From the NCBI GenBank assembly GCA_963700045.1, contig CAVOWK010000032.1, forward strand, positions 113,923 to 177,922: a DNA stretch of 64,000 nucleotides. The letters are read 5' to 3'. The position numbers were made by a program, and so were the translations under genes. Shown piece after piece: positions 1 through 64,000 of the stretch. Under the pieces are notes generated by a model. The model had not been told where the DNA came from and made no database searches. It saw only the letters and a program-made list of their open reading frames with translations. The first letter of the stretch is position 1. Every line of letters starts with the position of its first letter. The DNA is from an uncultured Gammaproteobacteria bacterium (GTDB taxonomy: Bacteria; Pseudomonadota; Gammaproteobacteria; Steroidobacterales; Steroidobacteraceae).

Positions 1-48
1 CCCGTCGCCCACCCGGCTAGTAGCCTCGGATCCCAGGCACGGCGGAAA

Positions 49-930
49 TCAGGCGATCGTCACGCCTGCAGACTTCATGGCGGCCAGCAACTCCGCTTCG
101 AGACGCTCGGACAAAGAAGTCAGTGGCAACCGAATGCCCCGGTCCATCAGCCCCAGCCGGGCCACGGCCCATTTGACGGGGATCGGGTTCGGTTCGACGA
201 ACATTGCCAGGTGCAGCGGCATCAACCGCTCGTTGAGCGCCGCCGCCTCCGCATGCCGGCCTTCGAGCGCTGCCATGCACATGTCGTGCATCGCACGCGG
301 AGCAACATTGGCCGTCACCGAAATCACACCACGGGCGCCCCGCTTCATCAGTTCGGCGGCCGTCGGATCGTCGCCGCTCAGCAGCAGGAAGCCAGGTCTG
401 GCGGCGCCGAGGATCGACTCGGCTCGCGACATGTCGCCTGTCGCCTCCTTGATGCCCACGATCCGCGAATGCCCGGACAGACGCACTACAGTCTCGGGCA
501 GCATGTCGCACACGGTGCGACCCGGCACGTTGTAGAGAATGACCGGTACTTTCACCGAATCGGCAATGGCAATGAAGTGCCGGTACAGGCCTTCCTGCGT
601 CGGTCGGTTGTAGTACGGTACGACCGTGAGCAGCCCATCGGCGCCCGCGGCGGCCAGCTCGCGCGACAGTTCGATGCTCTTCGCCGTGGAATTCGTGCCA
701 CTGCCCGCGATGACCGGCATGCGACCGGCGACACGCGCCTTGGCGCGCCGAACCAGTTCCGCAACCTCGGCCGGTTCGAGCGTCGGGGACTCTCCGGTCG
801 TGCCGGCGACGACGATCGCGTCCGTGCCTTCGGCGACGTGAAAATCCAGCAGGCGCTCCCAGGCCTGGAAATCGACCGCCCCGTCGGCGCGCATTGGCGT
901 CACGAGCGCAGGGATGCTGCCTTGGAACAT
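49..930 (-). CDS. dapA: 4-hydroxy-tetrahydrodipicolinate synthase
   Basis: 293-aa ORF starting MFQGSIPALVTPM, with GTTGES and full-length DHDPS-family similarity recognised by eye. Confidence 0.93.
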   Translation of the reverse strand: MFQGSIPALVTPMRADGAVDFQAWERLLDFHVAEGTDAIVVAGTTGESPTLEPAEVAELVRRAKARVAGRMPVIAGSGTNSTAKSIELSRELAAAGADGLLTVVPYYNRPTQEGLYRHFIAIADSVKVPVILYNVPGRTVCDMLPETVVRLSGHSRIVGIKEATGDMSRAESILGAARPGFLLLSGDDPTAAELMKRGARGVISVTANVAPRAMHDMCMAALEGRHAEAAALNERLMPLHLAMFVEPNPIPVKWAVARLGLMDRGIRLPLTSLSERLEAELLAAMKSAGVTIA

Positions 931-1046
931 TCTTCGGGGGCCTCAGCGGGAAGATTGCTCATGCTACGCAAGCGGAAAGCAGCGAAGCAAGGCAAAATCA
1001 CCGTACACGCGCCCGAGCGGCGCCGATACACTGAGTCCAGGCATCC

Positions 1047-1577
1047 ATGAAGCAACTGATCGCGATCTGCGCCATTGGCAACGACCGGACCGGGCTGGTC
1101 TATGACCTGACCCGCGTGGTCGTCGAATGTGGCGGCAACGTCCTCGAAAGCCGCATGACGGCGCTCGGCAACGAGTTCGCCATGCTGCTGCTCGTCGCGG
1201 GCAACTGGCACACGCTGGCCAAGCTCGAAGGCGAACTCACCAAGCTCGGTGAAGCCTCCGGCCTCACGATCACGGTTCGCCGCACCGAGCAGCGCCCTCC
1301 CCGGGTCGACATGATCAGCTACACGGTCGATGTCGTATGCCTCGACCAGCCGGGCGTATTGCACACCCTGTCCGGCTTTTTCTCGTCGCGCGGCATCGAC
1401 GTGGGTGACATCAGCACTCGCACGTACAACGCCGCGCACACGGGCGCCCCGATGTTCTCCGTGTACATGGTCATCCACGTGCCGACGCGAATCCACATCG
1501 CCGCGCTGCGCGAAGAGTTCATGGATCTCTGCGACAACATGAATCTCGACGCCATCCTCGAACCCCTGAAGTCCTGA
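1047..1577 (+). CDS. gcvR: ACT-domain protein, glycine cleavage system repressor GcvR-like
   Basis: 176-aa ORF with two ACT-like halves (GNDRTGLVYDLTRVV..., DQPGVLHTLSGFF). It sits between dapA and bcp, as gcvR does in E. coli. Confidence 0.7.
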   Translation: MKQLIAICAIGNDRTGLVYDLTRVVVECGGNVLESRMTALGNEFAMLLLVAGNWHTLAKLEGELTKLGEASGLTITVRRTEQRPPRVDMISYTVDVVCLDQPGVLHTLSGFFSSRGIDVGDISTRTYNAAHTGAPMFSVYMVIHVPTRIHIAALREEFMDLCDNMNLDAILEPLKS

Positions 1578-1589
1578 GCCCCGCAACCC

Positions 1590-2063
1590 ATGGCTGCAAA
1601 GACCGTCACGCTCGACCGCAAGGTGCCCGCCTTCTCCGCTGCCGCCAGCGGTGCCAAGAAATGGCAGCTGGCCGATGCGGCCGGCAAGAACCTCGTCGTG
1701 TACTTCTACCCGAAGGACAACACGTCGGGCTGCACCAAGGAAGGCGAAGCTTTCCGCGACCTGCATGCGAAGTTCCGCAAGGCCGGCACGGAGATCGTCG
1801 GCGTCTCGCCGGACAGCGTCGCTTCGCACGACAAATTCATCGCCAGGTACGGCTTCACGTTCCCGCTGCTCGCCGACGAAGACAAGGCCGTGTGCCAGCT
1901 CTTCGGCGTGTGGCAGGAAAAGAGCATGTACGGCAGGAAGTACATGGGCGTCGAACGCAGCACGTTCCTGATCGATGCCAAGGGAGTACTGCGCCGCGAG
2001 TGGCGCAAGGTCAAAGTGCCCGGTCATGCGGAAGAAGTGCTCGCCGCGGCGGCTGAGCTCTGA
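1590..2063 (+). CDS. bcp: thioredoxin-dependent peroxiredoxin Bcp
   Basis: 157 aa with FYPKDNTSGCTKE peroxidatic-Cys motif. Confidence 0.9.
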   Translation: MAAKTVTLDRKVPAFSAAASGAKKWQLADAAGKNLVVYFYPKDNTSGCTKEGEAFRDLHAKFRKAGTEIVGVSPDSVASHDKFIARYGFTFPLLADEDKAVCQLFGVWQEKSMYGRKYMGVERSTFLIDAKGVLRREWRKVKVPGHAEEVLAAAAEL

Positions 2064-2117
2064 CGCGCCGCTCGCGCACCGTAACCTTCCCGCCCCACCA
2101 CACCAGCGGAGCCCGAC

Positions 2118-3542
2118 TTGGCCAAGACCCGGAAGCAGATCGAACCGCGCAGGATCTACGTTCTCGACACCAACGTCATGATGCACGACCCCTCGGCCAT
2201 CTTCCGGTTCGAGGAGCACGACATCTTCATCCCCATGACCGTGCTCGAGGAACTCGACGCCGGCAAGAAGGGGCTTTCGGAAGCGGCCCGCAACGTACGC
2301 CAGGTCAGCCGTTTTCTCGACGAACTGATGGCGAATTCGAACAAGCTGCAGATCGATCACGGCATCGAACTGCCCTCGGCCAAGTTCACTCCAGGCGGCA
2401 AGAAGCCGCCAAGTGGCCGCCTCTATTTCCAGACCAGGCAGCTCAACGGCAACCTGCCAGCCACCCTGCCCGGCCACGGTGCCGACAACGCGATTCTCGC
2501 GCAGACGCTCGCGCTGCAGCAGGAACACCGCGATGCGCGCGTCACGCTGGTGTCGAAGGACATCAACCTGCGCATCAAGGCTGCCATCCTCGGCGTACGA
2601 GCCGAGGACTACTACAGCGACAAGACGATCGAGGACGCCGACCTCCTCTACACCGGCATCGAGAAGCTGCCCGGTAACTTCTGGGACAAGGCAGGCCGCA
2701 AGCTCGAGTCCTGGCACGAGGCCGGTGGCCGCACGTTCTACCGCGTGCGCAACAAGCTGGTTGCCAACTGGGCGCCCAATCAATTCGTCTACCAGAGCGA
2801 CGATCACGGCCTCGAAGGCATCGTGCGTTCGATCGAAGGCGAGTCGGCGGTCATTGAAGTGGCGCGCGACTACCGCAGCGAGCGCCACGGTGTCTGGGGC
2901 ATCAGCGCGCGCAACCGCGAGCAGAACTTCGCGCTCAACCTGCTGCTCGACCCTGAAATCGACTTCGTCACGATCCTCGGTCCCGCGGGCACGGGCAAGA
3001 CGCTGCTGACACTGGCCGCGGGCCTGTCGCAGGCGCTCGAGACCAATCGTTTCACCGAGATCATCATGACGCGCGTGACGATCCCGCTGGGCGAGGACAT
3101 CGGCTTCCTGCCAGGCACGGAAGAGGAAAAGATGGAGCCCTGGATGGGCGCGCTGATGGACAACCTCGAAGTCCTGACGCAGAGCCAGGAAGGCGGCAGC
3201 TGGGGTCGCGCCGCCACCAACGACCTGCTGCGCAACCGCATCAAGATCCGCTCGCTCAATTTCATGCGTGGCCGCACGTTCCTGAACCGCTACCTGATCC
3301 TGGACGAGGCGCAGAACCTGACGCCCAAGCAGATGAAGGCGCTGGTGACGAGGGCCGGCCCCGGCACCAAGCTCGTCTGCCTCGGCAATATCGCCCAGAT
3401 CGATTCCCCGTACCTTTCGGAGACCACCTGCGGCCTGACATACGTCGTGAACCGCTTCCGCGGCTGGCGCCACTACGGCCACATCACGCTGACCCGCGGC
3501 GAGCGCTCGCGCCTTGCCGATTTCGCTTCCGAGAGGCTGTAG
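2118..3542 (+). CDS. PIN-domain plus PhoH-like ATPase (YlaK-type)
   Basis: 474 aa, TTG start. N-terminal PIN (YVLDTNVMMHDP), then Walker A GPAGTGKT and LILDEAQN Walker B. Confidence 0.85.
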   Translation: MAKTRKQIEPRRIYVLDTNVMMHDPSAIFRFEEHDIFIPMTVLEELDAGKKGLSEAARNVRQVSRFLDELMANSNKLQIDHGIELPSAKFTPGGKKPPSGRLYFQTRQLNGNLPATLPGHGADNAILAQTLALQQEHRDARVTLVSKDINLRIKAAILGVRAEDYYSDKTIEDADLLYTGIEKLPGNFWDKAGRKLESWHEAGGRTFYRVRNKLVANWAPNQFVYQSDDHGLEGIVRSIEGESAVIEVARDYRSERHGVWGISARNREQNFALNLLLDPEIDFVTILGPAGTGKTLLTLAAGLSQALETNRFTEIIMTRVTIPLGEDIGFLPGTEEEKMEPWMGALMDNLEVLTQSQEGGSWGRAATNDLLRNRIKIRSLNFMRGRTFLNRYLILDEAQNLTPKQMKALVTRAGPGTKLVCLGNIAQIDSPYLSETTCGLTYVVNRFRGWRHYGHITLTRGERSRLADFASERL

Positions 3543-3588
3543 GACCTCCCCAGGAACCCTCGACGGGGCGGGCTGTCAGAGGAAGCAC

Positions 3589-5115
3589 ATGAAGTACACC
3601 TGCATCCTGCGCCGTCCCTGCCTGCCGGCGCTCGCCCTCCTGCTGGTCACACTGCCGGCGCTGGCACAGCCCCAGAAGTCCTCGCAGGACCAGCTCCCCG
3701 AAATGGGGACCGCGGCCCAGGCGGCGCTCAGCCTCGAGGACGAGAGCCAGATCGGCCGGATGGTCATGCGCAACCTGCGCGAGGCCGGCATGGTCCTCGA
3801 CGATCCGGAGGTTCATGAATACATCCAGTCCCTGGGGCTGCGGCTGTCGAGCCTCGCCCAGGATGGCAACCGCAACTTCAATTTCTTCGTCGTGCGCGAT
3901 CCGGCCATCAATGCGTTCGCCCTGCCCGGCGGGTACGTTGGCATTCACTCGGGTCTCATGCTCGAGACGCGCAATGAGAGCGAACTCGCCGGCGTGCTGG
4001 CGCACGAAGTGGCGCACGTCACGCAGCGGCACATTGCGCGTGGACTCGAGGCACAATCGCGCGCCAACATGATGACTACGGCCGCAATGCTGGCGGCGAT
4101 CCTGGTGGGCGCAGCCGGAGGCGGCAGTTCAGACGTGACGATGGGTGCGATTACCGCGGCCCAGAACATGGCCGCGCAGGCGGGCATCAATTTCACCCGC
4201 GAAAACGAATACGAGGCTGATCGCATCGGCATCGGCGTCCTGGCCTCCGCCGGGTTCGATCCGAACGCGATGCCGGCGTTCTTCGACACGATGTTCCGCC
4301 GCACCCAGCTCGGCCCGGACCGGGTGCCCGAGTTGCTGCGCACGCATCCGGTGACCAGCAACCGCATCGCGGAATCCAAGGACCGTGCCTTGCAGTACCC
4401 GCCGGTCAACGCGAAGGACAGCCTCAGCTACGCGCTGATGAAGGAACGCATCCGCGTGCTGCTCGTCTCGCGCAGTGGCGACCCTCGCGACTATTACCAG
4501 GCGCTCGGCGACAACGAAGCCGACCTGTCGCTCGCCCAGACGTACGGACGCGGCCTGTCGCAGCTGTACGGCAACGAAGCCGGAGAGGCGGTGGTCACGT
4601 TCCTGCGGTTGCGCCAGCAGCACCCGGAGGTGATGGCGTTCCACACTGCGCTCGGCCAGGCGCAGCTCGCCACGGGCAGGACCCAGGACGCACTGGAGAC
4701 GCTCGAACACGCGCGTGTGCTGGCCCCGCGCAACGTGCCCGTCACGGTCCGCTACGGCGAGGCGCTGATGCAGGCGGGTCGCGCCAGGCGCGCGCACGAA
4801 GTGCTGCTCGACCTGTTCAACAACGTGCCGCCGACGCAGGAGCAGATTCGGCTGACGGCAATGGCTGCCAACGCGGCAGGCGACGTGGCCGACGCTTACT
4901 CGTACATGGCGGAATACCACCTGATGGGTGGCGACCTGATGCTCGCCATCAACCAGCTCGAGCTTGCCCTGTCGGTGCCGAGCATCACCGACCAGCAGCG
5001 CGCCAAGTTCGTGGCGCGGCTCAAGGAAGTGCGTGAGTGGCTGCCCAAGGAACGCAACCGGTCGAAACAGCCGCCGGACGGCCAGGCGCCGGACGGCCAG
5101 CGCGCGCCGGGCTAG
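3589..5115 (+). CDS. bepA: periplasmic M48 metalloprotease with TPR region, BepA/YfgC-like
   Basis: Internal ATG at 3589 gives a signal peptide (MKYTCILRRPCLPALALLLVTLPALA). HEVAHV zinc motif and a TPR-like C-terminal half. Confidence 0.85.
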   Translation: MKYTCILRRPCLPALALLLVTLPALAQPQKSSQDQLPEMGTAAQAALSLEDESQIGRMVMRNLREAGMVLDDPEVHEYIQSLGLRLSSLAQDGNRNFNFFVVRDPAINAFALPGGYVGIHSGLMLETRNESELAGVLAHEVAHVTQRHIARGLEAQSRANMMTTAAMLAAILVGAAGGGSSDVTMGAITAAQNMAAQAGINFTRENEYEADRIGIGVLASAGFDPNAMPAFFDTMFRRTQLGPDRVPELLRTHPVTSNRIAESKDRALQYPPVNAKDSLSYALMKERIRVLLVSRSGDPRDYYQALGDNEADLSLAQTYGRGLSQLYGNEAGEAVVTFLRLRQQHPEVMAFHTALGQAQLATGRTQDALETLEHARVLAPRNVPVTVRYGEALMQAGRARRAHEVLLDLFNNVPPTQEQIRLTAMAANAAGDVADAYSYMAEYHLMGGDLMLAINQLELALSVPSITDQQRAKFVARLKEVREWLPKERNRSKQPPDGQAPDGQRAPG

Positions 5116-5203
5116 GAACGCAACGACGCGCCTCGAATCGGTAGAATGCCGCGCTTGCGGAACGACCTGGTGGTCGCTCTGCCGCCACCGCTACAGGGTT
5201 CCT

Positions 5204-6079
5204 ATGTTCCCCCGAACTTCTCGCAACGCGTCCCGGCCGCTGCTTTCCGGGTTTGCTGCCGGCATCTCGCTGCTGGCGGTCGCGGTCTTCCTCGGTGGCT
5301 GCGCGACGACCCAGGCGGATGGCACCCCGCGTCCACGGAATCCCGACCCGTTCGAGAGAGTCAACCGCGGTGTCTTCAAGTTCAACGACACCCTGGACCG
5401 CTACGCACTGCGGCCCGCGGCCGTGGTGTACCGGGACTACACGCCGAAAATCGTGCAGACGGGCGTCGGCAATTTCTTCGACAACCTGGGCAACCCGACG
5501 ACGATCGTCAACCAGTTCCTGCAGGGCAAGTTCAAGGAAGGCGCCCAGGACACTGCACGCTTCCTCCTGAACACCACGCTCGGCTGGGGCGGTGTGATCG
5601 ACGTGGCGTCGGGCGGAACCAACCTGCCAAAGCACAACGAGGATTCGGGCCAGACGCTTGGCTGGTGGGGCGTCCCGCCGGGTCCCTTCCTGATGCTGCC
5701 GTTCCTTGGTCCTGCAACGTTGCGCGATGCGCCGGCTCGCGTCGCCGACGATTTCTCGCAGCCGTTCCGCTGGTACAACGCGGGTTCGGAGCGCTGGATT
5801 TCACTGGGACTAAGCTTCCTGGACAGGCGCGTGCAATACCTGCCGCTCGACAAGACGCTGGCACAGATGTACGACCCCTATGTGTTCGTGCGCGACGCCT
5901 ACCTGCAGCGCCGGCTGTACCTGGTCTTCGACGGCAATCCGCCGCAAAGCAAGCTGCCCGGGGAAGACGAGGACTGGGCCGAGGAAGCGCTGAAGGAAAG
6001 CGAGGAGCCGGCGGTGGATGAAGACGACGCGACGAAGCCTCCAACCGACGAAGAAACCGGCCCAACGCCGAAGCAGTGA
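5204..6079 (+). CDS. mlaA: MlaA/VacJ family lipoprotein
   Basis: ATG at 5204 gives a lipobox (LGGC). Conserved DPFERVNRGVFKFND and PFLGPATLRD motifs, acidic C-terminal tail. Confidence 0.85.
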   Translation: MFPRTSRNASRPLLSGFAAGISLLAVAVFLGGCATTQADGTPRPRNPDPFERVNRGVFKFNDTLDRYALRPAAVVYRDYTPKIVQTGVGNFFDNLGNPTTIVNQFLQGKFKEGAQDTARFLLNTTLGWGGVIDVASGGTNLPKHNEDSGQTLGWWGVPPGPFLMLPFLGPATLRDAPARVADDFSQPFRWYNAGSERWISLGLSFLDRRVQYLPLDKTLAQMYDPYVFVRDAYLQRRLYLVFDGNPPQSKLPGEDEDWAEEALKESEEPAVDEDDATKPPTDEETGPTPKQ

Positions 6080-6084
6080 GTTCG

Positions 6085-6335
6085 CGCGCGCGAGTGCGGA
6101 GTCAATGCGCGTGAGTCGAGGCGGTTGCGGATCTTTCCGCCGCTCCGTGTCGAACGCCGCCGCTCGAGCGCTAAGAGCGAAGCGGCACTGCGGCCAAGTC
6201 GCTACTGCGCTGGCACCATCGCTTCGCTCTCGCTCGAGCAAGGGTCGCCGTGAATCGTGCGGTTCCGCCGCATGATTCACGAAGCGCGTGAGACCCCGGA
6301 GCGGCGGAAAGGATCCGGCGTCCGACTCGCGCACT
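6085..6335. repeat. nested inverted-repeat element between convergent mlaA and mlaB
   Basis: Arm pairs 6129-6147/6297-6316 (19 of 20 nt, one 1-nt indel) and 6162-6184/6220-6239, plus hairpin 6250-6280 (13-bp stem, 1 mismatch). Read directly from the sequence. Confidence 0.6.
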
Positions 6336-6357
6336 AAAGCGATCGAGCGCGAAGAAC

Positions 6358-6726
6358 TCAGTGCCCGTCAGTAAGCAGGCTTTCGAGGTCCGAGATCCGC
6401 GCGACCGCGAGGATCTGCGCCGGGATGCTTTCGTAGTGGATCAGCGTGCCGCGCGACTTCGCCGTCGCCAGCCATTCGACCAGCACGGCGAGACCAGCGC
6501 TGTCGGCCTCGGTCACGCGCGACAGGTCGATCGTGCACGTCGAACCCTTGGTGATCAGAGCCAGCCCCGCGGGTAATGCACGACCGGCGGTGACATAGCC
6601 GAGCACCCCGCTCGCCTCGAGCCGGCCGTCGGCCACGCGCTGAATGCTGAACTGATCCACTTCGTACGTGCTGACCGCCGCCGGCTCAGCGACCACCCTT
6701 GGTCGTCGGGGTCGTCCCCGGCGCAT
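6358..6726 (-). CDS. mlaB: STAS-domain protein MlaB
   Basis: STAS-like sequence (IDLSRVTEADSAGLAVLVEWL) at the last position of the mla operon. Start uncertain: ATG 6726 overlaps mlaC, GTG 6660 is an alternative. Confidence 0.65.
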   Translation of the reverse strand: MRRGRPRRPRVVAEPAAVSTYEVDQFSIQRVADGRLEASGVLGYVTAGRALPAGLALITKGSTCTIDLSRVTEADSAGLAVLVEWLATAKSRGTLIHYESIPAQILAVARISDLESLLTDGH

Positions 6727-7404
6727 CCGGCTTGCCGGCTGCGTTCTGCGCCTCGAGCCGCTCGATCACCGCGTCGATGCCCTTCTGGTCGATTTCGGCG
6801 CCGAAGTCGGTGCGGTAATTCTTCACGTACGAAATGCCTTCGATGGTGATATCCCACGCTTTCCAGCCCTGGGGAGTCGCATGCATCGTGTAGTTGACCG
6901 GCACCGGCGTGCCGTTGCTGCGCTTCACTTCCGAGCGGATCGTTGCCGCGCCCGTGACGAGAGGTCGCCCTTGAACGGCAGGAACTTCAGGCGGTCCTCC
7001 GTGAACTCGGCCACCGCGTCACCGTAATTACGCATCAGCGACTGGTAGAAAGCGTCGATGAAACGCTTCTTCTGCGCCTCGGTCGCCGTGCGCCAATGCT
7101 TGCCCAGCACCAGGCGCGCCGCGTAGTCGACGTCGAAGTGCGGCAGCAGGTACTTATCGGCCAGCCCGCGCAGCCTGGTCGGATCCTTGGTGATCGCAGC
7201 CCGGTTCGCGTCGAGCTCGTGCAACAGGTCCTGCGAGATCTTCTGCATCATCTCCTGCGGACCGGGCCCGGGCACCGCGACGGCCGGCTTGGCGGCAGGC
7301 GCGGTCTGTGCCGGCAGCGCCAGCGGCGCGAGTCCAACCAGCGCGACGAGGATCAACTTCGACCAGGCGGCGTTGCCGCGCATCGCTGTCATGTCCGGAA
7401 TCAC
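6686..7404 (-). pseudogene. mlaC: MlaC (Ttg2D) periplasmic lipid-binding protein, apparent 1-nt frameshift near 6955-6965
   Basis: The N-terminal ORF 6925-7404 and C-terminal ORF 6686-6928 are two parts of one MlaC. Shifting the frame restores ...FKG-PLVTGAATIRSEVKRSNGTPVPVNY. Confidence 0.8.
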
Positions 7405-7907
7405 TCCTGTGCGGCGGGGGCCGGCGCGGGCGTCGACTCACCCGGCTTCGTGGCCGCCGAATTGAAGAGGTACTTGCTGATCAGGTGTTCGAGCACGATG
7501 GCATCGTTCGCCATGATGACTTGCTCGCCGTCCTTGTAAGGCACGTCCGAGCCGCCGGGCGTCAAGCCGATGTACTGACCGCCGAGCAAGCCGGCGGTGT
7601 AGATGCTGGCGTCGCTGTCGTTCGGGATGGCGCGGTACTTGTCGCTGATCCGCATCGTCACGATGGCCTTGTACAGGTTGATATCGTACTGGATGTCTTC
7701 GACCCGGCCGATCGTCACGCCAGCCATCGAGACCGGCGCGCCCGTCTTCAGGCCACCGATGTTCTCGAACGAGGCCATGAGCCGGTACGAGTCGCTCTTC
7801 AGCGAATAGCCGCGGTTCGTGATCTGCGTGACCATGAACAGGATCGCCGCGAAGCCGAGCAACACGAACAGCCCGGTGGAAATGTCGATCGTGCGCGTTG
7901 AACGCAT
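7401..7907 (-). CDS. mlaD: MlaD MCE-domain protein
   Basis: 168 aa with an N-terminal TM helix and an MCE domain (GLKTGAPVSMAGVTIGRVEDI). Confidence 0.9.
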   Translation of the reverse strand: MRSTRTIDISTGLFVLLGFAAILFMVTQITNRGYSLKSDSYRLMASFENIGGLKTGAPVSMAGVTIGRVEDIQYDINLYKAIVTMRISDKYRAIPNDSDASIYTAGLLGGQYIGLTPGGSDVPYKDGEQVIMANDAIVLEHLISKYLFNSAATKPGESTPAPAPAAQE

Positions 7908-7915
7908 GGTTCGTC

Positions 7916-8686
7916 CTACAGCATTAAAGCCGTGAGTATGTAATCGAGGATGAGCGTGACGACGGCGGAGATGACCACCGTTCGTGTCGTCGCACGCCCG
8001 ACGCCTTCGGCCGTGGGCACCGCATTGTAACCTTCGTAGACCGCGATCAGGCTGCAGGCCACGCCGAACACCAGGCCCTTGACCAGGCCTTCGCGGATGT
8101 CGCTGAGTTCCACGGCACTGCGCATCTGCGACCAGTAGCTGCCGGAGTCGACGCCGAAGAACTCCACGCCGACCAGCTGCGCGCCGAACAGGGCGACCAC
8201 GATGAAGATCGAGACCAGCAGCGGCATCGCGATGACACCGCCCAGGAAGCGCGGCAGGACGACGCGACGCATCGGATCGACGGCCATGATCTCCATCGCG
8301 GCGATCTGGTCGGTGGCGCGCATCAGGCCCAGTTCGGCCGCGAGCGCCGTGCCTGCCCGGCCAGCGAACAGGAGAGCCGTGACGACGGGGCCGAGTTCCC
8401 GCAGCAGGCTGATCGCGGTCGCGGTGCCGAGGTATTCCTCGGAGCCAAAGCGCGTCAGCAGGTCGTAGCCCTGCAGTCCAAGCACCATGCCGATGAAGAG
8501 GCCGCAGGTCATGATGATGACCAGCGACATCGCACCCGTGTTGTACACCTGCTCGATGATCGGCCGGGGGCGCAGCATGCCGGTCGGCAGGATCGCGGCC
8601 AGGCGGAGCGCGAAACGCACGAGCAGACCGACGCGCTCGAGGAACGTGAGGAAGCTCTGCACGAACTCGCGCAGGATCGTGATCAT
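7916..8686 (-). CDS. mlaE: MlaE ABC permease
   Basis: Internal ATG at 8686 overlaps the mlaF stop (ATGA) and gives a 256-aa polytopic permease. The upstream part of the 470-aa track ORF is an out-of-frame overlap of mlaF. Confidence 0.9.
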   Translation of the reverse strand: MITILREFVQSFLTFLERVGLLVRFALRLAAILPTGMLRPRPIIEQVYNTGAMSLVIIMTCGLFIGMVLGLQGYDLLTRFGSEEYLGTATAISLLRELGPVVTALLFAGRAGTALAAELGLMRATDQIAAMEIMAVDPMRRVVLPRFLGGVIAMPLLVSIFIVVALFGAQLVGVEFFGVDSGSYWSQMRSAVELSDIREGLVKGLVFGVACSLIAVYEGYNAVPTAEGVGRATTRTVVISAVVTLILDYILTALML

Positions 8687-9627
8687 GCGAACACCGTTCC
8701 GCCCAGCAACTGCTCGTGATAATCGGCCGCCGGGTAATGAAACGGCACGGGCCCGTCCGCCAGGCCGTCGACGAACTGGTGCACGATCGGCGAAGGGTGG
8801 TCGCGCAACTCGGCCGTCGTGCCGCTTGCCACGACCTTGCCTTCCGAAAGAATGAAGCTCGAGTCGGCGATCTGCGAGATTTCGCGCACGTCGTGCGTCA
8901 CCACGATGCTGGTGATGCCGAGCGCGTCGTTGAGCGAGCGAATGAGCCGCAGCACCACGCCCATCGAAATGGGATCGAGTCCGGCGAAAGGCTCGTCGTA
9001 AATGAGGATCTCGGGATCCATGACGATGGCACGCGCGAGGGCGACGCGTCGCCCCATGCCGCCGGAGAGCTGTTGCGGGTAGAGCGCGGCGGCGCCACGC
9101 AGGCCGACGGCGTGCAGTTTCGTCAGCACGATGGTGCGGATCAGGCGCTCGGGCAGCCGGGTGTGTTCGCGCAGCGGGAATGCGACGTTCTCGAACACGT
9201 CGAGGTCCGTCAGCAACGCCCCGTTCTGGAACAGCATCCCCATGCGCCGACGCAGGGCAAAAATCTGCTTGCGCTTGAGCCTGGCCACGTCGAGTCCGTC
9301 CACGACCACCTGGCCGCGGTCGGCGCACACCTGCCCGGTAATGAGCTTCAACAGGGTGGTCTTGCCCGTGCCGCTCGGCCCCATGATGGCCGTGACGGCG
9401 CCGCGGCGGATCTCGATGTCGAGCCCACTGAACACGGTCTTGCCCGAATCCACGGCAAAATGGACATCGCGCAGGACGGCAATCGACGGCGATTGGACCG
9501 CCGGAGCGGAGGCTGCGGCAGGTCCGGACTGTTTATTCACGAGTTGATCGTTTGGTCGCTTGTTGGCAACGGACCGCGCCGGTCCGCTCGAGTTCCCTGG
9601 TCGCGAACCGTCGGTGAAGGTCGCCAC
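8683..9627 (-). CDS. mlaF: MlaF ABC ATP-binding protein
   Basis: Walker A GPSGTGKT, LSGGM signature and YDEPFAGLD Walker B. About 45 aa of N-terminal extension; the only in-frame ATG is at 9627. Confidence 0.88.
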   Translation of the reverse strand: MATFTDGSRPGNSSGPARSVANKRPNDQLVNKQSGPAAASAPAVQSPSIAVLRDVHFAVDSGKTVFSGLDIEIRRGAVTAIMGPSGTGKTTLLKLITGQVCADRGQVVVDGLDVARLKRKQIFALRRRMGMLFQNGALLTDLDVFENVAFPLREHTRLPERLIRTIVLTKLHAVGLRGAAALYPQQLSGGMGRRVALARAIVMDPEILIYDEPFAGLDPISMGVVLRLIRSLNDALGITSIVVTHDVREISQIADSSFILSEGKVVASGTTAELRDHPSPIVHQFVDGLADGPVPFHYPAADYHEQLLGGTVFA

Positions 9628-9742
9628 GGCCCGCGAGAGCGCGCGAGTCTAGCAGATTGTCGGGTTTTCCCCGCCCCGGCCTGCGCCGGGGTTGGCGCGG
9701 GGACCGTATAGGACTAAAATCGTCCCAATTGGAAAACCCGCC

Positions 9743-10222
9743 ATGCTTCGCATCAGCAAACTCACCGATTACGGCACGGTCATCCTGGCCTGCCTCGCCA
9801 CCGCCCCGGACCGCCGACTGACGGCGACCGAGGTGGCCGAGCGCACGCGGCTCGGTCTGCCCACGGTCAGCAAGCTCCTGAAGAATTTCCATCGGGCCGG
9901 CCTGCTCACCTCCACGCGGGGTTCGCGGGGCGGCTATCAGCTCGCCCGTCCGGCGGCCGCGATCAGCGCGGCCGCGATCATCGATGCGATCGAAGGCCCG
10001 GTGGCGATCACCGAGTGCAGCGGCAACCACAGCGCCTGCGACCTCGAACTGTCGTGCAGCACCGGCAATGCATGGCAACGCATCAACGGCGCCATTCGTC
10101 GCTCGCTCGATGACATCTCGCTCGCGCAGTTGTCGGGACAGGAGGCCGTCGCCGTCTGGCGCCCCGCCCTGTCCGCCGCGGTCCGCACACCCGCCGCGAC
10201 GCGTGGTCCAGGCCGGCTCTGA
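9743..10222 (+). CDS. Rrf2 family transcriptional regulator (IscR-type, suf-linked)
   Basis: [19 protein letters not shown] wHTH N-terminus and a Cys cluster ([17 protein letters not shown]), directly upstream of sufB. Confidence 0.8.
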
Positions 10223-10233
10223 GGAAATCACCG

Positions 10234-11682
<1,449 letters not shown>

Positions 11683-11707
11683 TCCGCGTCCATAGAGAAC
11701 AACAGAC

Positions 11708-12458
<751 letters not shown>

Positions 12459-12462
<4 letters not shown>

Positions 12463-13740
12463 GCGCCATCGCTCCCTCCCCGGCCATTGCGCACTACCGC
12501 GAGGCGTTCGAGCGGCTGCAATCCGAGCTGGGCGGAAGCGCTTCGCGATCGCGCAGCGGCGATGGAGCGCTTTGCCGAACTCGGGTTTCCCGGCGCGCGG
12601 GAAGAAGCCTGGAAGTACACCAGCCTCCGCCGCCTCGAATCGCGGCGATTCGTGCCGGCCACACCGGCGACGACGCCGGTCGATGTGCCGGCTGCTTTCG
12701 TTGCGCAGCGACTCGTGCTCGCCAACGGATCGCCGGTGGGCGCTGTTCCGGCTTCGCTCGGCGGCTTTGCGCTCGGCACGCTGACGGCCGCGCCCGAAGA
12801 TCAGTTGCTGCGTGCACTTTCGGCGGCGGCGGCACTGAACGCTTCGCAGCGCTCAACGCCGCATTGACCATCGGCCCGCTGCTGCTGTCCACGAAGGCTG
12901 GCCAGCAGAGCGACGGACGTCCTGCAACTCACACTGGTCACCACGGGCACGCGGCCCGACGCTTGCGAGCCCCCGCATTGCCGTGCGCATGGCGCCGGCA
13001 GCCGCGCACGCCTGCTGATCGACCACGTCGACGACGGCGCGCACGAACATTTCACCAATGCCGTGCTCGACATCGAACTCGGCGCCGGCGCGCACCTCAC
13101 CTTGTATCGGCTGCAGCGCCAGGGCGAGCGTGCTTTCCACATCGAACGGATAGAAGCCCGCGTCGGCGAGAACGCCACGTTCGTGATGCGCGACTCGCAG
13201 CTCGGCGCCGCACTGGCGCGCCTCGATACCAATGTCAGCCTGGACGGTCGCGCGGCCGCCACCGAAATCACGGGCGTCTTCCTGGCCGACGGTTCGCGGC
13301 ACCTCGACTCGCACATCCACGTCGACCATCGTGCGATCGAAACGACGAGCCTGCAGGATTACCGCGGCATCGCGGCCAACAAGGGCCGCGGCGTCTTCAA
13401 CGGCAAGGCGATCGTGCACGAAGGCGCGCAGAAGTCGAATGCGCGCCAGGTCAACCGCAACCTGCTGCTGACGCCGGGCGCCGAGATCGACACCAAGCCC
13501 GACCTCGAGATCTACGCGGACGACGTGCAGTGCAGCCACGGCACGACCACGGGCCAGCTGGACCCGAATGCCCTCTTCTACCTGCGCTCGCGCGGGCTCA
13601 GCGAACCCGAAGCGCGCAGCGCGCTCACGCGGGCGTTTGCCGGAGCCGTAATGGCGCGAGTCGATGAACCCGCCCTGGCCAGGCACGTGCATGACGAACT
13701 CGATCGGCGCCTCGTGCGCCTGCTGGAGGTGGCTGCATGA
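12459..13740 (+). pseudogene. sufD: Fe-S cluster assembly protein SufD, at least 4 frame changes
   Basis: SufD-like segments lie in three frames: [21 protein letters not shown]; EALRDRAAAMERFAELGFPGAREEAWKYTSLR; ERFAALNAALTIGPLLL; and a long C-terminal piece 13063-13740 ending LLEVAA. Confidence 0.85.
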
Positions 13741-14991
13741 ACGCCGTTCACGCCGTCGGCAGGCGATTCGGCCGCGCTCGACGTCGCCGCCATCCGCCGT
13801 GATTTCCCGGTACTGGAGCGCACGGTCCGCGGCCTGCCGCTCTCCTACCTCGACAACGCCGCCTCGAGCCAGCGCCCCCGCGCCGTCATCGACGCCATGT
13901 CGCATTACTACGAGAACTCGCACGCGAACGTGCACCGTGGCGTGCACACGCTGAGCCAGGAAGCGACCGACCTGTTCGAGGGCGCGCGCGAGAAGGTGCG
14001 TCGCTTCATCAATGCGAAGTCGACGAAGGAAATCATCTTCGTGCGCGGCACCACCGAGGCCATCAACCTCGTCGCACAGTCGTATGGCCGGCCGACCTTC
14101 GGCCCGGGCGACGAGATCCTGATTTCGTGGCTCGAGCACCACGCGAACATCGTGCCGTGGCAGATGCTGTGCCAGCAGACCGGGGCCACGCTCAAGGTCG
14201 CGCCGATCACGCAGTCGGGCGAAGTGGACTTCGACGCGTTCGCCGCCCTGCTCTCCCCGCGCACGAAGCTGGTGGCACTGGCGCACGTCTCGAATGCGCT
14301 CGGCACGGTCATCCCGGTACATCGTTTCATCGCGGCGGCCAGGGCGCGTGGCGTGCCGGTGCTGCTCGACGGCGCGCAGGCCGTTCCGCACATGAAAGTG
14401 GACGTGCAGGCGCTCGATTGCGATTTCTACGCCTTCTCCGGCCACAAGATGTGCGGTCCGACCGGCATCGGCGTGCTCTACGGCCGCGAGTCGCTGCTGA
14501 ACACGATGCCGCCCTGGCAGGGCGGCGGCGACATGATCCTGGCCGTATCGTTCGAAAAGACCGTCTACAACGGCCTGCCCTATAAGTTCGAGGCCGGCAC
14601 GCCGGACATCGCGGGCGCGATCGGTCTCGGCGCGGCGATCGATTACCTCGAAACGCTCGGCATGGAGCGCATTGCGGCCGCCGAGCACGCCTTGCTCGAC
14701 TACGCGAACGAACAGCTCGCAACCGTTCCCGGCCTGCGTTTCGTGGGCACGGCGCCCGAGAAAGCGGCTGTCGTCTCGTTCACGATCGACAGGGTGCATC
14801 CGCACGATCTGGGCACGATCCTCGACCACGAGGGCGTCGCGATCCGCACCGGCCACCACTGCGCGATGCCGGTCATGGAATTCTTCGGGCTGCCCGCGAC
14901 GGCGCGTGCGTCGTTCGCCTTCTACAACACGCGTGCCGAGATCGACCGGCTGGTCGCGGCCCTGCACACCGCGCGGGAGATGCTCGGCTGA
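13737..14991 (+). pseudogene. sufS: cysteine desulfurase SufS, possible frameshift within the first ~10 codons
   Basis: The conserved frame (DVAAIRRDFPVLE...NVHRGVHTLS...) opens at 13741 with no ATG, GTG or TTG before 13897. An ATG at 13737 overlaps the sufD stop but is in another frame. Confidence 0.88.
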
Positions 14992-15434
14992 TGGACCTCA
15001 AGGACCTGTACCGCGACGTCATCGTCGACCACAACCGGCATCCACGCAATTTCCGCGAGATCCCGGACGCGGATCGCCGCGCCGACGGCTTCAACCCGCT
15101 GTGTGGCGACAAGCTGACGGTGTTCGTGAAACTCGACGGCGGCCGCATCAGCGACGTGTCCTTCAACGGCAGCGGCTGCGCGATCTCGATCGCTTCGGCC
15201 TCGCTGCTCACCGAGAGCGTCAAGGGCAAGACCATTGCGGAGGCCGAAGGACTGTTCTCGCAGATGCACCAGCTGCTGACGCGCGACGACGTCGACATCG
15301 ACGTGACCAGCCTCGGCAAGCTCGGCGCGCTGTCAGGCGTCCGTGAGTTCCCGGCCCGCGTGAAGTGCGCCAGCCTCTGCTGGCACACGCTCGACGCGGC
15401 ACTGCATCAGCAGGAACAGGTTTCGACCGAATAA
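14991..15434 (+). CDS. sufU: SUF-system NifU-family scaffold/sulfur-transfer protein (SufU-type)
   Basis: 147 aa with NPLCGDKL, GSGCAIS and ARVKCASL motifs. Confidence 0.8.
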   Translation: MDLKDLYRDVIVDHNRHPRNFREIPDADRRADGFNPLCGDKLTVFVKLDGGRISDVSFNGSGCAISIASASLLTESVKGKTIAEAEGLFSQMHQLLTRDDVDIDVTSLGKLGALSGVREFPARVKCASLCWHTLDAALHQQEQVSTE

Positions 15435-15457
15435 CCATCGATCGACAGGAGCCCGCT

Positions 15458-16006
15458 TTGTACCGAGCCGACAACGAACCCGTGAACTTCACCCGCGACG
15501 TGGACGCGGTGATCGTTCCTGCGGGCGTCAACGTGAAACTGCGCCAGGGCCAGCAGGGCTACATCACGCAGGCCCTCGGCGGCAGCTTCACCGTCTACGT
15601 CGAGGGCAACCTCTTCCGCATCGCGGGCAAGGACGCGGACGCGCTCGGCAAGGAACCGGCGGAGACGCCCGAATTGCCGCCGAATGCGAGCGACGACGAC
15701 GTGAAGCAGGTTGCCTGGCAGCAGATGAAGGGCTGCTACGACCCGGAGATCCCGATCAACATCGTGGACCTCGGCCTGGTCTACGAATGCGAAGTCATCC
15801 CCGACGGCGATGGCCGCGTGCTTTCGATCAAGATGACGCTGACTGCGCCAGGTTGCGGCATGGGTGACGTGCTCGTCGCCGACGTCAAGGAAAAAGTCGG
15901 GGTCATCCCGACAGTGAAGCACGCGGACGTCGAACTCGTGTTCGATCCGCCGTGGGACCAGTCGATGATGTCCGAGGCAGCGCGGCTGCAGACGGGGATG
16001 ATGTGA
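15458..16006 (+). CDS. sufT: DUF59-domain Fe-S assembly protein SufT-like
   Basis: TTG start at 15458 preceded by ACAGGAG. C-terminal DUF59 motif (YDPEIPINIVDLGLVY...LTAPGCGMG). Confidence 0.7.
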   Translation: MYRADNEPVNFTRDVDAVIVPAGVNVKLRQGQQGYITQALGGSFTVYVEGNLFRIAGKDADALGKEPAETPELPPNASDDDVKQVAWQQMKGCYDPEIPINIVDLGLVYECEVIPDGDGRVLSIKMTLTAPGCGMGDVLVADVKEKVGVIPTVKHADVELVFDPPWDQSMMSEAARLQTGMM

Positions 16007-16035
16007 ACGCATCGGCAGCGCAACTTCGGGCCTGA

Positions 16036-16368
16036 TTCGCGCTGTGCGCTGGACGCTACGACCCCTGGATCCGCGTCGCACCCGCCACGGACATCAAGCC
16101 CGGCGATTACGCCTCGGCCGAAGTCGACGGGGCGTTCGTCGCCGTCTACAACATCGACGGCGAGTTCTTCGCGATCGAGGACGTCTGCACGCACGACGGC
16201 GGCGGTCTCGCCGGCGGCGTGGTCGAGGATCACCAGGTCATCTGCCCGCGCCACGGCGCGCGCTTCTGCCTGCGCACCGGCAAGGCGCTGACCCCGCCCG
16301 CCTACGAGCCCGTGAAGAGTCACGCAACGCGGGTTGTCGACGGATTCGTCGAGGTCGCCGGCGAATGA
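16036..16368 (+). CDS. Rieske [2Fe-2S] domain protein (start unresolved)
   Basis: Absent from the ORF track. My own translation gives WIRVAPATDIKPGD...CTHDGGGL...CPRHGARFCLRTGKAL..., the Rieske CxH...CxxH pattern, with TGA at 16366-16368. No canonical start lies in this frame after the stop at 16033. Confidence 0.65.
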   Translation, partial: FALCAGRYDPWIRVAPATDIKPGDYASAEVDGAFVAVYNIDGEFFAIEDVCTHDGGGLAGGVVEDHQVICPRHGARFCLRTGKALTPPAYEPVKSHATRVVDGFVEVAGE

Positions 16369-16433
16369 GCCTCGGAAGCTGAGCAAGGGCAAGGTGCAGC
16401 GCCTGCGAAGCGGGCCGCCTGGACACGGGTGCG

Positions 16434-16932
16434 ATGCGGAGACTGACGCTGGTCCGGCATGCGAAGGCGGACACGTCGCTGCCGGGGCAGCAGGACTGGG
16501 ACCGGGTTCTCGACCGTCGCGGCCAGCAGGATGCACCGGAAATGGCGCGCCGGCTCCGCGCGCGCAAGCTGAAGCCCGACCTGATCCTGTCGAGCCCCGC
16601 CGTGCGCGCGCTGTCGACCGCCAGCATCATGGCCCGCGAACTGAAGGTTCACGCCGACAGGATCGCGCAGGACGAGCGCCTGTACCTCGCCGACCCGAAG
16701 CGGATCGTGGAGGTCGTTCATGAACTGGGCGGCGATGCGCAGACACGTGATGGTGTTTGCGCACAACCCGGGCATCACGGACTGCGCCAACAAGCTTTCG
16801 GCCGGCGATCACATCGACACGTTGCCGACGTGCGGAGTCTTCACCGCGTGCTTCGCGGTGGACGACTGGTCACAGCTCGATTGGGCGAGCGGCCTCGAGG
16901 CCGAATTCGACTACCCGCGCAACCTCGCGTAG
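16434..16932 (+). pseudogene. sixA: SixA-like histidine phosphatase, apparent frameshift near 16735-16745
   Basis: RHAKA catalytic-His motif at the N-terminus. The C-terminal half (RHVMVFAHNPGITD...) lies in the frame of ORF 16720-16932. Confidence 0.7.
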
Positions 16933-16944
16933 CGGGCTGCGGCG

Positions 16945-17651
16945 TCAGCCGCGCCCGAAGACGGGAATGGCGGCACCAGTCACCGGCGCAGCCTCCGCCG
17001 ATGCCAGGAACAGGATCACTTGCGCGATCGCCTCGGGACTCACCCACCGCGTGAAGTCCGCCTTGGGCATATCGAGCCGGTTGCGTGGCGTGTCGATGAT
17101 GCCTGGCAGGATCGCGTTGACCGTGATGTTGCGATCCTTCAGTTCCTCCGCCAGCGCCTCGGTGAAGCGCTGCACACCCGCCTTGGACGCCGCATAGGCA
17201 CCCATGCCCAGCGCCGCCTTGCCCGCGGCACCGGCGCCAATGTTGACGATGCGACCGCCGCCGCGCTCGAGCATGGCCGGGAGCGCGCACTTCGACGCAA
17301 CGACGGCCGAGCGCAGGTTCATCGAGTAGAGCGAATCCCAGGTGCCGATGTCGCCATCCTCGATTTTTTCCCAGCGGAAGCCGCCGGCCACGTTGACCAG
17401 CACGTCGATGCCGCCGAAGCGCATCGCAATGGCGGCCATCGCCTTGCGCGTCGCATCGAGTCGGCGAGATCCGCGCCGCCGAGCAGCATGTGCCCCGCAC
17501 CGCCGAAATCCCTCTGCAGTTCGGCGGACGGCTGCGACACATCGACCAACGCGAGCCTGGCGCCGGCCTGGCCAAAGGCACGCGCGACCGCCGAGCCAAG
17601 CGCACCGAACGCGCCCGTGATCACGACCACCGAATCGACTGGCTGCATCAT
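16945..17651 (-). pseudogene. SDR family oxidoreductase, apparent frameshift near 17465-17475
   Basis: The N-terminal Rossmann motif VVVITGAFGALG is in frame 17319-17651. The catalytic half (YAASKAGV..., NAILPGIIDTP) is in frame 16945-17670. Confidence 0.8.
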
Positions 17652-17671
17652 GCCTCCGCGGTACCGTCAAC

Positions 17672-19045
<1,374 letters not shown>

Positions 19046-19070
19046 GGGCTCCTTGCGCGGGCGGGCCCGC

Positions 19071-22000
19071 TCACTCCATCGCCAGCAGCGAAGCGTTGCC
19101 GCCCACCGCCGAGGTATTGATCGTCATCGTGCGCTCGTGCGCGTAGCGGTGGAGGTAGAACGGCCCGCCGGCTTTAGGTCCCGTGCCCGACAGGCCCGAG
19201 CCGCCAAACGGCTGCGTGCCCACGACCGCACCGATGATGTTGCGGTTGACGTAGACATTGCCCGCTGCCACGCGGCTCGCCACCCGACGCACCGTGCCGT
19301 CGATGCGGCTGTGGATGCCGAAGGTGAGACCGAAGCCGGTCGCGTTGATCGCATCCACGAGCGCCTCGAGGTCGCGCGCCTTGTAGGTCACGAGGTGCAT
19401 GATCGGACCGAACCACTCGCGCTCGAGCATCGAAAGCGACGCGATCTCCACCGCGAGCGGCGCGACGAACGTGCCGGCCCGCGTGACGTCCGGCAGCTTG
19501 ATGCGGTGATGCCACGCAGCCGCCTGCATGACTTCGTGCGCATGCGCTTCAAGCATGGCGCGCGCCTCTTCGTCGATGACAGGACCGACGTCGGTTTCGA
19601 GGTACGCGGGATCGCCGACCACCAGTTCTTCCATGTAGCCGGCCAGCAGCCGCTTCACCTTCGGCGCGATGTCTTCCTGCACGCACAGCACCCGCAGCGC
19701 CGAGCAGCGCTGTCCTGCGCTGTTGAACGCCGACTGGACCGCATCGATGACGACCTGTTCCGGCAGCGCCGAGCTGTCGACGATCATCGCGTTCTGGCCG
19801 CCGGTCTCCGCGATCAGCGCGCCGATCGGTCCGTTACGGGCGGCGAGCGTGCGATTGATGATCCGCGCAGTCTCGGTGGAGCCCGTGAAAGCGACCCCCG
19901 CAATGCGCGGATCGGCCACCGCAGCGGCACCCACGATGGCACCATCGCCCGGCAGGAAATGCAGCACTTCGGCTGGCACGCCCGCCTGCAGCACAGGCGC
20001 ACAGCGTGCGCCGCCACGAGCGGCGTCTGCTCGGCCGGCTTCGCCAGCACGGCATTGCCTGCGGCCAATGCGGCGGCGACCTGCCCCGCGAAGATCGCGA
20101 GCGGGAAATTCCAGGGGCTGATGCAGGTGAACACGCCGCGCCCATGCAGGCTCAGCTCGTTGCTCTCGCCGGTCGGTCCCGGCAGACGTTGCGGGCTCGC
20201 GAATTCGTGCCGGCACGGGCCGCGTAATAACGCAGGAAGTCGACGGCTTCGCGCACCTCGGCGATGCCGTCCGGCACCGACTTGCCCGCCTCGCGCACGC
20301 ACATCGCGACGAGTTCAGCCGTGCTCTCTTCGAAGAGGTCGGCCGCCTTGTCGAGTGCGTCGCCGCGCACGCCTGCGGGCGTGGCGTCCCAGGCCGGCTG
20401 CGCCTGCACCGCGATGTCGATCGCCTTGCGCACATGGTCCGTCGTCGCATTCGCCACGCTGCCGACGACGTCGGCATGATTCGCTGGATTGCGGATGGTG
20501 TCGGCCGTCCCGCCCTGCTCGTCGCCACCGACCAGGGGTGCCGCCACCCAGGCACGACGCGACACGTGCTCCATGCGGTCCGCCATCGTCTTGCACACCG
20601 CGCCGTTCGCGAGATGCACGCCCAGCGAGTTCCTGCGTTCCGGCTGGTAGATGTCGAGCGGCTGCGGGATGCGCGGATGCGCGACCTGTTCGAAACCGTC
20701 GACCGTGCGCACCGGGTCCGCGATGATCGCGTCGATCGGTTCGTTCTCGTTGACGATGCGGTTGACGAACGACGTGTTCGAACCGTTCTCGAGCAGGCGG
20801 CGCACCAGGTACGGCAGCAGGTCTTCGTGCTCGCCGACCGGGGCGTACACGCGGCACGGAATGCCGAGGCCGCTCGGATCCGTGACGTGCGTGTAGAGTT
20901 CCTCGCCCATGCCGTGCAGGCGCTGGAACTCGAACTCGAACCCGGCCTTCCTGGCCATGCTGGCAACAGCTGCGACGGTGTGCGCGTTGTGCGTGGCGAA
21001 CTGCGGATAAAGCACGCCCTTGCCCTGTTCAAACGTGTAACGCGCGCATGCGAGGTAAGACACGTCGGTATTGGGCTTGCGCGTGTACAGCGGGTAACCC
21101 GGCAGGCCGCGCTCCTGGCCACGCTTGATCTCGGCGTCCCAGTAGGCGCCCTTCACCGGCGGACGTGCAGGATGCGCCTCGTTTCCTGCGCCAGGCTGAC
21201 GATGTACTTCAGCATCGGCAGCGCGCGCTTCTGATAGGTCTGCACGGCGATGCCGAAGCCGTTCCATCCGGCGAGCGACGGATCGCGGCAGACCGCCGCC
21301 AGCAGTTCCATCGTCAGTTCCAGCTGCTCGGATTTTTCCGTGTCGAGCGTCAGCGCGATGCCCGCCGCGCGCGCCAGGCGGACAGTTCCACCAGCCGCGG
21401 CGTGAGTTCACGATGAACGCGCTGCCGGTGCGAGCGCTCGAAGCGCGGATGCATCGCGGAGAGCTTCACGGAGATGCTCGGGCGCGACTCGAAGTCCGGG
21501 TATTCGTTGACGCGGGCCGCGAGCGAGCCGATGGCCGTGCGGTAGGCATCGAAATACCGGCTGGCGTCGGCCGTGGTCAGCGCCGCCTCGCCCAGCATGT
21601 CGAACGTGTAGCGATACCGCCGGTTGGTGCCGCTCAGCGAGTTGTCGAGCGCCTCCTTCATCGTGCGGCCCATCACGAACTGGTGGCCCATGATGCGCAT
21701 GGCCTGGCGCATCGCCGTGCGCACCACGGGTTCACCCATGCCCCTCACCCACTCGGCTCATCACGCCTTCCGGCGCGGCGACGTCGTTCGGATCGAGCCG
21801 CACGATGCGGCCCGTGAGCATCAGCCCCCAGGTCGACGCGTTGACGAGCAGGGACTGGCTGTCGCCCAGGTGGCGGGCCCAACCAGCGGCACGCAGCTTG
21901 TCGGCGATCAGGCGATCCGCGGTCTTGTCATCGGGAATGCGGAGCAGCGCCTCGGCGAGGCACATGAGGATGACGCCTTCCTGCGACGACAGGTCGTACT

Positions 22001-22193
22001 GCCGCAGAAACGCGTCGAGTCCGGTCTTGGCTGCAGGCGCCCTGCGCACGGCCTCGACCAGCTTGCGCGCCGTCGCCTGCACTTCTTCGTGCTGCGCGGG
22101 ATCGAGGCGGGCCATGTCCGCCAGCGAGCGGACCAGCGCCTCCTCGTCACCCAGGAAATCGTCGTTGATCGCCTGACCCACCGGGGTCAGCAA
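19071..22193 (-). pseudogene. putA: bifunctional proline dehydrogenase / P5C dehydrogenase PutA, about 5 frame changes
   Basis: PutA segments sit in alternating frames (TTG start 22193). Junctions are near 21740, 21385, 21158, 20225-20300 and 19995. Together they give about 1040 codons, ending ...VGGNASLLAME. Confidence 0.9.
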
Positions 22194-22353
22194 GTAATGG
22201 ACACGGAAAACAGGAAGCGCGACGATGGCGCCTCGCGATTCGAACCAGACATGGGGGATTCGCCTGCAAAAATGATCCCCAATCGATCCAAAATGCTGAC
22301 GTCCCGCGGGGGTTCCCCCGCCGCGGGACGTGCTGCACTGCGTTAAGAAACGG

Positions 22354-23065
22354 TTACTTCGTCTCGTAGAGCAGGCCGACCGTCGTCAACGTTCGGTGTT
22401 TCCATGCCGGGCTGGACGTCGGTGTTGTGCTGCACCTGGTAACCCACGCGCAGCCCGAGCGCACCCGAGATCGTCATCTCCAGGCCGAGGTCGTTCTGCA
22501 TGTAGGCGTTGTCCGAACCGGTTTCCACGAGGAAGCGGTCGACGAACTTGGTGGTGTCGGTCAGCTGGTGCTCGAAACCAATGTCGCCGCGGAAGATGAC
22601 GCCGTCCTCGGAGTCGCCGGTGTCGCGGATTTCGGCGTAGCGGTAGCCGGGACCGCCCTGCACCCAGAACTTGGTGCGCTCGGTGTCGATGATCTTGTAG
22701 CCGAGACCGCCGGCCAGCGAGGCCTGGTAGTCGTACTGGCTGAAGCGGTCGTCTTCGTAGCGTCCGGCGCCAAAGCGTATGCGCGCTCGGTCAGTTCGTA
22801 CTGGGTCTGCCCGCGCAATTCCCAGCGCTGGGCGGTGGTGCTGCCGCTTTCGCTGCCGTAGTTGCCAGCAAAGCCGAACGTGTACCGGCCAGTTGTCGAC
22901 CGTGTTCTTCAATTCGAGCGCGGCGCTCGCGGCCTGGTTCTCGCTGTTGCCGGTCGCGAACGACGCGCCAATGTTGCCCTTGCCGGTCCAGTCGGCCAGG
23001 GCGGGCGTGGCGCCGCCGCAGAGTGCGAGGGCGATGCAGAACTGGGGGATACGGATCGTCGACAT
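22354..23065 (-). pseudogene. DUF481-type outer-membrane beta-barrel protein, 3 apparent frameshifts
   Basis: Signal peptide MSTIRIPQFCIALALCGGATPALA. Shifts near 22882, 22775 and 22378; frame correction restores ...TTVGLLYETK with TAA at 22354. Confidence 0.7.
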
Positions 23066-23209
23066 GGAGGCTCCTTGCCGGGCTCGAGGCGGAAAAAAAG
23101 GCGCGCGAGTATAGCCGCCCGACCCGTGATTCGCGAAATGCGCCGACCGAGCTCGAACGAGCTTGCATCGGTCTGCGGTGCACGAAGACTTCCCTCTCCC
23201 CGAGCCCGG

Positions 23210-24015
23210 ATGCACCCGATGCCTGAAGCCGCGCAGAAAATCGTCGCCACCGTCGAAAACTTCATGACCGACGTCGTGGAGGCCTCGAACACGAAACCCG
23301 TCCTGGTGGATTTCTGGGCCCCCTGGTGCGGCCCATGCCGCACGCTGATGCCGTTGCTCGACCGGATTGCGGACGATTACGAGGGCCGCTTCATCCTTGC
23401 CAAGGTCAACACCGAAGAGCAGCCGCAACTGGCATCGCATTTCCAGATACGGAGCATCCCGACCGTCCTGCTCATCCACCAGGGCGAGGTGGTCGACCAG
23501 TTCGTGGGCCTGCAGCCCGAACCGGCCATCAAGGCCCTGCTCGACCGGTACGTGACCCCGGCGGGCGCAGTGGTCGAGTCGGTCGCGGCGGCCCGCATCG
23601 CCGACCGGCCCAGGACCTCGCCACGCGACTGCTGGATCAGCGCGAGGCGGAGGGCGCGGCGGCGGCGATCGAGGCACTGGCGGCCGCCCAGGCCGACCAT
23701 CCGCAACTGGGAGCACTGCGGGCGCGGCTCGCATTCGTCCAGGCCGCCAATGCCCAGCCGGACGTCATGTCGCTGCGTGCGGCCCTGGAAGCGAACCCGT
23801 CCGACGCGGCGGCACGGCATGCGCTGGCGGCGCACCATGCGCTGGCAGGCGATTACGGGACGGCCCTGGCCGAGTGGCTGGAATTGATGCGACGCGACAG
23901 GAAGTTCGGTGACGACGCCGGACGGCGGGCGCTGATGCAGGCGTTCGAGGTGCTGGGCGAGCAGGACCCGCTCGTCACGCAATACCGGCGCCGCATGGCG
24001 AGCTTATTGCATTGA
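23210..24015 (+). pseudogene. cnoX: thioredoxin-domain plus TPR chaperedoxin (YbbN/CnoX-like), apparent frameshift near 23600-23615
   Basis: The thioredoxin fold with WAPWCGPC is in the first frame. The TPR-like C-terminal half (…LAGDYGTALAEWLELMRRDRKFGDD...) is in the frame of ORF 23326-24015. Confidence 0.8.
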
Positions 24016-24046
24016 TGTCTCCGGTTGCTGGTCGTGGAATACCGCC

Positions 24047-24076
24047 TTGCGCGACTCGCCGCGACCGAAGTATAAA
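24047..24076 (+). promoter_or_regulatory. possible sigma70-type promoter for the small acidic ORF
   Basis: TTGCGC (24047-24052), 18-nt spacer, TATAAA (24071-24076), about 30 nt upstream of ATG 24106. Confidence 0.35.
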
Positions 24077-24105
24077 AACGCGCACCTTGCCCACTGGGTT
24101 TTTCG

Positions 24106-24360
24106 ATGCACGAGAAGCCGGAATCAGCGGACGAGTTCGAGGACGAGGACACCGAGGAAGCCGTCGGGGGCGATGAAGCCCTCGACGTCGATCGCCTCAT
24201 CCAGGACCTCGACAAGCGCAAGCGCGGCGCGCCGAAAGGCGCGGAGCCCGCGTGGCGCAAGCTCGAACGCATGATGGAACAGAAGCGCACGTCGGAGTTG
24301 CTGAGCGACTTCGACGACTACGACGTGGGCGACCGCCCGCGGCCGCGCAGAGGTCAGTGA
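24106..24360 (+). CDS. small acidic hypothetical protein (84 aa)
   Basis: ORF with an acidic N-terminus and a basic/acidic helix ([25 protein letters not shown]). It resembles small PA3496-like proteins, recalled from memory only. Its 3' end overlaps the dnaE2 stop by 7 nt. Confidence 0.45.
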
Positions 24361-27300
24361 AAATCGCGCGAGGCCGAGCGTAACCGGCCGAGCCAGCGGC
24401 TCAGGTCGACGAGCCGGTGCGCGATCACGTGCATCACCTCTCCTTCCCGTTGCAGCCTGCCGGCCAGGCCCAGCAGGCGTGAGCCGATCAAGGCCTGGCG
24501 TTGCCGTTCGGCCACGTCGCGCCAGACGATCAGGTTGATCGAGCCATGCTCGTCCTCGAGCGTCACGAACGTGACGCCTTCGGCGCTGCCCGGCCGCTGT
24601 CGCGTGATGACGAGGCCCGCGGTGCGCACGTTCGAGCCGTTCGTCAGCGAACGCAGCCGCGCGGAATCGACGAAACCGCGGGCACCGAGCTGGTCGCGCA
24701 GCACTGCGATCGGGTGACGCCGCAGCGTGAGGCCCGTATGCGCGTAATCGGCCACGATGTCTTCGCCTTCGCGGGGCGCGCGCAACAGCGGGATTCCTTC
24801 GGCGATGCGCACCTCGGGCAGGATGGGCAGCGGGCCCTCGAGGCCGGCCACCTGCCAGGCCGCGCGGTGACGGTGCCCGCCGAGACCCGCCAGCGCGCCC
24901 GCCGCCGCCAGGCAGCCCATCGAACGACGATCGAGGCTGGCCTGCTCAGCCAGTTGCTGCGCGCTCTCGAACGCAACGCCCTGCCTGCGCGCGCGCGCAT
25001 CGACCAGCCGCTGCGCCGCCTCCTCCGCCAACCCCTTCACCAGCCGCAGGCCGAGCCGCAGCGCGGGATCGGGCGAATCGTCGGCGCGGTGCTCCAGCGT
25101 GCAGTCCCAGTCGCTGGTGCGCACGTCGATCGGGCGCACCTCGACGCCGTGGCGCTGCGCGTCCTGCACGATCTGCGACGGCGCATAAAAGCCCATCGGC
25201 TGGCTGTTGATGAGCGCGGCCGCGAAGGCCGCGGGCTCGTGCCGCTTGAGCCACGCCGAGACGTACACGAGCAGCGCGAAGCTGGCCGCGTGCGACTCCG
25301 GGAAGCCGTATTCGCCGAAACCGAGGATCTGCTGGAAGATGCGCCGCGCGAACTCCTCGGAGTAACCGCGCTCGCGCATGCCGTGGATCAGCCGCTCCTC
25401 GAAGTGCCCGAGGCCGCCCTTGCGCTTCCACGCCGCCATGGCGCGCCGCAACTGGTCCGCTTCGCCCGGCGTGAATCCCGCCGCGACGATCGCGAGCTGC
25501 ATCACCTGCTCCTGGAAGATCGGCACGCCGAGCGTGCGCTTCAGCACGCCCTCCACCTCTGCGCTGGGATACGTGACCGCCTCCTCGCCCGCGCGCCGGC
25601 GCAGGTAGGGATGCACCATGTCGCCCTGGATCGGGCCGGGCCGGATGATCGCGACTTCGATGACGAGGTCGTAGTACGAGCGGGGCCGCAGCCGCGGCAG
25701 CATCGCCATCTGCGCGCGCGACTCGATCTGGAACACGCCCACGGTGTCGGCGTGGCCGATCATGTCGTAGACCGCCGGGTCTTCGGCGGGCACGGTCGCG
25801 AGTGTCCAGCGCTGGCCGCGGCAGCCGTGCACGAGGTCGAACGCGCGGCGGATCGCGGCGAGCATGCCGAGCCCGAGCACGTCGACCTTGAGCAGGCCGA
25901 GCGCGTCGAGGTCGTCCTTGTCCCACTGGATCACGGTGCGGTCGGGCATCGAGGCGTTCTCGACGGGCACGAGTTCTTCGAGCAGGTCGCGCGCGATGAC
26001 GAACCCGCCGACGTGCTGCGAGAGGTGGCGCGGGAACCCGAGCACGGTCCGTGCGAGGGTCAATACCCTTGCGAGCACAGGGCTGTCGGGATCAAGGCCT
26101 GCTTCACGCACCCGGGTTTCGTCGATGCGCGAGCCGTCCCACCACTGCATCGAGCGCGCGAGCGCCGCGACCTGCAGCGGGTCGAGTCCCATCGCCTTCG
26201 CCACGTCGCGCAGCGCGCTGCGCGGCCGGTAGCTGATGACCGTTGCAGTCAGCGCAGCCCGCTCGCGGCCGTACTTTGCGTAGATGTACTGGATGACTTC
26301 TTCACGCCGCTCGTGCTCGAAGTCGACGTCGATGTCCGGCGGTTCGTTGCGCTCCCTGGAAATGAAGCGCTCGAACAGCAGCGACATGCGCGCGGGATCG
26401 ACCTCGGTGATGCCGAGACAGAAGCACACCGCCGAGTTGGCTGCCGAGCCGCGGCCCTGGCAGAGAATGTGCCGCGAGCGGGCGAACCGCACGATGTCGT
26501 GCACGGTGAGGAAGTACGGCTCGTACTCGAGCTCGGCGATCAGCGCGAGCTCGTGCTCGATCGCCTGTCGCGTCGGGGCAGGCACGCCTTCCGGCCAGCG
26601 GTGACTTGCGCCCTCCTCCGTGAGGCGCCGCAACCACGCGGCCGGCGTGTAACCTTCCGGCACGATCTCGCGCGGATATTCGTAACGCAGCTCGTCGAGC
26701 GAGAACGTGCAGCGCGAGGCGATCTCCACCGCAGCGGCGAGCAGCTCGGGCGGATGCAGCTCCGCGATGCGCTGGATCGGGCGCAGGTGACGTTCGCCGT
26801 TCGGAAACAGCGCGAGCCCCGCCTGCTCGACCGTGGTGCCGATGCGCGTCGCGGTGAGCACGTCCTGCAGCGCGCGGCGGCCGCGCGAGTGCATGTGCAC
26901 GTCCCCGGCGGCGACGAGCGGCAGTTCGAGTTCGCGGCCGAGGCTCTGCAATTGCTCGAGTCGCCTGCGATCACGTCCGGTCGTCAGCAGTTCGACCGCG
27001 ATCCAGAGCTGGCCGGGAAAGAGCGTGGCGAGCCAGCGTGCTGCGGCAGCGTCGGGTTGCGTTGCGGGCAGCCACAGGCACAGCAAAGGGGTTAGGGGAT
27101 AGGGGTTAGGGGTTAGTCGGAAGTTGCTGGCAACGCCAGCTTCGTCACTAACCCCTAACCCCCAACCCCTATCCCCTGCCGCGATTTCTTCGAAATCATG
27201 GCGGCACAGCCGGTATTCGCCCTTCTTCGCGGCGCGTCGCCCGCGAGTGATCAGCCGGCAGAGACGACCGTACCCCGCGCGATCCCGCGCGAGCAGCACG

Positions 27301-27521
27301 CAACGCAGGCCGTCCTCGAGACGAAACTCCGCACCGACAATGAGCTTGAGGCCGTGCTCGCGGGCAGCGACATGCGCCCGCACGACGCCGGCCACCGAGC
27401 ACTCGTCGGTGATCGCAAGCGCGGCATACCCGAGCTTCGCCGCGCGCTCGACCAGTTCCTCTGGACGCGAGGCGCCGCGCAGGAAACTGAAGTTGGAAAG
27501 ACAATGCAGTTCGGCGTACAC
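24354..27521 (-). CDS. dnaE2: error-prone DNA polymerase DnaE2 (ImuC)
   Basis: 1055 aa. PHP N-terminus [18 protein letters not shown] and full-length pol III alpha-like similarity, last gene of the imuA-imuB cassette. Confidence 0.95.
27088..27176. repeat. 89-nt G-rich imperfect palindrome in frame inside dnaE2
   Basis: Arms 27088-27117 and 27147-27176 are 27 of 30 nt complementary and are built of GGGGTTA/GGGGATA units. The 29-nt spacer itself folds (GCTGG/CCAGC). It encodes ...[27 protein letters not shown]... Confidence 0.75.
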
Positions 27522-27578
27522 GGCAATCGCGTCGAGCCTGGCTCAGTGCGACGCGCGGCAGGCTGGCGGACCGGCGAG

Positions 27579-29233
27579 TCACGCGAACCAGCCGTGCAGG
27601 AACCAGCGGGCGCCTGCGGTCGTCTCGCGGCGCTTGCGGAACACCCACAACCGGGCGCCCTGCGCATTGCGGGCGATGTAGTAATCACGCGCGACGTCGT
27701 GACCGTCCCACCAGCCGGATTCGATGCACTCGGGGCCTTCTTCGAGAACGAGCCGGTCAACATCGCAGGGCTCGGGCCGGTCGAGCAGCCAGAGCGGCCG
27801 GCCCGTCGCCCGGCCTTGCGGCCGACTCTCCCATCGAAATGGGAGAGGCACGGAGGGGGACTCTCGTTCGGTGCGGCACTGCGTGACGGCGCTTGCTTCC
27901 GTGCCCTGGGTTTCGTCGCCGCCGGCTCGACGGCGCGCCACGCCGCCTCGGGTCGATGCTCGGGCACGCAGGCGAGTCCGTGCACGGCATCGTTGCCGAG
28001 CCGCGCACGCAGCCGCTCGACGAGCTGCGGCAGGTTCCCGCCGGATTCGCGCCGGTCATGCGCAAACAACTCGATCGCATCGGCCTGCAGGTCGATGAGC
28101 GGGCCGCTCAGCAGGCGCACGTTGCGCACGGGTTGCGGCAGCACGAGCTGCGCAAGACGCTCGCGCAGCAGCTCCGCCATGTGCCGCGGCTGCGCACCGA
28201 CCGGCTGCACGAAACGCAACCGCACGCGCGTGACCGGGGCAGCACGATGACGCAGCTGCACTTCGATCGCCTGCACGCCACGGCCACGCTCGCGCAGGAA
28301 CTGGCACAGTTCTTCGAGCAGGGGGGCGAGCGCCAGGCCGAGCCGTGCGGTATCGGCGATTTCGGGTTCGAGGTCGCGCCGCGCGGCAAAGCGTTCGCTT
28401 GCGGCATACGCCGCGCGCGGCTCCTGCACACGACCCGTGGCGCGATCGAGCGTGGCAAGCAGCTCCTGGCCGAAGCGGCGCGCGAAGCCATCGCGCGGCA
28501 GGCGCAGGCAGTCGCCCACGGTGCGCACGCCCATGGTGCCGAGCGTCTCGATGCTGCGTTCGGGCCACCGGGTGCAATCGAGCGGCAGCGGCGCAAGCCG
28601 CGCAGCCAGTTCGTCCCGGTTGCGTACGAACACGGGTCGCGCGCCGAGCGGACCCGCGCGCGCGAACCACAGCGATGCCAGCGGCGACGGCGTGATCGCA
28701 AAGCGAGCCGTCGCGCCCGTGGCATCGGCGAGTTCCTGCTGCAATCGCAGGCACAGCTGCCTGGCGCCGCCAAACAGCCGCAGGCTGCCACGCACCTCGA
28801 GCAGTACGCCGTCGGGCGGCTCGAGGCTGACCCGCGGCGTGAATCGCACGCCGCGCTGCGCCACCGCCTCGAGCAACTGGCGTTCGCGCCGTGCATCGCG
28901 CGCCAGCGCATGCAAGCCCGGCACGAGTGCGAGCGCTGCGTTGATCGACATTCCCTCGCGCACGCCTGCGGCGTGCACGGCTTCTGCGCAGGCGCGCACG
29001 ACCTTGCCGTTGCGCTCGAGGTCGACGATGGCGACAGGCGGACGACCCGGCAGGGCAAGCGCCACGTCGCGCAGCGAATCGAGCAGCAATGACGGCAGGT
29101 GAATGGCGAGCCAGAGTTCACGCGGGCGCGATTGCGCGAGCGGTGTGCGGCCCGGAACGGAAAGCGAAGACGGACGAAATGCCGGCGTGACCCGCACACG
29201 GTGGGGAGACGGGGGCCTGGCGAGCGGAGCCAT
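27579..29233 (-). pseudogene. imuB: Y-family polymerase-like protein ImuB, apparent frameshift in a G5/C5 run at 27855-27859
   Basis: ELWLAIHLPSLLLDSL N-terminus. The true C-terminus (LWLLDRPEP...ESGWWDG...ARDYY...WFLHGWFA) is in the frame of ORF 27579-27941. The long tail of the track ORF overlapping dnaE2 is out of frame. Confidence 0.85.
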
Positions 29234-29234
29234 C

Positions 29235-29942
29235 TCAGTGCCCCAGGTTCACCGTGGCAGGACGGCCTCCGCGGCTTTTGACGATGCGCACCTGCAGGCC
29301 TTCGGTGCCGCCCCCGAGCAGTGCGAGCCGCAACACGGCAGGCGAAGGGGTAAGCCCCGCCTGCAGCGGGCGATACAGCACCGCAAGGCTGCGTGACGCT
29401 TCTGCCGCCAGCTGCAACCGCCGCAAGGCCTGCGGATCGCGGGGATTGAACCAGCCGAGCACGGCGCTGCAAGACTCCGAGCGCAGCGCCTGGTCCATCG
29501 CCCACTCAGTGGCACCTGCGCCGTTGACGACGAGCATGCGCCCGACATCGATGCCCCACGCCGCGAGCGCCGGTGCATACGGGCGATACGGCGGCGAGAC
29601 CCAGGCGATCCAACCCCCGCTGCCCCGGTCATGCGATGGCATGGCAGACCCCGCATGATCGGGGCGCGGTGGCGGATAAATCTCGTCGGCTGCGCCTGCG
29701 TCCCTGCAAAGCGCAGCGAGCGCGGGGAGCAGCAACCGGAGTTCGCCGATGCCCCGCTGATCGGACAGGATTTCGATGAGACCCTGCCGCGGCCAGCCGG
29801 TGCCCGGGAGGCAACGGTCGAGCGCAGCGTAGCCCGTGGGCAGTCCTGAAGGCACGGCCGCAGCCGCGCTACTGCCCGTTTCCCGCGCACGCCACAGACG
29901 CGCGGAATTCTGTTGCAGCAGTTGTTCGACGGAAACGCTCAT
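29235..29942 (-). CDS. imuA: translesion-synthesis protein ImuA (RecA/SulA-like)
   Basis: 235 aa with PTGYAALDRCLPGTGWPRQGLIEIL, positioned between lexA and imuB. Confidence 0.8.
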   Translation of the reverse strand: MSVSVEQLLQQNSARLWRARETGSSAAAAVPSGLPTGYAALDRCLPGTGWPRQGLIEILSDQRGIGELRLLLPALAALCRDAGAADEIYPPPRPDHAGSAMPSHDRGSGGWIAWVSPPYRPYAPALAAWGIDVGRMLVVNGAGATEWAMDQALRSESCSAVLGWFNPRDPQALRRLQLAAEASRSLAVLYRPLQAGLTPSPAVLRLALLGGGTEGLQVRIVKSRGGRPATVNLGH

Positions 29943-29985
29943 GGTCGCTGGTGGATCGCTGGCCAGCAGAAATATCAGGGAGCAG

Positions 29986-30606
29986 TCAGGACAATCGGTG
30001 CGTGTCCTGCCGCACCACGCCGACGACGAGGCCTTCGATGGTGAGCGACTGCTCGCGCAGGTCGATACGCAGGGGTTCGAAGTCTTCGTTCTCGGGCAGC
30101 AGCCAGGCGATCGAGCCGTCCTGCCGGTAGCGTTTCACGGTGACCTCGTTCTCGAGGCGCGCGACGACTATCTGGCGGTTGCGGACTTCGGGCGTGCGGT
30201 GGACTGCGACGAGATCGCCGTCGAGGATGCCGACGTTGCGCATGCTCATGCCTTTGACCTTGAGCAGGTAATGCGGCCGCGGCTGGAAGAGCGCCGGGTC
30301 GATCTGGTAGCGCGCTTCGATATTCTCTTCGGCCAGGATGGGCCGGCCGGCGGCGACCCGGCCGATCAACGGCAGGCCGATCTGGTCACGCAGGGAATCC
30401 TTGAGCTGAATGCCGCGGGAGGCCCCGGGGCGCAGTTCGATGACGCCTTTGCGCTGCAGGGCGCGCAGATGTTCTTCGGCCGCGTTCGCGGACTTGAAGC
30501 CCAGGGCTTCGGCGATTTCGGCCCGCGTGGGGGGCAGGCCCTGTTCGGCCAGGCTGTCCTGGATGAACATAAGCACCTGGCGTTGGCGCGGTGTCAGGTC
30601 TTCCAT
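29986..30606 (-). CDS. lexA: LexA repressor
   Basis: 206 aa: wHTH N-terminus, AG cleavage site (VAAGRP), S24 peptidase Ser/Lys (GMSM ... KRY). Confidence 0.95.
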
Positions 30607-30619
30607 CGGTCGTCCCTCC

Positions 30620-30635
30620 CTGTATACCCATACAG
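30620..30635. promoter_or_regulatory. SOS box 1 (CTGT-N8-ACAG)
   Basis: CTGTATACCCATACAG, 14 nt upstream of the lexA start. Confidence 0.8.
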
Positions 30636-30638
30636 TTA

Positions 30639-30654
30639 CTGTTTATATATACAG
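30639..30654. promoter_or_regulatory. SOS box 2 (CTGT-N8-ACAG)
   Basis: CTGTTTATATATACAG, 3 nt from box 1. The AT-rich core could overlap a -10 element. Confidence 0.8.
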
Positions 30655-31010
30655 CTCCACCTGTCTGTTGGCAAGCGGGAGGAAAAAGTTTATTGGGCAA
30701 AGACCGACACCCCGGGCAAGGCGGCCACACCACACTCTTGCACGAACTCCGGCAACCGCGTCCTGCGGCGAATGCCGGGAAATCCAGAGCCAACTGCAAC
30801 GCTTGTCAGCGGCGGCACGCGGCCAGTGGCTGCTCCCCCGGTTGTCGAATGAGAACCCCTCGCATGCGACGTACAGCACAGTAATCTTTATCGTCGTTTT
30901 CGAATGAGTTAGTCTCTCGCTGTTCGGCTGCGCTGCGCACACGGAAGGGTGTCGTGGAGTTGCCGCCGCCACACTGCCTTGCCTGATTCAAAAACCGAGG
31001 AAGATCACCA

Positions 31011-31334
31011 ATGAAGACCGCTATCGCCAAGATCCTGACCGCCACTGCCGCCGCCGTCGTGCTCGCCGCCGCCACGGGCTGCGTCAGCCAGTCGAAGTTT
31101 GACGAGCATGTGGCCAGCGCCGATGCGGCCATCAAGGCTGCCGCTGCTGACGCCGCCGCCGCCAAGGCTTCTGCCGACGCCGCTGCCGCTTCGGCTTCGA
31201 GCGCCGCCAGCAACGCGAGCAGCGCGCAGAGCACGGCCAACCAGGCCCTGCAGGCCGCGCAGGCTTCGCAGTCCTGCTGCGACGCGACCAACGAGAAGAT
31301 CGATCGCGCGTTCAAGAAGTCGATGGGCAAGTAA
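31011..31334 (+). CDS. Lpp/OprI-type alanine-zipper lipoprotein
   Basis: Lipobox AATGC, an Ala-rich coiled coil and a C-terminal Lys (…KKSMGK), as in Braun-lipoprotein-like proteins. Confidence 0.75.
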   Translation: MKTAIAKILTATAAAVVLAAATGCVSQSKFDEHVASADAAIKAAAADAAAAKASADAAAASASSAASNASSAQSTANQALQAAQASQSCCDATNEKIDRAFKKSMGK

Positions 31335-31364
31335 TCGACTGACTCCATCGCTCTGCGATACGAA

Positions 31365-31396
31365 GACGCCGCGGACCTCCGCGGCGTTTTCTTTTC
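31365..31396 (+). terminator. rho-independent terminator after the lpp-like gene
   Basis: GC stem ACGCCGCGGA/TCCGCGGCGT followed by TTTTCTTTT. Confidence 0.65.
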
Positions 31397-31466
31397 AGCA
31401 GCGCTTGCGGGCCAGCCAGTGCGGGCAGCGTTGCACTGACATGGCGGCAGATCGCCGAGCGTTGGG

Positions 31467-32489
31467 TTACGGAACCGGAACGTGTGCCGCATCCGCGACT
31501 GGCGCGGGCACGGATTCCGGCGATGGGGCTGGCGCACGCGAGAAATTGCGCTCGCCGACTCGCACCGGCACGCCCGACGCCTGCTGGAAAGCGAGCCGTG
31601 CCGTGTCCCAGTCGATCGAGACATCGACGCCTGCCGTGGCGGCCCTCACCACCCGGTCGAGTTCAGCTGGATCCATGTGCGCAGGATTGTCCGTGCCTTC
31701 CAGCGGCGCCTGGCGCTCGATGAACAGCGTGCCGCGCGACCAACCGACTTTCGTCGTCTGGTCGATCAGGTTCACCTTCGTGTTGACCGGGATCATCGTG
31801 TAGAACTCGGCGATGTCCTCCGGGAACATGCGGATGCAGCCGTGCGTAACCTGCATGCCGACGCCTGCGGGACGGTTCGTGCCGTGGATCAGGTACGAGC
31901 CGCCGGGGATGCCGAGCCGCAAGGCATACTCGCCGAGCGGGTTGTCCGGACCCGGCGGAATGAATGGCGGCAACGGATCGCCCTTCGCCTCGTGCTCGAG
32001 CCGGACCGACTTCGGCGGATACCAGTTGGGGCGCTCCTGCTTCGATGCGACCTTGGTGGCCCCAAGCGGCGTTTTCCAGTCCATCTTGCCGGTGCTGATC
32101 GGGTACGTGCGCACGACGCGAGGCTGACCCGGTTGCGTGGGCGGATAGTAGTAAAGACGGTGCTCGGGCAGGTTGACCACGATCCCCTCGCGCGGGGCAT
32201 CCGGCAGCAGGAATCGGCCTGGAATCACGATCTCGGTGCCCGCCCCGGGCAGCCACGGGTCGATACCGGGGTTCGCCGCGATGATTTCCTCGTACCCGAC
32301 ACCATAGCGCCGGCCGATGTCGAGCAGCGTGTCCTCGTGCTCGGCGACGGCAATGCTGACCGCGCCGATCACGTTGTCGCCATTGAGCGGCAACAGGAAT
32401 TCGCCTGCCCGGACGTCATTGGCGACGAACGGTGCGAACGCTGCGACCAGCGCCGCGGCGAACCACTGGCCGACACGGATATCCTGCAT
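31467..32489 (-). CDS. L,D-transpeptidase (YkuD/ErfK family) with LysM domain
   Basis: Signal peptide, LysM-like segment (EHEDTLLDIGRRYGVGYEEIIAANP) and catalytic motif YLIHGTN...THGCIRM. Confidence 0.87.
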   Translation of the reverse strand: MQDIRVGQWFAAALVAAFAPFVANDVRAGEFLLPLNGDNVIGAVSIAVAEHEDTLLDIGRRYGVGYEEIIAANPGIDPWLPGAGTEIVIPGRFLLPDAPREGIVVNLPEHRLYYYPPTQPGQPRVVRTYPISTGKMDWKTPLGATKVASKQERPNWYPPKSVRLEHEAKGDPLPPFIPPGPDNPLGEYALRLGIPGGSYLIHGTNRPAGVGMQVTHGCIRMFPEDIAEFYTMIPVNTKVNLIDQTTKVGWSRGTLFIERQAPLEGTDNPAHMDPAELDRVVRAATAGVDVSIDWDTARLAFQQASGVPVRVGERNFSRAPAPSPESVPAPVADAAHVPVP

Positions 32490-32608
32490 GCAACCTTCCT
32501 TCCATTGCCTGCATCTATTCTAACGTCATGGCGACGATCCACACGCTGCCCGCACGCATTGACCCGACCACGGCACCGCCCGTAGCCTTGCGGCCGCGAG
32601 GGACCCCC

Positions 32609-33136
32609 ATGCCTTACAAGCTGACGATCGAGCTCTCCGACCGCGATTTGCGCCATTTTCGCCGGGAATTGAACAAGGCGCGCGATTCGGTCCGGATCGC
32701 AGACGACGAGGAAATCCTCGGCGCGGCGGCCGACATGGTGAAAGCCATGAAAGGCACCGAACTGCCCGACTTCGTGGCCGAACGGCTCGAGCAGCTCGAC
32801 ACCCTGATTGCCATGGTCACCGACGAGGACTGGCCGCTGGACGACGATGAGCGGAACCCGGTGCTGTCGGGGCTTGCCTACCTGTGCGACCCGGAGGACC
32901 TGATTCCCGACGACATCCCGGGCATCGGCATGCTCGACGACGCCGTGATGATCGAACTCGTCTTCCGTGAACTCCGGCACGAACTCGAGGCGTACGAAGA
33001 TTTCCGTGCCTACCGCGAATCGCTGACGAAAGGCTCGGTGCTGCGCAAGGCAGCGCCGGGCGTCGCCGAGAAGATCGCCAGGCGGCGCGTACAGCTGATG
33101 GCGCGCATGCGGCGCCGGCGCAAGAGCAAGCAGTGA
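32609..33136 (+). CDS. DUF1232 (YkvA-like) domain protein
   Basis: DLIPDDIPGIGMLDDAVM motif. Start uncertain (ATG 32609 or 32528). Confidence 0.55.
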   Translation: MPYKLTIELSDRDLRHFRRELNKARDSVRIADDEEILGAAADMVKAMKGTELPDFVAERLEQLDTLIAMVTDEDWPLDDDERNPVLSGLAYLCDPEDLIPDDIPGIGMLDDAVMIELVFRELRHELEAYEDFRAYRESLTKGSVLRKAAPGVAEKIARRRVQLMARMRRRRKSKQ

Positions 33137-33210
33137 TGCGTGATCAGTGATCCGCCACCGGGATCACGGCGCGCTCCGGTTCCTGCCGAGCGGAATTCAC
33201 AAGCCCCCAA

Positions 33211-34239
33211 TCAGGGTGCAACAGTCTCGGGTTTCGCTGACACTCTCGCCAGCAGGTTGACGATCTGGTCCGGCACGCCGTTGCGCGCCTCCGTGACTGC
33301 TACGCGCACGGCATTGGCGAACGACATGCGGTCGGCGCCGCCGTGGCTCTTGATGACGACGCCCTTCAATCCGACCATGCTCGCGCCGTTGTAGACGCGC
33401 GGATCGAGTCGCTCCTTCAGCGCCTTGAGCGTCGGCGCCGCGGCGAGCGCGCCGATCTTGCGTACTGTATTGCGCGTGAACTCTTCCTTCATCGCACCGG
33501 TGATGAACTTCGCCAGGCCCTCCATCGACTTCAGCGCGACGTTGCCGGTGAAGCCGTCAGTGACGACGACGTCGATGTCGCCCGAGAAGATCTTGTCGCC
33601 TTCGACGAAGCCGATGTAGTTGAGCGCCGAGCCGGTGAGCCGCTTGTGCGCCGCCTTGATCTCTTCCGTGCCCTTGATGTCTTCCTCGCCGACGTTGAGC
33701 AGGCCCACGCGGGGGCGCTCGATGCCGTGCAGGTCGGACGCGATCACCGAGCCCATCACCGCGAACTGGACGAGGTGGTCGTCGTTGCAGTCGGGGTTGG
33801 CGCCGAGGTCGAGCATCACGGTGTAGCCGCCGGCCGAAGGCAGGGCCGAGACGATCGCGGGACGGTCGATGCCGGGCACCATCCCGAGCACGAAACGCGC
33901 AGTCGCGAGCAGTGCACCGGTGTTGCCCGCAGACACGCACGCGGCAGCCTCGCCTTTTTCGACGAGGTTGATCGCGATTCGCATCGAAGAGTTCTTCTTG
34001 CGGCGGAGCGCGTCCTGCGGACGCTCATCCATGGCGACGACTTCGGTCGCTTCGACGAAACGACAGCGGTCGTCGTCGAGGGCAGCGCCCAGCAATGGCA
34101 GCACGACTTCGCCGCGACCGACGATGATCAGTCGCAGGTCGGGCGTGGACGCGAGGACATCAAGTGCCGCGGGAACGGCGACTTCGGCGCCATGGTCTCC
34201 GCTCATCGCGTCCACGGCTACGGTCAGGCCGGCGATCAT
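33211..34239 (-). CDS. plsX: phosphate acyltransferase PlsX
   Basis: 342 aa, AVDAMSGDHG N-terminus, full-length PlsX similarity. Confidence 0.95.
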   Translation of the reverse strand: MIAGLTVAVDAMSGDHGAEVAVPAALDVLASTPDLRLIIVGRGEVVLPLLGAALDDDRCRFVEATEVVAMDERPQDALRRKKNSSMRIAINLVEKGEAAACVSAGNTGALLATARFVLGMVPGIDRPAIVSALPSAGGYTVMLDLGANPDCNDDHLVQFAVMGSVIASDLHGIERPRVGLLNVGEEDIKGTEEIKAAHKRLTGSALNYIGFVEGDKIFSGDIDVVVTDGFTGNVALKSMEGLAKFITGAMKEEFTRNTVRKIGALAAAPTLKALKERLDPRVYNGASMVGLKGVVIKSHGGADRMSFANAVRVAVTEARNGVPDQIVNLLARVSAKPETVAP

Positions 34240-34261
34240 GCGCGGGCCCGTCGGAACAGGA

Positions 34262-34456
34262 TTACTCCTGGCCTTCGTCGGCAGCCGGCTTCTCGATCAC
34301 CTTCTTGCCGCGGTAGAAACCGTCGGCGGTGATGCGGTGACGAAGATGGGTTTCGCCGCTGGTACGGTCAACCGACAGCGCGGGGCTGCTCAGGTGGTCG
34401 TGCGAACGATGCATGCCGCGCTTGGACGGGGTCTTGCGGCTTTTCTGGACTGCCAT
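34262..34456 (-). CDS. rpmF: 50S ribosomal protein L32
   Basis: [20 protein letters not shown]. Confidence 0.95.
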
Positions 34457-34459
34457 GAT

Positions 34460-35032
34460 CTACTCTCCTGAAGCGGGACCGCGCTCGTTGTTCTTCTCGA
34501 GCAGCTCCCGCAGATTCGCAAAGGGCGTCTGTTTCTCATCCACCGCTGCCTCTTCAGCAGCGATCTCGACCACGGAAGCGGGCGCCAACGGCACCACTTC
34601 CGCCTCGGACGACAGGCACTCCGGGCTGCCTGCTTCGTGCGCGGGCACGAGCGGCAACGCGAGCAGCACCTGCTCTTCGACCAGCGCCGCAAGCGACAGT
34701 TGCTCCGGCGTTCCCACGAACGGCTCATAGCCGCCCGGCACGTCATCCAGCTCGTCGCGGACGATGGCGACCAGCGCCGATTCGTCCATCGCGATCGCGT
34801 AAGGCCGCAGGCAACGCTGGCATTGCAGCACTGCCGTGCCCTCGACGCGGACGTCGACCGTCGTCCGGCCTTCAAAGGCGCCGAAATGCAATCGCGCATC
34901 GATGCGAGTGCCGGGAAGGCCGCCCGCCTCCGCTACGCGCTCGAGCTGTGCCAGGTCGAAATGGCGCTCGAGAACGGCGGCTCGCGCCGACAGCTCCTTG
35001 GCGTTAACCTGATCGGCCGGGCCGGGCGACAT
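34460..35032 (-). CDS. yceD: YceD/DUF177 family protein
   Basis: 190 aa with the CQRCL... motif, directly upstream of rpmF as in E. coli. Confidence 0.85.
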   Translation of the reverse strand: MSPGPADQVNAKELSARAAVLERHFDLAQLERVAEAGGLPGTRIDARLHFGAFEGRTTVDVRVEGTAVLQCQRCLRPYAIAMDESALVAIVRDELDDVPGGYEPFVGTPEQLSLAALVEEQVLLALPLVPAHEAGSPECLSSEAEVVPLAPASVVEIAAEEAAVDEKQTPFANLRELLEKNNERGPASGE

Positions 35033-35091
35033 GGGGCGCGTATGATAGTGACGCTGCCCCGCCCTGTCAAAGAAAAAACGAGCCTAAATCT

Positions 35092-35676
35092 TTGTTTTCC
35101 AAGGGCCTGATTCTCGCCTCGACGTCCCGCTACCGCCGCGACCTGCTGCAGCGGCTCGGACTGCCGTTCGAGTGCGTCGCCCCCCATGCCGATGAAGCTC
35201 GGCTAGCCGGCGAACCGGCCGCCGCGATGGCCACGCGCCTGGCGCGGGTCAAGGCCGAGGCAGTCGCCGCGAAGTACCCGACAGCGATCGTGATCGGCTC
35301 GGACCAGGTCGCCCTGCGCGGTACCGATGTGCTTGGCAAACCCGGCACCGTCGAGCGTTGCCGCGAACAACTGCGGGCGTCGTCTGGCCACGAAGTCGTC
35401 TTCCTCACCGCGGTGCACGTCATCGATGGCGCCGCCGGTCGCACCGAGTCGCACGTCGACCGCACGGTCGTGAAGTTCAGGGAGCTGTCGGATGCCGAAA
35501 TCGACCGCTACATCGAACGCGACAGTCCGCTCGACTGCGCCGGCGGCTTCAAAGCCGAGTCCTTAGGGATCGCCCTTTTCGACCGGATCGAATCGATCGA
35601 TCCGACGGGCCTCACCGGCCTCCCGTTGTCCTGGCTCTGCGGCGCCCTTCGCCGCGCACGGGTCCAGGTTCCTTAG
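35092..35676 (+). CDS. maf: Maf-like nucleoside triphosphate pyrophosphatase (YceF-type)
   Basis: LILASTSRYRRDLLQRLG..., Maf fold motifs and conserved yceF position. Confidence 0.85.
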   Translation: MFSKGLILASTSRYRRDLLQRLGLPFECVAPHADEARLAGEPAAAMATRLARVKAEAVAAKYPTAIVIGSDQVALRGTDVLGKPGTVERCREQLRASSGHEVVFLTAVHVIDGAAGRTESHVDRTVVKFRELSDAEIDRYIERDSPLDCAGGFKAESLGIALFDRIESIDPTGLTGLPLSWLCGALRRARVQVP

Positions 35677-36832
35677 CCGTGCCCCGCTCGTCGGTCCGGG
35701 GGTTGCCCATCCTCGACTTGCCCGTCCGCGCCACCGGTGCCGGTCGCTGCACGCGCGGCGCGACGATCGGGCCACGCGCACCTTCCGGCTTCAGGGTCTT
35801 GCCGCGTTCGTCCTGCGGCGCGCGGGCTTTGCCGCGAGTCAGCGTATCGAGCACCGCACTGAGTTCGGGCGGCAGCGGCGCGCTCGCCAGCATGGGCTCG
35901 CGGGTGCCAGGCCGCGTGAAGCCGAGCGACGACGAGTGCAGGAACATCCGCTTCAGGCCGTAGTCCTTGAAGATGTCGTTGAAGACACGGTTGCCGTATT
36001 TGTCGTCACCGGCCACCGGATGTCCGGCATGCGCAGCATGCACGCGGATCTGGTGCGTCTTGCCGGTGTCGATCTCGACTTCCATCAGTGTCGCCAGGTT
36101 GCCGAAGAACTGCACGGGCTTGAATGTGCTGACGGACTTCTTGCCGTGCGCACGCACTGCCACGTGCCGCTCGCCGCTGCGGCGCTCGTCGGTATCGAGC
36201 GCCAGTTCGATGCGCTTGGTCCCCAGGTTCCACTTGCCGCAGACCAGTGCCAGGTAATGCTTTTCGGTCTGGCCTTCGCGCAATTGCCGGTGCAGGTCGC
36301 GCAGCGCAGCGCGCCGTTTTGCCACCAGCAGGCAGCCGCTGGTGTCACGGTCTAGCCGGTGCACGAGTTCGAGGTCCGGCTGCCCGGGGCGAGCGCTGCG
36401 AAGCGCCTCGATCAGGCCGAAGTCGGTCGCACTGCCGCCGTGAACCGCAAGGCCCGGCGGCTTGTTGCAGACGATGAGGTCGCTGTCCTCATAGGTGATC
36501 GAGTCGAGCACCAGTTTCTGCAGCGACTCACTGGCGGTCCGGGGCGTGGCTGGCGGCGGCACGTCTTCGGCCTTGCGCACCGGGGGAATGCGGACGATGT
36601 CGCCCAACGCGATCCGCTGGTCGGGCCTGGCGCGCTTCTTGTTGACGCGCACCTCACCCTTGCGCAGCAGGCGGAATACATGCGTGCGCGGTACGTCCTT
36701 CAGTTGGCGGACGAGAAAGTTGTCGAGCCGCGTCCCAGCGTCGTCTGCGGTCACTTCCACGTGGGTAACGCCGCGGCCGGGTTCCGGCTCGGCGCTGTTC
36801 TCGTCGGTTGCCGGGTCTATTTCGTAAGCCAT
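35612..36832 (-). CDS. rluC: 23S rRNA pseudouridine synthase RluC with a basic C-terminal tail
   Basis: S4 domain (RLDNFLVRQL...), catalytic HRLDRDTSG, divergent from rne as in E. coli. The 3' end overlaps the maf 3' end by 65 nt. Confidence 0.85.
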   Translation of the reverse strand: MAYEIDPATDENSAEPEPGRGVTHVEVTADDAGTRLDNFLVRQLKDVPRTHVFRLLRKGEVRVNKKRARPDQRIALGDIVRIPPVRKAEDVPPPATPRTASESLQKLVLDSITYEDSDLIVCNKPPGLAVHGGSATDFGLIEALRSARPGQPDLELVHRLDRDTSGCLLVAKRRAALRDLHRQLREGQTEKHYLALVCGKWNLGTKRIELALDTDERRSGERHVAVRAHGKKSVSTFKPVQFFGNLATLMEVEIDTGKTHQIRVHAAHAGHPVAGDDKYGNRVFNDIFKDYGLKRMFLHSSSLGFTRPGTREPMLASAPLPPELSAVLDTLTRGKARAPQDERGKTLKPEGARGPIVAPRVQRPAPVARTGKSRMGNPRTDERGTAKEPGPVRGEGRRRARTTGGR

Positions 36833-37231
36833 TGATTTTCGGGCCTTCGCTTGCTACATTCCAACGCTAGGCAATGCGCTGGTGCGTCCAAGCAACATCA
36901 GGCAACGCCGAATGAGCGACGCGCGGTTGCACGCCCTACGGGTTGTGCGGGGCGCCCGCAATCTTAGTTGGTTCTGAACCTTCAGACACCATCGATCTGC
37001 CGCGGACACGCGCAGGTGCCGCAGCCCCGGCGGGCAGCGGGCCAGCAGCGACCTCGGCGGGTACGATGCCCGACAGCATCAGGATTCGGTCACGCATCGT
37101 GCGCACTGCGCCGGTGCAGAAGAACAGCAAATGAGCGCTCGCGCAGTCGCTGCCAGACCTTTTTCCCACGCCACGGCACCATTACCCGTCCGAACCGTAC
37201 GCGGCCCCAACCTCCAATAGCGAGAGGGCCG
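36833..37231 (+). promoter_or_regulatory. rluC-rne divergent intergenic region / probable long rne 5' leader
   Basis: 399-nt non-coding gap before rne. In E. coli the rne leader is autoregulatory (established knowledge); no structure was verified here. Confidence 0.3.
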
Positions 37232-40147
37232 ATGAAGAGAATGCTCGTCAACGCAACTCAGGAAGAAGAGTTGCGCGTAGCGCTGGTCGACGGCCAGCGA
37301 ATCTACGACCTGGACATAGAAATCCCGTCGCGTGAAACCAAGAAAGCCAACGTCTACAAAGGACGCATCACCCGCGTCGAACCCAGCCTCGAGGCTGCGT
37401 TCATCGACTACGGCGCCGAGCGCCACGGCTTCCTCCCGCTGAAGGAAGTCTCCAAGGCGTTCTTCAAGGACAAGCAGCCCGGCCAGGAAGGCGGCAGCCG
37501 CGGCATCCGTGACCTGATCGAGGAAGGCCAGGAAATCATCGTCCAGGTCGAGAAGGAAGAACGCGGCAACAAGGGCGCCGCGCTCACCACCTTCATCAGC
37601 CTGGCGGGCCGGTTCCTGGTGCTGATGCCGAACAACCCCCGTGCCGGTGGCGTGTCGCGCCGCGTCGAGGGTGACGACCGCGACGCCCTGCGCGAAGCGA
37701 TGGACTCGCTGCAGATCCCCGATGGCATGGGCGCCATCGTGCGCACCGCCGGCGTGGGCCGCAGCGCCGAGGAGTTGCAGTGGGACCTCAACAACCTGGT
37801 CGACATCTGGAACGCGATCCAGCAGGCGTCGGACAGCCGTCCCTCGCCGTTCCTGATCTACCGCGAGAGCACGGCGATCCTGCGGGCGCTGCGTGACTAC
37901 CTCAGCGACGACATCGGCGAAATCCTGATCGACAAGCAGGACGTCTACGAGGAAGCGCGCGAATACATGCAGCGCTTCATGCCGAACAACCTGCGCAAGC
38001 TCAAGCTCTACGACGACCACGTGCCGCTGTTCACGCGGTACCAGATCGAGAGCCAGATCGAGTCGGCGTATTCCCACAAGGTGACGCTGCCCGCGGGCGG
38101 CAGCATCGTGATCGACCACACCGAAGCGCTGGTCTCGATCGACATCAACTCGGCACGCAGCACCCGCGGCACCGACATCGAGACGACCGCCTGCAACACC
38201 AACCTCGAGGCCGCGGACGAAATCGCGCGCCAGATGCGGTTGCGCGACGTCGGCGGCCTGATCGTCATCGACTTCATCGACATGGAGTCGACCAAGAACC
38301 AGCGTGCGGTCGAGGATCGCCTGCGCGACGCGGTCAAGCAGGACCGTGCCCGCATCCAGCTGGGCAAGATCTCCCGCTTCGGCCTGCTCGAGCTCTCGCG
38401 GCAGCGCCTGCGTCCGTCGATCAGCGAATCGACCAACATCGTCTGCCCGCGTTGCACCGGCATGGGTGTCATCCGCAGCGTCGAATCGCTGGCGCTCGCG
38501 GTGCTGCGGCTGATCGGCGAGGAGGCCCGCAAGGACCGCACCGCCAAGGTCATCGCGCAGTTGCCGGTCGACGTTGCGACGTACCTGATGAACGAGAAGC
38601 GCGACTGGTTGCACGACATTGAAGCGCGCAGCCATGTCGATATCGTCCTGGTGCCGAACAAGTACCTCGAGACGCCGGCCTACGAATTGCGCCGCGTGCG
38701 CGACGACGAGACCGACCTGCCGGAAAACTCGGTCATCAGCCACCACATGGCGATTGAGCCGAAGATCGACCTCGATGCGATTGCGTCGGCCGAGGAAGAG
38801 AAGGCCCCGACGCCGCAGCAGCCCGCAGTGACGACCATCATTCCGAGCACCCCTGCCCCGCCCGCGGCTCCTGAAGTCGCGGCTGCTCCGGTCGCGGTCG
38901 CAGCAGCTCCGGTAGCCGTTGCCGCACCGGCCTACGGTCCGCGCGACAACGTGCTCGTGCGAATGTGGCGCTGGTTCGCAGGCGACAAGCGTGCACCCGA
39001 ACCGCAGGCGGCGGCGCCGTCCTCGAACGTCGGTCGTGGCAGCCGGGACGGCGAACGTGATCGTCCGCGCCATGACCGCGATCGCAACGAACGCGGCCGT
39101 GGCCGCGATGGTCGTCGCGACGGACGCGACAGTCGTGATGGACGCGGTCGCAGCGAGGGCCGCGGTGAACGTGGCTCGCGCGACGAAGCACGTCGCGAAA
39201 GCCGTGCTGAAAGTGCACAGGGCCCGGGCCAGCCCGCACGCGGCAACGAACCGCGGCGCGACGAGCCGAGCCGTGCGCAACCTCAGCAACAACCGCGTCG
39301 TGACGAAGGCTCGCGTGGCGGACGTCGTGATGGTGGTCAGGGTCATGGCCAGGGCCAGGGCGGCGAAGGCGTCCCGCGCGAGGGCCAGCCGCGTCGTGAA
39401 GGTGGCCAGCAAGGCCAGCGCCAACCGCAGCAGGCGCGTCCTCCGCGCGAGCCGCGTGAGCCCCGCGAACCGAGGCCACCGCGCGAGTACCGCGAGCCGC
39501 AGGAAGCGCGTGAGCAGGCTGCAGCAGCCACTGCGGTCGTCGCAGCCGTTGCCAACGACATGAACACAGCCGATGTGTCAGTCGCACAACCGACAGGTGA
39601 CGGTCAGCAGCAACGCCCCGAGGGTGATCGCAGCGAGCGCACTGGACGCAGGTCGCGTCGCGGTGGGCGTCGTCGCCGCGGTCGCAATGAGGGTGGTGAA
39701 GGCTACGCTGCAGGCGCTGCCGCGGGCGCTGCCAGCGAAGGTAGCTTCGACGCAGGCCCGGGTGGTGCTGGTGGTGACGACGCGGGTGGCGGCGACAATG
39801 CTGGCTTCACGCCGGCTCCGCAATCTCTCGATGCCCCGCGCGAGTTCGACGCGCCCCGCGAGCCCGAGCCGCCGCGTGATTTCGCAGCGACTCGTGCTGC
39901 CGAGGCACCACGCGAGTTCACGGCTCCGCCGCCCGCGTCGAGCCATGAAGCACCGCGTGCGCCGGAACCGCGTTCATTCGACTTCGATCGCCCTGCAGCA
40001 CCACCGCCTCCAGCGGCCCCGTCACGCGAAGTGGCACCCGGGCCGGTCGTGGTGCGTGAGCCGAATCCGGTCGCAACGGCTTCCGAGCCGCGCGAATGGA
40101 CGCCGACTCCGCCGACGGACGTGACGACGCCGCGCAACGAGCCGTAA
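37232..40147 (+). CDS. rne: ribonuclease E
   Basis: [31 protein letters not shown]1/catalytic N-terminal half. The C-terminal half is Arg/Pro/Glu-rich and low-complexity. Confidence 0.95.
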
Positions 40148-40171
40148 GCGACTCGTTCAGCTGCAACAGGA

Positions 40172-40203
40172 ACCCGCTGCCTGGCACGCAGCGGGTTTTT
40201 TGT
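40172..40203 (+). terminator. rho-independent terminator after rne
   Basis: ACCCGCTGC / GCAGCGGGT stem followed by a T6 run. Confidence 0.7.
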
Positions 40204-40390
40204 TGTCCGCCAGAGTGCGAGCCAGTCACTGGCAGCACACGAGTGGTGCTGGAAATTGGCGGGATACCCCCGATCACGATCGTGTCACGGCGACAGCGTG
40301 GCCGGCTCTGTGCGCCAGGAGACGGACGCAGGCTAGCGACTGAAATAGCCTCCTCCACTCGAATCGCAAACAACGCATCGAGGAATACGC

Positions 40391-40972
40391 ATGAACAAAC
40401 TCAAAATCACCGCACTCGCGGCCGCCATAGGCCTTGCCATGAGCGCAAGCGCCACGGGCGCCGGCATCTCGGAGGCGCAGTACAAGTCTGCCGGACAAGA
40501 CATCTCGGCCCGGCACACGGCCGACCAGGCCACGTGCGAGGCGCTGGCTGGCAATCGCAAGGACGTCTGCAACGCAGAGGCTAACGGTCGCGAGAACGTG
40601 GCGAAGGCGGAACTCGAGTTGAGCTACGGCGATTCCGACAAGCACCGGTACGACGTGCGTGTTGCCAAGGCGGACGCGGCGTATACGATCGCCAACGAAA
40701 AGTGCGACGACCTCGCCGGCAACGTGCAGGACGTCTGCCGCAAGGAGGCGCAGAGCGCGCAAGTCGCTGCCAAGGCAGAGGCAGAGCAGGCGCAGAAGAC
40801 CGCCGCTGCCAGCGCAACTGCAGGCGAGGCCACCAGGGCAGCCGACAAGCAGGCGGCGCTGGAGAAGCGCAATGCGGCCTACGCCATCGCGAAGGAAAAG
40901 TGCGACTCGCTCGCGAACGATGCCAAAGTGACCTGCATCCAGGAAGCCAAGGCGCGCTACGGCCAGACCTGA
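40391..40972 (+). CDS. secreted repeat protein with three paired-Cys motifs (hypothetical)
   Basis: Signal peptide, then three copies of C-[DE]-x-L-A-x-[ND]-x-x-D/T-V/T-C-x-x-E-A: CEALAGNRKDVCNAEA, CDDLAGNVQDVCRKEA, CDSLANDAKVTCIQEA. Confidence 0.6.
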   Translation: MNKLKITALAAAIGLAMSASATGAGISEAQYKSAGQDISARHTADQATCEALAGNRKDVCNAEANGRENVAKAELELSYGDSDKHRYDVRVAKADAAYTIANEKCDDLAGNVQDVCRKEAQSAQVAAKAEAEQAQKTAAASATAGEATRAADKQAALEKRNAAYAIAKEKCDSLANDAKVTCIQEAKARYGQT

Positions 40973-41107
40973 ACGCAGCTCTGGACAGGCGGCATCGGCA
41001 TTGGCAGCGGTCTGCGTTGGGTACCGCACAGACCGTAGCCATCCATAGGACGATCCTGCTCCCGGGTACTCGACACCTCCATCCCAGGTCGGGTGCTCAT
41101 GAAGCGG

Positions 41108-41143
41108 CCCGGTGACGCCCCCCGTCACCGGGCCCTTTCTTGT
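41108..41143 (+). terminator. possible terminator hairpin
   Basis: CCCGGTGACG-5 nt-CGTCACCGGG followed by CCCTTTCTT. Confidence 0.4.
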
Positions 41144-41314
41144 ATGGCTACAAACATGGTTCCTTCGCAACCAGTCGTCGTCCTTCGAGGTTGCGACGAC
41201 GCCGGCCCGTTGGGTTCGCTACCGCACAGACCCTGCCGCCGGCTGGCGTAGTTTCACCGCGACCGTATACGATCGTACGGGATTTGCCTCGCGACGGACG
41301 TAAAGGAAGCGAAC

Positions 41315-41536
41315 ATGAATGCATCCAGGATTGCCGCAATCGTGCTGATCGTGGCCGGTGCCCTCGGACTCGCCTACGGTAGCTTCAGTTACACGAAGCA
41401 GACTCATGACATCAACGTGGGACCGATCGAAATGTCCGTCAAGGAAAAGCAGACGGTCAACGTGCCGGTCTGGGCCGGTGTCGGCGCAATCGCCATCGGC
41501 GTCGCGCTGCTCCTGCTTGGCGGCAGGAAGCCCTAG
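41315..41536 (+). CDS. small two-TM membrane protein (hypothetical)
   Basis: 73 aa with hydrophobic N- and C-terminal helices flanking a polar loop. Confidence 0.55.
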   Translation: MNASRIAAIVLIVAGALGLAYGSFSYTKQTHDINVGPIEMSVKEKQTVNVPVWAGVGAIAIGVALLLLGGRKP

Positions 41537-41802
41537 TCGATTTTTTCCACGATGACCCGGCCATCTGCGCCCACGAACACGCGATACCGATTGCCGTTCT
41601 CGCACGAGGCGACGTAGTCGTCCTTTCCCTGTTGGGTGGCGCTGACGACGTTACCGCACGGCAGCCCGTGCAATGCAATCACGGCCGTCAGGTCCTTGGT
41701 GACCGAAACGTCGCCGGGAGTTTCTTCCACGGCCAGCGCCGATCCCGCGAACCCTGTCGTCACGACTCCGACCAGGGCCAATGTCCCTGCACGTATGCTC
41801 AC
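41533..41802 (-). CDS. small secreted hypothetical protein
   Basis: 89 aa with a signal peptide. Its GTG start overlaps the upstream gene's stop (GTGA). Confidence 0.5.
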   Translation of the reverse strand: MSIRAGTLALVGVVTTGFAGSALAVEETPGDVSVTKDLTAVIALHGLPCGNVVSATQQGKDDYVASCENGNRYRVFVGADGRVIVEKID

Positions 41803-42551
41803 GGTGTTGCTCCTGCCATCAGATTGGATTCGGTGAATTTCCTCGGGTCCTCGAGGATGCTCCAGATTGCGGCGCGCGACTTGACGATGTCCCGGGCCAG
41901 CGGCGGATCGCTGTCCTGGAGCAGCGAAAGCACCTTGAGGAGCAGCATGTCGTAGTCGCGGCGCAGTTCCGCGAGCGTCGCCGTGCCCTGCCGCTTGTGG
42001 TAAGCGCGGAACTTATCCACCAGGTCGTCGACTTGGTTCTTGAGCGCAAGCTTGGTCAACACGCCGATGGCCTTGGTTTCCCGGAGTCGCGACGCGAGCG
42101 ACTTGAAGTCCAGCGGCGCGGGGGACGCCTGCGGTGCGGCAGGAACAGCAGCAACCTTTGGCATCGCCTGCGGTGGGGGCACGGTCACCGCCGTAACGGC
42201 AGCTACCGGCCTCGGTGGCGGCTTGGGTGGCGCGACCGTCGTGACCGGTGCGACCCTGGCGGGGACTTTGGGGACTGCGACTCGCGCGGCCGGAGCGGGC
42301 TCCACGGGGCGCACAGGCTGAACCGCCGGCGGCGGGGCCGGAAGCACGGGCACTTCGGCAACGGCGGGTGCGACCTCCACTTGCGGCACCGCCGGTACGG
42401 GCGCCTCCTCGACTACTGCAACTGGCGCGGACGGCGACGCAACCGGGACCGTCGTCGGCACGTGCCTGACCCCGGCGCATCCTGCGGCGACAAAGCAGGA
42501 GACCGTAAGCACCATGCTCGCGGAACGCGACATCGCTGCACAGCGGAACAT
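41799..42551 (-). CDS. lipoprotein with Pro/Ala/Val-rich linker and a helical C-terminal domain (hypothetical)
   Basis: Lipobox VAAGC, about 120 aa of PAV-rich repeats, then a conserved-looking C-terminal ~100 aa. Confidence 0.55.
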   Translation of the reverse strand: MFRCAAMSRSASMVLTVSCFVAAGCAGVRHVPTTVPVASPSAPVAVVEEAPVPAVPQVEVAPAVAEVPVLPAPPPAVQPVRPVEPAPAARVAVPKVPARVAPVTTVAPPKPPPRPVAAVTAVTVPPPQAMPKVAAVPAAPQASPAPLDFKSLASRLRETKAIGVLTKLALKNQVDDLVDKFRAYHKRQGTATLAELRRDYDMLLLKVLSLLQDSDPPLARDIVKSRAAIWSILEDPRKFTESNLMAGATP

Positions 42552-42572
42552 CGGTCTCTCCGGGTCGGCGTT

Positions 42573-42788
42573 CTACGAGAACCACGAGTCGTCGGCTTTG
42601 GCCTGCCAGGCGGTGAGCTGCCTCTCAGCTTCGTCCTTGGCCACGCCGTAGCGCTCCTGGATCTTGCCGGCAAGCTGGTCGCGGTGACCAGCGACAACTT
42701 CCAGGTCATCGTCGGTCAACTTCCCCCACTGCACCTTGGCCTTGCCGGCCACTTGCTTCCAGTTTCCTTTGATGCGGTCCCAGTTCAT
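42573..42788 (-). CDS. CsbD family stress-response protein
   Basis: MNWDRIKGNWKQVAGKAKVQWGKLTDDDL..., with a GGAGA RBS before ATG 42788. Confidence 0.85.
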   Translation of the reverse strand: MNWDRIKGNWKQVAGKAKVQWGKLTDDDLEVVAGHRDQLAGKIQERYGVAKDEAERQLTAWQAKADDSWFS

Positions 42789-42853
42789 GGGTTTCTCCTT
42801 TGTCCATGAGCAATCGAAGCTTGCACGTGTCTCCGGCACATTCGGCCTTGAGC

Positions 42854-43846
42854 CTACCGGAGCGTTGAACCGTCACGAGTCATGGCGGCGCTGACCAATG
42901 CTGGCCGGGCACGCCGGCAGGCCTTCGCGCTCAGCAACGCAAAATCCGCCTTTTTCATCAGCGTCTCGGCATCCGTGCCATCGCCGGGATAAACCGCGAT
43001 CCCGACACTCGCCGTCACGCGCAGATCCCGGCCTTCGATGCGGTGCGGCGCGGCGATTCGGGCGCGCAGTGCATCCGCAGCGCATGCCACGTCCTCGGCA
43101 CAGGCCACTTCAGACAGCAGAACGACAAATTCATCGCCACCGAGTCGACTCACGGTGTCCGATTTGCGCACTCCCGCCACCAGTCGACTCGCGACTGACT
43201 GCAGCACCTGGTCGCCGACCGCATGACCCAGTCGATCGTTGATGCGTTTGAAGCGGTCAAGGTCCACGAACAATACGGCCAGCTGGTTGCCATGGCGACA
43301 CGCTGTTGCCATGGCCCGGTCGAGCCGGTCGGTCAGCAGCATCCGGTTGGGCAGGCCCGTCAGAACGTCGTGTTGCGCCAGATGCGACATTCGCAGCGAC
43401 AAAGCGCGCGCCGCACCTACATCGTGAAACACGATCACCGCGCCAGTCACGTTTCCGTGCCGGTCATGAATCGGGGTGGCAGTGTCTTCGATCGCAGATT
43501 CACGCCCATCCCGGCCGATCAGCAGACAGTTCTCGCCCACACCGACACTGGTGTCACGCTGCACCGCCAGGGCCAGCGGATCCCGGGCGGGCTCACGACT
43601 GTCCGCGTCGATGATCCGCATCACTTCCGGCAGTGGTCGGCCGGTCGCCTCCCAGGTGGACCAACCGGTCATGCGCTCGGCGACCGGATTCATGTACGTG
43701 ACGTTGCCCGCCAGGTCGGTGCTCAGAACGGCGTCCCCGATCGAGTCGAGCATCACTTGCGCGCGCTCTCCGGCCACGCGCGATGCTTCGAGGGTGGCGC
43801 CGACACTATTGAAGTTCGCCTGGACAAGCAGTTTCCTGCGGGGCAT
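42854..43846 (-). CDS. PAS-domain diguanylate cyclase (GGDEF)
   Basis: PAS (MLDSIGDAVLSTDLAGNVTYMNPVAERMTGW) followed by an RLGGDEF active site. Confidence 0.9.
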   Translation of the reverse strand: MPRRKLLVQANFNSVGATLEASRVAGERAQVMLDSIGDAVLSTDLAGNVTYMNPVAERMTGWSTWEATGRPLPEVMRIIDADSREPARDPLALAVQRDTSVGVGENCLLIGRDGRESAIEDTATPIHDRHGNVTGAVIVFHDVGAARALSLRMSHLAQHDVLTGLPNRMLLTDRLDRAMATACRHGNQLAVLFVDLDRFKRINDRLGHAVGDQVLQSVASRLVAGVRKSDTVSRLGGDEFVVLLSEVACAEDVACAADALRARIAAPHRIEGRDLRVTASVGIAVYPGDGTDAETLMKKADFALLSAKACRRARPALVSAAMTRDGSTLR

Positions 43847-43854
43847 CAGCGCTC

Positions 43855-44292
43855 TCAGTGGATCGTGGCTACGGCCCGCATGATCCTGCGACCGGCTCTC
43901 ATAGTCTGTGCGCCAGCGGACATTGGGCGGAACGGTTGCGTCGGCGACTGCGTGCGATCCGTGGACCCATGGACAGACCTTCCCGGGTCGTCGACAAACG
44001 CGCGCACGAGCAGCGCGCCGTGCTCATGCAGCACTGGAATACAGACTTTCTGCGCATCCAGGATGCGCAGGAGCGCATTGAGCGGGCGGTCTTTCATAGC
44101 CTGCACGGTGAAGCCCGTGAGGTCGAGCGTCAGGATGGCCCGGCGGTACAGGTACTTGGCATCCAGAGTGTCATGACTGATGGAACCCTCCTGCAGCGCG
44201 AGCAGGTCGCGATAAACCTCTTCCGTCCAACCATTGCAGCTGGCCAGGGCAGCGGGAGTATCCAGCAGCGGAAACGGCAGTTTGTCTTTCAT
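43855..44292 (-). CDS. small hypothetical protein with a class III nucleotidyl-cyclase-like N-terminal motif
   Basis: ATG 44292 with a GGGAG RBS, 17 nt after the cpdA stop. RRAILTLDLTGFT ... EHGALLVRAFVDD resembles the metal-binding beta1/beta4 region of cyclase homology domains, but the domain looks incomplete. Confidence 0.45.
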   Translation of the reverse strand: MKDKLPFPLLDTPAALASCNGWTEEVYRDLLALQEGSISHDTLDAKYLYRRAILTLDLTGFTVQAMKDRPLNALLRILDAQKVCIPVLHEHGALLVRAFVDDPGRSVHGSTDRTQSPTQPFRPMSAGAQTMRAGRRIMRAVATIH

Positions 44293-44309
44293 GTGGGCTC
44301 CCAAGGTCA

Positions 44310-45119
44310 TCAAAAACGGTCGTCGGGCGGCCGTTCGGCCACTTCCCAGTCCTGCAGCCACCGCACTTCCGTCCGCACCTGGCCATCGGGCAGCAGCTCC
44401 AGCCAGCGATATCCCGGCGGCCTGAGGTCCATCACGCAGTGCTCGGTGAGCGGCGTGAATTGCGCGCAGGTCGAAGGCGTCGCGAGCACGAGCGTGTGTC
44501 CGTGCCGCCGCTCGAACGCCTGGTGCACGTGACCACCGAGTACGGCACGCACGGTCGGATACCGCTCGATGACGGCCAGAAACTCACAGGCATTGCGCAA
44601 GCCCACGCCATCGAGCCAGGTGCTGCCGACGGGCAATGGCGGATGATGCAGACACACGAGGAGCGGCCGGTCGCCGAAGGCCTGCAGCGCCGACTCGAGG
44701 CGCAACAGTTCCTTCGATTCGACTCTGCCTTCGGGGCGGCCATGCACGTGCGTGTCGATGAACACCGCACCCCACGCGCCGAATTCAGCCGTGCCGCCGT
44801 ACTGGAACCCATCGCCGCCCACCAGGTCGACCATCAGGTCCGGCTCATCGTGATTGCCGGGCAGGCAGAACACAGGCAGGTCGTACGGACGCAGTGCGCG
44901 GCGGAAATTGTCGTAGGCGGCGGCGCTGTGATCGTCGGCGATGTCGCCAGTCACGAGAATCGCAGCAGGCCGCGGCGTCCCGGGTGCGAAAGCCTCGGCC
45001 AGCACCCTGCGCAACGAGACTGCGGTCGTCACGCCGTAGATTTTCCTCGTCTCATCCCCGAACAGGTGAGGATCGGTGACCTGCAGCAGCCGCACGGAAT
45101 TGCCAAGCGATCCGATCAT
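44310..45119 (-). CDS. cpdA: 3',5'-cyclic-nucleotide phosphodiesterase CpdA (class III, metallophosphoesterase)
   Basis: LLQVTDPHL, GDIADD, GNHD, LHHPP and GHVH motifs. The ATG at 45119 is chosen because upstream residues belong to a GAF domain. Confidence 0.85.
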   Translation of the reverse strand: MIGSLGNSVRLLQVTDPHLFGDETRKIYGVTTAVSLRRVLAEAFAPGTPRPAAILVTGDIADDHSAAAYDNFRRALRPYDLPVFCLPGNHDEPDLMVDLVGGDGFQYGGTAEFGAWGAVFIDTHVHGRPEGRVESKELLRLESALQAFGDRPLLVCLHHPPLPVGSTWLDGVGLRNACEFLAVIERYPTVRAVLGGHVHQAFERRHGHTLVLATPSTCAQFTPLTEHCVMDLRPPGYRWLELLPDGQVRTEVRWLQDWEVAERPPDDRF

Positions 45120-45281
45120 GGCGCGGGCCGGGCGGCCGTCACGCCGATTGAGCAGTTGTGTCACGGCGAACACCGCACCGCTGCTATCCTGCAGGGGCAG
45201 GCACAGCATGGAACGCGTGCGGAAGCCAGTCTCGGCATCGACTGCCTGGTTGAAACGCGGGTCGGCGTAGGCATCGTCGAC

Positions 45282-46355
45282 TCACACCACCTCGCCCGAC
45301 ATTGCCGCAGCGCCCGCGATGCCGCTCGCCAGCGGAATGCGCACATATTCTCCTTCCGGCATGTCCTGCGCGGCGCGCAGCGCGAGCTGCTGGCGCTCGC
45401 GGTCGACCAGGAACAGCGACGCGCGTTCTGCCTCGAGCAGCTCGCCGACCCGGCGCGTAAAGACGCGCAGCGACTGCTCGAGCATGCTCTGGTAGGCCTC
45501 GTCGCTCGCCAGTGCGGTCGCTTCGAGGAACTTCTGCGACTGCTGCGTAAGCTCCTGCAGCGTGCTGCGGAACGCAGTCTCGTCCATCGCATCGACCAGC
45601 TGCTCGATGTGCTGCCGGTCGGTGTTCTGGGCCAGCAGGTGCATCATCTGTTGCGTATTGGCGATGACGGCATCGGTGAAGGTGGCGAGCTTGCCGTCTT
45701 CGAGGTGCACGATTCGATCGGCAACGTCGAGTATGCGGCTGTCGTGCGTGACCAGCAGGATGGTGGTGCCCCGCTCCCGGGCCAGTGCCTGCATGCGATC
45801 GACGACCTCGCGGCCCGAGGCTTTGTCGAGCGACGCGGTAGGCTCGTCTGCGAGCACCATGACCGGCTCGCCGACCAGGGCGCGCGCAATGGCCACGCGC
45901 TGGCGCTGGCCACCGGATAGCTGCTCCGCGCGCTTGTGAGTGTGCTCGCCAAGACCGACTGCCTCCAGCATTGCATCAGCCTTGCGTCGAAGCTCGGCAC
46001 GTGCGGCGCGACCGGTCACGCGCAGGCCGAGCTGCACGTTTTGCGAAGCAGTCAATGCGCCGAGCAGGTTGTGGCTCTGGAAGATGAAGCCGATACGCTT
46101 GCGGACGTCTTCTAGAGCCGTGCGATTTGCGCCGTCGAGCTGGTGACCGAGCACACGCAGGCGCCCCTCCTGTGGTGCACGCAACGCACCGACGAGCGTC
46201 AGCAGTGTCGTCTTGCCAGAACCCGACGGCCCGGTGACGATGACGATCTCGCCAGCGGGAATCGTCGTCGTCACGTCGTGCAGGATCTGCCGACGCAGTG
46301 GGCCCTTGCCGTAAGTAGTGATTGAGGTTCTCGACGACGACCGGCGGGTCCGCAC
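45282..46355 (-). CDS. DevA-type ABC ATP-binding protein with C-terminal linker and the first part of a GAF domain
   Basis: Walker A GPSGSGKTT, LSGGQRQR and LADEPTASLD, then about 120 extra residues ending in GAF-like LFLVDRERQQL...IPLASGIAGAAAMSGEVV before TGA 45282-45284. Confidence 0.8.
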   Translation of the reverse strand: MRTRRSSSRTSITTYGKGPLRRQILHDVTTTIPAGEIVIVTGPSGSGKTTLLTLVGALRAPQEGRLRVLGHQLDGANRTALEDVRKRIGFIFQSHNLLGALTASQNVQLGLRVTGRAARAELRRKADAMLEAVGLGEHTHKRAEQLSGGQRQRVAIARALVGEPVMVLADEPTASLDKASGREVVDRMQALARERGTTILLVTHDSRILDVADRIVHLEDGKLATFTDAVIANTQQMMHLLAQNTDRQHIEQLVDAMDETAFRSTLQELTQQSQKFLEATALASDEAYQSMLEQSLRVFTRRVGELLEAERASLFLVDRERQQLALRAAQDMPEGEYVRIPLASGIAGAAAMSGEVV

Positions 46356-46364
46356 TGCCAGGCA

Positions 46365-47546
46365 TCAGAAGACCTCCGCCGGGTCGAGGCGACGCACCTT
46401 GCGCAGCGCCAGGAAACCGGAGAGCGCGCACATCACGAGCGTCAGCACGAACACCGTGAGTGCCCGATCGGTCGTCAGGTGCAGCGGCAAACGGGTCGCG
46501 TGCGCAGCCGATCGGTAGAGGAACCACGCCGCGGCCATGCCCGGCAGGTAGCCGAGCACGGCGAGTATTGCTGCCTGCTGCAGCACGATGCCGGACACGA
46601 ATCGATTGCGATACCCAATGGCCCGCAGCGTGGCGTACTCACGCAAGTGCTCGGACACGTCGGCGAACAGGATCTGGTAGACGATGATCGCGCCGACCAC
46701 CAAGCCCATGATCGCGCCGAACGCGAACACGTAACCGATCGGCGTCGCCCCGTTCCAGTACGCCTTCTCGCGGGCGGCGAAGTCGGCCTTGGTCATGACC
46801 AGCACGTCCGCGGGCAGGTAGGAGCGCAGGCGATCGCGCGCGGAATTCGCATCGACGCCCGGCTTCAGCGTCACCAGGCCCAGCTGGATCTGGTTGCGCG
46901 ACCGGTCCGGAAACAGCCGCAGCCAGTTGTCGACGCTGGTGAGCACCGTGCCATCGATGCCGAACGAAGGGCCGATCTCGATCAGTCCGACCACCGAGAC
47001 CGCACGATCGTTAATCTCGGTGCTGACCGGCGCATCCGGGCGCCAGCTCTCCCCCACCGGCCCGAATTCCGGCCGCGACGCCCGGTCGAACAACACGACG
47101 TCCTGTGCAGCCAGCCTGGAATAGTTGTCCGCGAAGCCCGGCGTATCGAGCACGTTACGGGTGGGGTCGATGCCGACCGCATTGATGCTGCGGCGGGCGT
47201 TGGTCCACGGGTTCTTCCACGTCGCCGGAAAGACGTAGACCGGGCTCACCGACTCGACGTCGGGTGAACCCATCGCCTCGTACAGGCGGCGGATCGTAAA
47301 CGGCGCCGGCCGCACGATGAAGACACTGTCCGTACTGAAGAGCGCAATGTCGTAGCGGAAACGCTCGTGGAATCGCAACGTGCTCTCGAACAGCGCCGAG
47401 CGAAAGCCGAGCTGCATCAGGATCAGCAGCACGGCGAACGCGATGCCCGCCACCGCGACGGTGAGCCGCAGCGGCTTGTGCCACAGTTGCAACCACCCGA
47501 GCGGGGCGGAGGGCAGCAGCCGGCTCCACGTGCGCTCAACGGCCAA
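46365..47546 (-). CDS. DevC-type ABC exporter permease (FtsX-like)
   Basis: N-terminal LGWLQLWHKPLRLTVAVAGIAFAVLLILMQLGF and C-terminal FtsX helices. Start uncertain (TTG 47546 proposed; the upstream track extension overlaps devB). Confidence 0.75.
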   Translation of the reverse strand: MAVERTWSRLLPSAPLGWLQLWHKPLRLTVAVAGIAFAVLLILMQLGFRSALFESTLRFHERFRYDIALFSTDSVFIVRPAPFTIRRLYEAMGSPDVESVSPVYVFPATWKNPWTNARRSINAVGIDPTRNVLDTPGFADNYSRLAAQDVVLFDRASRPEFGPVGESWRPDAPVSTEINDRAVSVVGLIEIGPSFGIDGTVLTSVDNWLRLFPDRSRNQIQLGLVTLKPGVDANSARDRLRSYLPADVLVMTKADFAAREKAYWNGATPIGYVFAFGAIMGLVVGAIIVYQILFADVSEHLREYATLRAIGYRNRFVSGIVLQQAAILAVLGYLPGMAAAWFLYRSAAHATRLPLHLTTDRALTVFVLTLVMCALSGFLALRKVRRLDPAEVF

Positions 47547-48517
47547 TCTCGACCTCCACCTGGAGGTTCGTGAGGTTCGCAGCCGCGCGGCCGTCGTCGA
47601 GCTTGATCTCGACCTCGACGATGCGCGCATCCTTGCGGGCAACGGGGTCATCACCGATCTGGTCGATCTTCTGCACTTTGGGGCGAATGCGCGTCACGGT
47701 GCCGGTGAGGTCCTGCGGCAGCGCCGGGCTGCGCACCAGCGCGCGCTGGCCGCACTCGCACGCGGCGGACGTCGGCTTCGAAGACCTCTGCGACCGCCTG
47801 CATCTGGTCGACGCGTGCAAGCTCGAGAACACCCTCCATGCCGACGATTTCGCCGGGCCGGCGCCGCACGTCGATGACACGACCGGCGAAGGGAGCGCGG
47901 ACGAACGAGCGCTCGAGTTCCGTCTCGAAGCGCGTCACGCGCGCGGTGGCTGCGCTGATACGCGACTGCGCGACACTGGCCGAGGCACGTCGCGCCTTGC
48001 ACGAAGCCACGCCGGCATCGGCATCGCCCTTGGCTTGCTCGGCGTCCTCGCTCGAGGCGAGTCCGCGGCCCAGCAGGTCCTGCTTGCGCTTCGAGCGCTT
48101 GGCCGCAACGTCGGCAAGCACGCAGGCCTCATCCGCGAGGCTGACGGAGGCGGTGGCATCGCGCTTCGCGGTCTCGAGCTCGGCTTTTGCTTCGACGATG
48201 CGGCTGCGCGCCAGCGCCGCGGTGTCGACCTCGGCCAGCAGTTGACCCGCCGTCACGTCCGAGCCGCGGTCGACCAGCAGTCTGCTCAAGATCGCGCCCG
48301 ACATCGCGTCGGGCGTCGAGGCGGCCGCGACGCGGACGATGCCACCGTACGGTTCGATGCGACCGAGCGCCGCCACTCCCCGCGCGCCAGCAGCCGTCTT
48401 CATGACGGCGTCCGCCCCTGCCGCAGCGGCTCGTGCGGGCTGGCACCCGATCGCCCAGGCAATAATCGTCAGCACAGCCGCACGCGCGGGTCGCCCGATC
48501 CGGATTGAATGCTGCAA
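47536..48517 (-). pseudogene. DevB-type membrane fusion (HlyD family) protein, apparent frameshift near 47765-47772
   Basis: TTG 48517 preceded by AGGGGGGA, then a TM helix, coiled coil and beta-barrel. The C-terminal piece (GQRALVRSPALPQDLTGTV...LQVEVEIGR) is in the frame of ORF 47536-47880. Confidence 0.75.
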
Positions 48518-48560
48518 GTTCCCCCCTGCTTTGCCGGCCCTGCGGCCGAGTAACTTCGAC

Positions 48561-50372
48561 TCAGCCCTGCGGCGACCAACCTTCTGCGATCGCCTTTTGC
48601 GCTTCGCGATATCCGACTTCGACGACGCGGTCGAAGTTGCGCACTTCCGTGAAGCTGAAACCACCCACCGGCGGCCGCACCAGCAAGTCCGCGCGCGCCC
48701 CGGCCGCTCGTGCAGAACCGATCGCGCCGATCGACATCGCCATCAGCATCAACGACACCGGGCTCGGCACGCGATAACGCTTGGAGAGCGGCAGCACACG
48801 ACCGGCGAGCACGCGCCAGGGCGAAGGCACGGAATCGTAATTGACCGTGTAATCCTTGCGCGAACTCAGGTCGACGGCGATCACGCGACCGACGGGACGG
48901 GCCCGCATGAGGTCGACCGGCAGGTTATCGAGGATGCCGCCGTCGACGGACAGTTGGCCGTTGATCACGGCCGGCGGGAAGATACCGGGCAGCGACACGC
49001 TTGCGCGCAACGAGCGCGGCAAGGAGCCCCGATCGTGCACCTGCACACGGCCATTGCCGAGGTTGCTGGAGACGCAGAAGAACGGCACCGGCAGGTCTTC
49101 GATTTCGCCCGGCAAATGGGCATCGATCAGGCGCTCCATGCGTCGTCCGCGCAGGAACGAGATGATCGGCAGGGTCACGTCGCCAAACGGTTTGCCGTCC
49201 ACGAACGCTTTGCGCGCACGCTCGATGACAACCCCTGGCTCCAGTCCCGTCGCCATGCCGGCCGCCATGACGGCGCCGATGCTGGCGCCACCGAGCCAGT
49301 CCACCGGTATGCCGGATTCATACAACGCACGATAGACGCCCAGATGTGCAAACCCGCGAGCGGCGCCACCACCGAGCACGAGCCCGACGGCGCGCCCTGC
49401 GATGACACGGGCGAGGCGGTCGAGGTCGCCCAGGATGCCGGATCGAACGTGCAGGTGAAAATCCAGCTTGCGTGGCGCCAGCCACGCAGCCGTTCCAGAC
49501 AGTGTCTCGCCGTGCTGCTCGTGCCACAGCACCAGGGCACGACGTGCGACGGGGGCATTGGTCTCGTCGAATGCCTGCACTTCCCAGGATCGGGGTGCGG
49601 CATCATCACCGGCCTGCCCGACCAGGAGGATGAGGTCGGCGTTGTGGAGCGCCATGTCGGTAAAGACACCGTCGGCCGGATTCGCCACGTACATGATGAA
49701 GCGATTCTCGTCTTCCTTGACGGCAAGCCAGTCGACCAACGCCGGCGACTGGTCCTGGTGTCGCGCTGCCGGCAAGGCAGGCGCACCCGCGTCGCGCATT
49801 GCCGTGGCGGACAGGACGCAGGTTGGTCCGTACAGCTGCAGCGCCGCGCCGAGTTTCGCCGCAAGGACCTCGGCCGATTGCACCGAACCCAGCGGCACCA
49901 GTGCGATCGTCTTCAGGTTACGACGGATGTGCGAGACGCCGGCGGTCCGATCGCGCAACCGACCAGCGATACCGCCCGCGATGTGGCGCGTGAGATCGGG
50001 CCGCTGCCGGGCGAGCCGATCGAAGGCGGCAGAGGTCATCTTCAGCAACAGGCTGTTGCGCACGGCGCGGATGCTTGCGGATCGCGCCCCGCCGGTGAGC
50101 ATGCCGATTTCGCCGATGGTCTCTCCGGGGTTGACCTCGGCCACGAGCCGTTCGCCGGATTCCTGGCCATTGGATTGTGCCAGCCAGACCTGCATGCGAC
50201 CTCGCGCCAGCAGGAACAGGCAATCGGCTTCGTCACCCTGGCGGAACAGCCAATCGCCACCGCGGCACACGCATGGCTCGAACTCGTCGAGCACCAGCGC
50301 GGCTTCATCCCCGGGAATCGAAAAGTATTGCTGCAACGCCGTGACCAGCGTCGCTCGCGCGGCTGAATTCAT
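48561..50372 (-). CDS. cyclic-nucleotide-binding domain plus patatin-like phospholipase
   Basis: N-terminal CAP-type cNMP domain (GETIGEIGMLTGGARSASIRA), then patatin GGGAARG oxyanion and GASIG nucleophile motifs and a downstream DGG. Confidence 0.88.
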   Translation of the reverse strand: MNSAARATLVTALQQYFSIPGDEAALVLDEFEPCVCRGGDWLFRQGDEADCLFLLARGRMQVWLAQSNGQESGERLVAEVNPGETIGEIGMLTGGARSASIRAVRNSLLLKMTSAAFDRLARQRPDLTRHIAGGIAGRLRDRTAGVSHIRRNLKTIALVPLGSVQSAEVLAAKLGAALQLYGPTCVLSATAMRDAGAPALPAARHQDQSPALVDWLAVKEDENRFIMYVANPADGVFTDMALHNADLILLVGQAGDDAAPRSWEVQAFDETNAPVARRALVLWHEQHGETLSGTAAWLAPRKLDFHLHVRSGILGDLDRLARVIAGRAVGLVLGGGAARGFAHLGVYRALYESGIPVDWLGGASIGAVMAAGMATGLEPGVVIERARKAFVDGKPFGDVTLPIISFLRGRRMERLIDAHLPGEIEDLPVPFFCVSSNLGNGRVQVHDRGSLPRSLRASVSLPGIFPPAVINGQLSVDGGILDNLPVDLMRARPVGRVIAVDLSSRKDYTVNYDSVPSPWRVLAGRVLPLSKRYRVPSPVSLMLMAMSIGAIGSARAAGARADLLVRPPVGGFSFTEVRNFDRVVEVGYREAQKAIAEGWSPQG

Positions 50373-50498
50373 TCCTCGCCCCGAACTCTATAGTCTTTTC
50401 GTTATATCGACCAAGAAGCCAGGCGAGCCGTCCTGGCAGCGCGTTCCCCCTGACGCATCAACCCGGGGAGTCTAGCCGTATTGCGACGTGTCGTCGCG

Positions 50499-50976
50499 TC
50501 AACGGACTCCCGACCTGTGACGGACCTCAGCCAGCAGGCCCTCGACCGCAGATTCGACCAGGTCGAGCACCTCGTCGAATCCCCTGGTGTCGCCGTAATA
50601 GGGGTCGGGCACATCGGTCGGGCGCCGTACTGCCGGCAAACTCGAGCAGCGTGCGAATGCGCTCGCGATGCTCGGGCGGGCTGCGGTCGAGCAAGGTCGC
50701 GTGATTCAGGCGATCCATCGCAACGATCAGGTCGAAGCGCTCGAAATCGTCGTCATGCACCTGCCGTGCCCGCAGGTCCGTGAGGTCGATGCCCCGGCGG
50801 GCGGCAGCGTCGATCGTACGCGGATCGGGCGGCTCACCCACGTGGTATGCGTGAGTGCCGGCGGAGTCGATCTCGATCTCGAGACCCGGGGCGTACCGGC
50901 GAGCGTGCGCCCGGAAAACGCCTTCGGCGGTGGGCGATCGGCATATGTTGCCCATGCAGACGAACAGAATTTTCAT
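50499..50976 (-). pseudogene. low-molecular-weight protein-tyrosine phosphatase, apparent frameshift near 50620-50640
   Basis: MKILFVCMGNICRSPTAEG P-loop. The C-terminal DVPDPYYGDTRGFDEVLDLVESAVEGLL is in another frame, ending at TGA 50499-50501. Confidence 0.8.
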
Positions 50977-51268
50977 CGCGACCACATCCCTGCAACCCAG
51001 TCAATCGATACTGCGGTCAACTTCCGCTCGAAGGTTGAATATTCTCGCCGTGCGAGTGCCTGATATCGAGCAGTGAACGGCAGCACTGAATAGATCGACC
51101 ACCCCGCGCATCTAGCCCGATTTCACGTTCGCTGGTCGGGCGATAGACTGCAAGTCGGACCGTAGATTTTGCAAATGAGCTTTGCCGCACCGCGCTGCCG
51201 TGTGAAGATTGCGCTGCAACAAATCACACGAGGCGACGGCGACAACTGCCGGTCCCTGACCCAGCAAG

Positions 51269-53854
51269 ATGCCATATCCGTCACTAGCGGAATACTCCGA
51301 CGCCCTGCAGTTGAGCCTGGGCATCGCATTGTCGGATCCGCTGCTCGCCCGCGGCACCCTCCGCTCGCGTGGACCGGGCCAGCCGATCGTTCGCAGCGGC
51401 AATTTCGCACTGACGTTCGAGGTCGTGGTCGACGGTCGGAGTTATGCCGTCCGCTGCTTCCACAAGCCTTCCGACTCGCTGCACGCGCGATACGCCGCCA
51501 TCGGGAGTTACCTGCGTCGCATCCGCAGCACCTGCTTCGTCGACTTCGAATTCCAGCCGTCCGGAATCACGACCGAAAGCGGTACTTTCCCCATCGTCCG
51601 CATGGACTGGGCGCACGGCCAGACGCTCGCGGCATTTGTCGCCGCGCACCGGACCGACAGCGATACGCTCCAGCAGTTACGCATGACACTGCGGGGAATT
51701 TCGCGCGAGCTGCTCAGGCACGGCATCGCGCACGGCGACATCCAGCCGACCAACGTGATCGTCCAGAGCGCGACTGACGTACGGCTGATCGATTACGACG
51801 GCTTGTTCGTGCCACAACTCGCGGGCCTGCAGAGCACGGAACTCGGCCAGCGCAATTTCCAGCACTCCGGTCGCCGTGGCCGGCATTTCGACGCCAGCCT
51901 CGATTCATTTGCGTTCTCGCTGCTCGATCTCGCGCTCCACGCACTCTGCCGTCGACCCGAACTCTGGGATCAGTCGGACAGCGATGCGGACGCGTTCATC
52001 CTGCGGGCTGCGGACATCGCTGATCCCGCCAGTTCGCCAGCGTTCAGCCTGCTGGCTTCGGTGCCGGAGATCGAGCACAGGGTGCGGCATTTCGCCGCCA
52101 TCTGCGCCGCGCCGTTCGCGCAGGTGCCGACGTTCGAGGACTTTCTCGAAGGCCGCAACATCCCGACCCGCCCGGTCGAGTTCACTGGCAATGCGGCCCT
52201 GCCCTTGCGCCGCGAGTACGTACCCGCGTGCGACGTCGTCGATGCCACGAACTTTGCGCAGTGCTGCAGCCACGTGGGTGATCGCGTGGAGATGATCGGC
52301 AAGATCGTACGGGTCGCGCTGGACTCGTCGCCGCACACCGACACACCCTGCCTGCGCGTCGAGTTCGCCAATCAATCACACGACATGGCCTGCCTGAAGA
52401 TCTGGCCGGAGGCCCTCGACAATGGACGGAACGTACCCGACGCCACATGGGCCGGGCAATGGGTCCGCGCCATCGGCCTGGTCGAACCGGTCCACAGCGC
52501 ATTGAGCGGCTCCGGGCTCCACAAGGACGTCGCCATTTCGATCACGGACTCGTCGCAGTTGCACCGGCTCACTGCGGCCGAGGCGCGGCACTGCCTGCTC
52601 GGGCAGCGCAGCCGCACCCGTCCTGCTCTGGACAGGACGGCCAGCGTCAAGACCGACCCTGTCTTCACCGACGCGACGCCGCGACCTGCGATCGAGCCGT
52701 CGCCTGCGTTGCCAGCGGCGCCCCTGTCACCGACGCTGGCGCAAGGCCGCACCGTCGAGGCCGACCGGACCCGCCCTGCCCTGAAAACCACGACCAGCGT
52801 CAAGACCGACCGTGTCGACACCCGCGCTCCGCCGCAGCCTTTGATCGTGCCGCCGCCTGCATCGTCATCAGCGAAGCTGCCGCCGACGCCGGCGGCGAAC
52901 CACCCAACCGACAGCGGCAGGCGCAGCTGGCAGAACTGGTCATGGGCGGTCGCGGCGTTGCTGGCCGCAGTGGCGATTTATGCCGTCATCGACCGGCAGG
53001 ATCCGACGACACCCGATCTGCCGATGGTTCGCGCCCAGGTTGAACCTCAACCCGTGCCTGTACCGCCGACGACTGCACGTCCCGCCGCGCATGCCGTCGG
53101 CAGCAGGCTCGAGTCACAGGAGGTCCTGGACAAGTCGCAGCTGCCGGTTACGACGCTGGCTGGCGTCCTGGACATCGGATCCGCGGAGGGATCCGACGCC
53201 AGGCCAGTCATTCTGCTCGATGGCCAGCCTGTGCATGACCTGCGCGACGATGAGATTTCATTGGTGCGGCGCGCCGTGTTCTCCGACCGCGAAATCGTCG
53301 TGGGATTCACAAGGTGCAATGGCACGATCGCACCCTGTGGCCGGCGACAGCCGTTCTGGCTCGAGTTGCGGGCCGGCCTCCCGCCTGATGTCCGGCAGGC
53401 ACCCGGACTGTGGGTCGGAGCTGGCACCGGCGCTGGAGCGGTGGTTGTGTCGGCCGACGGCGTGCAGATCGACCTCGGAGTCTGGAACGGCGAGCATCGA
53501 AGCGCGACATTGACGGCAGCCGGCGACGTTACGATCGCACGCAAGCGCGAGCCGCGCAGGTCTCTCAGCCGCGCGGATTGTGCGACCGTGATCAAGGCTG
53601 CCGAGTCGTGCGCGACCAGCCGCGACTGCCGCTCTTTCAGGAGCAGTGCGCGGCCAATCTCCTCGTCGCGATGGCAGCGACTAACGCACCTGTACCACGA
53701 AACCACGGGCCTCGACGCTGCATCGTTTCGTGCGTTGTGCGTGCGCAGCTGCGAGCTTGGGCTGACTCCCAGCGACAACTTCATCCGGCAACGCGTCTGC
53801 AGTGGCGCGCCGCCGGATCAGTGGCCGCCGGAAGAGCCCGCGGCCGGCCTCTAG
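51269..53854 (+). CDS. membrane-anchored atypical protein-kinase-like protein with an OB-fold-like segment and a C-terminal extracytoplasmic domain
   Basis: 861 aa. Kinase-like core (AVRCF, IAHGDIQPTNVIV, LIDYDG), an OB-like stretch (VGDRVEMIGKIVRV...WVRAIGLVEP), a Pro-rich duplicated linker, one TM helix (WSWAVAALLAAVAIYAVI) and a Cys-containing ~290-aa C-terminal domain. Confidence 0.7.
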   Translation: MPYPSLAEYSDALQLSLGIALSDPLLARGTLRSRGPGQPIVRSGNFALTFEVVVDGRSYAVRCFHKPSDSLHARYAAIGSYLRRIRSTCFVDFEFQPSGITTESGTFPIVRMDWAHGQTLAAFVAAHRTDSDTLQQLRMTLRGISRELLRHGIAHGDIQPTNVIVQSATDVRLIDYDGLFVPQLAGLQSTELGQRNFQHSGRRGRHFDASLDSFAFSLLDLALHALCRRPELWDQSDSDADAFILRAADIADPASSPAFSLLASVPEIEHRVRHFAAICAAPFAQVPTFEDFLEGRNIPTRPVEFTGNAALPLRREYVPACDVVDATNFAQCCSHVGDRVEMIGKIVRVALDSSPHTDTPCLRVEFANQSHDMACLKIWPEALDNGRNVPDATWAGQWVRAIGLVEPVHSALSGSGLHKDVAISITDSSQLHRLTAAEARHCLLGQRSRTRPALDRTASVKTDPVFTDATPRPAIEPSPALPAAPLSPTLAQGRTVEADRTRPALKTTTSVKTDRVDTRAPPQPLIVPPPASSSAKLPPTPAANHPTDSGRRSWQNWSWAVAALLAAVAIYAVIDRQDPTTPDLPMVRAQVEPQPVPVPPTTARPAAHAVGSRLESQEVLDKSQLPVTTLAGVLDIGSAEGSDARPVILLDGQPVHDLRDDEISLVRRAVFSDREIVVGFTRCNGTIAPCGRRQPFWLELRAGLPPDVRQAPGLWVGAGTGAGAVVVSADGVQIDLGVWNGEHRSATLTAAGDVTIARKREPRRSLSRADCATVIKAAESCATSRDCRSFRSSARPISSSRWQRLTHLYHETTGLDAASFRALCVRSCELGLTPSDNFIRQRVCSGAPPDQWPPEEPAAGL

Positions 53855-53867
53855 GCGTCTGCAGATC

Positions 53868-54965
53868 ATGACGTCGAACCTGACCCTCGCCGCCCGCGTC
53901 ATCTCCGAAGGATTCCTCCCGGCCCGATCCGCCCTGCTGCAGGGTCCGCGCGAACCCATGAGTGGTCCGGTTGCTCCGGGGCGGATTCGCGGCATGCTGC
54001 TGGGCCTCGCGATCGGCGACGCGCTGGGCAACACCAGCGAGAGCCTGCCGGTCCAGGAGCGCGAGGCGCGCTATGGCGAAATCCGTGACTACCTGCCGAA
54101 CAGCCGATCCGCGGGTCACCGGGTAGGACTGCCCTCGGACGACAGTCAGCTGGCGTTCTGGACGCTCGAAAGCCTGCTCGAATGCCGGGGACTGGATCCG
54201 GACGACCTGTCTGCCCGCTTCGCCTCGCGTGAAATCTTCGGTATCGGCAAGTCCATGCAGCAGTTCCTGCGCAATCGCGAACAGGGCGTGGCGTCCTGGT
54301 ACCGCTACGGCGCCGAGAGCGCGGGCAATGGCGCACTGATGCGCATCGCGCCTCTGGTGCTGCTGCATCCGCAAGGCACGAGTGCGGCCCTCTGGCTGGA
54401 CGTGGCGCTGGCCTCGATCGTCACGCATCGTGACGCGAGTTCGGTTGCTTCGTGCGTGGCGTTCGTCGACCTGCTCGCGCGCCTGTTGCGACTGCCGGCA
54501 CCACCGACAGCCGAGTGGATCATCGCCACGTACGTCGCTGCGGTGCGTCAAGTCTGCACGGACCAGCCGTACCGTGCCCGCAGCGGACGCTTCATCGACC
54601 GCGAGAGTTCGTTTCCAGACTACCTCGAGTTGGTGCTCGGCGAGGCCGCGCGTCACGACTGGAGCACCCGTCAAGCCTGCGCTGCATGGTCTTCCGGCGC
54701 ATACCTGCTCGAAACAGTGCCGAGCGTGCTGTGGATCCTTGCCCGCCACGCGCACGACCCGGAGGAAGCGATCGTGCGCGCCGTCAACGACACGGATGAC
54801 AACGATACGGTCGCCACCCTGGTCGGCGCGGCCGTTGGCGCGTTGCACGGCAAGGACGCGTTGCCCGCTTCCTGGCAGCATGGCTTGCTCGGCAGGACGA
54901 CGGCGGACGACAACGGGCGCGTGTTCCGCCTGATCGAGGAAGCAGTCCGTCGGGACTGGCTCTAG
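53868..54965 (+). CDS. ADP-ribosylglycohydrolase family protein
   Basis: GMLLGLAIGDALGN, GNGALMRIAP and DTDDNDTVATLVGAAVGALHG motifs. ATG lies 13 nt after the kinase stop. Confidence 0.85.
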   Translation: MTSNLTLAARVISEGFLPARSALLQGPREPMSGPVAPGRIRGMLLGLAIGDALGNTSESLPVQEREARYGEIRDYLPNSRSAGHRVGLPSDDSQLAFWTLESLLECRGLDPDDLSARFASREIFGIGKSMQQFLRNREQGVASWYRYGAESAGNGALMRIAPLVLLHPQGTSAALWLDVALASIVTHRDASSVASCVAFVDLLARLLRLPAPPTAEWIIATYVAAVRQVCTDQPYRARSGRFIDRESSFPDYLELVLGEAARHDWSTRQACAAWSSGAYLLETVPSVLWILARHAHDPEEAIVRAVNDTDDNDTVATLVGAAVGALHGKDALPASWQHGLLGRTTADDNGRVFRLIEEAVRRDWL

Positions 54966-55036
54966 AGGGCGCCAAGTCGAGACTTCGTCGCAGATTTCGG
55001 GTGTAGGATGACCCCGTTCAACCAGGGGGACACGAC

Positions 55037-56557
<1,521 letters not shown>

Positions 56558-56559
56558 GT

Positions 56560-56937
56560 ATGGTCGACAGGGTCATCGCTACGGCAGCGGCCGTCGAACT
56601 GATCGAACTGCTCAAGTCGAAACACGGCCCCGGACTGATGTTTCATCAGTCCGGCGGTTGTTGCGACAACAGTGCAGCCAACTGCTACCTGCTGGGCGAG
56701 CTCACGATCGGCGCGGGCGACGTGTTCCTGGGCGAGATCGGCGGCTGCCCGTTCTACATCGGCAAGGCGCAGTACGAGTACTGGCGGCACACGCAGCTGA
56801 TCATCGACGTGATCGAAGGCCACGGCGGGACGTTTTCGCTCGAGGGTCCGGAAGGCAAGGCCTTCCACACCCGGTCGCGGGTGTTCACCGCCGCGGAGAT
56901 GGCAGAACTCGACGAGGCCGATCGCCGCCCTGCCTGA
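56560..56937 (+). CDS. DUF779 domain protein
   Basis: MFHQSGGCCDNS motif, ATG 3 nt after the aldehyde dehydrogenase stop, a common pairing. Confidence 0.8.
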   Translation: MVDRVIATAAAVELIELLKSKHGPGLMFHQSGGCCDNSAANCYLLGELTIGAGDVFLGEIGGCPFYIGKAQYEYWRHTQLIIDVIEGHGGTFSLEGPEGKAFHTRSRVFTAAEMAELDEADRRPA

Positions 56938-57385
56938 TCAGTCGCGTTCGTCGCGCGTGTCGATCACTGTTCGTTGCATCGGTACGCTGTTGAATGCGTG
57001 GACGGAACGCCAGCACGAGGCACCAGACCCCGAAGGCGCCAAGGGACAGGACCACCTGGTAGTCGAGAAGCGTCGGCCGGCGCGCCGAGAAAACGACGGC
57101 AGCCATCAGTGCGGCTATCACGGTCAGTGCCATGCCTATGGCGAACCAGGCCGGCCGGGAAAAGAGCGTCGGCTGATCGCCGCGTCGATTGAATGCGAGG
57201 CGAAATCCGGCCTGCCAGCAGATCCCGCACAGCGCCAGCAGGATGAGGGCGAAGACGACCGTTGAACTCGTGAGTGCCCGGCGGCTTGCCGCATGCGCAG
57301 CAAAATCGACAATGCCGAGGCCGAGCACGGCAGTCAGGCTGGTCGCTGCAACCAGCAGCGCAATGCCGGCGATGCGTGTCCACAT
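56885..57385 (-). CDS. hypothetical 4-TM membrane protein
   Basis: 166-aa ORF with four hydrophobic segments. The basic tail overlaps the DUF779 3' end, so the stop may be affected by a frameshift. Confidence 0.4.
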   Translation of the reverse strand: MWTRIAGIALLVAATSLTAVLGLGIVDFAAHAASRRALTSSTVVFALILLALCGICWQAGFRLAFNRRGDQPTLFSRPAWFAIGMALTVIAALMAAVVFSARRPTLLDYQVVLSLGAFGVWCLVLAFRPRIQQRTDATNSDRHARRTRLIRQGGDRPRRVLPSPRR

Positions 57386-57456
57386 GCGGAGCGACTGGTT
57401 CGAGATACGGGTTCGTCACGATTCCCCTCAACCCCGCTGCAACTCGGCCGGCGCCT

Positions 57457-57618
57457 TCACTTCAGGTTCTGATCGAACCAGCGGTGTCCGACATAAAGTC
57501 CGACGCCGGATGCGACTGCTCCCAGCACGACAGCCAGCCCAAGGCCGGCCTTGGCTCCAAGCCACCAGCCCGCGGATCCGGCGAGGAACGCGCCCATCCA
57601 ACCGATCAAACCGCGCAC
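57457..57618 (-). CDS. possible small Gly-rich membrane protein (53 aa)
   Basis: Absent from the track (<60 aa). My translation is (V)RGLIGWMGAFLAGSAGWWLGAKAGLGLAVVLGAVASGVGLYVGHRWFDQNLK. The start could be GTG 57618 or ATG 57597. Confidence 0.3.
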   Translation of the reverse strand: MRGLIGWMGAFLAGSAGWWLGAKAGLGLAVVLGAVASGVGLYVGHRWFDQNLK

Positions 57619-57672
57619 AACAGGATTCTCCAGCAGTTCGAGGCAACAAGTGCGCGCCGTAGCAACCGGCCC

Positions 57673-57966
57673 TCACCTGATCGACTTGAGCACGTCCTGA
57701 TCGAATAGCAGGACGCGGGTAGCGCCGTAGGATTCGTACGTCCAGCGATAGGTCCTGGTCTCGCCGACGACCTGGTTGCCGCTCCGTACCGGCAAACTTT
57801 CCTCGCTGGTCGACTCGGGCGGTCCACAGAGCTGCAGCACTTCGGCCTGCGTCATGCCGGTCACGATGAGTTTGCTGCCGCACCGGAAACTGTCATCTGC
57901 GAGTGCTGCTGCGGCGCTGGCGAGGCAGGCGGTCACGGCGAGCACATGACCATGGACATTCCTCAT
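57673..57966 (-). CDS. DUF2845-like small periplasmic protein
   Basis: ATG 57966 gives a signal peptide and FRCGSKLIVTGMTQAEVLQLCGPP... Its start overlaps the upstream stop (ATGA). Confidence 0.6.
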   Translation of the reverse strand: MRNVHGHVLAVTACLASAAAALADDSFRCGSKLIVTGMTQAEVLQLCGPPESTSEESLPVRSGNQVVGETRTYRWTYESYGATRVLLFDQDVLKSIR

Positions 57967-58325
57967 GGGTCGGGCCGGGCCTGCAGCACGTCGACATAGA
58001 CCAGTGCATTGCAGCGCGGGCAGGTCGCAGCGTCGATCGCCTCGAGTTCGAACCAGCGTTTTCCGCACTGGCACCGCACCATCAATACCCACTGGCCGAC
58101 GGCACGGCAGACCGAATGCTCGACGACTTCGATGCCCTCCGGGAAGCTCGTGATCTTCGGCAACCGGGCGGTGTCGTCGTCATCGCCGATGATGCCTTCG
58201 GACGGGTATATCGGGCGGAAGACCTTCGCCCCTTGCAGCAGGTCCGGCACATCGTCCTGCGTCGTCGCCGGCGCCGGTTCTGTTCCAGGGTTCGATCCAG
58301 GGCTGTCTTTCATGGGAATCTGCAC
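57963..58325 (-). CDS. hypothetical protein with acidic N-terminus and C-terminal Cys4 zinc-ribbon-like motif
   Basis: CQCGKRW...CPRCN pattern, translationally coupled to the DUF2845-like gene. Confidence 0.45.
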   Translation of the reverse strand: MQIPMKDSPGSNPGTEPAPATTQDDVPDLLQGAKVFRPIYPSEGIIGDDDDTARLPKITSFPEGIEVVEHSVCRAVGQWVLMVRCQCGKRWFELEAIDAATCPRCNALVYVDVLQARPDP

Positions 58326-58431
58326 CGTCGAGTCCTTGCGCGCCTGTTTTTACAGGGTTTTGGCGCGATCGGCAAACGACCCGTCATTGGCGTGGTACCG
58401 ACCCCTGATGTCAGACGCTAGACTGCCGCAC

Positions 58432-59631
58432 ATGAAGAAGCTCCTGCTCGCGCTCCTGCTCGCCGTCGCGTTGCTCATCGTCGCCGGCATCGGCTATGTC
58501 TGGTTCGGCCCGGTCGCGGTCGGCAATAAGCAAGTCATGCTCGATTTCCTGCTCGGCCGTTCGATCGAGCCGCCGACTGCAGCGCAGGTTGCGTCGAGGC
58601 TGCGGGTCGCCGATGGCTTCAGGCTGGAGGTCTATTCCACCGACGTGCCCCTCGCCCGCTGGCCGCTCGTGACACCGGCCGGCGACCTCATCGTGGCCCG
58701 CACGCGCGCCGATGAAATCGTGCTGCTCGAGCGTGATGCCAATGGCGACGGCAAGCCGGACGCGGTCCGCAAGCTGCTCACCAAGCTCAATCACCCGCAT
58801 GGACTCGCCCTGCACGACGGGTGGCTGTACGTCGGCGAGTCGAATGGCATCGGTCGCATTCGCTTCGACGCAGAATCGGGACGGGCGTCCGGCGCCTTCG
58901 AGCACATCGTCGACGACTTCACAGGCGATGGCTTTCACACGACGAAAACGCTCGGCTTCGGCCCCGACGGGTGGCTCTACGTGTCGCAGGGCTCGACCTG
59001 CAATGTCTGCATCGAGAAGGACGCGCGCCGTGCGACGATCATGCGCATGCAGCCGGACGGCAGCCAGCGCGAGATCTACGCGACCGGGCTGCGCAACAGT
59101 GTAGGCATGGACTGGGCGCCGTGGGATGGCACGCTCTACGCGACCGAGAATGGTCGCGACCTGCTGGGCGACGACCTGCCGCCCGACGAACTCAATCGCA
59201 TCGAGCAGAACAGGTTCTATGGCTGGCCGTTCGTCTACGGCGCCGGTGTGCCCGATCCCGACTTCGGTGCCGGGCATGCGGCGGAGGCTGCCCTCGCCGT
59301 TACGCCGGCGCATGCGTTTGGCGCGCACCATGCTCCGCTCGGGCTCGCATTCCTGCGCGGCCCGGGCCTTCTGCCAGGGTATTCACGCACTGCCCTCGTC
59401 GCACTGCATGGTTCGTGGAATCGCAGCCAGCCCGACGGCTACAAGGTGGTCGCCCTGGACTGGCAACCGGATGGGAGCATCGTCGAACGCGACTTTCTGA
59501 CAGGCTTCCTCGGTGACGCAGGCGTTCTCGGCCGACCCGCCGGTATCGCACAAGGCCCCGACGGCACCATTTTCATCACTGACGACTACGCGGGCGTGAT
59601 CTACCGGGTGGTTCCCGTGACGGGCCCCTGA
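58432..59631 (+). CDS. PQQ-dependent sugar (sorbosone/glucose) dehydrogenase family protein
   Basis: ATG 58432 gives an N-terminal TM/signal. Beta-propeller motifs HPHGLALHDGWLYV, GLRNSVGMDW and YGWPF. Confidence 0.8.
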   Translation: MKKLLLALLLAVALLIVAGIGYVWFGPVAVGNKQVMLDFLLGRSIEPPTAAQVASRLRVADGFRLEVYSTDVPLARWPLVTPAGDLIVARTRADEIVLLERDANGDGKPDAVRKLLTKLNHPHGLALHDGWLYVGESNGIGRIRFDAESGRASGAFEHIVDDFTGDGFHTTKTLGFGPDGWLYVSQGSTCNVCIEKDARRATIMRMQPDGSQREIYATGLRNSVGMDWAPWDGTLYATENGRDLLGDDLPPDELNRIEQNRFYGWPFVYGAGVPDPDFGAGHAAEAALAVTPAHAFGAHHAPLGLAFLRGPGLLPGYSRTALVALHGSWNRSQPDGYKVVALDWQPDGSIVERDFLTGFLGDAGVLGRPAGIAQGPDGTIFITDDYAGVIYRVVPVTGP

Positions 59632-60596
59632 TCCAGGTTCGACAGTGACTGATCGATGAAAGCCTGCCAGATCGGATTCGGCTGCCACACCGTGCGCAGC
59701 GGATGCAGCGCGGCCTCGTGCGCTTCCCCGAGACGCAAGCGTCGGTACAGGTACACGAACGCCGAGACACGGAAGTTCCTGGCGCAGTGGACCCAGACTT
59801 TGCGGCCGGCGAACGCCTCCATCACGCCGAAGAACTGCTGCAGGTGCCGGGGTTCGGGCTCTTCCCACGGCACGGGGATCTGCACGAAGGCCATGCCCTG
59901 CCCCGTGACGGCCTCGGCTTCGCCGGGCAACGCGTTCGACGCAGTCGGCAAGGCGAGGTTGACGACCGCCTCGATGCCGAACTCCGGCAGGCGCTGAATG
60001 TCGGCCGGCGAGAGCTGGCCCGACGTCCACAACCCTTCGAACACGGGACGGGTGTTCGGGGCATCAAACTGGTAAGCACCCGTCGTGCCGTAGAGGCGCA
60101 CGTCCTCGTTGCTGCCGGCGAGACGCACGGTGCCTTCGAACTGCAGGCCGATCCGCTCCAGCAGGCGGCCCGACGCAACATTGTCGAGACTCGTGATCGC
60201 AACCACGCGCGGCAGGTGATGCCGCTCCCGCGCATACCGCAGCGTGGCCTCAGCCGCCTCGCGCGCGTACCCCTGGCTCCAGTGCTCGGGCAGGAAGGCG
60301 AAGCCGATGTCGACGTCGGGCAGCGTGTCGCGCTTGATCAGCCCGCACAGGCCGAGCGGCAAGTCGTCGCTGCGGCGTTCAACCACGAATAGGCCAAAGC
60401 CGTGATTGGCGTACAGGCGCTGCGGCCCTTCGACAATGTAGCGCCGTGCGCCGTCGAGATCGTGTACGCCCCGGTCGCCGATGAAACGCAGCCACGATGG
60501 CTCATTGACGAGACGGAAGATGAAGGAGGCGTCGGACGCCTCGAGCCTGCGCAGCCGCAGGCGCTCCGTTTCAGTCTCGACGATGGGTTCGGCCAT
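59601..60596 (-). CDS. GNAT (RimJ/RimL-like) acetyltransferase fused to a dual-specificity-phosphatase-like domain
   Basis: N-terminal ~175 aa are GNAT (TERLRLRRLEASD..., WSQGYAREAA). C-terminal ~150 aa carry the phosphatase-like VWVHCARNFRVS loop. Confidence 0.65.
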   Translation of the reverse strand: MAEPIVETETERLRLRRLEASDASFIFRLVNEPSWLRFIGDRGVHDLDGARRYIVEGPQRLYANHGFGLFVVERRSDDLPLGLCGLIKRDTLPDVDIGFAFLPEHWSQGYAREAAEATLRYARERHHLPRVVAITSLDNVASGRLLERIGLQFEGTVRLAGSNEDVRLYGTTGAYQFDAPNTRPVFEGLWTSGQLSPADIQRLPEFGIEAVVNLALPTASNALPGEAEAVTGQGMAFVQIPVPWEEPEPRHLQQFFGVMEAFAGRKVWVHCARNFRVSAFVYLYRRLRLGEAHEAALHPLRTVWQPNPIWQAFIDQSLSNLDQGPVTGTTR

Positions 60597-60756
60597 GGGT
60601 GGATTGTGCCGCGATCCGCGAGTCCTGCGTAGTCGGTTGCGATGACATTGATACGGCTGCAGCGATCAAACGGGCAACCATAGGGCGCGGCTGGACCATG
60701 GCTTACAATGGTCCTCGACGGTATCCAGTGAGCGTTCCCGAGGCTGCGCCGACCCG

Positions 60757-61119
60757 ATGAGTTCCAGTCGTCTCGTCTACTCCACCGGCCCCGGACGCCT
60801 GTGCCCCGAGTGCACCCGTCCGCTGGCCGAGTGCCGCTGCAAGCGCAGCAAGCCGGCACAGCCCGTCGTGGCCGCGGGCGACGGCATCGTGCGTGTCGGT
60901 CGCGAGACCAAGGGCCGCAAGGGCAAGGGCGTCACGATCATCAGGGGCGTCCCCCTTGCCGGCAACGAACTCGATGCCCTGGCCACCAGGCTGAAGAAGC
61001 GCTGTGGGTGCGGCGGCACCGTCGACGCCGGGGTCATCGAGATCCAGGGCGACCATCGCGACCTGCTGGTCGAAGAACTCGGCAGGCTCGGTTACACGGT
61101 GCGCCGGTCCGGTGGCTGA
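60757..61119 (+). CDS. yciH: SUI1-family translation initiation factor YciH
   Basis: 120 aa with VRVGRETKGRKGKGVTII... and EIQGDHRD. Confidence 0.88.
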   Translation: MSSSRLVYSTGPGRLCPECTRPLAECRCKRSKPAQPVVAAGDGIVRVGRETKGRKGKGVTIIRGVPLAGNELDALATRLKKRCGCGGTVDAGVIEIQGDHRDLLVEELGRLGYTVRRSGG

Positions 61120-61846
61120 CTCCAGCGTCCGGATCAACAAGTACCTCAGCGAGACGGGTGCCTGTTCGCGTCGCCAGGCCGACCAATGGGTCGAGGCCGG
61201 CCGCGTCGCAGTGAACGGCGTGACCGCCGTGCTCGGCACCAAGGTCGCCGCAGGCGACGAGGTATCGCTCGACGGGCGCCCGCTGAACTTCAAGCCCGAG
61301 CGCGTCTATCTCGCATTGAACAAGCCGATCGGCATCGAATGCACGACCGACCGCGACGTACCGGACAACATCGTCGACTTCGTGGGTCACCGCGAGCGCG
61401 TCTTCCCCATCGGTCGCCTGGACAAGGAGTCCGAAGGCCTGATCCTGCTCACCAACGATGGTGACATCGTCAATCGCGTGCTCCGTGCCGAGCACGAGCA
61501 CGAGAAGGAATACATCGTCTCGGTCGACCGGCCGCTGACGAACGAGTTCCTGTCAGGCATGGCCCGTGGCGTGCCGATCCTCGAGACGGTGACCAACCCG
61601 TGCCGCGTCACCCAGGTCGGCCGCAATACGTTCCGTATCGTGCTGACGCAGGGCCTCAACCGTCAGATCCGCCGCATGTGCGAGCACTTCGATTACCGGG
61701 TGCGGCGCCTGCAGCGCGTGCGGATCATGCACATCCAGCTCGGTACGTTGCCTGTGGGCAAATGGCGCAACCTGACCCCGGCCGAGGTGAAGCCGCTGCT
61801 TACACCTCCTGAGCGCAAGCGTGCGACGCTGTCGCTCAGGAAATGA
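61112..61846 (+). CDS. rluF: 23S rRNA pseudouridine synthase RluF-like (RsuA family)
   Basis: GTG 61112 overlaps the yciH stop. S4 domain (RINKYLSETGACSRRQAD), catalytic GRLDKESEGLILLTNDG. Confidence 0.82.
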   Translation: MADSSVRINKYLSETGACSRRQADQWVEAGRVAVNGVTAVLGTKVAAGDEVSLDGRPLNFKPERVYLALNKPIGIECTTDRDVPDNIVDFVGHRERVFPIGRLDKESEGLILLTNDGDIVNRVLRAEHEHEKEYIVSVDRPLTNEFLSGMARGVPILETVTNPCRVTQVGRNTFRIVLTQGLNRQIRRMCEHFDYRVRRLQRVRIMHIQLGTLPVGKWRNLTPAEVKPLLTPPERKRATLSLRK

Positions 61847-62161
61847 CTATGCCCTTTCTTCCTGCCTCACCTTCTTGTGCCGCAGGTCCAGGACGAGGTT
61901 GTAGCCGGCAACGCCGGCCGGAAACAGGTTCGAGAGGATGCCGACCGAATCGTTCTTGCCGAACGTGAAATACGACAGCAGCAGCAGGCTGCCGCTGATG
62001 CTCATCAGCCAGAACACCGTCGGCACGACGGGCCGGCCGTGGCGCCGCGAATAGAACATCTGTACGAACCAGCGGCCCGCGAACAACGCAACGCCGAGGT
62101 AACCGATCAGCTTCCACGGCGTGATCGTAACGCCAAACGCCACCAGCATCGTTTCATTCAT
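61847..62161 (-). CDS. lipid A biosynthesis N-terminal (LAB_N) domain membrane protein
   Basis: ATG 62161. PWKLIGYLGVALFAGRWFVQ and a second similar helix, downstream of kdsB. Confidence 0.7.
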   Translation of the reverse strand: MNETMLVAFGVTITPWKLIGYLGVALFAGRWFVQMFYSRRHGRPVVPTVFWLMSISGSLLLLSYFTFGKNDSVGILSNLFPAGVAGYNLVLDLRHKKVRQEERA

Positions 62162-62163
62162 GG

Positions 62164-62949
62164 TCAGCGTGCTCCAGGATCCGTCGTGGCGCGCGCACGT
62201 GCGCGCTGCAGGTCTGCGTCCGTATCGATTCCCGGGCCGGGCGGTTCGGCGCACAGCGCCACCGTGATGCGCAGCCCCGCCTGCAGGGCGCGCAACTGTT
62301 CCAGCTTTTCGGCCTGTTCGTAGGTCGAAGGCGCCATGGCCGTGATGCGTTTGAGCGCGCCGACGCGATAGGCATACAAGCCGACGTGCCGCAGCGCCCC
62401 GGAAAAGTCGGTCTGGCTGCCGAGTCCCGCGGTTGCGCCGTCCCGCGACCAGGGAATCGGCGCGCGGCTGAAATACAGTGCCGCGCCGTCGGCCGCGAAC
62501 ACCACCTTGACCACGTTGGGATCCAGGAATTCGTGCAGCGATTCGATCGGCGTCGCGAGCGTCGCAATGGCGGCAGCCGGATCACGTGCCAGCAGACTGG
62601 CCACCTGGTCGATCAGGCGCGGCGGCACGAAAGGTTCATCACCCTGCACGTTGACGACGATCGTGTCGTCGTCCCAGCCCCGCTGGCGCGCGACGGCGGC
62701 GACGCGATCCGTGCCGGACGGCAGCGCTGCATCGGTCATCACCGCGATCGCCGACGACGGTCGTCGCGGGTCGTGGACTGCCGCCGCAATGCGTTCGTCG
62801 TCGGTGGCGACCAGCACTTGATCTGCACCGCTGGCTGCAGCCTGCTCCACCACGCGCTGGATCATCGTGCGGCCGCCGATGTCGAGCAGCGGCTTGCCGG
62901 GCAGACGCGTCGAGGCGTAACGCGCCGGGATGACGACGTGATGGACCAC
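62164..62949 (-). CDS. kdsB: 3-deoxy-manno-octulosonate cytidylyltransferase
   Basis: VIPARYASTRLPGKPL and VNVQGDEP motifs. Confidence 0.93.
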   Translation of the reverse strand: MVHHVVIPARYASTRLPGKPLLDIGGRTMIQRVVEQAAASGADQVLVATDDERIAAAVHDPRRPSSAIAVMTDAALPSGTDRVAAVARQRGWDDDTIVVNVQGDEPFVPPRLIDQVASLLARDPAAAIATLATPIESLHEFLDPNVVKVVFAADGAALYFSRAPIPWSRDGATAGLGSQTDFSGALRHVGLYAYRVGALKRITAMAPSTYEQAEKLEQLRALQAGLRITVALCAEPPGPGIDTDADLQRARARATTDPGAR

Positions 62950-62955
62950 GGTCGC

Positions 62956-63159
62956 TCAGTCCTTGAGCAGCGGGTCGTCGGAATTCAGGCGGCGAGCTTC
63001 GTCCTCGAGCATCGCCGGAACACCGTCAATCACCGGAAACGCCAGGCGATCGGCGCGGCAAACGAGGGTCTGCGCGTCGCGGTGCCACTGCAGGGGCCCC
63101 TTGCAGAGCGGGCAGGCGAGGATGTCGAGCAGCTTGTTATCCAAGGGACACTCCCGCAC
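62956..63159 (-). CDS. ycaR: Trm112/YcaR (UPF0434) family zinc-ribbon protein
   Basis: LLDILACPLCKGPL motif, located between lpxK and kdsB as in E. coli. Confidence 0.85.
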   Translation of the reverse strand: MRECPLDNKLLDILACPLCKGPLQWHRDAQTLVCRADRLAFPVIDGVPAMLEDEARRLNSDDPLLKD

Positions 63160-64000
63160 CGGTCAAGCCGGTGCGATCAAATACGGATGTCAGCAACGCC
63201 GCGGCCTCGGCGCGACCGATGCTCACTTCGAGATCGACCCACCACCAGTCGGGACGGGCGATCTGCCGGCATTTTACGGCATCTTTCTCGGTCATCAGGA
63301 CAATGGCGCCCGCGGGGAACGGCAGCGCACCGGCGTCCAATGGCGCGTGGTCGGGCAATGCATGCATCTTGACGACCAATCCACGCTGCGCGAGACCGCG
63401 AAAAAAGGCATCAGGATGGCCGATGCCGGCTATCGCATGCAGGTCGGACGCCTGCGCAAACCCGGCCAGTGGCCGACGTTCGTTCGTGAGCAGGTTCACT
63501 GCGTCGCCGAGATCGAACCGCGCGCGCAGCAGCATGGGCGATCGAACTGAAAAATCGGCGCGCCCGTCCCCACCGCGCTCGGTCACGACGACAGCATGGA
63601 CTGATTCCAGCTCGCGTGCAGGCTCACGCAACGGACCCGCCGGCAACAGCCAGCGGTTACCGAGTCCGCGCGCGCCGTCGATGACCGCAATTTCATAGTC
63701 GCGCGCCAGTCGCATGTGTTGCAGCCCGTCATCGCAGACGATGACCTCCGCACCGTGCTCGGCCGCGAGACGCGCCGCCGCGACCCGATCCGCACCGATC
63801 ACCACGGTGTGCACGCCACGCCGCGCATGCACCAGCGCCTCGTCACCGGTGACACCCGGATCGTCCGCTGGCGTCACGACCCTGGGAGCACCGCGATGCA
63901 ATCCGCCGTAGCCGCGCAGGACCACGCCGACCCGCCGGCCGCGAGCCTCGAGCTGCCGAGCAAGCCAGGCGGCGACCGGTGTCTTGCCGGTGCCGCCGAC
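63137..64000 (-). CDS. lpxK: tetraacyldisaccharide 4'-kinase LpxK (5' end lies beyond the window)
   Basis: The frame stays open to position 64000 and reads VGGTGKTPVAAWLARQLEARGRRVGVVLRGYGG (P-loop). The track start at 63925 is internal. Confidence 0.9.
   Translation of the reverse strand, partial: VGGTGKTPVAAWLARQLEARGRRVGVVLRGYGGLHRGAPRVVTPADDPGVTGDEALVHARRGVHTVVIGADRVAAARLAAEHGAEVIVCDDGLQHMRLARDYEIAVIDGARGLGNRWLLPAGPLREPARELESVHAVVVTERGGDGRADFSVRSPMLLRARFDLGDAVNLLTNERRPLAGFAQASDLHAIAGIGHPDAFFRGLAQRGLVVKMHALPDHAPLDAGALPFPAGAIVLMTEKDAVKCRQIARPDWWWVDLEVSIGRAEAAALLTSVFDRTGLTGAGVSLG

What the first reader, a model, noticed from the sequence alone, without database searches (positions are those of the whole stretch)
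42854..50372. Cyclic-nucleotide-themed operon around a DevBCA-type exporter and a patatin lipase
Seen in sequence: seven co-directional minus-strand genes with very short gaps. In order they are a CAP-type cNMP-binding domain fused to a patatin phospholipase (50372-48561), a DevB-type adaptor (48517-47536), a DevC-type permease (47546-46365), a DevA-type ATPase whose C-terminus extends through a helical linker into a GAF domain (46355-45282 and onward), the cAMP phosphodiesterase CpdA (45119-44310), a ~145-aa protein with a class III cyclase-like motif (44292-43855) and a PAS-GGDEF protein (43846-42854). The spacings I measured are 43 nt between the patatin stop and devB start, 9 nt between devC stop and devA start, 17 nt between cpdA stop and the small ORF start, and 8 nt between the small ORF stop and the GGDEF start. 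Established knowledge: DevBCA systems export glycolipids in cyanobacteria, CAP and GAF domains are cyclic-nucleotide sensors, CpdA degrades cAMP, and GGDEF domains make c-di-GMP. Inference: four different cyclic-nucleotide modules wrapped around a lipase and a lipid-type exporter suggest a second-messenger-gated membrane lipid hydrolysis/export module. I know of no characterised DevA ATPase regulated by a fused GAF domain.
Basis: partly seen in the sequence, partly recalled or inferred. Interest (0 to 1): 0.8.

Follow-up and report, generated by a model that had tools for sequence, protein, structure and literature searches.

The report
Decaying cyclic-nucleotide-gated lipase/exporter operon
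Relatives of this soil bacterium carry a compact gene cluster that pairs its own cyclic-nucleotide maker and breaker with a cyclic-nucleotide-sensing lipase and a sensor-fused export pump, but the copy in this window is a broken, decaying remnant.

Summary
The seven co-directional minus-strand ORFs and nearly all domain calls are real: cNMP_binding–NTE_Ploop–Patatin, DevB, DevC, DevA+GAF, CpdA, a class III cyclase remnant and PAS-GGDEF. devB and devA each carry a +1 frameshift. A TGA sits inside the GAF domain. A 95-nt deletion removes the GAF C-terminus and stop codon, running the frame into cpdA. A ~375-nt deletion removes the catalytic half of the cyclase.

Both large deletions recur in an independent 98–99 % identical metagenome contig, which has additionally lost patatin–devBC–devA, so the decay is real. 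The 1-nt indels may be assembly errors, because the window is riddled with them elsewhere.

Intact relatives encode patatin–DevB–DevC–DevA-GAF (447 aa)–CpdA–cyclase (~215 aa). The DevA-GAF fusion occurs in several bacterial phyla. Its GAF is closest to the cAMP/cGMP-binding GAFs of CyaB2 and PDE2/5/6/10. CAP-domain proteins fused to lipid or membrane enzymes are enriched beside it (20/43 versus 1/42 plain DevA loci).

The "cNMP-gated lipid hydrolysis/export" idea is therefore supported comparatively but untested. An analogous, uncharacterised cluster exists in M. tuberculosis (Rv2561–Rv2565). This is a new variant of a known kind.

The parts
48561..50372 (-). Intact 603-aa ORF: CAP-type cNMP-binding domain, NTE P-loop-like domain and patatin phospholipase (NTE/PNPLA6-like architecture).
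   Evidence: Pfam cNMP_binding 63.3 bits, NTE_Ploop 59.5, Patatin 87.8. Read directly from the sequence: GGGxRG, GASIG (GxSxG), DGG, and the phosphate-binding cassette GEIG..RSA. Same 603-aa length in relatives L084 and L088-L092. dN/dS 0.09 against L084.
47536..48517 (-). devB-type membrane-fusion adaptor, frameshifted by a +1 insertion (C) at about 47752.
   Evidence: Two frames are needed to read it. The insertion is absent from L001, L084, L088 and L090. The intact homologue scores TIGR02971 187.5 bits against a cut-off of 129.
46365..47546 (-). devC permease (MacB-type, FtsX plus periplasmic core domain), intact at 393 aa.
   Evidence: TIGR01185 464.8 bits against a cut-off of 290. Pfam FtsX and MacB_PCD. 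The exact sequence is on record from a 326,304-nt NCBI/ENA contig.
45135..46365 (-). Remnant of devA-GAF: DevA-family ABC ATPase, ~80-residue helical linker and a cNMP-type GAF. The true ATG is at 46365. Lesions: +1 (T) at 46314, TGA at 45282-45284, and a 95-nt deletion at the 3' end.
   Evidence: Relatives encode 447 aa (P0001 is 96 % identical) with Arg at the stop position and 35 further C-terminal residues. Pfam ABC_tran 115 and GAF 50.8 on the read-through translation. TIGR02982 326 bits against 296 for P0001. Lesions mapped.
45282..45284 (-). In-frame TGA inside the GAF domain. It is CGA (Arg) in L001, and Arg in P0001, P0003, P0005 and the near-identical L087.
45129..45145 (-). Junction of the 95-nt deletion. 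It removes the GAF C-terminal helix and the devA stop codon, and puts the GAF in frame with cpdA.
   Evidence: The same junction (…GRPARAMIGS…) occurs in the independent contig L087.
44310..45119 (-). cpdA: class III cAMP phosphodiesterase (Metallophos), intact at 269 aa.
   Evidence: NF008359 218.4 bits against a cut-off of 225. Pfam Metallophos 49.4. The motifs DxH, GD, GNHD/E, H and GHxH can be read. Relatives also have 269 aa.
43986..44310 (-). N-terminal 108 codons of a 214-220-aa class III nucleotidyl-cyclase homologue ('p220'). The catalytic C-terminal half is deleted.
   Evidence: Translation. Homology to L083, L084 and L001 ends at 43986. The full-length family folds as a class III cyclase: AF2 pLDDT 89.7, Foldseek probability 1.0, TM(target) about 0.8 to Ma1120, Cya2, CyaC and Rv1900c. 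PDB 3mr7 E=8e-4.
43961..43985 (-). About 25 nt of filler at the junction of the ~375-nt deletion that truncated the cyclase gene.
   Evidence: The same 145-aa truncated product is found in independent JGI, ENA and Logan contigs.
42854..43846 (-). PAS-GGDEF diguanylate cyclase, intact (GGDEF motif and RxxD I-site present). It is a lineage-specific neighbour, not part of the conserved module.
   Evidence: Pfam GGDEF 168.8 and PAS 63.1. Present after the cyclase in L083 and L090 with a 185-220-nt gap. Mostly deleted in L084. Absent near the module in other genera.
50527..50985 (-). Low-molecular-weight phosphotyrosine phosphatase upstream, with a +1 insertion at about 50618-50622 that removes the DPYY loop. 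Probably a separate transcription unit.
   Evidence: Pfam LMWPc matches only profile positions 1-112 of 144. The insertion is absent from L001, L084, L088 and the 99.4 % identical L087. A terminator-like hairpin lies at 50437-50418.

Best explanation
The window holds a degenerating copy of a conserved, self-contained cyclic-nucleotide signalling and effector module.

Gene order in intact relatives (Steroidobacteraceae-like gammaproteobacteria):
1. cNMP-binding NTE-type patatin lipase.
2. DevB.
3. DevC.
4. DevA ATPase carrying a C-terminal CyaB2/PDE2-type GAF domain.
5. CpdA phosphodiesterase.
6. A ~215-aa minimal class III cyclase.

Proposed working; only the domain identities and the conservation are shown, and everything below is inferred:
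- The mini-cyclase makes cAMP, or another cNMP, and CpdA removes it.
- The nucleotide is read twice. One reader is the CAP domain that controls the patatin (lyso)phospholipase.
- The other reader is the GAF domain. Through an ~80-residue helical linker it would control dimerisation and ATPase activity of the DevA nucleotide-binding domains. That would gate a MacB-type DevBC(-TolC) tripartite exporter for a lipid or lipid-derived product.

State in this genome:
- The input side is dead. A ~375-nt deletion removed the catalytic half of the cyclase.
- A 95-nt deletion removed the GAF C-terminus and stop codon, fusing the frame to cpdA.
- On top of these come a CGA→TGA stop in the GAF and +1 frameshifts in devB, devA and the upstream LMW phosphatase.
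- The frameshifts may be assembly errors. The two deletions are real.
For: Anatomy: Pfam and NCBIfam scores.

Lesions:
- They were mapped against six independent relatives: L001, L083, L084, L088, L090 and L087.
- Both large deletions are shared with the JGI contig L087, which is 98.2-99.4 % identical. L087 has in addition lost a 5,030-nt segment (window 45403-50432) carrying patatin, devB, devC and the 5' part of devA.
- The truncated 145-aa cyclase product sits in a cluster of 7 sequences drawn from JGI, ENA, Logan and NCBI.
- Together these show stepwise loss in one lineage.

Intact module: found in at least 12 JGI contigs and in others.

GAF:
- Its best PDB matches are all cNMP-binding GAFs: CyaB2 GAF-A/B (E=1.6e-41), PDE2A GAF-B (1e-25), PDE10A and PDE5/6.
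- The stretch GIAG…DAYADPRFN…TGFRTRS…LC.P aligns residue-for-residue with the PDE2A GAF-B stretch [43 protein letters not shown].

Cyclase:
- AF2 pLDDT 89.7, with top Foldseek hits all class III cyclases.
- Invariant D63, D107, N169 and R170 in 35 homologues.
- JGI names the family 'class 3 adenylate cyclase'.

Linkage:
- The DevA-GAF fusion is found in Gammaproteobacteria, Burkholderiales, Binatia, Myxococcota, Planctomycetota, Acidobacteriota, Chloroflexota and some cyanobacteria.
- cNMP-patatin lies upstream of devBCA in 8 species representatives and downstream in 8 others.
- Within the flanks of 43 fusion loci versus 42 plain DevA loci: CAP-domain ORFs 20 vs 1, patatin 18 vs 0, cpdA 10 vs 1, cyclase 6 vs 0.
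- In the Planctomycetota locus L026 the partners are a 2×cNMP_binding–fatty-acid desaturase, a PLD-like phospholipase and two transporter-like membrane proteins with C-terminal cNMP-binding domains.
- No terminator-like site lies inside 42854-50372 on the minus strand. Start and stop codons overlap at devC/devA, devA/cpdA and cpdA/cyclase in relatives.
Against: - No experiment supports any step. Ligand identity (cAMP, cGMP or other), the lipase substrate, the transported substrate and the direction of regulation are all unknown.
- The cyclase family has no Pfam or NCBIfam hit, even at E≤10. Its purine-specifying positions are atypical, by my reading: Arg where Lys is usual, and no Asp at the second site. 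The product could therefore be unusual, or the protein could be inactive.
- cpdA and the cyclase accompany the fusion only in the Steroidobacteraceae/Lysobacterales-like lineages. They are accessories rather than core.
- The enrichment statistic compares phylogenetically different sets, mostly proteobacteria against cyanobacteria, and its members are not independent.
- The window comes from an assembly full of 1-nt indels. The three +1 frameshifts and possibly the TGA cannot be trusted as biology.
- dN/dS in the retained parts of devA (0.11-0.14) is no higher than between intact relatives (0.085-0.11). Any inactivation is therefore recent.
Confidence: 0.6

Rival explanations
1. The operon is intact and functional in the real organism, and every lesion in the window is a sequencing or assembly artefact of a noisy long-read metagenome assembly.
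For: Unrelated housekeeping genes in the same window are split by frameshifts: mlaC, an SDR, sdaA, and putA in at least 6 pieces. Window 16060-29954 against relative L086 shows 83 gap openings in 14 kb, nearly all of 1 nt, and they break different genes in each assembly. The +1 in the LMW phosphatase is absent from the 99.4 % identical L087, and L087 has Arg where the window has TGA. dN/dS is not elevated.
Against: The 95-nt and ~375-nt deletions, with identical junctions, occur in the independent JGI contig L087 and in a second JGI/NCBI contig. The 145-aa truncated product is found in 7 sequences from several sources. No gap of 20 nt or more occurs in the 14-kb comparison with L086, so large deletions are not this assembly's usual error type.
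Confidence: 0.1
2. The genes are neighbours with only loose or no functional coupling. The GAF senses some other small molecule, or merely dimerises. The patatin, CpdA and cyclase belong to general cellular cAMP signalling rather than to a dedicated exporter circuit.
For: GAF domains bind many ligands. cpdA and the cyclase are adjacent only in one group of lineages. L002 (GCA_041320355.1) keeps devC–devA-GAF–cpdA without an adjacent cNMP-patatin. Many distant fusion loci show no CAP-domain neighbour within the flanks.
Against: The GAF's solved relatives down to E≈1e-8 are, apart from one GAF-containing metal-dependent phosphohydrolase (4mcw), all cAMP/cGMP-binding GAFs, with the pocket stretch conserved. 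cNMP-patatin is adjacent in two different gene orders. CAP-domain lipid or membrane enzymes recur next to the fusion in Planctomycetota and other phyla. In the window's lineage the cyclase and the GAF were hit first, followed by deletion of lipase plus exporter as one block.
Confidence: 0.2
3. It is an anti-phage abortive-infection system of the Pycsar/CBASS type. A cyclase makes a nucleotide signal on infection, and that signal activates a cNMP-binding patatin effector which destroys the membrane.
For: The logic of a cyclase plus a CAP-domain effector matches Pycsar, and patatin effectors (CapV) are known from CBASS. The patatin's CAP domain hits PADLOC Pycsar effector models (PycTIR 2.1e-15; TIR effector 1.7e-16) and PDB PycTIR 8jsj (1.4e-7).
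Against: The cyclase has no PADLOC hit at E≤0.01. The PADLOC hits cover only the generic CAP domain. The locus is syntenic with the same housekeeping-type flanks (Aldedh, ADP-ribosylglycohydrolase, 861-aa protein, LMWPc) across relatives at 85-99 % identity, unlike a mobile defence island. The cluster includes its own phosphodiesterase and a three-component exporter. The NTE_Ploop architecture is that of NTE-family lipases.
Confidence: 0.05

Closest known systems
DevBCA–HgdD (TolC) heterocyst glycolipid exporter of Anabaena/Nostoc
   Same: All three subunits pass the NCBIfam DevA, DevB and DevC family models. The gene order devB-devC-devA is the same, and so is the MacB-type (type VII ABC) architecture with a periplasmic adaptor.
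   Different: Cyanobacterial DevA is about 220-240 aa with no sensor domain; the plain DevA loci L040-L082 match only residues 1 to about 230. Here a ~220-aa linker plus GAF is appended. No glycolipid-synthesis genes were seen nearby. The host is a non-heterocystous proteobacterium, and the substrate is unknown.
Mycobacterium tuberculosis Rv2561/62–Rv2563–Rv2564–Rv2565 cluster (predicted, uncharacterised)
   Same: The parts list matches: a divergent class III cyclase-like protein (DUF2652), a MacB-type permease, an ABC ATPase fused to a cyclic-nucleotide-binding domain, and a neighbouring cNMP-binding-domain protein (Rv2565) (PMC4886424 table; PMC7761784). From my own knowledge, Rv2565 is an NTE/patatin-type esterase.
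   Different: The sensor on the mycobacterial ATPase is a CAP-type cNMP_binding domain (PF00027), not a GAF. The cyclase-like protein belongs to a different family; p220 gives no Pfam hit at all. There is no DevB adaptor and no CpdA in that description. I could not compare the sequences directly.
cNMP-binding GAF domains of Anabaena CyaB1/CyaB2 adenylate cyclases and mammalian PDE2, PDE5, PDE6, PDE10
   Same: These are the best sequence matches among solved structures: 1ykd E=1.6e-41, 1mc0 1.2e-25, 2zmf 3.3e-21. The helical lead-in and the GIAG…DAY.DP.F…TGFRTR…LC.P stretch are shared.
   Different: In those proteins GAFs sit N-terminal to a cyclase or phosphodiesterase catalytic domain, often in tandem. 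Here a single GAF sits C-terminal to an ABC nucleotide-binding domain. Ligand specificity is not established.
Neuropathy target esterase / PNPLA6 / Swiss-cheese family
   Same: The architecture is cNMP-binding domain(s), then the NTE P-loop-like domain, then a patatin esterase, with the catalytic GxSxG and DGG present.
   Different: The bacterial protein has a single CAP domain and no transmembrane anchor was noted. It is encoded next to an exporter. Whether cNMP binds is unresolved, even for the eukaryotic proteins (my own knowledge).
ABC transporters regulated through C-terminal ligand-binding domains on the ATPase (MetN C2 domain, ModC, MalK)
   Same: The principle is the same: a small-molecule-binding domain appended to the C-terminus of the nucleotide-binding domain could hold the two ATPase domains apart or together (my own knowledge of these systems).
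   Different: Those are importers sensing their own substrate (trans-inhibition). Here the transporter is a MacB-type exporter, and the appended domain belongs to a second-messenger-binding family.
Pycsar / CBASS anti-phage signalling systems
   Same: A nucleotide cyclase is paired with an effector activated by the nucleotide. The effector has a CAP-type sensor (Pycsar) or is a patatin lipase (CBASS CapV). The CAP domain is weakly similar to PycTIR.
   Different: The cyclase matches no PADLOC model. A phosphodiesterase and a tripartite exporter are part of the cluster. The chromosomal context is stable and syntenic rather than a defence island.

Membership tests
DevBCA-type ABC exporter | Permease matches the DevC equivalog model TIGR01185 | tested here: met
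   Window 46365-47546: 464.8 bits against a cut-off of 290.35.
DevBCA-type ABC exporter | Adaptor matches the DevB family model TIGR02971 and is an intact ORF | tested here: inconclusive
   The intact homologue (L001) scores 187.5 against 129. The window copy needs a frame change at about 47752, which could be a mutation or an assembly error.
DevBCA-type ABC exporter | ATPase matches the DevA family model TIGR02982 and is an intact ORF | tested here: inconclusive
   P0001 (96 % identical) scores 326.1 against 295.8. The window copy has a +1 at 46314, a TGA at 45282 and a 95-nt 3' deletion.
DevBCA-type ABC exporter | Works with a TolC-type outer-membrane factor and exports glycolipid | not testable with these tools
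   No outer-membrane-factor gene or glycolipid-synthesis genes were noted in the cluster. The substrate is unknown.
cNMP-binding GAF subfamily (CyaB/PDE type) | Closest sequence relatives are the cAMP/cGMP-binding GAFs, with the binding-pocket stretch conserved | tested here: met
   For the intact homologue: 1ykd E=1.6e-41, 1mc0, 2zmf, 3lfv and 6mzb, with alignments.
cNMP-binding GAF subfamily (CyaB/PDE type) | Complete GAF fold encoded in this window | tested here: not met
   A TGA interrupts the domain, and its last ~35 residues are deleted.
cNMP-binding GAF subfamily (CyaB/PDE type) | Binds cAMP or cGMP | not testable with these tools
   Needs binding assays. The AF2 model of DevA-GAF was too poor to inspect the pocket (pLDDT 59).
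NTE-type patatin lipase | cNMP_binding + NTE_Ploop + Patatin architecture with catalytic Ser and Asp | tested here: met
   All three Pfam domains score above their cut-offs. GASIG and DGG can be read.
CpdA (class III cAMP phosphodiesterase) | Matches NF008359 above its cut-off | tested here: inconclusive
   218.4 bits against a cut-off of 225, E=1.2e-64, covering model positions 12-265 of 275.
CpdA (class III cAMP phosphodiesterase) | Metallophosphoesterase metal-binding motifs | tested here: met
   DPH, GD, GNHDE, HH and GHVH are present in the 269-aa ORF. Pfam Metallophos 49.4.
Class III nucleotidyl cyclase | Cyclase-homology-domain fold | tested here: met
   For the full-length homologue P0271: AF2 pLDDT 89.7, Foldseek probability 1.0 and TM(target) up to 0.81 to Ma1120, Cya2, CyaC, Rv1625c and Rv1900c.
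Class III nucleotidyl cyclase | Matches the Pfam/NCBIfam cyclase models | tested here: not met
   No Pfam hit at E≤10 and no NCBIfam hit. The only sequence link is PDB 3mr7 at E=8e-4.
Class III nucleotidyl cyclase | Two metal-binding Asp plus transition-state Asn/Arg present | tested here: met
   D63, D107, N169 and R170 are invariant in 35 homologues. The assignment to catalytic roles is my reading of the 3mr7 alignment.
Class III nucleotidyl cyclase | Complete catalytic domain encoded in this window | tested here: not met
   Only codons 1-108 remain. N169 and R170 are deleted.
GGDEF diguanylate cyclase | GGDEF domain with an intact active-site motif | tested here: met
   PF00990 168.8 bits. 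RLGGDEF and the upstream RKSD (RxxD) can be read.
Pycsar/CBASS defence system | Cyclase matches a defence-system cyclase model | tested here: not met
   PADLOC gives no hit for the cyclase at E≤0.01.

The most novel reading that the evidence does not exclude
DevA-GAF defines a widespread, multi-phylum class of MacB-type tripartite exporters whose ATPase is switched directly by cAMP or cGMP through a C-terminal CyaB2/PDE-type GAF domain. In gammaproteobacteria it would form, with a dedicated mini-cyclase, CpdA and a CAP-domain NTE-type lipase, an autonomous second-messenger circuit for membrane-lipid remodelling and export. That would be a CRP-independent output of bacterial cAMP signalling. 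The stepwise loss seen in this lineage (cyclase and GAF first, then lipase and pump as one block) would be the footprint of that coupling.
Probability: 0.35. Interest if true: 0.7.

Novelty: new variant of a known kind. Interest (0 to 1): 0.5.

Why it matters
Few bacterial cAMP or cGMP effectors other than CRP-family transcription factors are understood. Direct second-messenger control of an ABC exporter has, as far as I could find, been predicted (M. tuberculosis Rv2564) but not demonstrated.

The DevA-GAF family is abundant. Thousands of metagenomic homologues were scored, the best 120 of which all carry GAF, and the fusion is present in several bacterial phyla. Its partners give concrete hypotheses: an NTE-type lipase, a cNMP-binding desaturase, a PLD-like phospholipase, CpdA and a previously unmodelled mini-cyclase family. 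They point to cNMP-controlled lipid hydrolysis, remodelling and export that could be tested with a handful of purified proteins.

For this particular window the practical message differs. The copy is a pseudogenising remnant inside an indel-rich assembly, so it should not be annotated as a functional operon. Intact relatives such as L088, L090 and L001 are the ones to study.

Tried and rejected
- Exact-sequence look-ups of the patatin and GGDEF proteins found nothing. The later cluster look-up succeeded and showed the source is a 326-kb NCBI/ENA contig.
- The 1.84-billion-representative search with the linker plus half-GAF returned 464 hits at E≤0.001. They were mostly fragments and generic multi-GAF proteins, and the search did not give a useful family size.
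- The AlphaFold model of DevA-GAF was too poor to use (pLDDT 59, pTM 0.39). Only its secondary structure is cited: a helical linker at about residues 229-309 followed by a β-rich GAF.
- Pfam and NCBIfam give nothing for the cyclase family, even at E≤10. It is therefore not a DUF2652 member by that test.
- PADLOC does not support a defence-system reading.
- The promoter scan found no σ70-like site. The only terminator-like site on the minus strand lies upstream of the patatin gene.
- Literature searches for DevBCA plus GAF, for a GAF-fused ABC ATPase, and for Steroidobacter with cAMP and patatin returned nothing relevant.
- My first whole-gene dN/dS run was distorted by forcing alignments across the deletions. 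I redid it on the homologous parts only (where the script stopped before the last comparisons).
- My greedy longest-ORF gene maps of distant loci were unreliable at this G+C content. I replaced them with homology-anchored maps.
- I considered programmed read-through or selenocysteine at the TGA and rejected it. Relatives have plain CGA (Arg), including the near-identical L087.
- I considered that the p220/GGDEF junction was a rearrangement bringing in a foreign gene and rejected it. L083 and L090 show the GGDEF gene is the native downstream neighbour.

Full report
**1. What is in the sequence**

The domain calls hold.

- ORF 48561-50372 (603 aa) has cNMP_binding, NTE_Ploop and Patatin domains. 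A canonical phosphate-binding cassette and the catalytic GxSxG and DGG motifs are readable in the translation.
- ORF 46365-47546 is a DevC permease: TIGR01185 at 465 bits against a cut-off of 290.
- ORF 44310-45119 is a CpdA-like metallophosphoesterase. NF008359 scores 218.4, just under its cut-off of 225, and all metal-binding motifs are present.
- ORF 42854-43846 is a PAS-GGDEF protein with an intact GGDEF motif and I-site.

**2.

- devB, as given (48517-47536), is 982 nt and needs two reading frames.
- The GTG at 46355 is not the devA start. The true ATG at 46365 overlaps the devC stop by one base, reads MPGSADPPVVVENLNHY, and then falls out of frame.
- Translating 46355-44310 straight through gives one 682-codon frame with a single internal TGA at 45282-45284, in the middle of the GAF domain. 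There is no stop between the GAF and cpdA.
- Homologues up to 96 % identical are 447-aa DevA–linker–GAF proteins. They have Arg at the TGA position and 35 further C-terminal residues that the window lacks.

DNA alignments to relatives L001 (86.6 % nt), L083 (92-94 %), L084 (~91 %), and L088 and L090 (~89-90 %) localise the lesions:

| Lesion | Position | Effect |
|---|---|---|
| +1 (C) | ~47752 | devB frameshift |
| +1 (T) | 46314 | devA frameshift |
| CGA→TGA | 45282-45284 | stop inside the GAF |
| 95-nt deletion | ~45129-45145 | removes the GAF C-terminus and stop; frame runs into cpdA |
| ~375-nt deletion with ~25-nt filler | 43961-43985 | removes the 3' half of the gene after cpdA |
| +1 | ~50618-50622 | frameshift in the upstream LMW phosphatase |

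The '~145-aa protein with a cyclase-like motif' is therefore the first 108 codons of a 214-220-aa gene plus out-of-frame sequence. Its 8-nt spacing to the GGDEF gene is a by-product of the deletion.

**3. Are the lesions real?**

The window is full of single-base indels elsewhere.

- mlaC, a short-chain dehydrogenase and sdaA are each split, and putA is in at least six pieces.
- Against the 93.7 % identical contig L086, 14 kb of the window shows 83 gap openings. Almost all are 1 nt, and they break different genes in the two assemblies.
- That is the signature of noisy long-read assemblies, so the three +1 insertions cannot be trusted as mutations. The TGA is likewise unverified.
- The +1 in the phosphatase and the TGA are indeed absent from the near-identical contig L087.

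The two large deletions are a different matter.

- No gap of 20 nt or more occurs in the 14-kb comparison with L086.
- The exact-sequence look-up showed that the window's truncated 145-aa product belongs to a cluster of seven sequences from JGI, ENA, Logan and NCBI.
- JGI contig L087 is 99.4 % identical upstream and 98.2 % identical downstream. It carries the same 95-nt junction (…GRPARAMIGS…) and the same truncated cyclase.
- L087 has also lost a further 5,030-nt segment (window 45403-50432). That segment holds patatin, devB, devC and the 5' two-thirds of devA-GAF.
- A second JGI/NCBI contig has the same gene pattern.

So one natural lineage is losing this module stepwise. The cyclase and the GAF C-terminus went first. 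After that, either point lesions accumulated (this window) or the lipase and pump were deleted as a block (L087). dN/dS in the retained parts of devA (0.11-0.14) is no higher than between intact relatives (0.085-0.11), so the inactivation is recent.

**4. The intact module in relatives**

At least a dozen JGI contigs, and several ENA contigs, encode the following in one direction, with overlapping or nearly abutting starts and stops:

1. (LMW phosphatase)
2. cNMP-NTE-patatin (603-627 aa)
3. DevB (~298-326 aa)
4. DevC (393 aa)
5. DevA-GAF (447 aa)
6. CpdA (269-273 aa)
7. a 214-220-aa protein ('p220')

The PAS-GGDEF and CsbD genes follow after a 185-220-nt gap in L083 and L090. The GGDEF gene is largely deleted in L084 and is not seen near the module in other genera. 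I treat it as a lineage-specific neighbour.

A terminator-like hairpin lies between the phosphatase and the patatin gene (50437-50418). No other terminator-like site lies on the minus strand within the cluster.

**5. The 214-220-aa protein is a class III cyclase homologue**

- It has no Pfam, NCBIfam or PADLOC hit.
- It does match the cyclase 3mr7 in the PDB (E=8e-4).
- JGI annotates many of its 679 homologues as 'class 3 adenylate cyclase'.
- An AlphaFold model built on 35 homologues is confident (pLDDT 89.7).
- The best Foldseek matches to that model are class III cyclase catalytic domains, at probability 1.0 and TM(target) up to 0.81. They include Ma1120, Cya2, CyaC, Rv1625c and Rv1900c.
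- D63, D107, N169 and R170 are invariant in the alignment. By my reading these are the two metal-binding aspartates and the transition-state Asn with a neighbouring conserved Arg (R170); the canonical transition-state Arg position (+4 from the Asn) holds Lys or Arg.
- The purine-specifying positions look atypical, so the product is not certain.

**6. The GAF domain is of the cyclic-nucleotide-binding kind**

- Searching the linker plus GAF against all PDB sequences gives 23 hits.
- The strong hits are almost all cAMP- or cGMP-binding GAFs: Anabaena CyaB2 GAF-A/B (1ykd, E=1.6e-41), PDE2A GAF-B (1.2e-25), PDE10A GAF-B (3.3e-21), PDE5 and PDE6. The one exception is a GAF-containing metal-dependent phosphohydrolase (4mcw, 4.5e-21).
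- Non-cNMP GAFs appear only near E≈1e-4.
- The aligned stretch GIAG…DAYADPRFN…TGFRTRS…LC.P is nearly identical to that of PDE2A GAF-B.
- Whether the ligand is cAMP or cGMP cannot be decided here. The adjacent CpdA-family enzyme favours cAMP by association only.

**7. Distribution and linkage**

A scan of one genome per species found full-length DevA-GAF fusions in many groups:

- Gammaproteobacteria: Steroidobacteraceae, Lysobacterales, Wenzhouxiangella, Arenimonas, Pseudomonadales and Chromatiales.
- Burkholderiales, Candidatus Binatia, Myxococcota and Planctomycetota.
- Acidobacteriota, Chloroflexota and a few cyanobacteria.

Classical cyanobacterial DevA proteins match only the ATPase part.

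- Homology-anchored maps show the cNMP-patatin gene directly upstream of devB in eight species representatives. It lies directly downstream of devA-GAF in eight others.
- Two different arrangements of the same partners argue for functional linkage.
- ORFs found within the flanks of 43 fusion loci (553 kb) and 42 plain DevA loci (738 kb):

| Neighbour | Fusion loci | Plain DevA loci |
|---|---|---|
| CAP-domain ORF | 20 | 1 |
| patatin | 18 | 0 |
| cpdA | 10 | 1 |
| cyclase | 6 | 0 |

- These sets differ in phylogeny and their members are not independent, so the contrast is indicative only.
- In the Planctomycetota locus L026 the neighbours are a 2×cNMP_binding–fatty-acid desaturase, a PLD-like phospholipase and two transporter-like membrane proteins with C-terminal CAP domains.
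- In L023 the neighbour is a CAP-domain polytopic membrane protein.
- The recurring theme is CAP-domain-controlled lipid or membrane proteins beside a GAF-carrying DevBCA pump.

**8. Most likely mechanism (inferred)**

- The mini-cyclase and CpdA set a local cNMP level.
- The nucleotide activates the NTE-type lipase through its CAP domain.
- Through the GAF, connected by a ~80-residue helical linker (secondary structure only), it also modulates closure of the DevA nucleotide-binding domains.
- That would gate export by the MacB-type DevBC complex of a lipid or lipid-derived product.
- The domain identities and the conservation are shown. Ligand, substrate, direction of regulation and co-transcription are not.

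**9. Comparison with what is known**

- The pump is a member of the DevBCA family by the NCBIfam models, but differs from the characterised cyanobacterial system by the appended sensor.
- Regulation of ABC ATPases through C-terminal ligand-binding domains is known for the importers MetN, ModC and MalK (my own knowledge).
- The closest parallel is an uncharacterised M. tuberculosis cluster: Rv2561/62 (a DUF2652 cyclase-like protein), Rv2563 (a MacB-type permease), Rv2564 (an ABC ATPase) and Rv2565. Both Rv2564 and Rv2565 are listed with a PF00027 cNMP-binding domain (PMC4886424; PMC7761784).
- The present family swaps the CAP sensor on the ATPase for a GAF and adds DevB and CpdA.
- I found no paper describing a GAF-fused DevA or ABC exporter ATPase.
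- A Pycsar/CBASS-type defence reading is unlikely. The cyclase has no PADLOC match, and the context is stable and syntenic.

**10. Verdict**

Comparative evidence backs a cNMP-themed lipase and exporter module, but this copy is a decaying remnant, the GGDEF gene is peripheral, and a conceptual precedent exists.
- Novelty: a new variant of a known kind.
- Interest: moderate (0.5). The family deserves experiments in intact relatives. The window's copy should be annotated as pseudogenes, with the caveat that its 1-nt frameshifts may be assembly errors.

Noticed in passing
window 6686-7437, 16945-17763, 17672-18876, 19071-22385 (all minus strand): Unrelated genes are split by frameshifts. mlaC is in two pieces, a short-chain dehydrogenase in two, sdaA (serine dehydratase β/α) in two, and putA in at least six. 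Against relative L086, 14 kb shows 83 mostly 1-nt gaps that break different genes in each assembly. The window looks like a noisy long-read metagenome assembly.
   Followed up: partly
L087 (JGI 3300027885, Ga0209450_10023726), junction equivalent to window 50433|45402: A contig 98-99 % identical to the window has a 5,030-nt deletion removing patatin, devB, devC and most of devA-GAF. It shares the window's 95-nt and ~375-nt deletions. What remains is a 350-aa partial-GAF–CpdA ORF directly after the LMW phosphatase.
   Followed up: yes
window 44310-46365 minus strand: The 95-nt deletion on its own would create a single in-frame DevA–linker–GAF(ΔC)–CpdA reading frame of about 681 codons. That ABC–GAF–phosphodiesterase fusion recalls the GAF–PDE order of mammalian PDEs. 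In the window it is broken by the TGA and the 5' frameshift. Whether the ancestral fused allele was ever functional is unknown.
   Followed up: no
L084 11278-11796 (ENA ERZ27247859 k141_61787): In this otherwise intact relative the PAS-GGDEF gene downstream of the cyclase is reduced to a 64-aa PAS fragment by two internal deletions. Different members of the clade are losing different genes of this neighbourhood.
   Followed up: partly
L026 2629-13842 (Planctomycetota MAG JBCCGH010000152.1): devB–devA(GAF)–devC is flanked by a 2×cNMP_binding–fatty-acid-desaturase fusion (6127-8697) and a PLD-like phospholipase (12547-13842). Two transporter-like polytopic membrane proteins with C-terminal cNMP-binding domains also lie nearby. 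This is a second, independent cNMP-plus-lipid-enzyme context for the fusion.
   Followed up: partly
L023 392-1594 (unclassified bacterium MAG JAUIEL010000488.1): A CAP-type cNMP-binding domain fused to a polytopic membrane protein lies just upstream of devB and devA-GAF. devC is on the opposite strand.
   Followed up: no
L002 (GCA_041320355.1, JBGLNY010000001.1) 8453-12087: This 5.9-Mb assembly keeps devC–devA-GAF–cpdA. Only the C-terminal third of devB is called, and a 3β-HSD/epimerase-like gene sits where the cNMP-patatin gene lies in other relatives. A separate patatin gene without a CAP domain lies 2 kb upstream on the other strand.
   Followed up: no
L014, L015, L020, L064 (MAG contigs from the species-representative scan): devC, patatin, the GAF or devB/devA appear split into two adjacent ORF pieces in these MAGs. 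This probably reflects the same kind of long-read indel error, so split genes in this family should not be read as pseudogenes without read support.
   Followed up: no
window 50418-50437 minus strand: This is the only terminator-like hairpin on the operon strand. It lies between the LMW phosphatase and the patatin gene and coincides with the upstream breakpoint of the 5-kb deletion seen in L087.
   Followed up: no
window 42573-42839 minus strand: An 88-aa CsbD-family stress protein gene follows the GGDEF gene. It is conserved in that position in L083, L084 and L090.
   Followed up: no

Follow-up and report, generated by a model that had tools for sequence, protein, structure and literature searches.

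The locus studied here raises a simple question: why does a single in-frame TGA stand inside a GAF domain, with the frame around it open into the next gene, cpdA? The locus lies on the minus strand of a stretch of 64,000 nucleotides, which is called the window throughout. Translation of 44310-46367 revealed only one internal stop in the frame that extends from about 46310 as far as the stop codon of cpdA (44312-44310), namely the TGA at 45284-45282. Its context is ...GIAGAAAMSGEVV-stop-VDDAYADPRFNQ..., with ...AAAMSGEVV directly before the stop, and downstream of it the frame is free of stops through ...LLNRRDGRPARAMIGSLGNSVRLLQVTDPHL... as far as the end of cpdA. The listed open reading frames that make up this frame are 45282-46355 and 44310-45209. 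When the TGA is read through, the Pfam and NCBIfam models match in the order ABC_tran/DevA family, GAF and Metallophos/CpdA. An earlier note on this DNA had described a TGA that splits a GAF domain in a frame open into cpdA, and both the translation and the Pfam and NCBIfam matches bear this description out. As explanations the note had offered an inactivating mutation, a base-call error and a programmed split or readthrough, and only the inactivating mutation withstood the analysis. The TGA is very probably a genuine nonsense mutation in a decaying devA-GAF gene of a Steroidobacteraceae lineage, and the in-frame continuity into cpdA results from a 95-bp deletion. The features of the locus are collected in Table 1.

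Table 1. Features of the devA-GAF locus and its neighbours in the window.
Feature	Coordinates	Strand	Basis
Remnant of a 214-aa gene, possibly cyclase-like, that follows cpdA in relatives	43964..44292	-	Alignments with intact copies
cpdA, 269-aa class III cyclic-nucleotide phosphodiesterase-like metallophosphoesterase, frame intact	44310..45119	-	PF00149, NF008359
Ancestral devA stop, TGA of the ATGA overlap with cpdA	45116..45118	-	Orthologues end in ...RRAP-stop with ATGA onto cpdA
devA-GAF pseudogene, DevA-family ABC exporter ATPase with C-terminal GAF	45120..46365	-	TIGR02982, PF00005; intact 447-aa orthologues
Lesion 3, junction of the 95-bp deletion, sole remaining 8-bp repeat GCCGCCCG	45129..45136	-	Alignments, L105
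Lesion 2, nonsense TGA, codon 361 of 447, inside GAF	45282..45284	-	Codons of relatives; L105
Lesion 1, 1-bp T insertion, CACTAC[T]TACGGC, codon 18	46313..46314	-	Absent in 9/9 aligned relatives
devC permease, 393 aa, intact	46365..47546	-	TIGR01185, 464 bits
devB membrane-fusion adaptor, window-specific 1-bp insertion at about 47752	47536..48517	-	TIGR02971

The gene that carries the TGA belongs to the DevA family. Its segment 45285-46310 scored 309.5 bits against TIGR02982 (cut-off 295.8 bits), and the match in the chain read through the TGA reached 308-309 bits, a score that assigns the remnant to a sequence class and is not proof of function. The genes for a DevB adaptor and a DevC permease adjoin it, as expected for a DevA exporter, and the native devA ATG at 46365-46363 shares 1 nt with the devC stop. 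Between codons 19 and 360 no stop interrupts the ATPase frame, and the Walker A and Walker B motifs, the LSGGQ signature and the H-loop are all present. The GAF domain reached the PF01590 threshold only when the TGA was read through, and the match then covered profile positions 2-112 of 133. Scored separately, the two halves stayed below or just under the threshold, and a complete domain was not recovered. The original start and stop codons are no longer joined by one open frame, as a frameshift, the TGA and a deletion interrupt it. A second devA-GAF copy was not found in the genome in a search that covered 31 related genomes and the window's own.

This search identified devA-GAF orthologues in five genomes of the same genus. 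No internal stop interrupts the complete orthologues, which are those of G003, G012 and G018. Two of them, in G003 and G012, encode a protein of about 447 aa with the C-terminus ...RRAP or ...VRRS, and here the devA stop forms an ATGA overlap with the start of a 269-aa cpdA that is a gene of its own. In G018, the gene has a stop of its own, followed by a short gap and then cpdA. Intact 447-aa orthologues were also present in metagenome contigs, and a close relative of DevC on contig L106 (94% DNA identity, fully intact) helped to define the ancestral state. In all relatives examined, DevA-GAF is a protein of 435-447 aa separate from CpdA, and the best 120 matches of the protein search were almost all 439-447 aa long. 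The ATPase gene was closed by its own stop at each of the 61 loci where the match covered the GAF. Orthologues thus never fuse GAF and CpdA, a point for which the earlier note had suggested a comparison. A GAF-phosphodiesterase fusion was rejected, as cpdA lies directly downstream at 10 of the 61 loci and in each of them follows a stop codon as a separate gene. The note had further pointed to an alternative frame that ends in an ATGA overlap with the start of cpdA (GCG CCA TGA / ATG ATC). This overlap corresponds to the string GCGCCATGATC at 45123-45113 and turned out to be the ancestral native arrangement, as in the orthologues.

Lesions in devA were called from DNA alignments with nine relatives. 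All are absent in these nine, and 113 homologues of 430-450 aa are intact. The gene therefore carries disabling lesions without counterpart in its orthologues. The T insertion at codon 18 shifts the frame that begins at the native ATG (start 46365), and this frame meets a stop after 131 codons. The insertion is seen in the window alone and may reflect a true mutation or assembly noise. At the position of the TGA, the relatives have CGA (G017/L061, L097, L098, L099, L106 and L013), CGG (G003) or CGT (G012). The residue is Arg in the six homologue proteins that were read and in the nine DNA-aligned relatives, with the exception of L014, which has Cys. Hence the codon comparison that had been proposed earlier yielded a sense codon, which is CGA in the relatives nearest to the window and specifies Arg in those homologues whose proteins were read. 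Judged from these codons, lesion 2 is best described as a single C-to-T transition from an ancestral CGA (Arg).

The third lesion accounts for the open frame. In intact relatives the sequence GCCGCCCG is present twice, 95 bp apart. The window has one copy, and the intervening DNA is gone. This arrangement suggests replication slippage or a microhomology-mediated deletion. The loss takes out the last 32 codons of devA (FDE...RRAP-stop), including the end of the GAF domain. Since 95 equals 3 x 31 + 2 (3n + 2), the deletion together with the ancestral ATGA offset moved the devA frame onto that of cpdA, and because of the same deletion the ancestral devA stop is now out of frame. Thus the open frame into cpdA is an arithmetic side effect of the 95-bp deletion and not a designed feature. 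Neither the shortening of the GAF C-terminus by this deletion nor the frameshift close to the beginning of this gene (46313/46314) had been noticed in the earlier note.

A second assembly was identified with a degenerate pattern in which the TGA at codon 361 was obligatory. Among the JGI metagenome contigs scanned, one matched, the 4,032-bp contig L105. Its first 3,327 bases correspond to window positions 53760-50433 at 99.07% identity; the alignment then jumps to 45397 and continues to 44691. L105 shares with the window both the TGA and the 95-bp deletion. It also shares otherwise unique substitutions, namely V328A, V331A and R394S in DevA and P5L in CpdA. In addition, L105 has a deletion of its own of about 5 kb, which took away a patatin-like lipase gene together with devB and devC and left only the 3' quarter of devA; it has the short microhomology GCCAG at its junction. 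The 1% divergence and the deletion of about 5 kb identify L105 as a different strain and a different assembly. The presence of the TGA and of the 95-bp deletion in both therefore means that the two lesions were inherited and are older than the split of the two strains. For these two lesions, which are thus seen in independent sequence data, a base-call error is ruled out. The suggestion that the TGA itself is a base-call error fails on the same finding, as this TGA also stands in a separately deposited contig of the same lineage. That the L105 strain lost the remaining locus suggests a module that was already dispensable.

The neighbouring genes are affected to different degrees. For DevC, an identical protein is on record in a 326,304-bp contig. 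DevB scored 105.9 bits against TIGR02971 in two stretches, under the cut-off of 129, and the insertion in devB is absent in L097, G003, L061 and L013. CpdA scored 52.6 bits against PF00149 (Metallophos, cut-off 21.5) and 216-218.4 bits against the CpdA equivalog NF008359, below the cut-off of 225. Exact-protein look-ups revealed no identical protein on record for either the 269-aa or the 299-aa form. The gene after cpdA is intact in L097, L099, L106, G003, G017 and L013. In the window, about 364 bp of it are deleted and the junction at about 43964 is scrambled. No Pfam domain was found in this 214-aa gene, and a PDB sequence search gave only a weak match to adenylate/guanylate cyclases (E = 0.2). 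The name cyclase-like is therefore a possible lead and not a result.

Signs of relaxed constraint were sought in the changes that only the window shows at positions identical in four relatives, counted as nonsynonymous to synonymous. The counts are small throughout. For devA, 7 nonsynonymous changes and 1 stop stand against 7 synonymous ones (8:7). The values for devB, devC and cpdA are 3:9, 5:7 and 2:6, respectively, and 10:22 combined. This contrast between devA and its neighbours as a sign of decay is suggestive only. Two of the substituted sites, N209S (beside the H-loop) and V331A, are conserved in 112-113 of 113 homologues. As devC and cpdA are still intact, the decay of the devA locus is recent and partial, and by its substitutions cpdA itself still looks constrained. 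Translation of devA would now end 163 nt upstream of the cpdA ATG, and inspection of the window sequence revealed no obvious Shine-Dalgarno sequence directly before this ATG. With termination 163 nt short of the cpdA start, the ancestral termination-reinitiation coupling would be lost. Translational coupling of cpdA to devA is thus probably abolished, and expression of cpdA probably lowered.

An error-prone metagenome-assembled genome could mimic such lesions, and the background of 1-bp indels argues in this direction. Compared with G003, which is about 90% identical and colinear, the window has about 185 one-base gaps, dense at 12-31 kb, many of them isolated and inside otherwise conserved coding sequence, suf genes included. 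In G003 rpoB is split, G017 shows 1-bp indels of its own in devC and devA, and the database copy P0074 has been corrupted by frameshifts and runs on into cpdA. Related metagenome-assembled genomes belong to a project in which Nanopore reads alone were assembled with Flye and polished in a single round with Medaka (PMC12313526). In the genome of the window, rpoB was not found by HMM or tblastn and is therefore uninformative as a yardstick of assembly error. Five clean window-specific 1-bp indels remained in a three-way comparison with G017 and G003 over 32 kb, two of them in devB and devA. The 4 kb compared with L105 contain a single indel, at 50622, which breaks a gene for an LMW phosphotyrosine phosphatase that is intact in L105. 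Given this background of 1-bp indels, the insertions in devA and devB may be either mutations or noise, and an error stays viable for these two only. For the TGA and the deletion, a sequencing or assembly error is very unlikely. Both recur together with rare substitutions in L105, which elsewhere differs by 1% and the 5-kb deletion, and a loss of 95 bp exactly between 8-bp direct repeats would be expected from mutation rather than from a consensus error.

Alternatively, the truncated gene product might still work. The TGA would then remove only the regulatory GAF domain, and a protein of about 340-360 aa, its ABC ATPase domain complete, would power DevBC without responding to a ligand. Cyanobacterial DevA does without a GAF domain, its matches ending at residues 226-247, and the open ATPase frame with all its motifs, the intact devC and a GTG at 46355 that opens the main frame are consistent with such a product. 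However, half a GAF domain would probably misfold, and the T insertion at codon 18, if real, separates the native start from the rest of the frame and puts other residues in place of the domain's first strand. Moreover, N209S affects a site conserved in 112 of 113 homologues, devB is frameshifted, and the sister strain deleted the whole exporter, which suggests that it was dispensable before. A truncated but working DevA is therefore unlikely. The least probable explanation by our estimate, with hardly any weight, is programmed recoding, in which readthrough of the TGA, or its use as a codon for selenocysteine or tryptophan, would give an ABC-GAF-CpdA fusion protein. The frame that stays open across the TGA into cpdA is what such a protein would need. 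In contrast, the orthologous residue is Arg (CGA) and neither Cys nor Trp, none of the 61 loci is fused, and the fusion frame exists only through the deletion that takes away the end of the GAF domain. TGA is also the ordinary stop of the adjoining devC and cpdA, and a variant code in which TGA specifies an amino acid was rejected on this ground. A profile search of the window's genome gave no SelB above the cut-off, and the predicted fold of the 76 nt at and downstream of the TGA was no more stable than that of shuffled sequences (z = -0.42). With Arg/CGA in the orthologues, a selenoprotein or other programmed recoding was therefore rejected. The chain of ABC ATPase, GAF and phosphodiesterase that the earlier note had envisaged falls with these results, since the 61 loci are without a fusion, the 95-bp deletion explains the frame, and neither SelB nor an unusual RNA structure after the TGA was found. 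We regard it as highly improbable that a chimera of the GAF remnant and CpdA, made from the in-frame ATG at 45209 or by low-level readthrough of the TGA, exists alongside a truncated, ligand-blind DevA that drives the exporter. If true, this would illustrate in a natural strain how a sensor fragment becomes fused to a phosphodiesterase when a short deletion spans an ATGA overlap.

We conclude that devA-GAF in this lineage is an ordinary pseudogene of a familiar kind and not a case of programmed readthrough. Its ancestor would have been part of a DevBCA-type tripartite exporter, with a 447-aa ATPase that carried a C-terminal GAF domain and was ATGA-coupled to a separate cpdA. The lineage of the window would then have gained the nonsense codon and the 95-bp deletion between the two GCCGCCCG repeats. 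This deletion cut off the end of the GAF domain and, by its length of 3n + 2, shifted the old devA frame into that of cpdA. Both lesions precede the split from the sister strain, which later lost about 5 kb of the locus. We infer that no functional DevA is made from the window allele. The locus resembles ordinary bacterial pseudogenes in its premature stop, its deletion flanked by short repeats, its several lesions and its subsequent loss from a sister strain.

Comparison with known systems places the intact form of this locus. The order devB-devC-devA is that of the DevBCA exporter of heterocyst glycolipids in Anabaena, a MacAB-like tripartite ABC exporter, and the DevA, DevC and DevB models match. 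A PDB sequence search found the ATPase domain closest to the structures of MacB and LolD. Unlike DevA of Anabaena (about 230 aa), the proteobacterial family has 435-447 aa, with an additional linker of about 45 residues and a C-terminal GAF domain of about 160 residues, and the devA copy in the window is broken. The GAF domain of an intact orthologue matches the cAMP-binding GAF domains of the cyanobacterial adenylate cyclase CyaB2 (PDB 1ykd, E = 8.3e-39, residues 273-413). In contrast to CyaB2, this putative ligand-binding domain is joined to an ABC ATPase and not to a cyclase. In the window, the TGA divides the domain, and its C-terminal end is missing.

With CpdA of E. coli, the class III 3',5'-cAMP phosphodiesterase described by NF008359, the protein encoded in the window has the metallophosphoesterase fold in common and matches profile positions 12-265 of 275. 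Its score of 218.4 bits lies just under the equivalog cut-off of 225, and it is a putative phosphodiesterase. Eukaryotic GAF-regulated phosphodiesterases have a class I catalytic domain and not the metallophosphoesterase fold. The likeness to PDE2, 5, 6, 10 and 11 is that a GAF sequence stands beside a cyclic-nucleotide phosphodiesterase, and nothing more. Unlike in these enzymes, GAF and CpdA are separate genes in every intact relative, and the fusion frame is a deletion artefact. The analogy to the eukaryotic enzymes that had been drawn earlier therefore does not hold, as CpdA here is a metallophosphoesterase and belongs to another domain class.

For annotation, it follows that devA-GAF should be recorded here as a pseudogene, and that neither a 299-aa nor a 684-aa fusion with cpdA should be called. 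The case also demonstrates that a lesion can be validated without reads through a second public assembly, even where 1-bp indels are many. The finding itself is of little import, being a correctly seen stop codon that is explained by ordinary gene decay. The family to which the gene belonged is another matter. In a scan of about 185,000 species genomes, which grouped the organism of the window with metagenome-assembled genomes of Steroidobacteraceae (Gammaproteobacteria), GAF-bearing DevA was widespread, occurring in Lysobacterales, Woeseiaceae, Wenzhouxiangellaceae, Binatia and others. A literature search revealed nothing specific on GAF-bearing DevA, and neither this search nor the names of the matching proteins pointed to a characterised function. 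Within the genus, the intact exporter is located between a gene for a cNMP-binding patatin lipase on one side and cpdA with the possible cyclase-like gene on the other. The intact family of GAF-bearing DevBCA-type exporters is biologically more interesting than the broken copy in the window.

In the sister strain, represented by metagenome contig L105, about 5 kb are missing at the junction L105:3326-3327, corresponding to window positions 45398-50432. This deletion took out the patatin-like gene together with devB, devC and the larger part of devA, and a short microhomology (GCCAG) is found at its junction. The flank and the GAF remnant of L105 are about 1% divergent from the window. Unlike these parts, the cpdA segment (L105:3600-4032 versus window 44691-45120) revealed a divergence of about 5.6%. 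This raised value could stem from recombination, from selection on cpdA having been relaxed in one of the strains, or from low sequence quality where the contig ends.

Single-base insertions were observed in devB and in a phosphatase gene of the window. The DevB family model matched the window devB only as two separate stretches, with a score below the cut-off. In the low molecular weight (LMW) phosphotyrosine phosphatase gene, an additional G within a G run causes the frameshift. The same gene is intact (158 aa) in the 99% identical contig L105. The extra G reflects either an error in the assembly or a mutation that arose very recently.

Coordinates of the features around devA-GAF and cpdA
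Feature	Location	Strand	Remark
Conserved module, intact relatives	L097:1-5812; L106:720-3530; L099:421-3232		counterpart: window 42854-50372
devB 1-bp insertion	window 47752		window-specific; absent from L097, G003, L061 and L013 (relatives)
LMW phosphotyrosine phosphatase gene	window 50527-50976	minus	frameshift at window 50622
Remnant of gene after cpdA	window 43964-44292		214 aa in relatives

Frame breaks were also seen in the related assemblies. In genome G017, devC and devA together contain three 1-bp insertions (locus L006), rpoB of genome G003 is split over two frames (loci L100/L102), and P0074, a DevA protein from the database, is garbled by frameshifts and runs on into cpdA. Such artefacts in conserved genes seem to be common among these MAG assemblies. 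Compared with G003, window positions 11700-31400 contain an isolated 1-bp gap about every 300-500 bp, with the suf genes among those affected, in a two-way comparison in which either assembly may carry the gaps; such gaps are much sparser in 31-64 kb. The window's own genome assembly is 90% complete by marker count. Neither an HMM search nor tblastn with the G003 protein detected rpoB in this whole genome, and therefore the assembly lacks that region.

In the window, a deletion of roughly 364 bp has truncated the gene following cpdA, and the deletion junction is scrambled. The full-length counterpart of this gene in relatives has no Pfam domain and shows a weak PDB match to an adenylate/guanylate cyclase (E = 0.2). 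Window positions 41571-43986 hold about 2.4 kb (PAS-GGDEF, CsbD and small genes) versus about 0.4 kb in G003 and G017. This stretch is also present in L099 and in part in L097, from which the GGDEF part is mostly missing. Thus, gene content downstream of cpdA is variable among close relatives.

A literature search found no characterisation of the conserved module. In intact relatives, its order is a cNMP-binding patatin lipase, devB, devC, devA-GAF, an ATGA-coupled cpdA and the 214-aa gene. The ATPase has a GAF domain that matches CyaB2 in its cAMP-binding GAF tandem (1ykd, E = 8.3e-39), which suggests that the module encodes a cyclic-nucleotide-gated DevBCA-type exporter.
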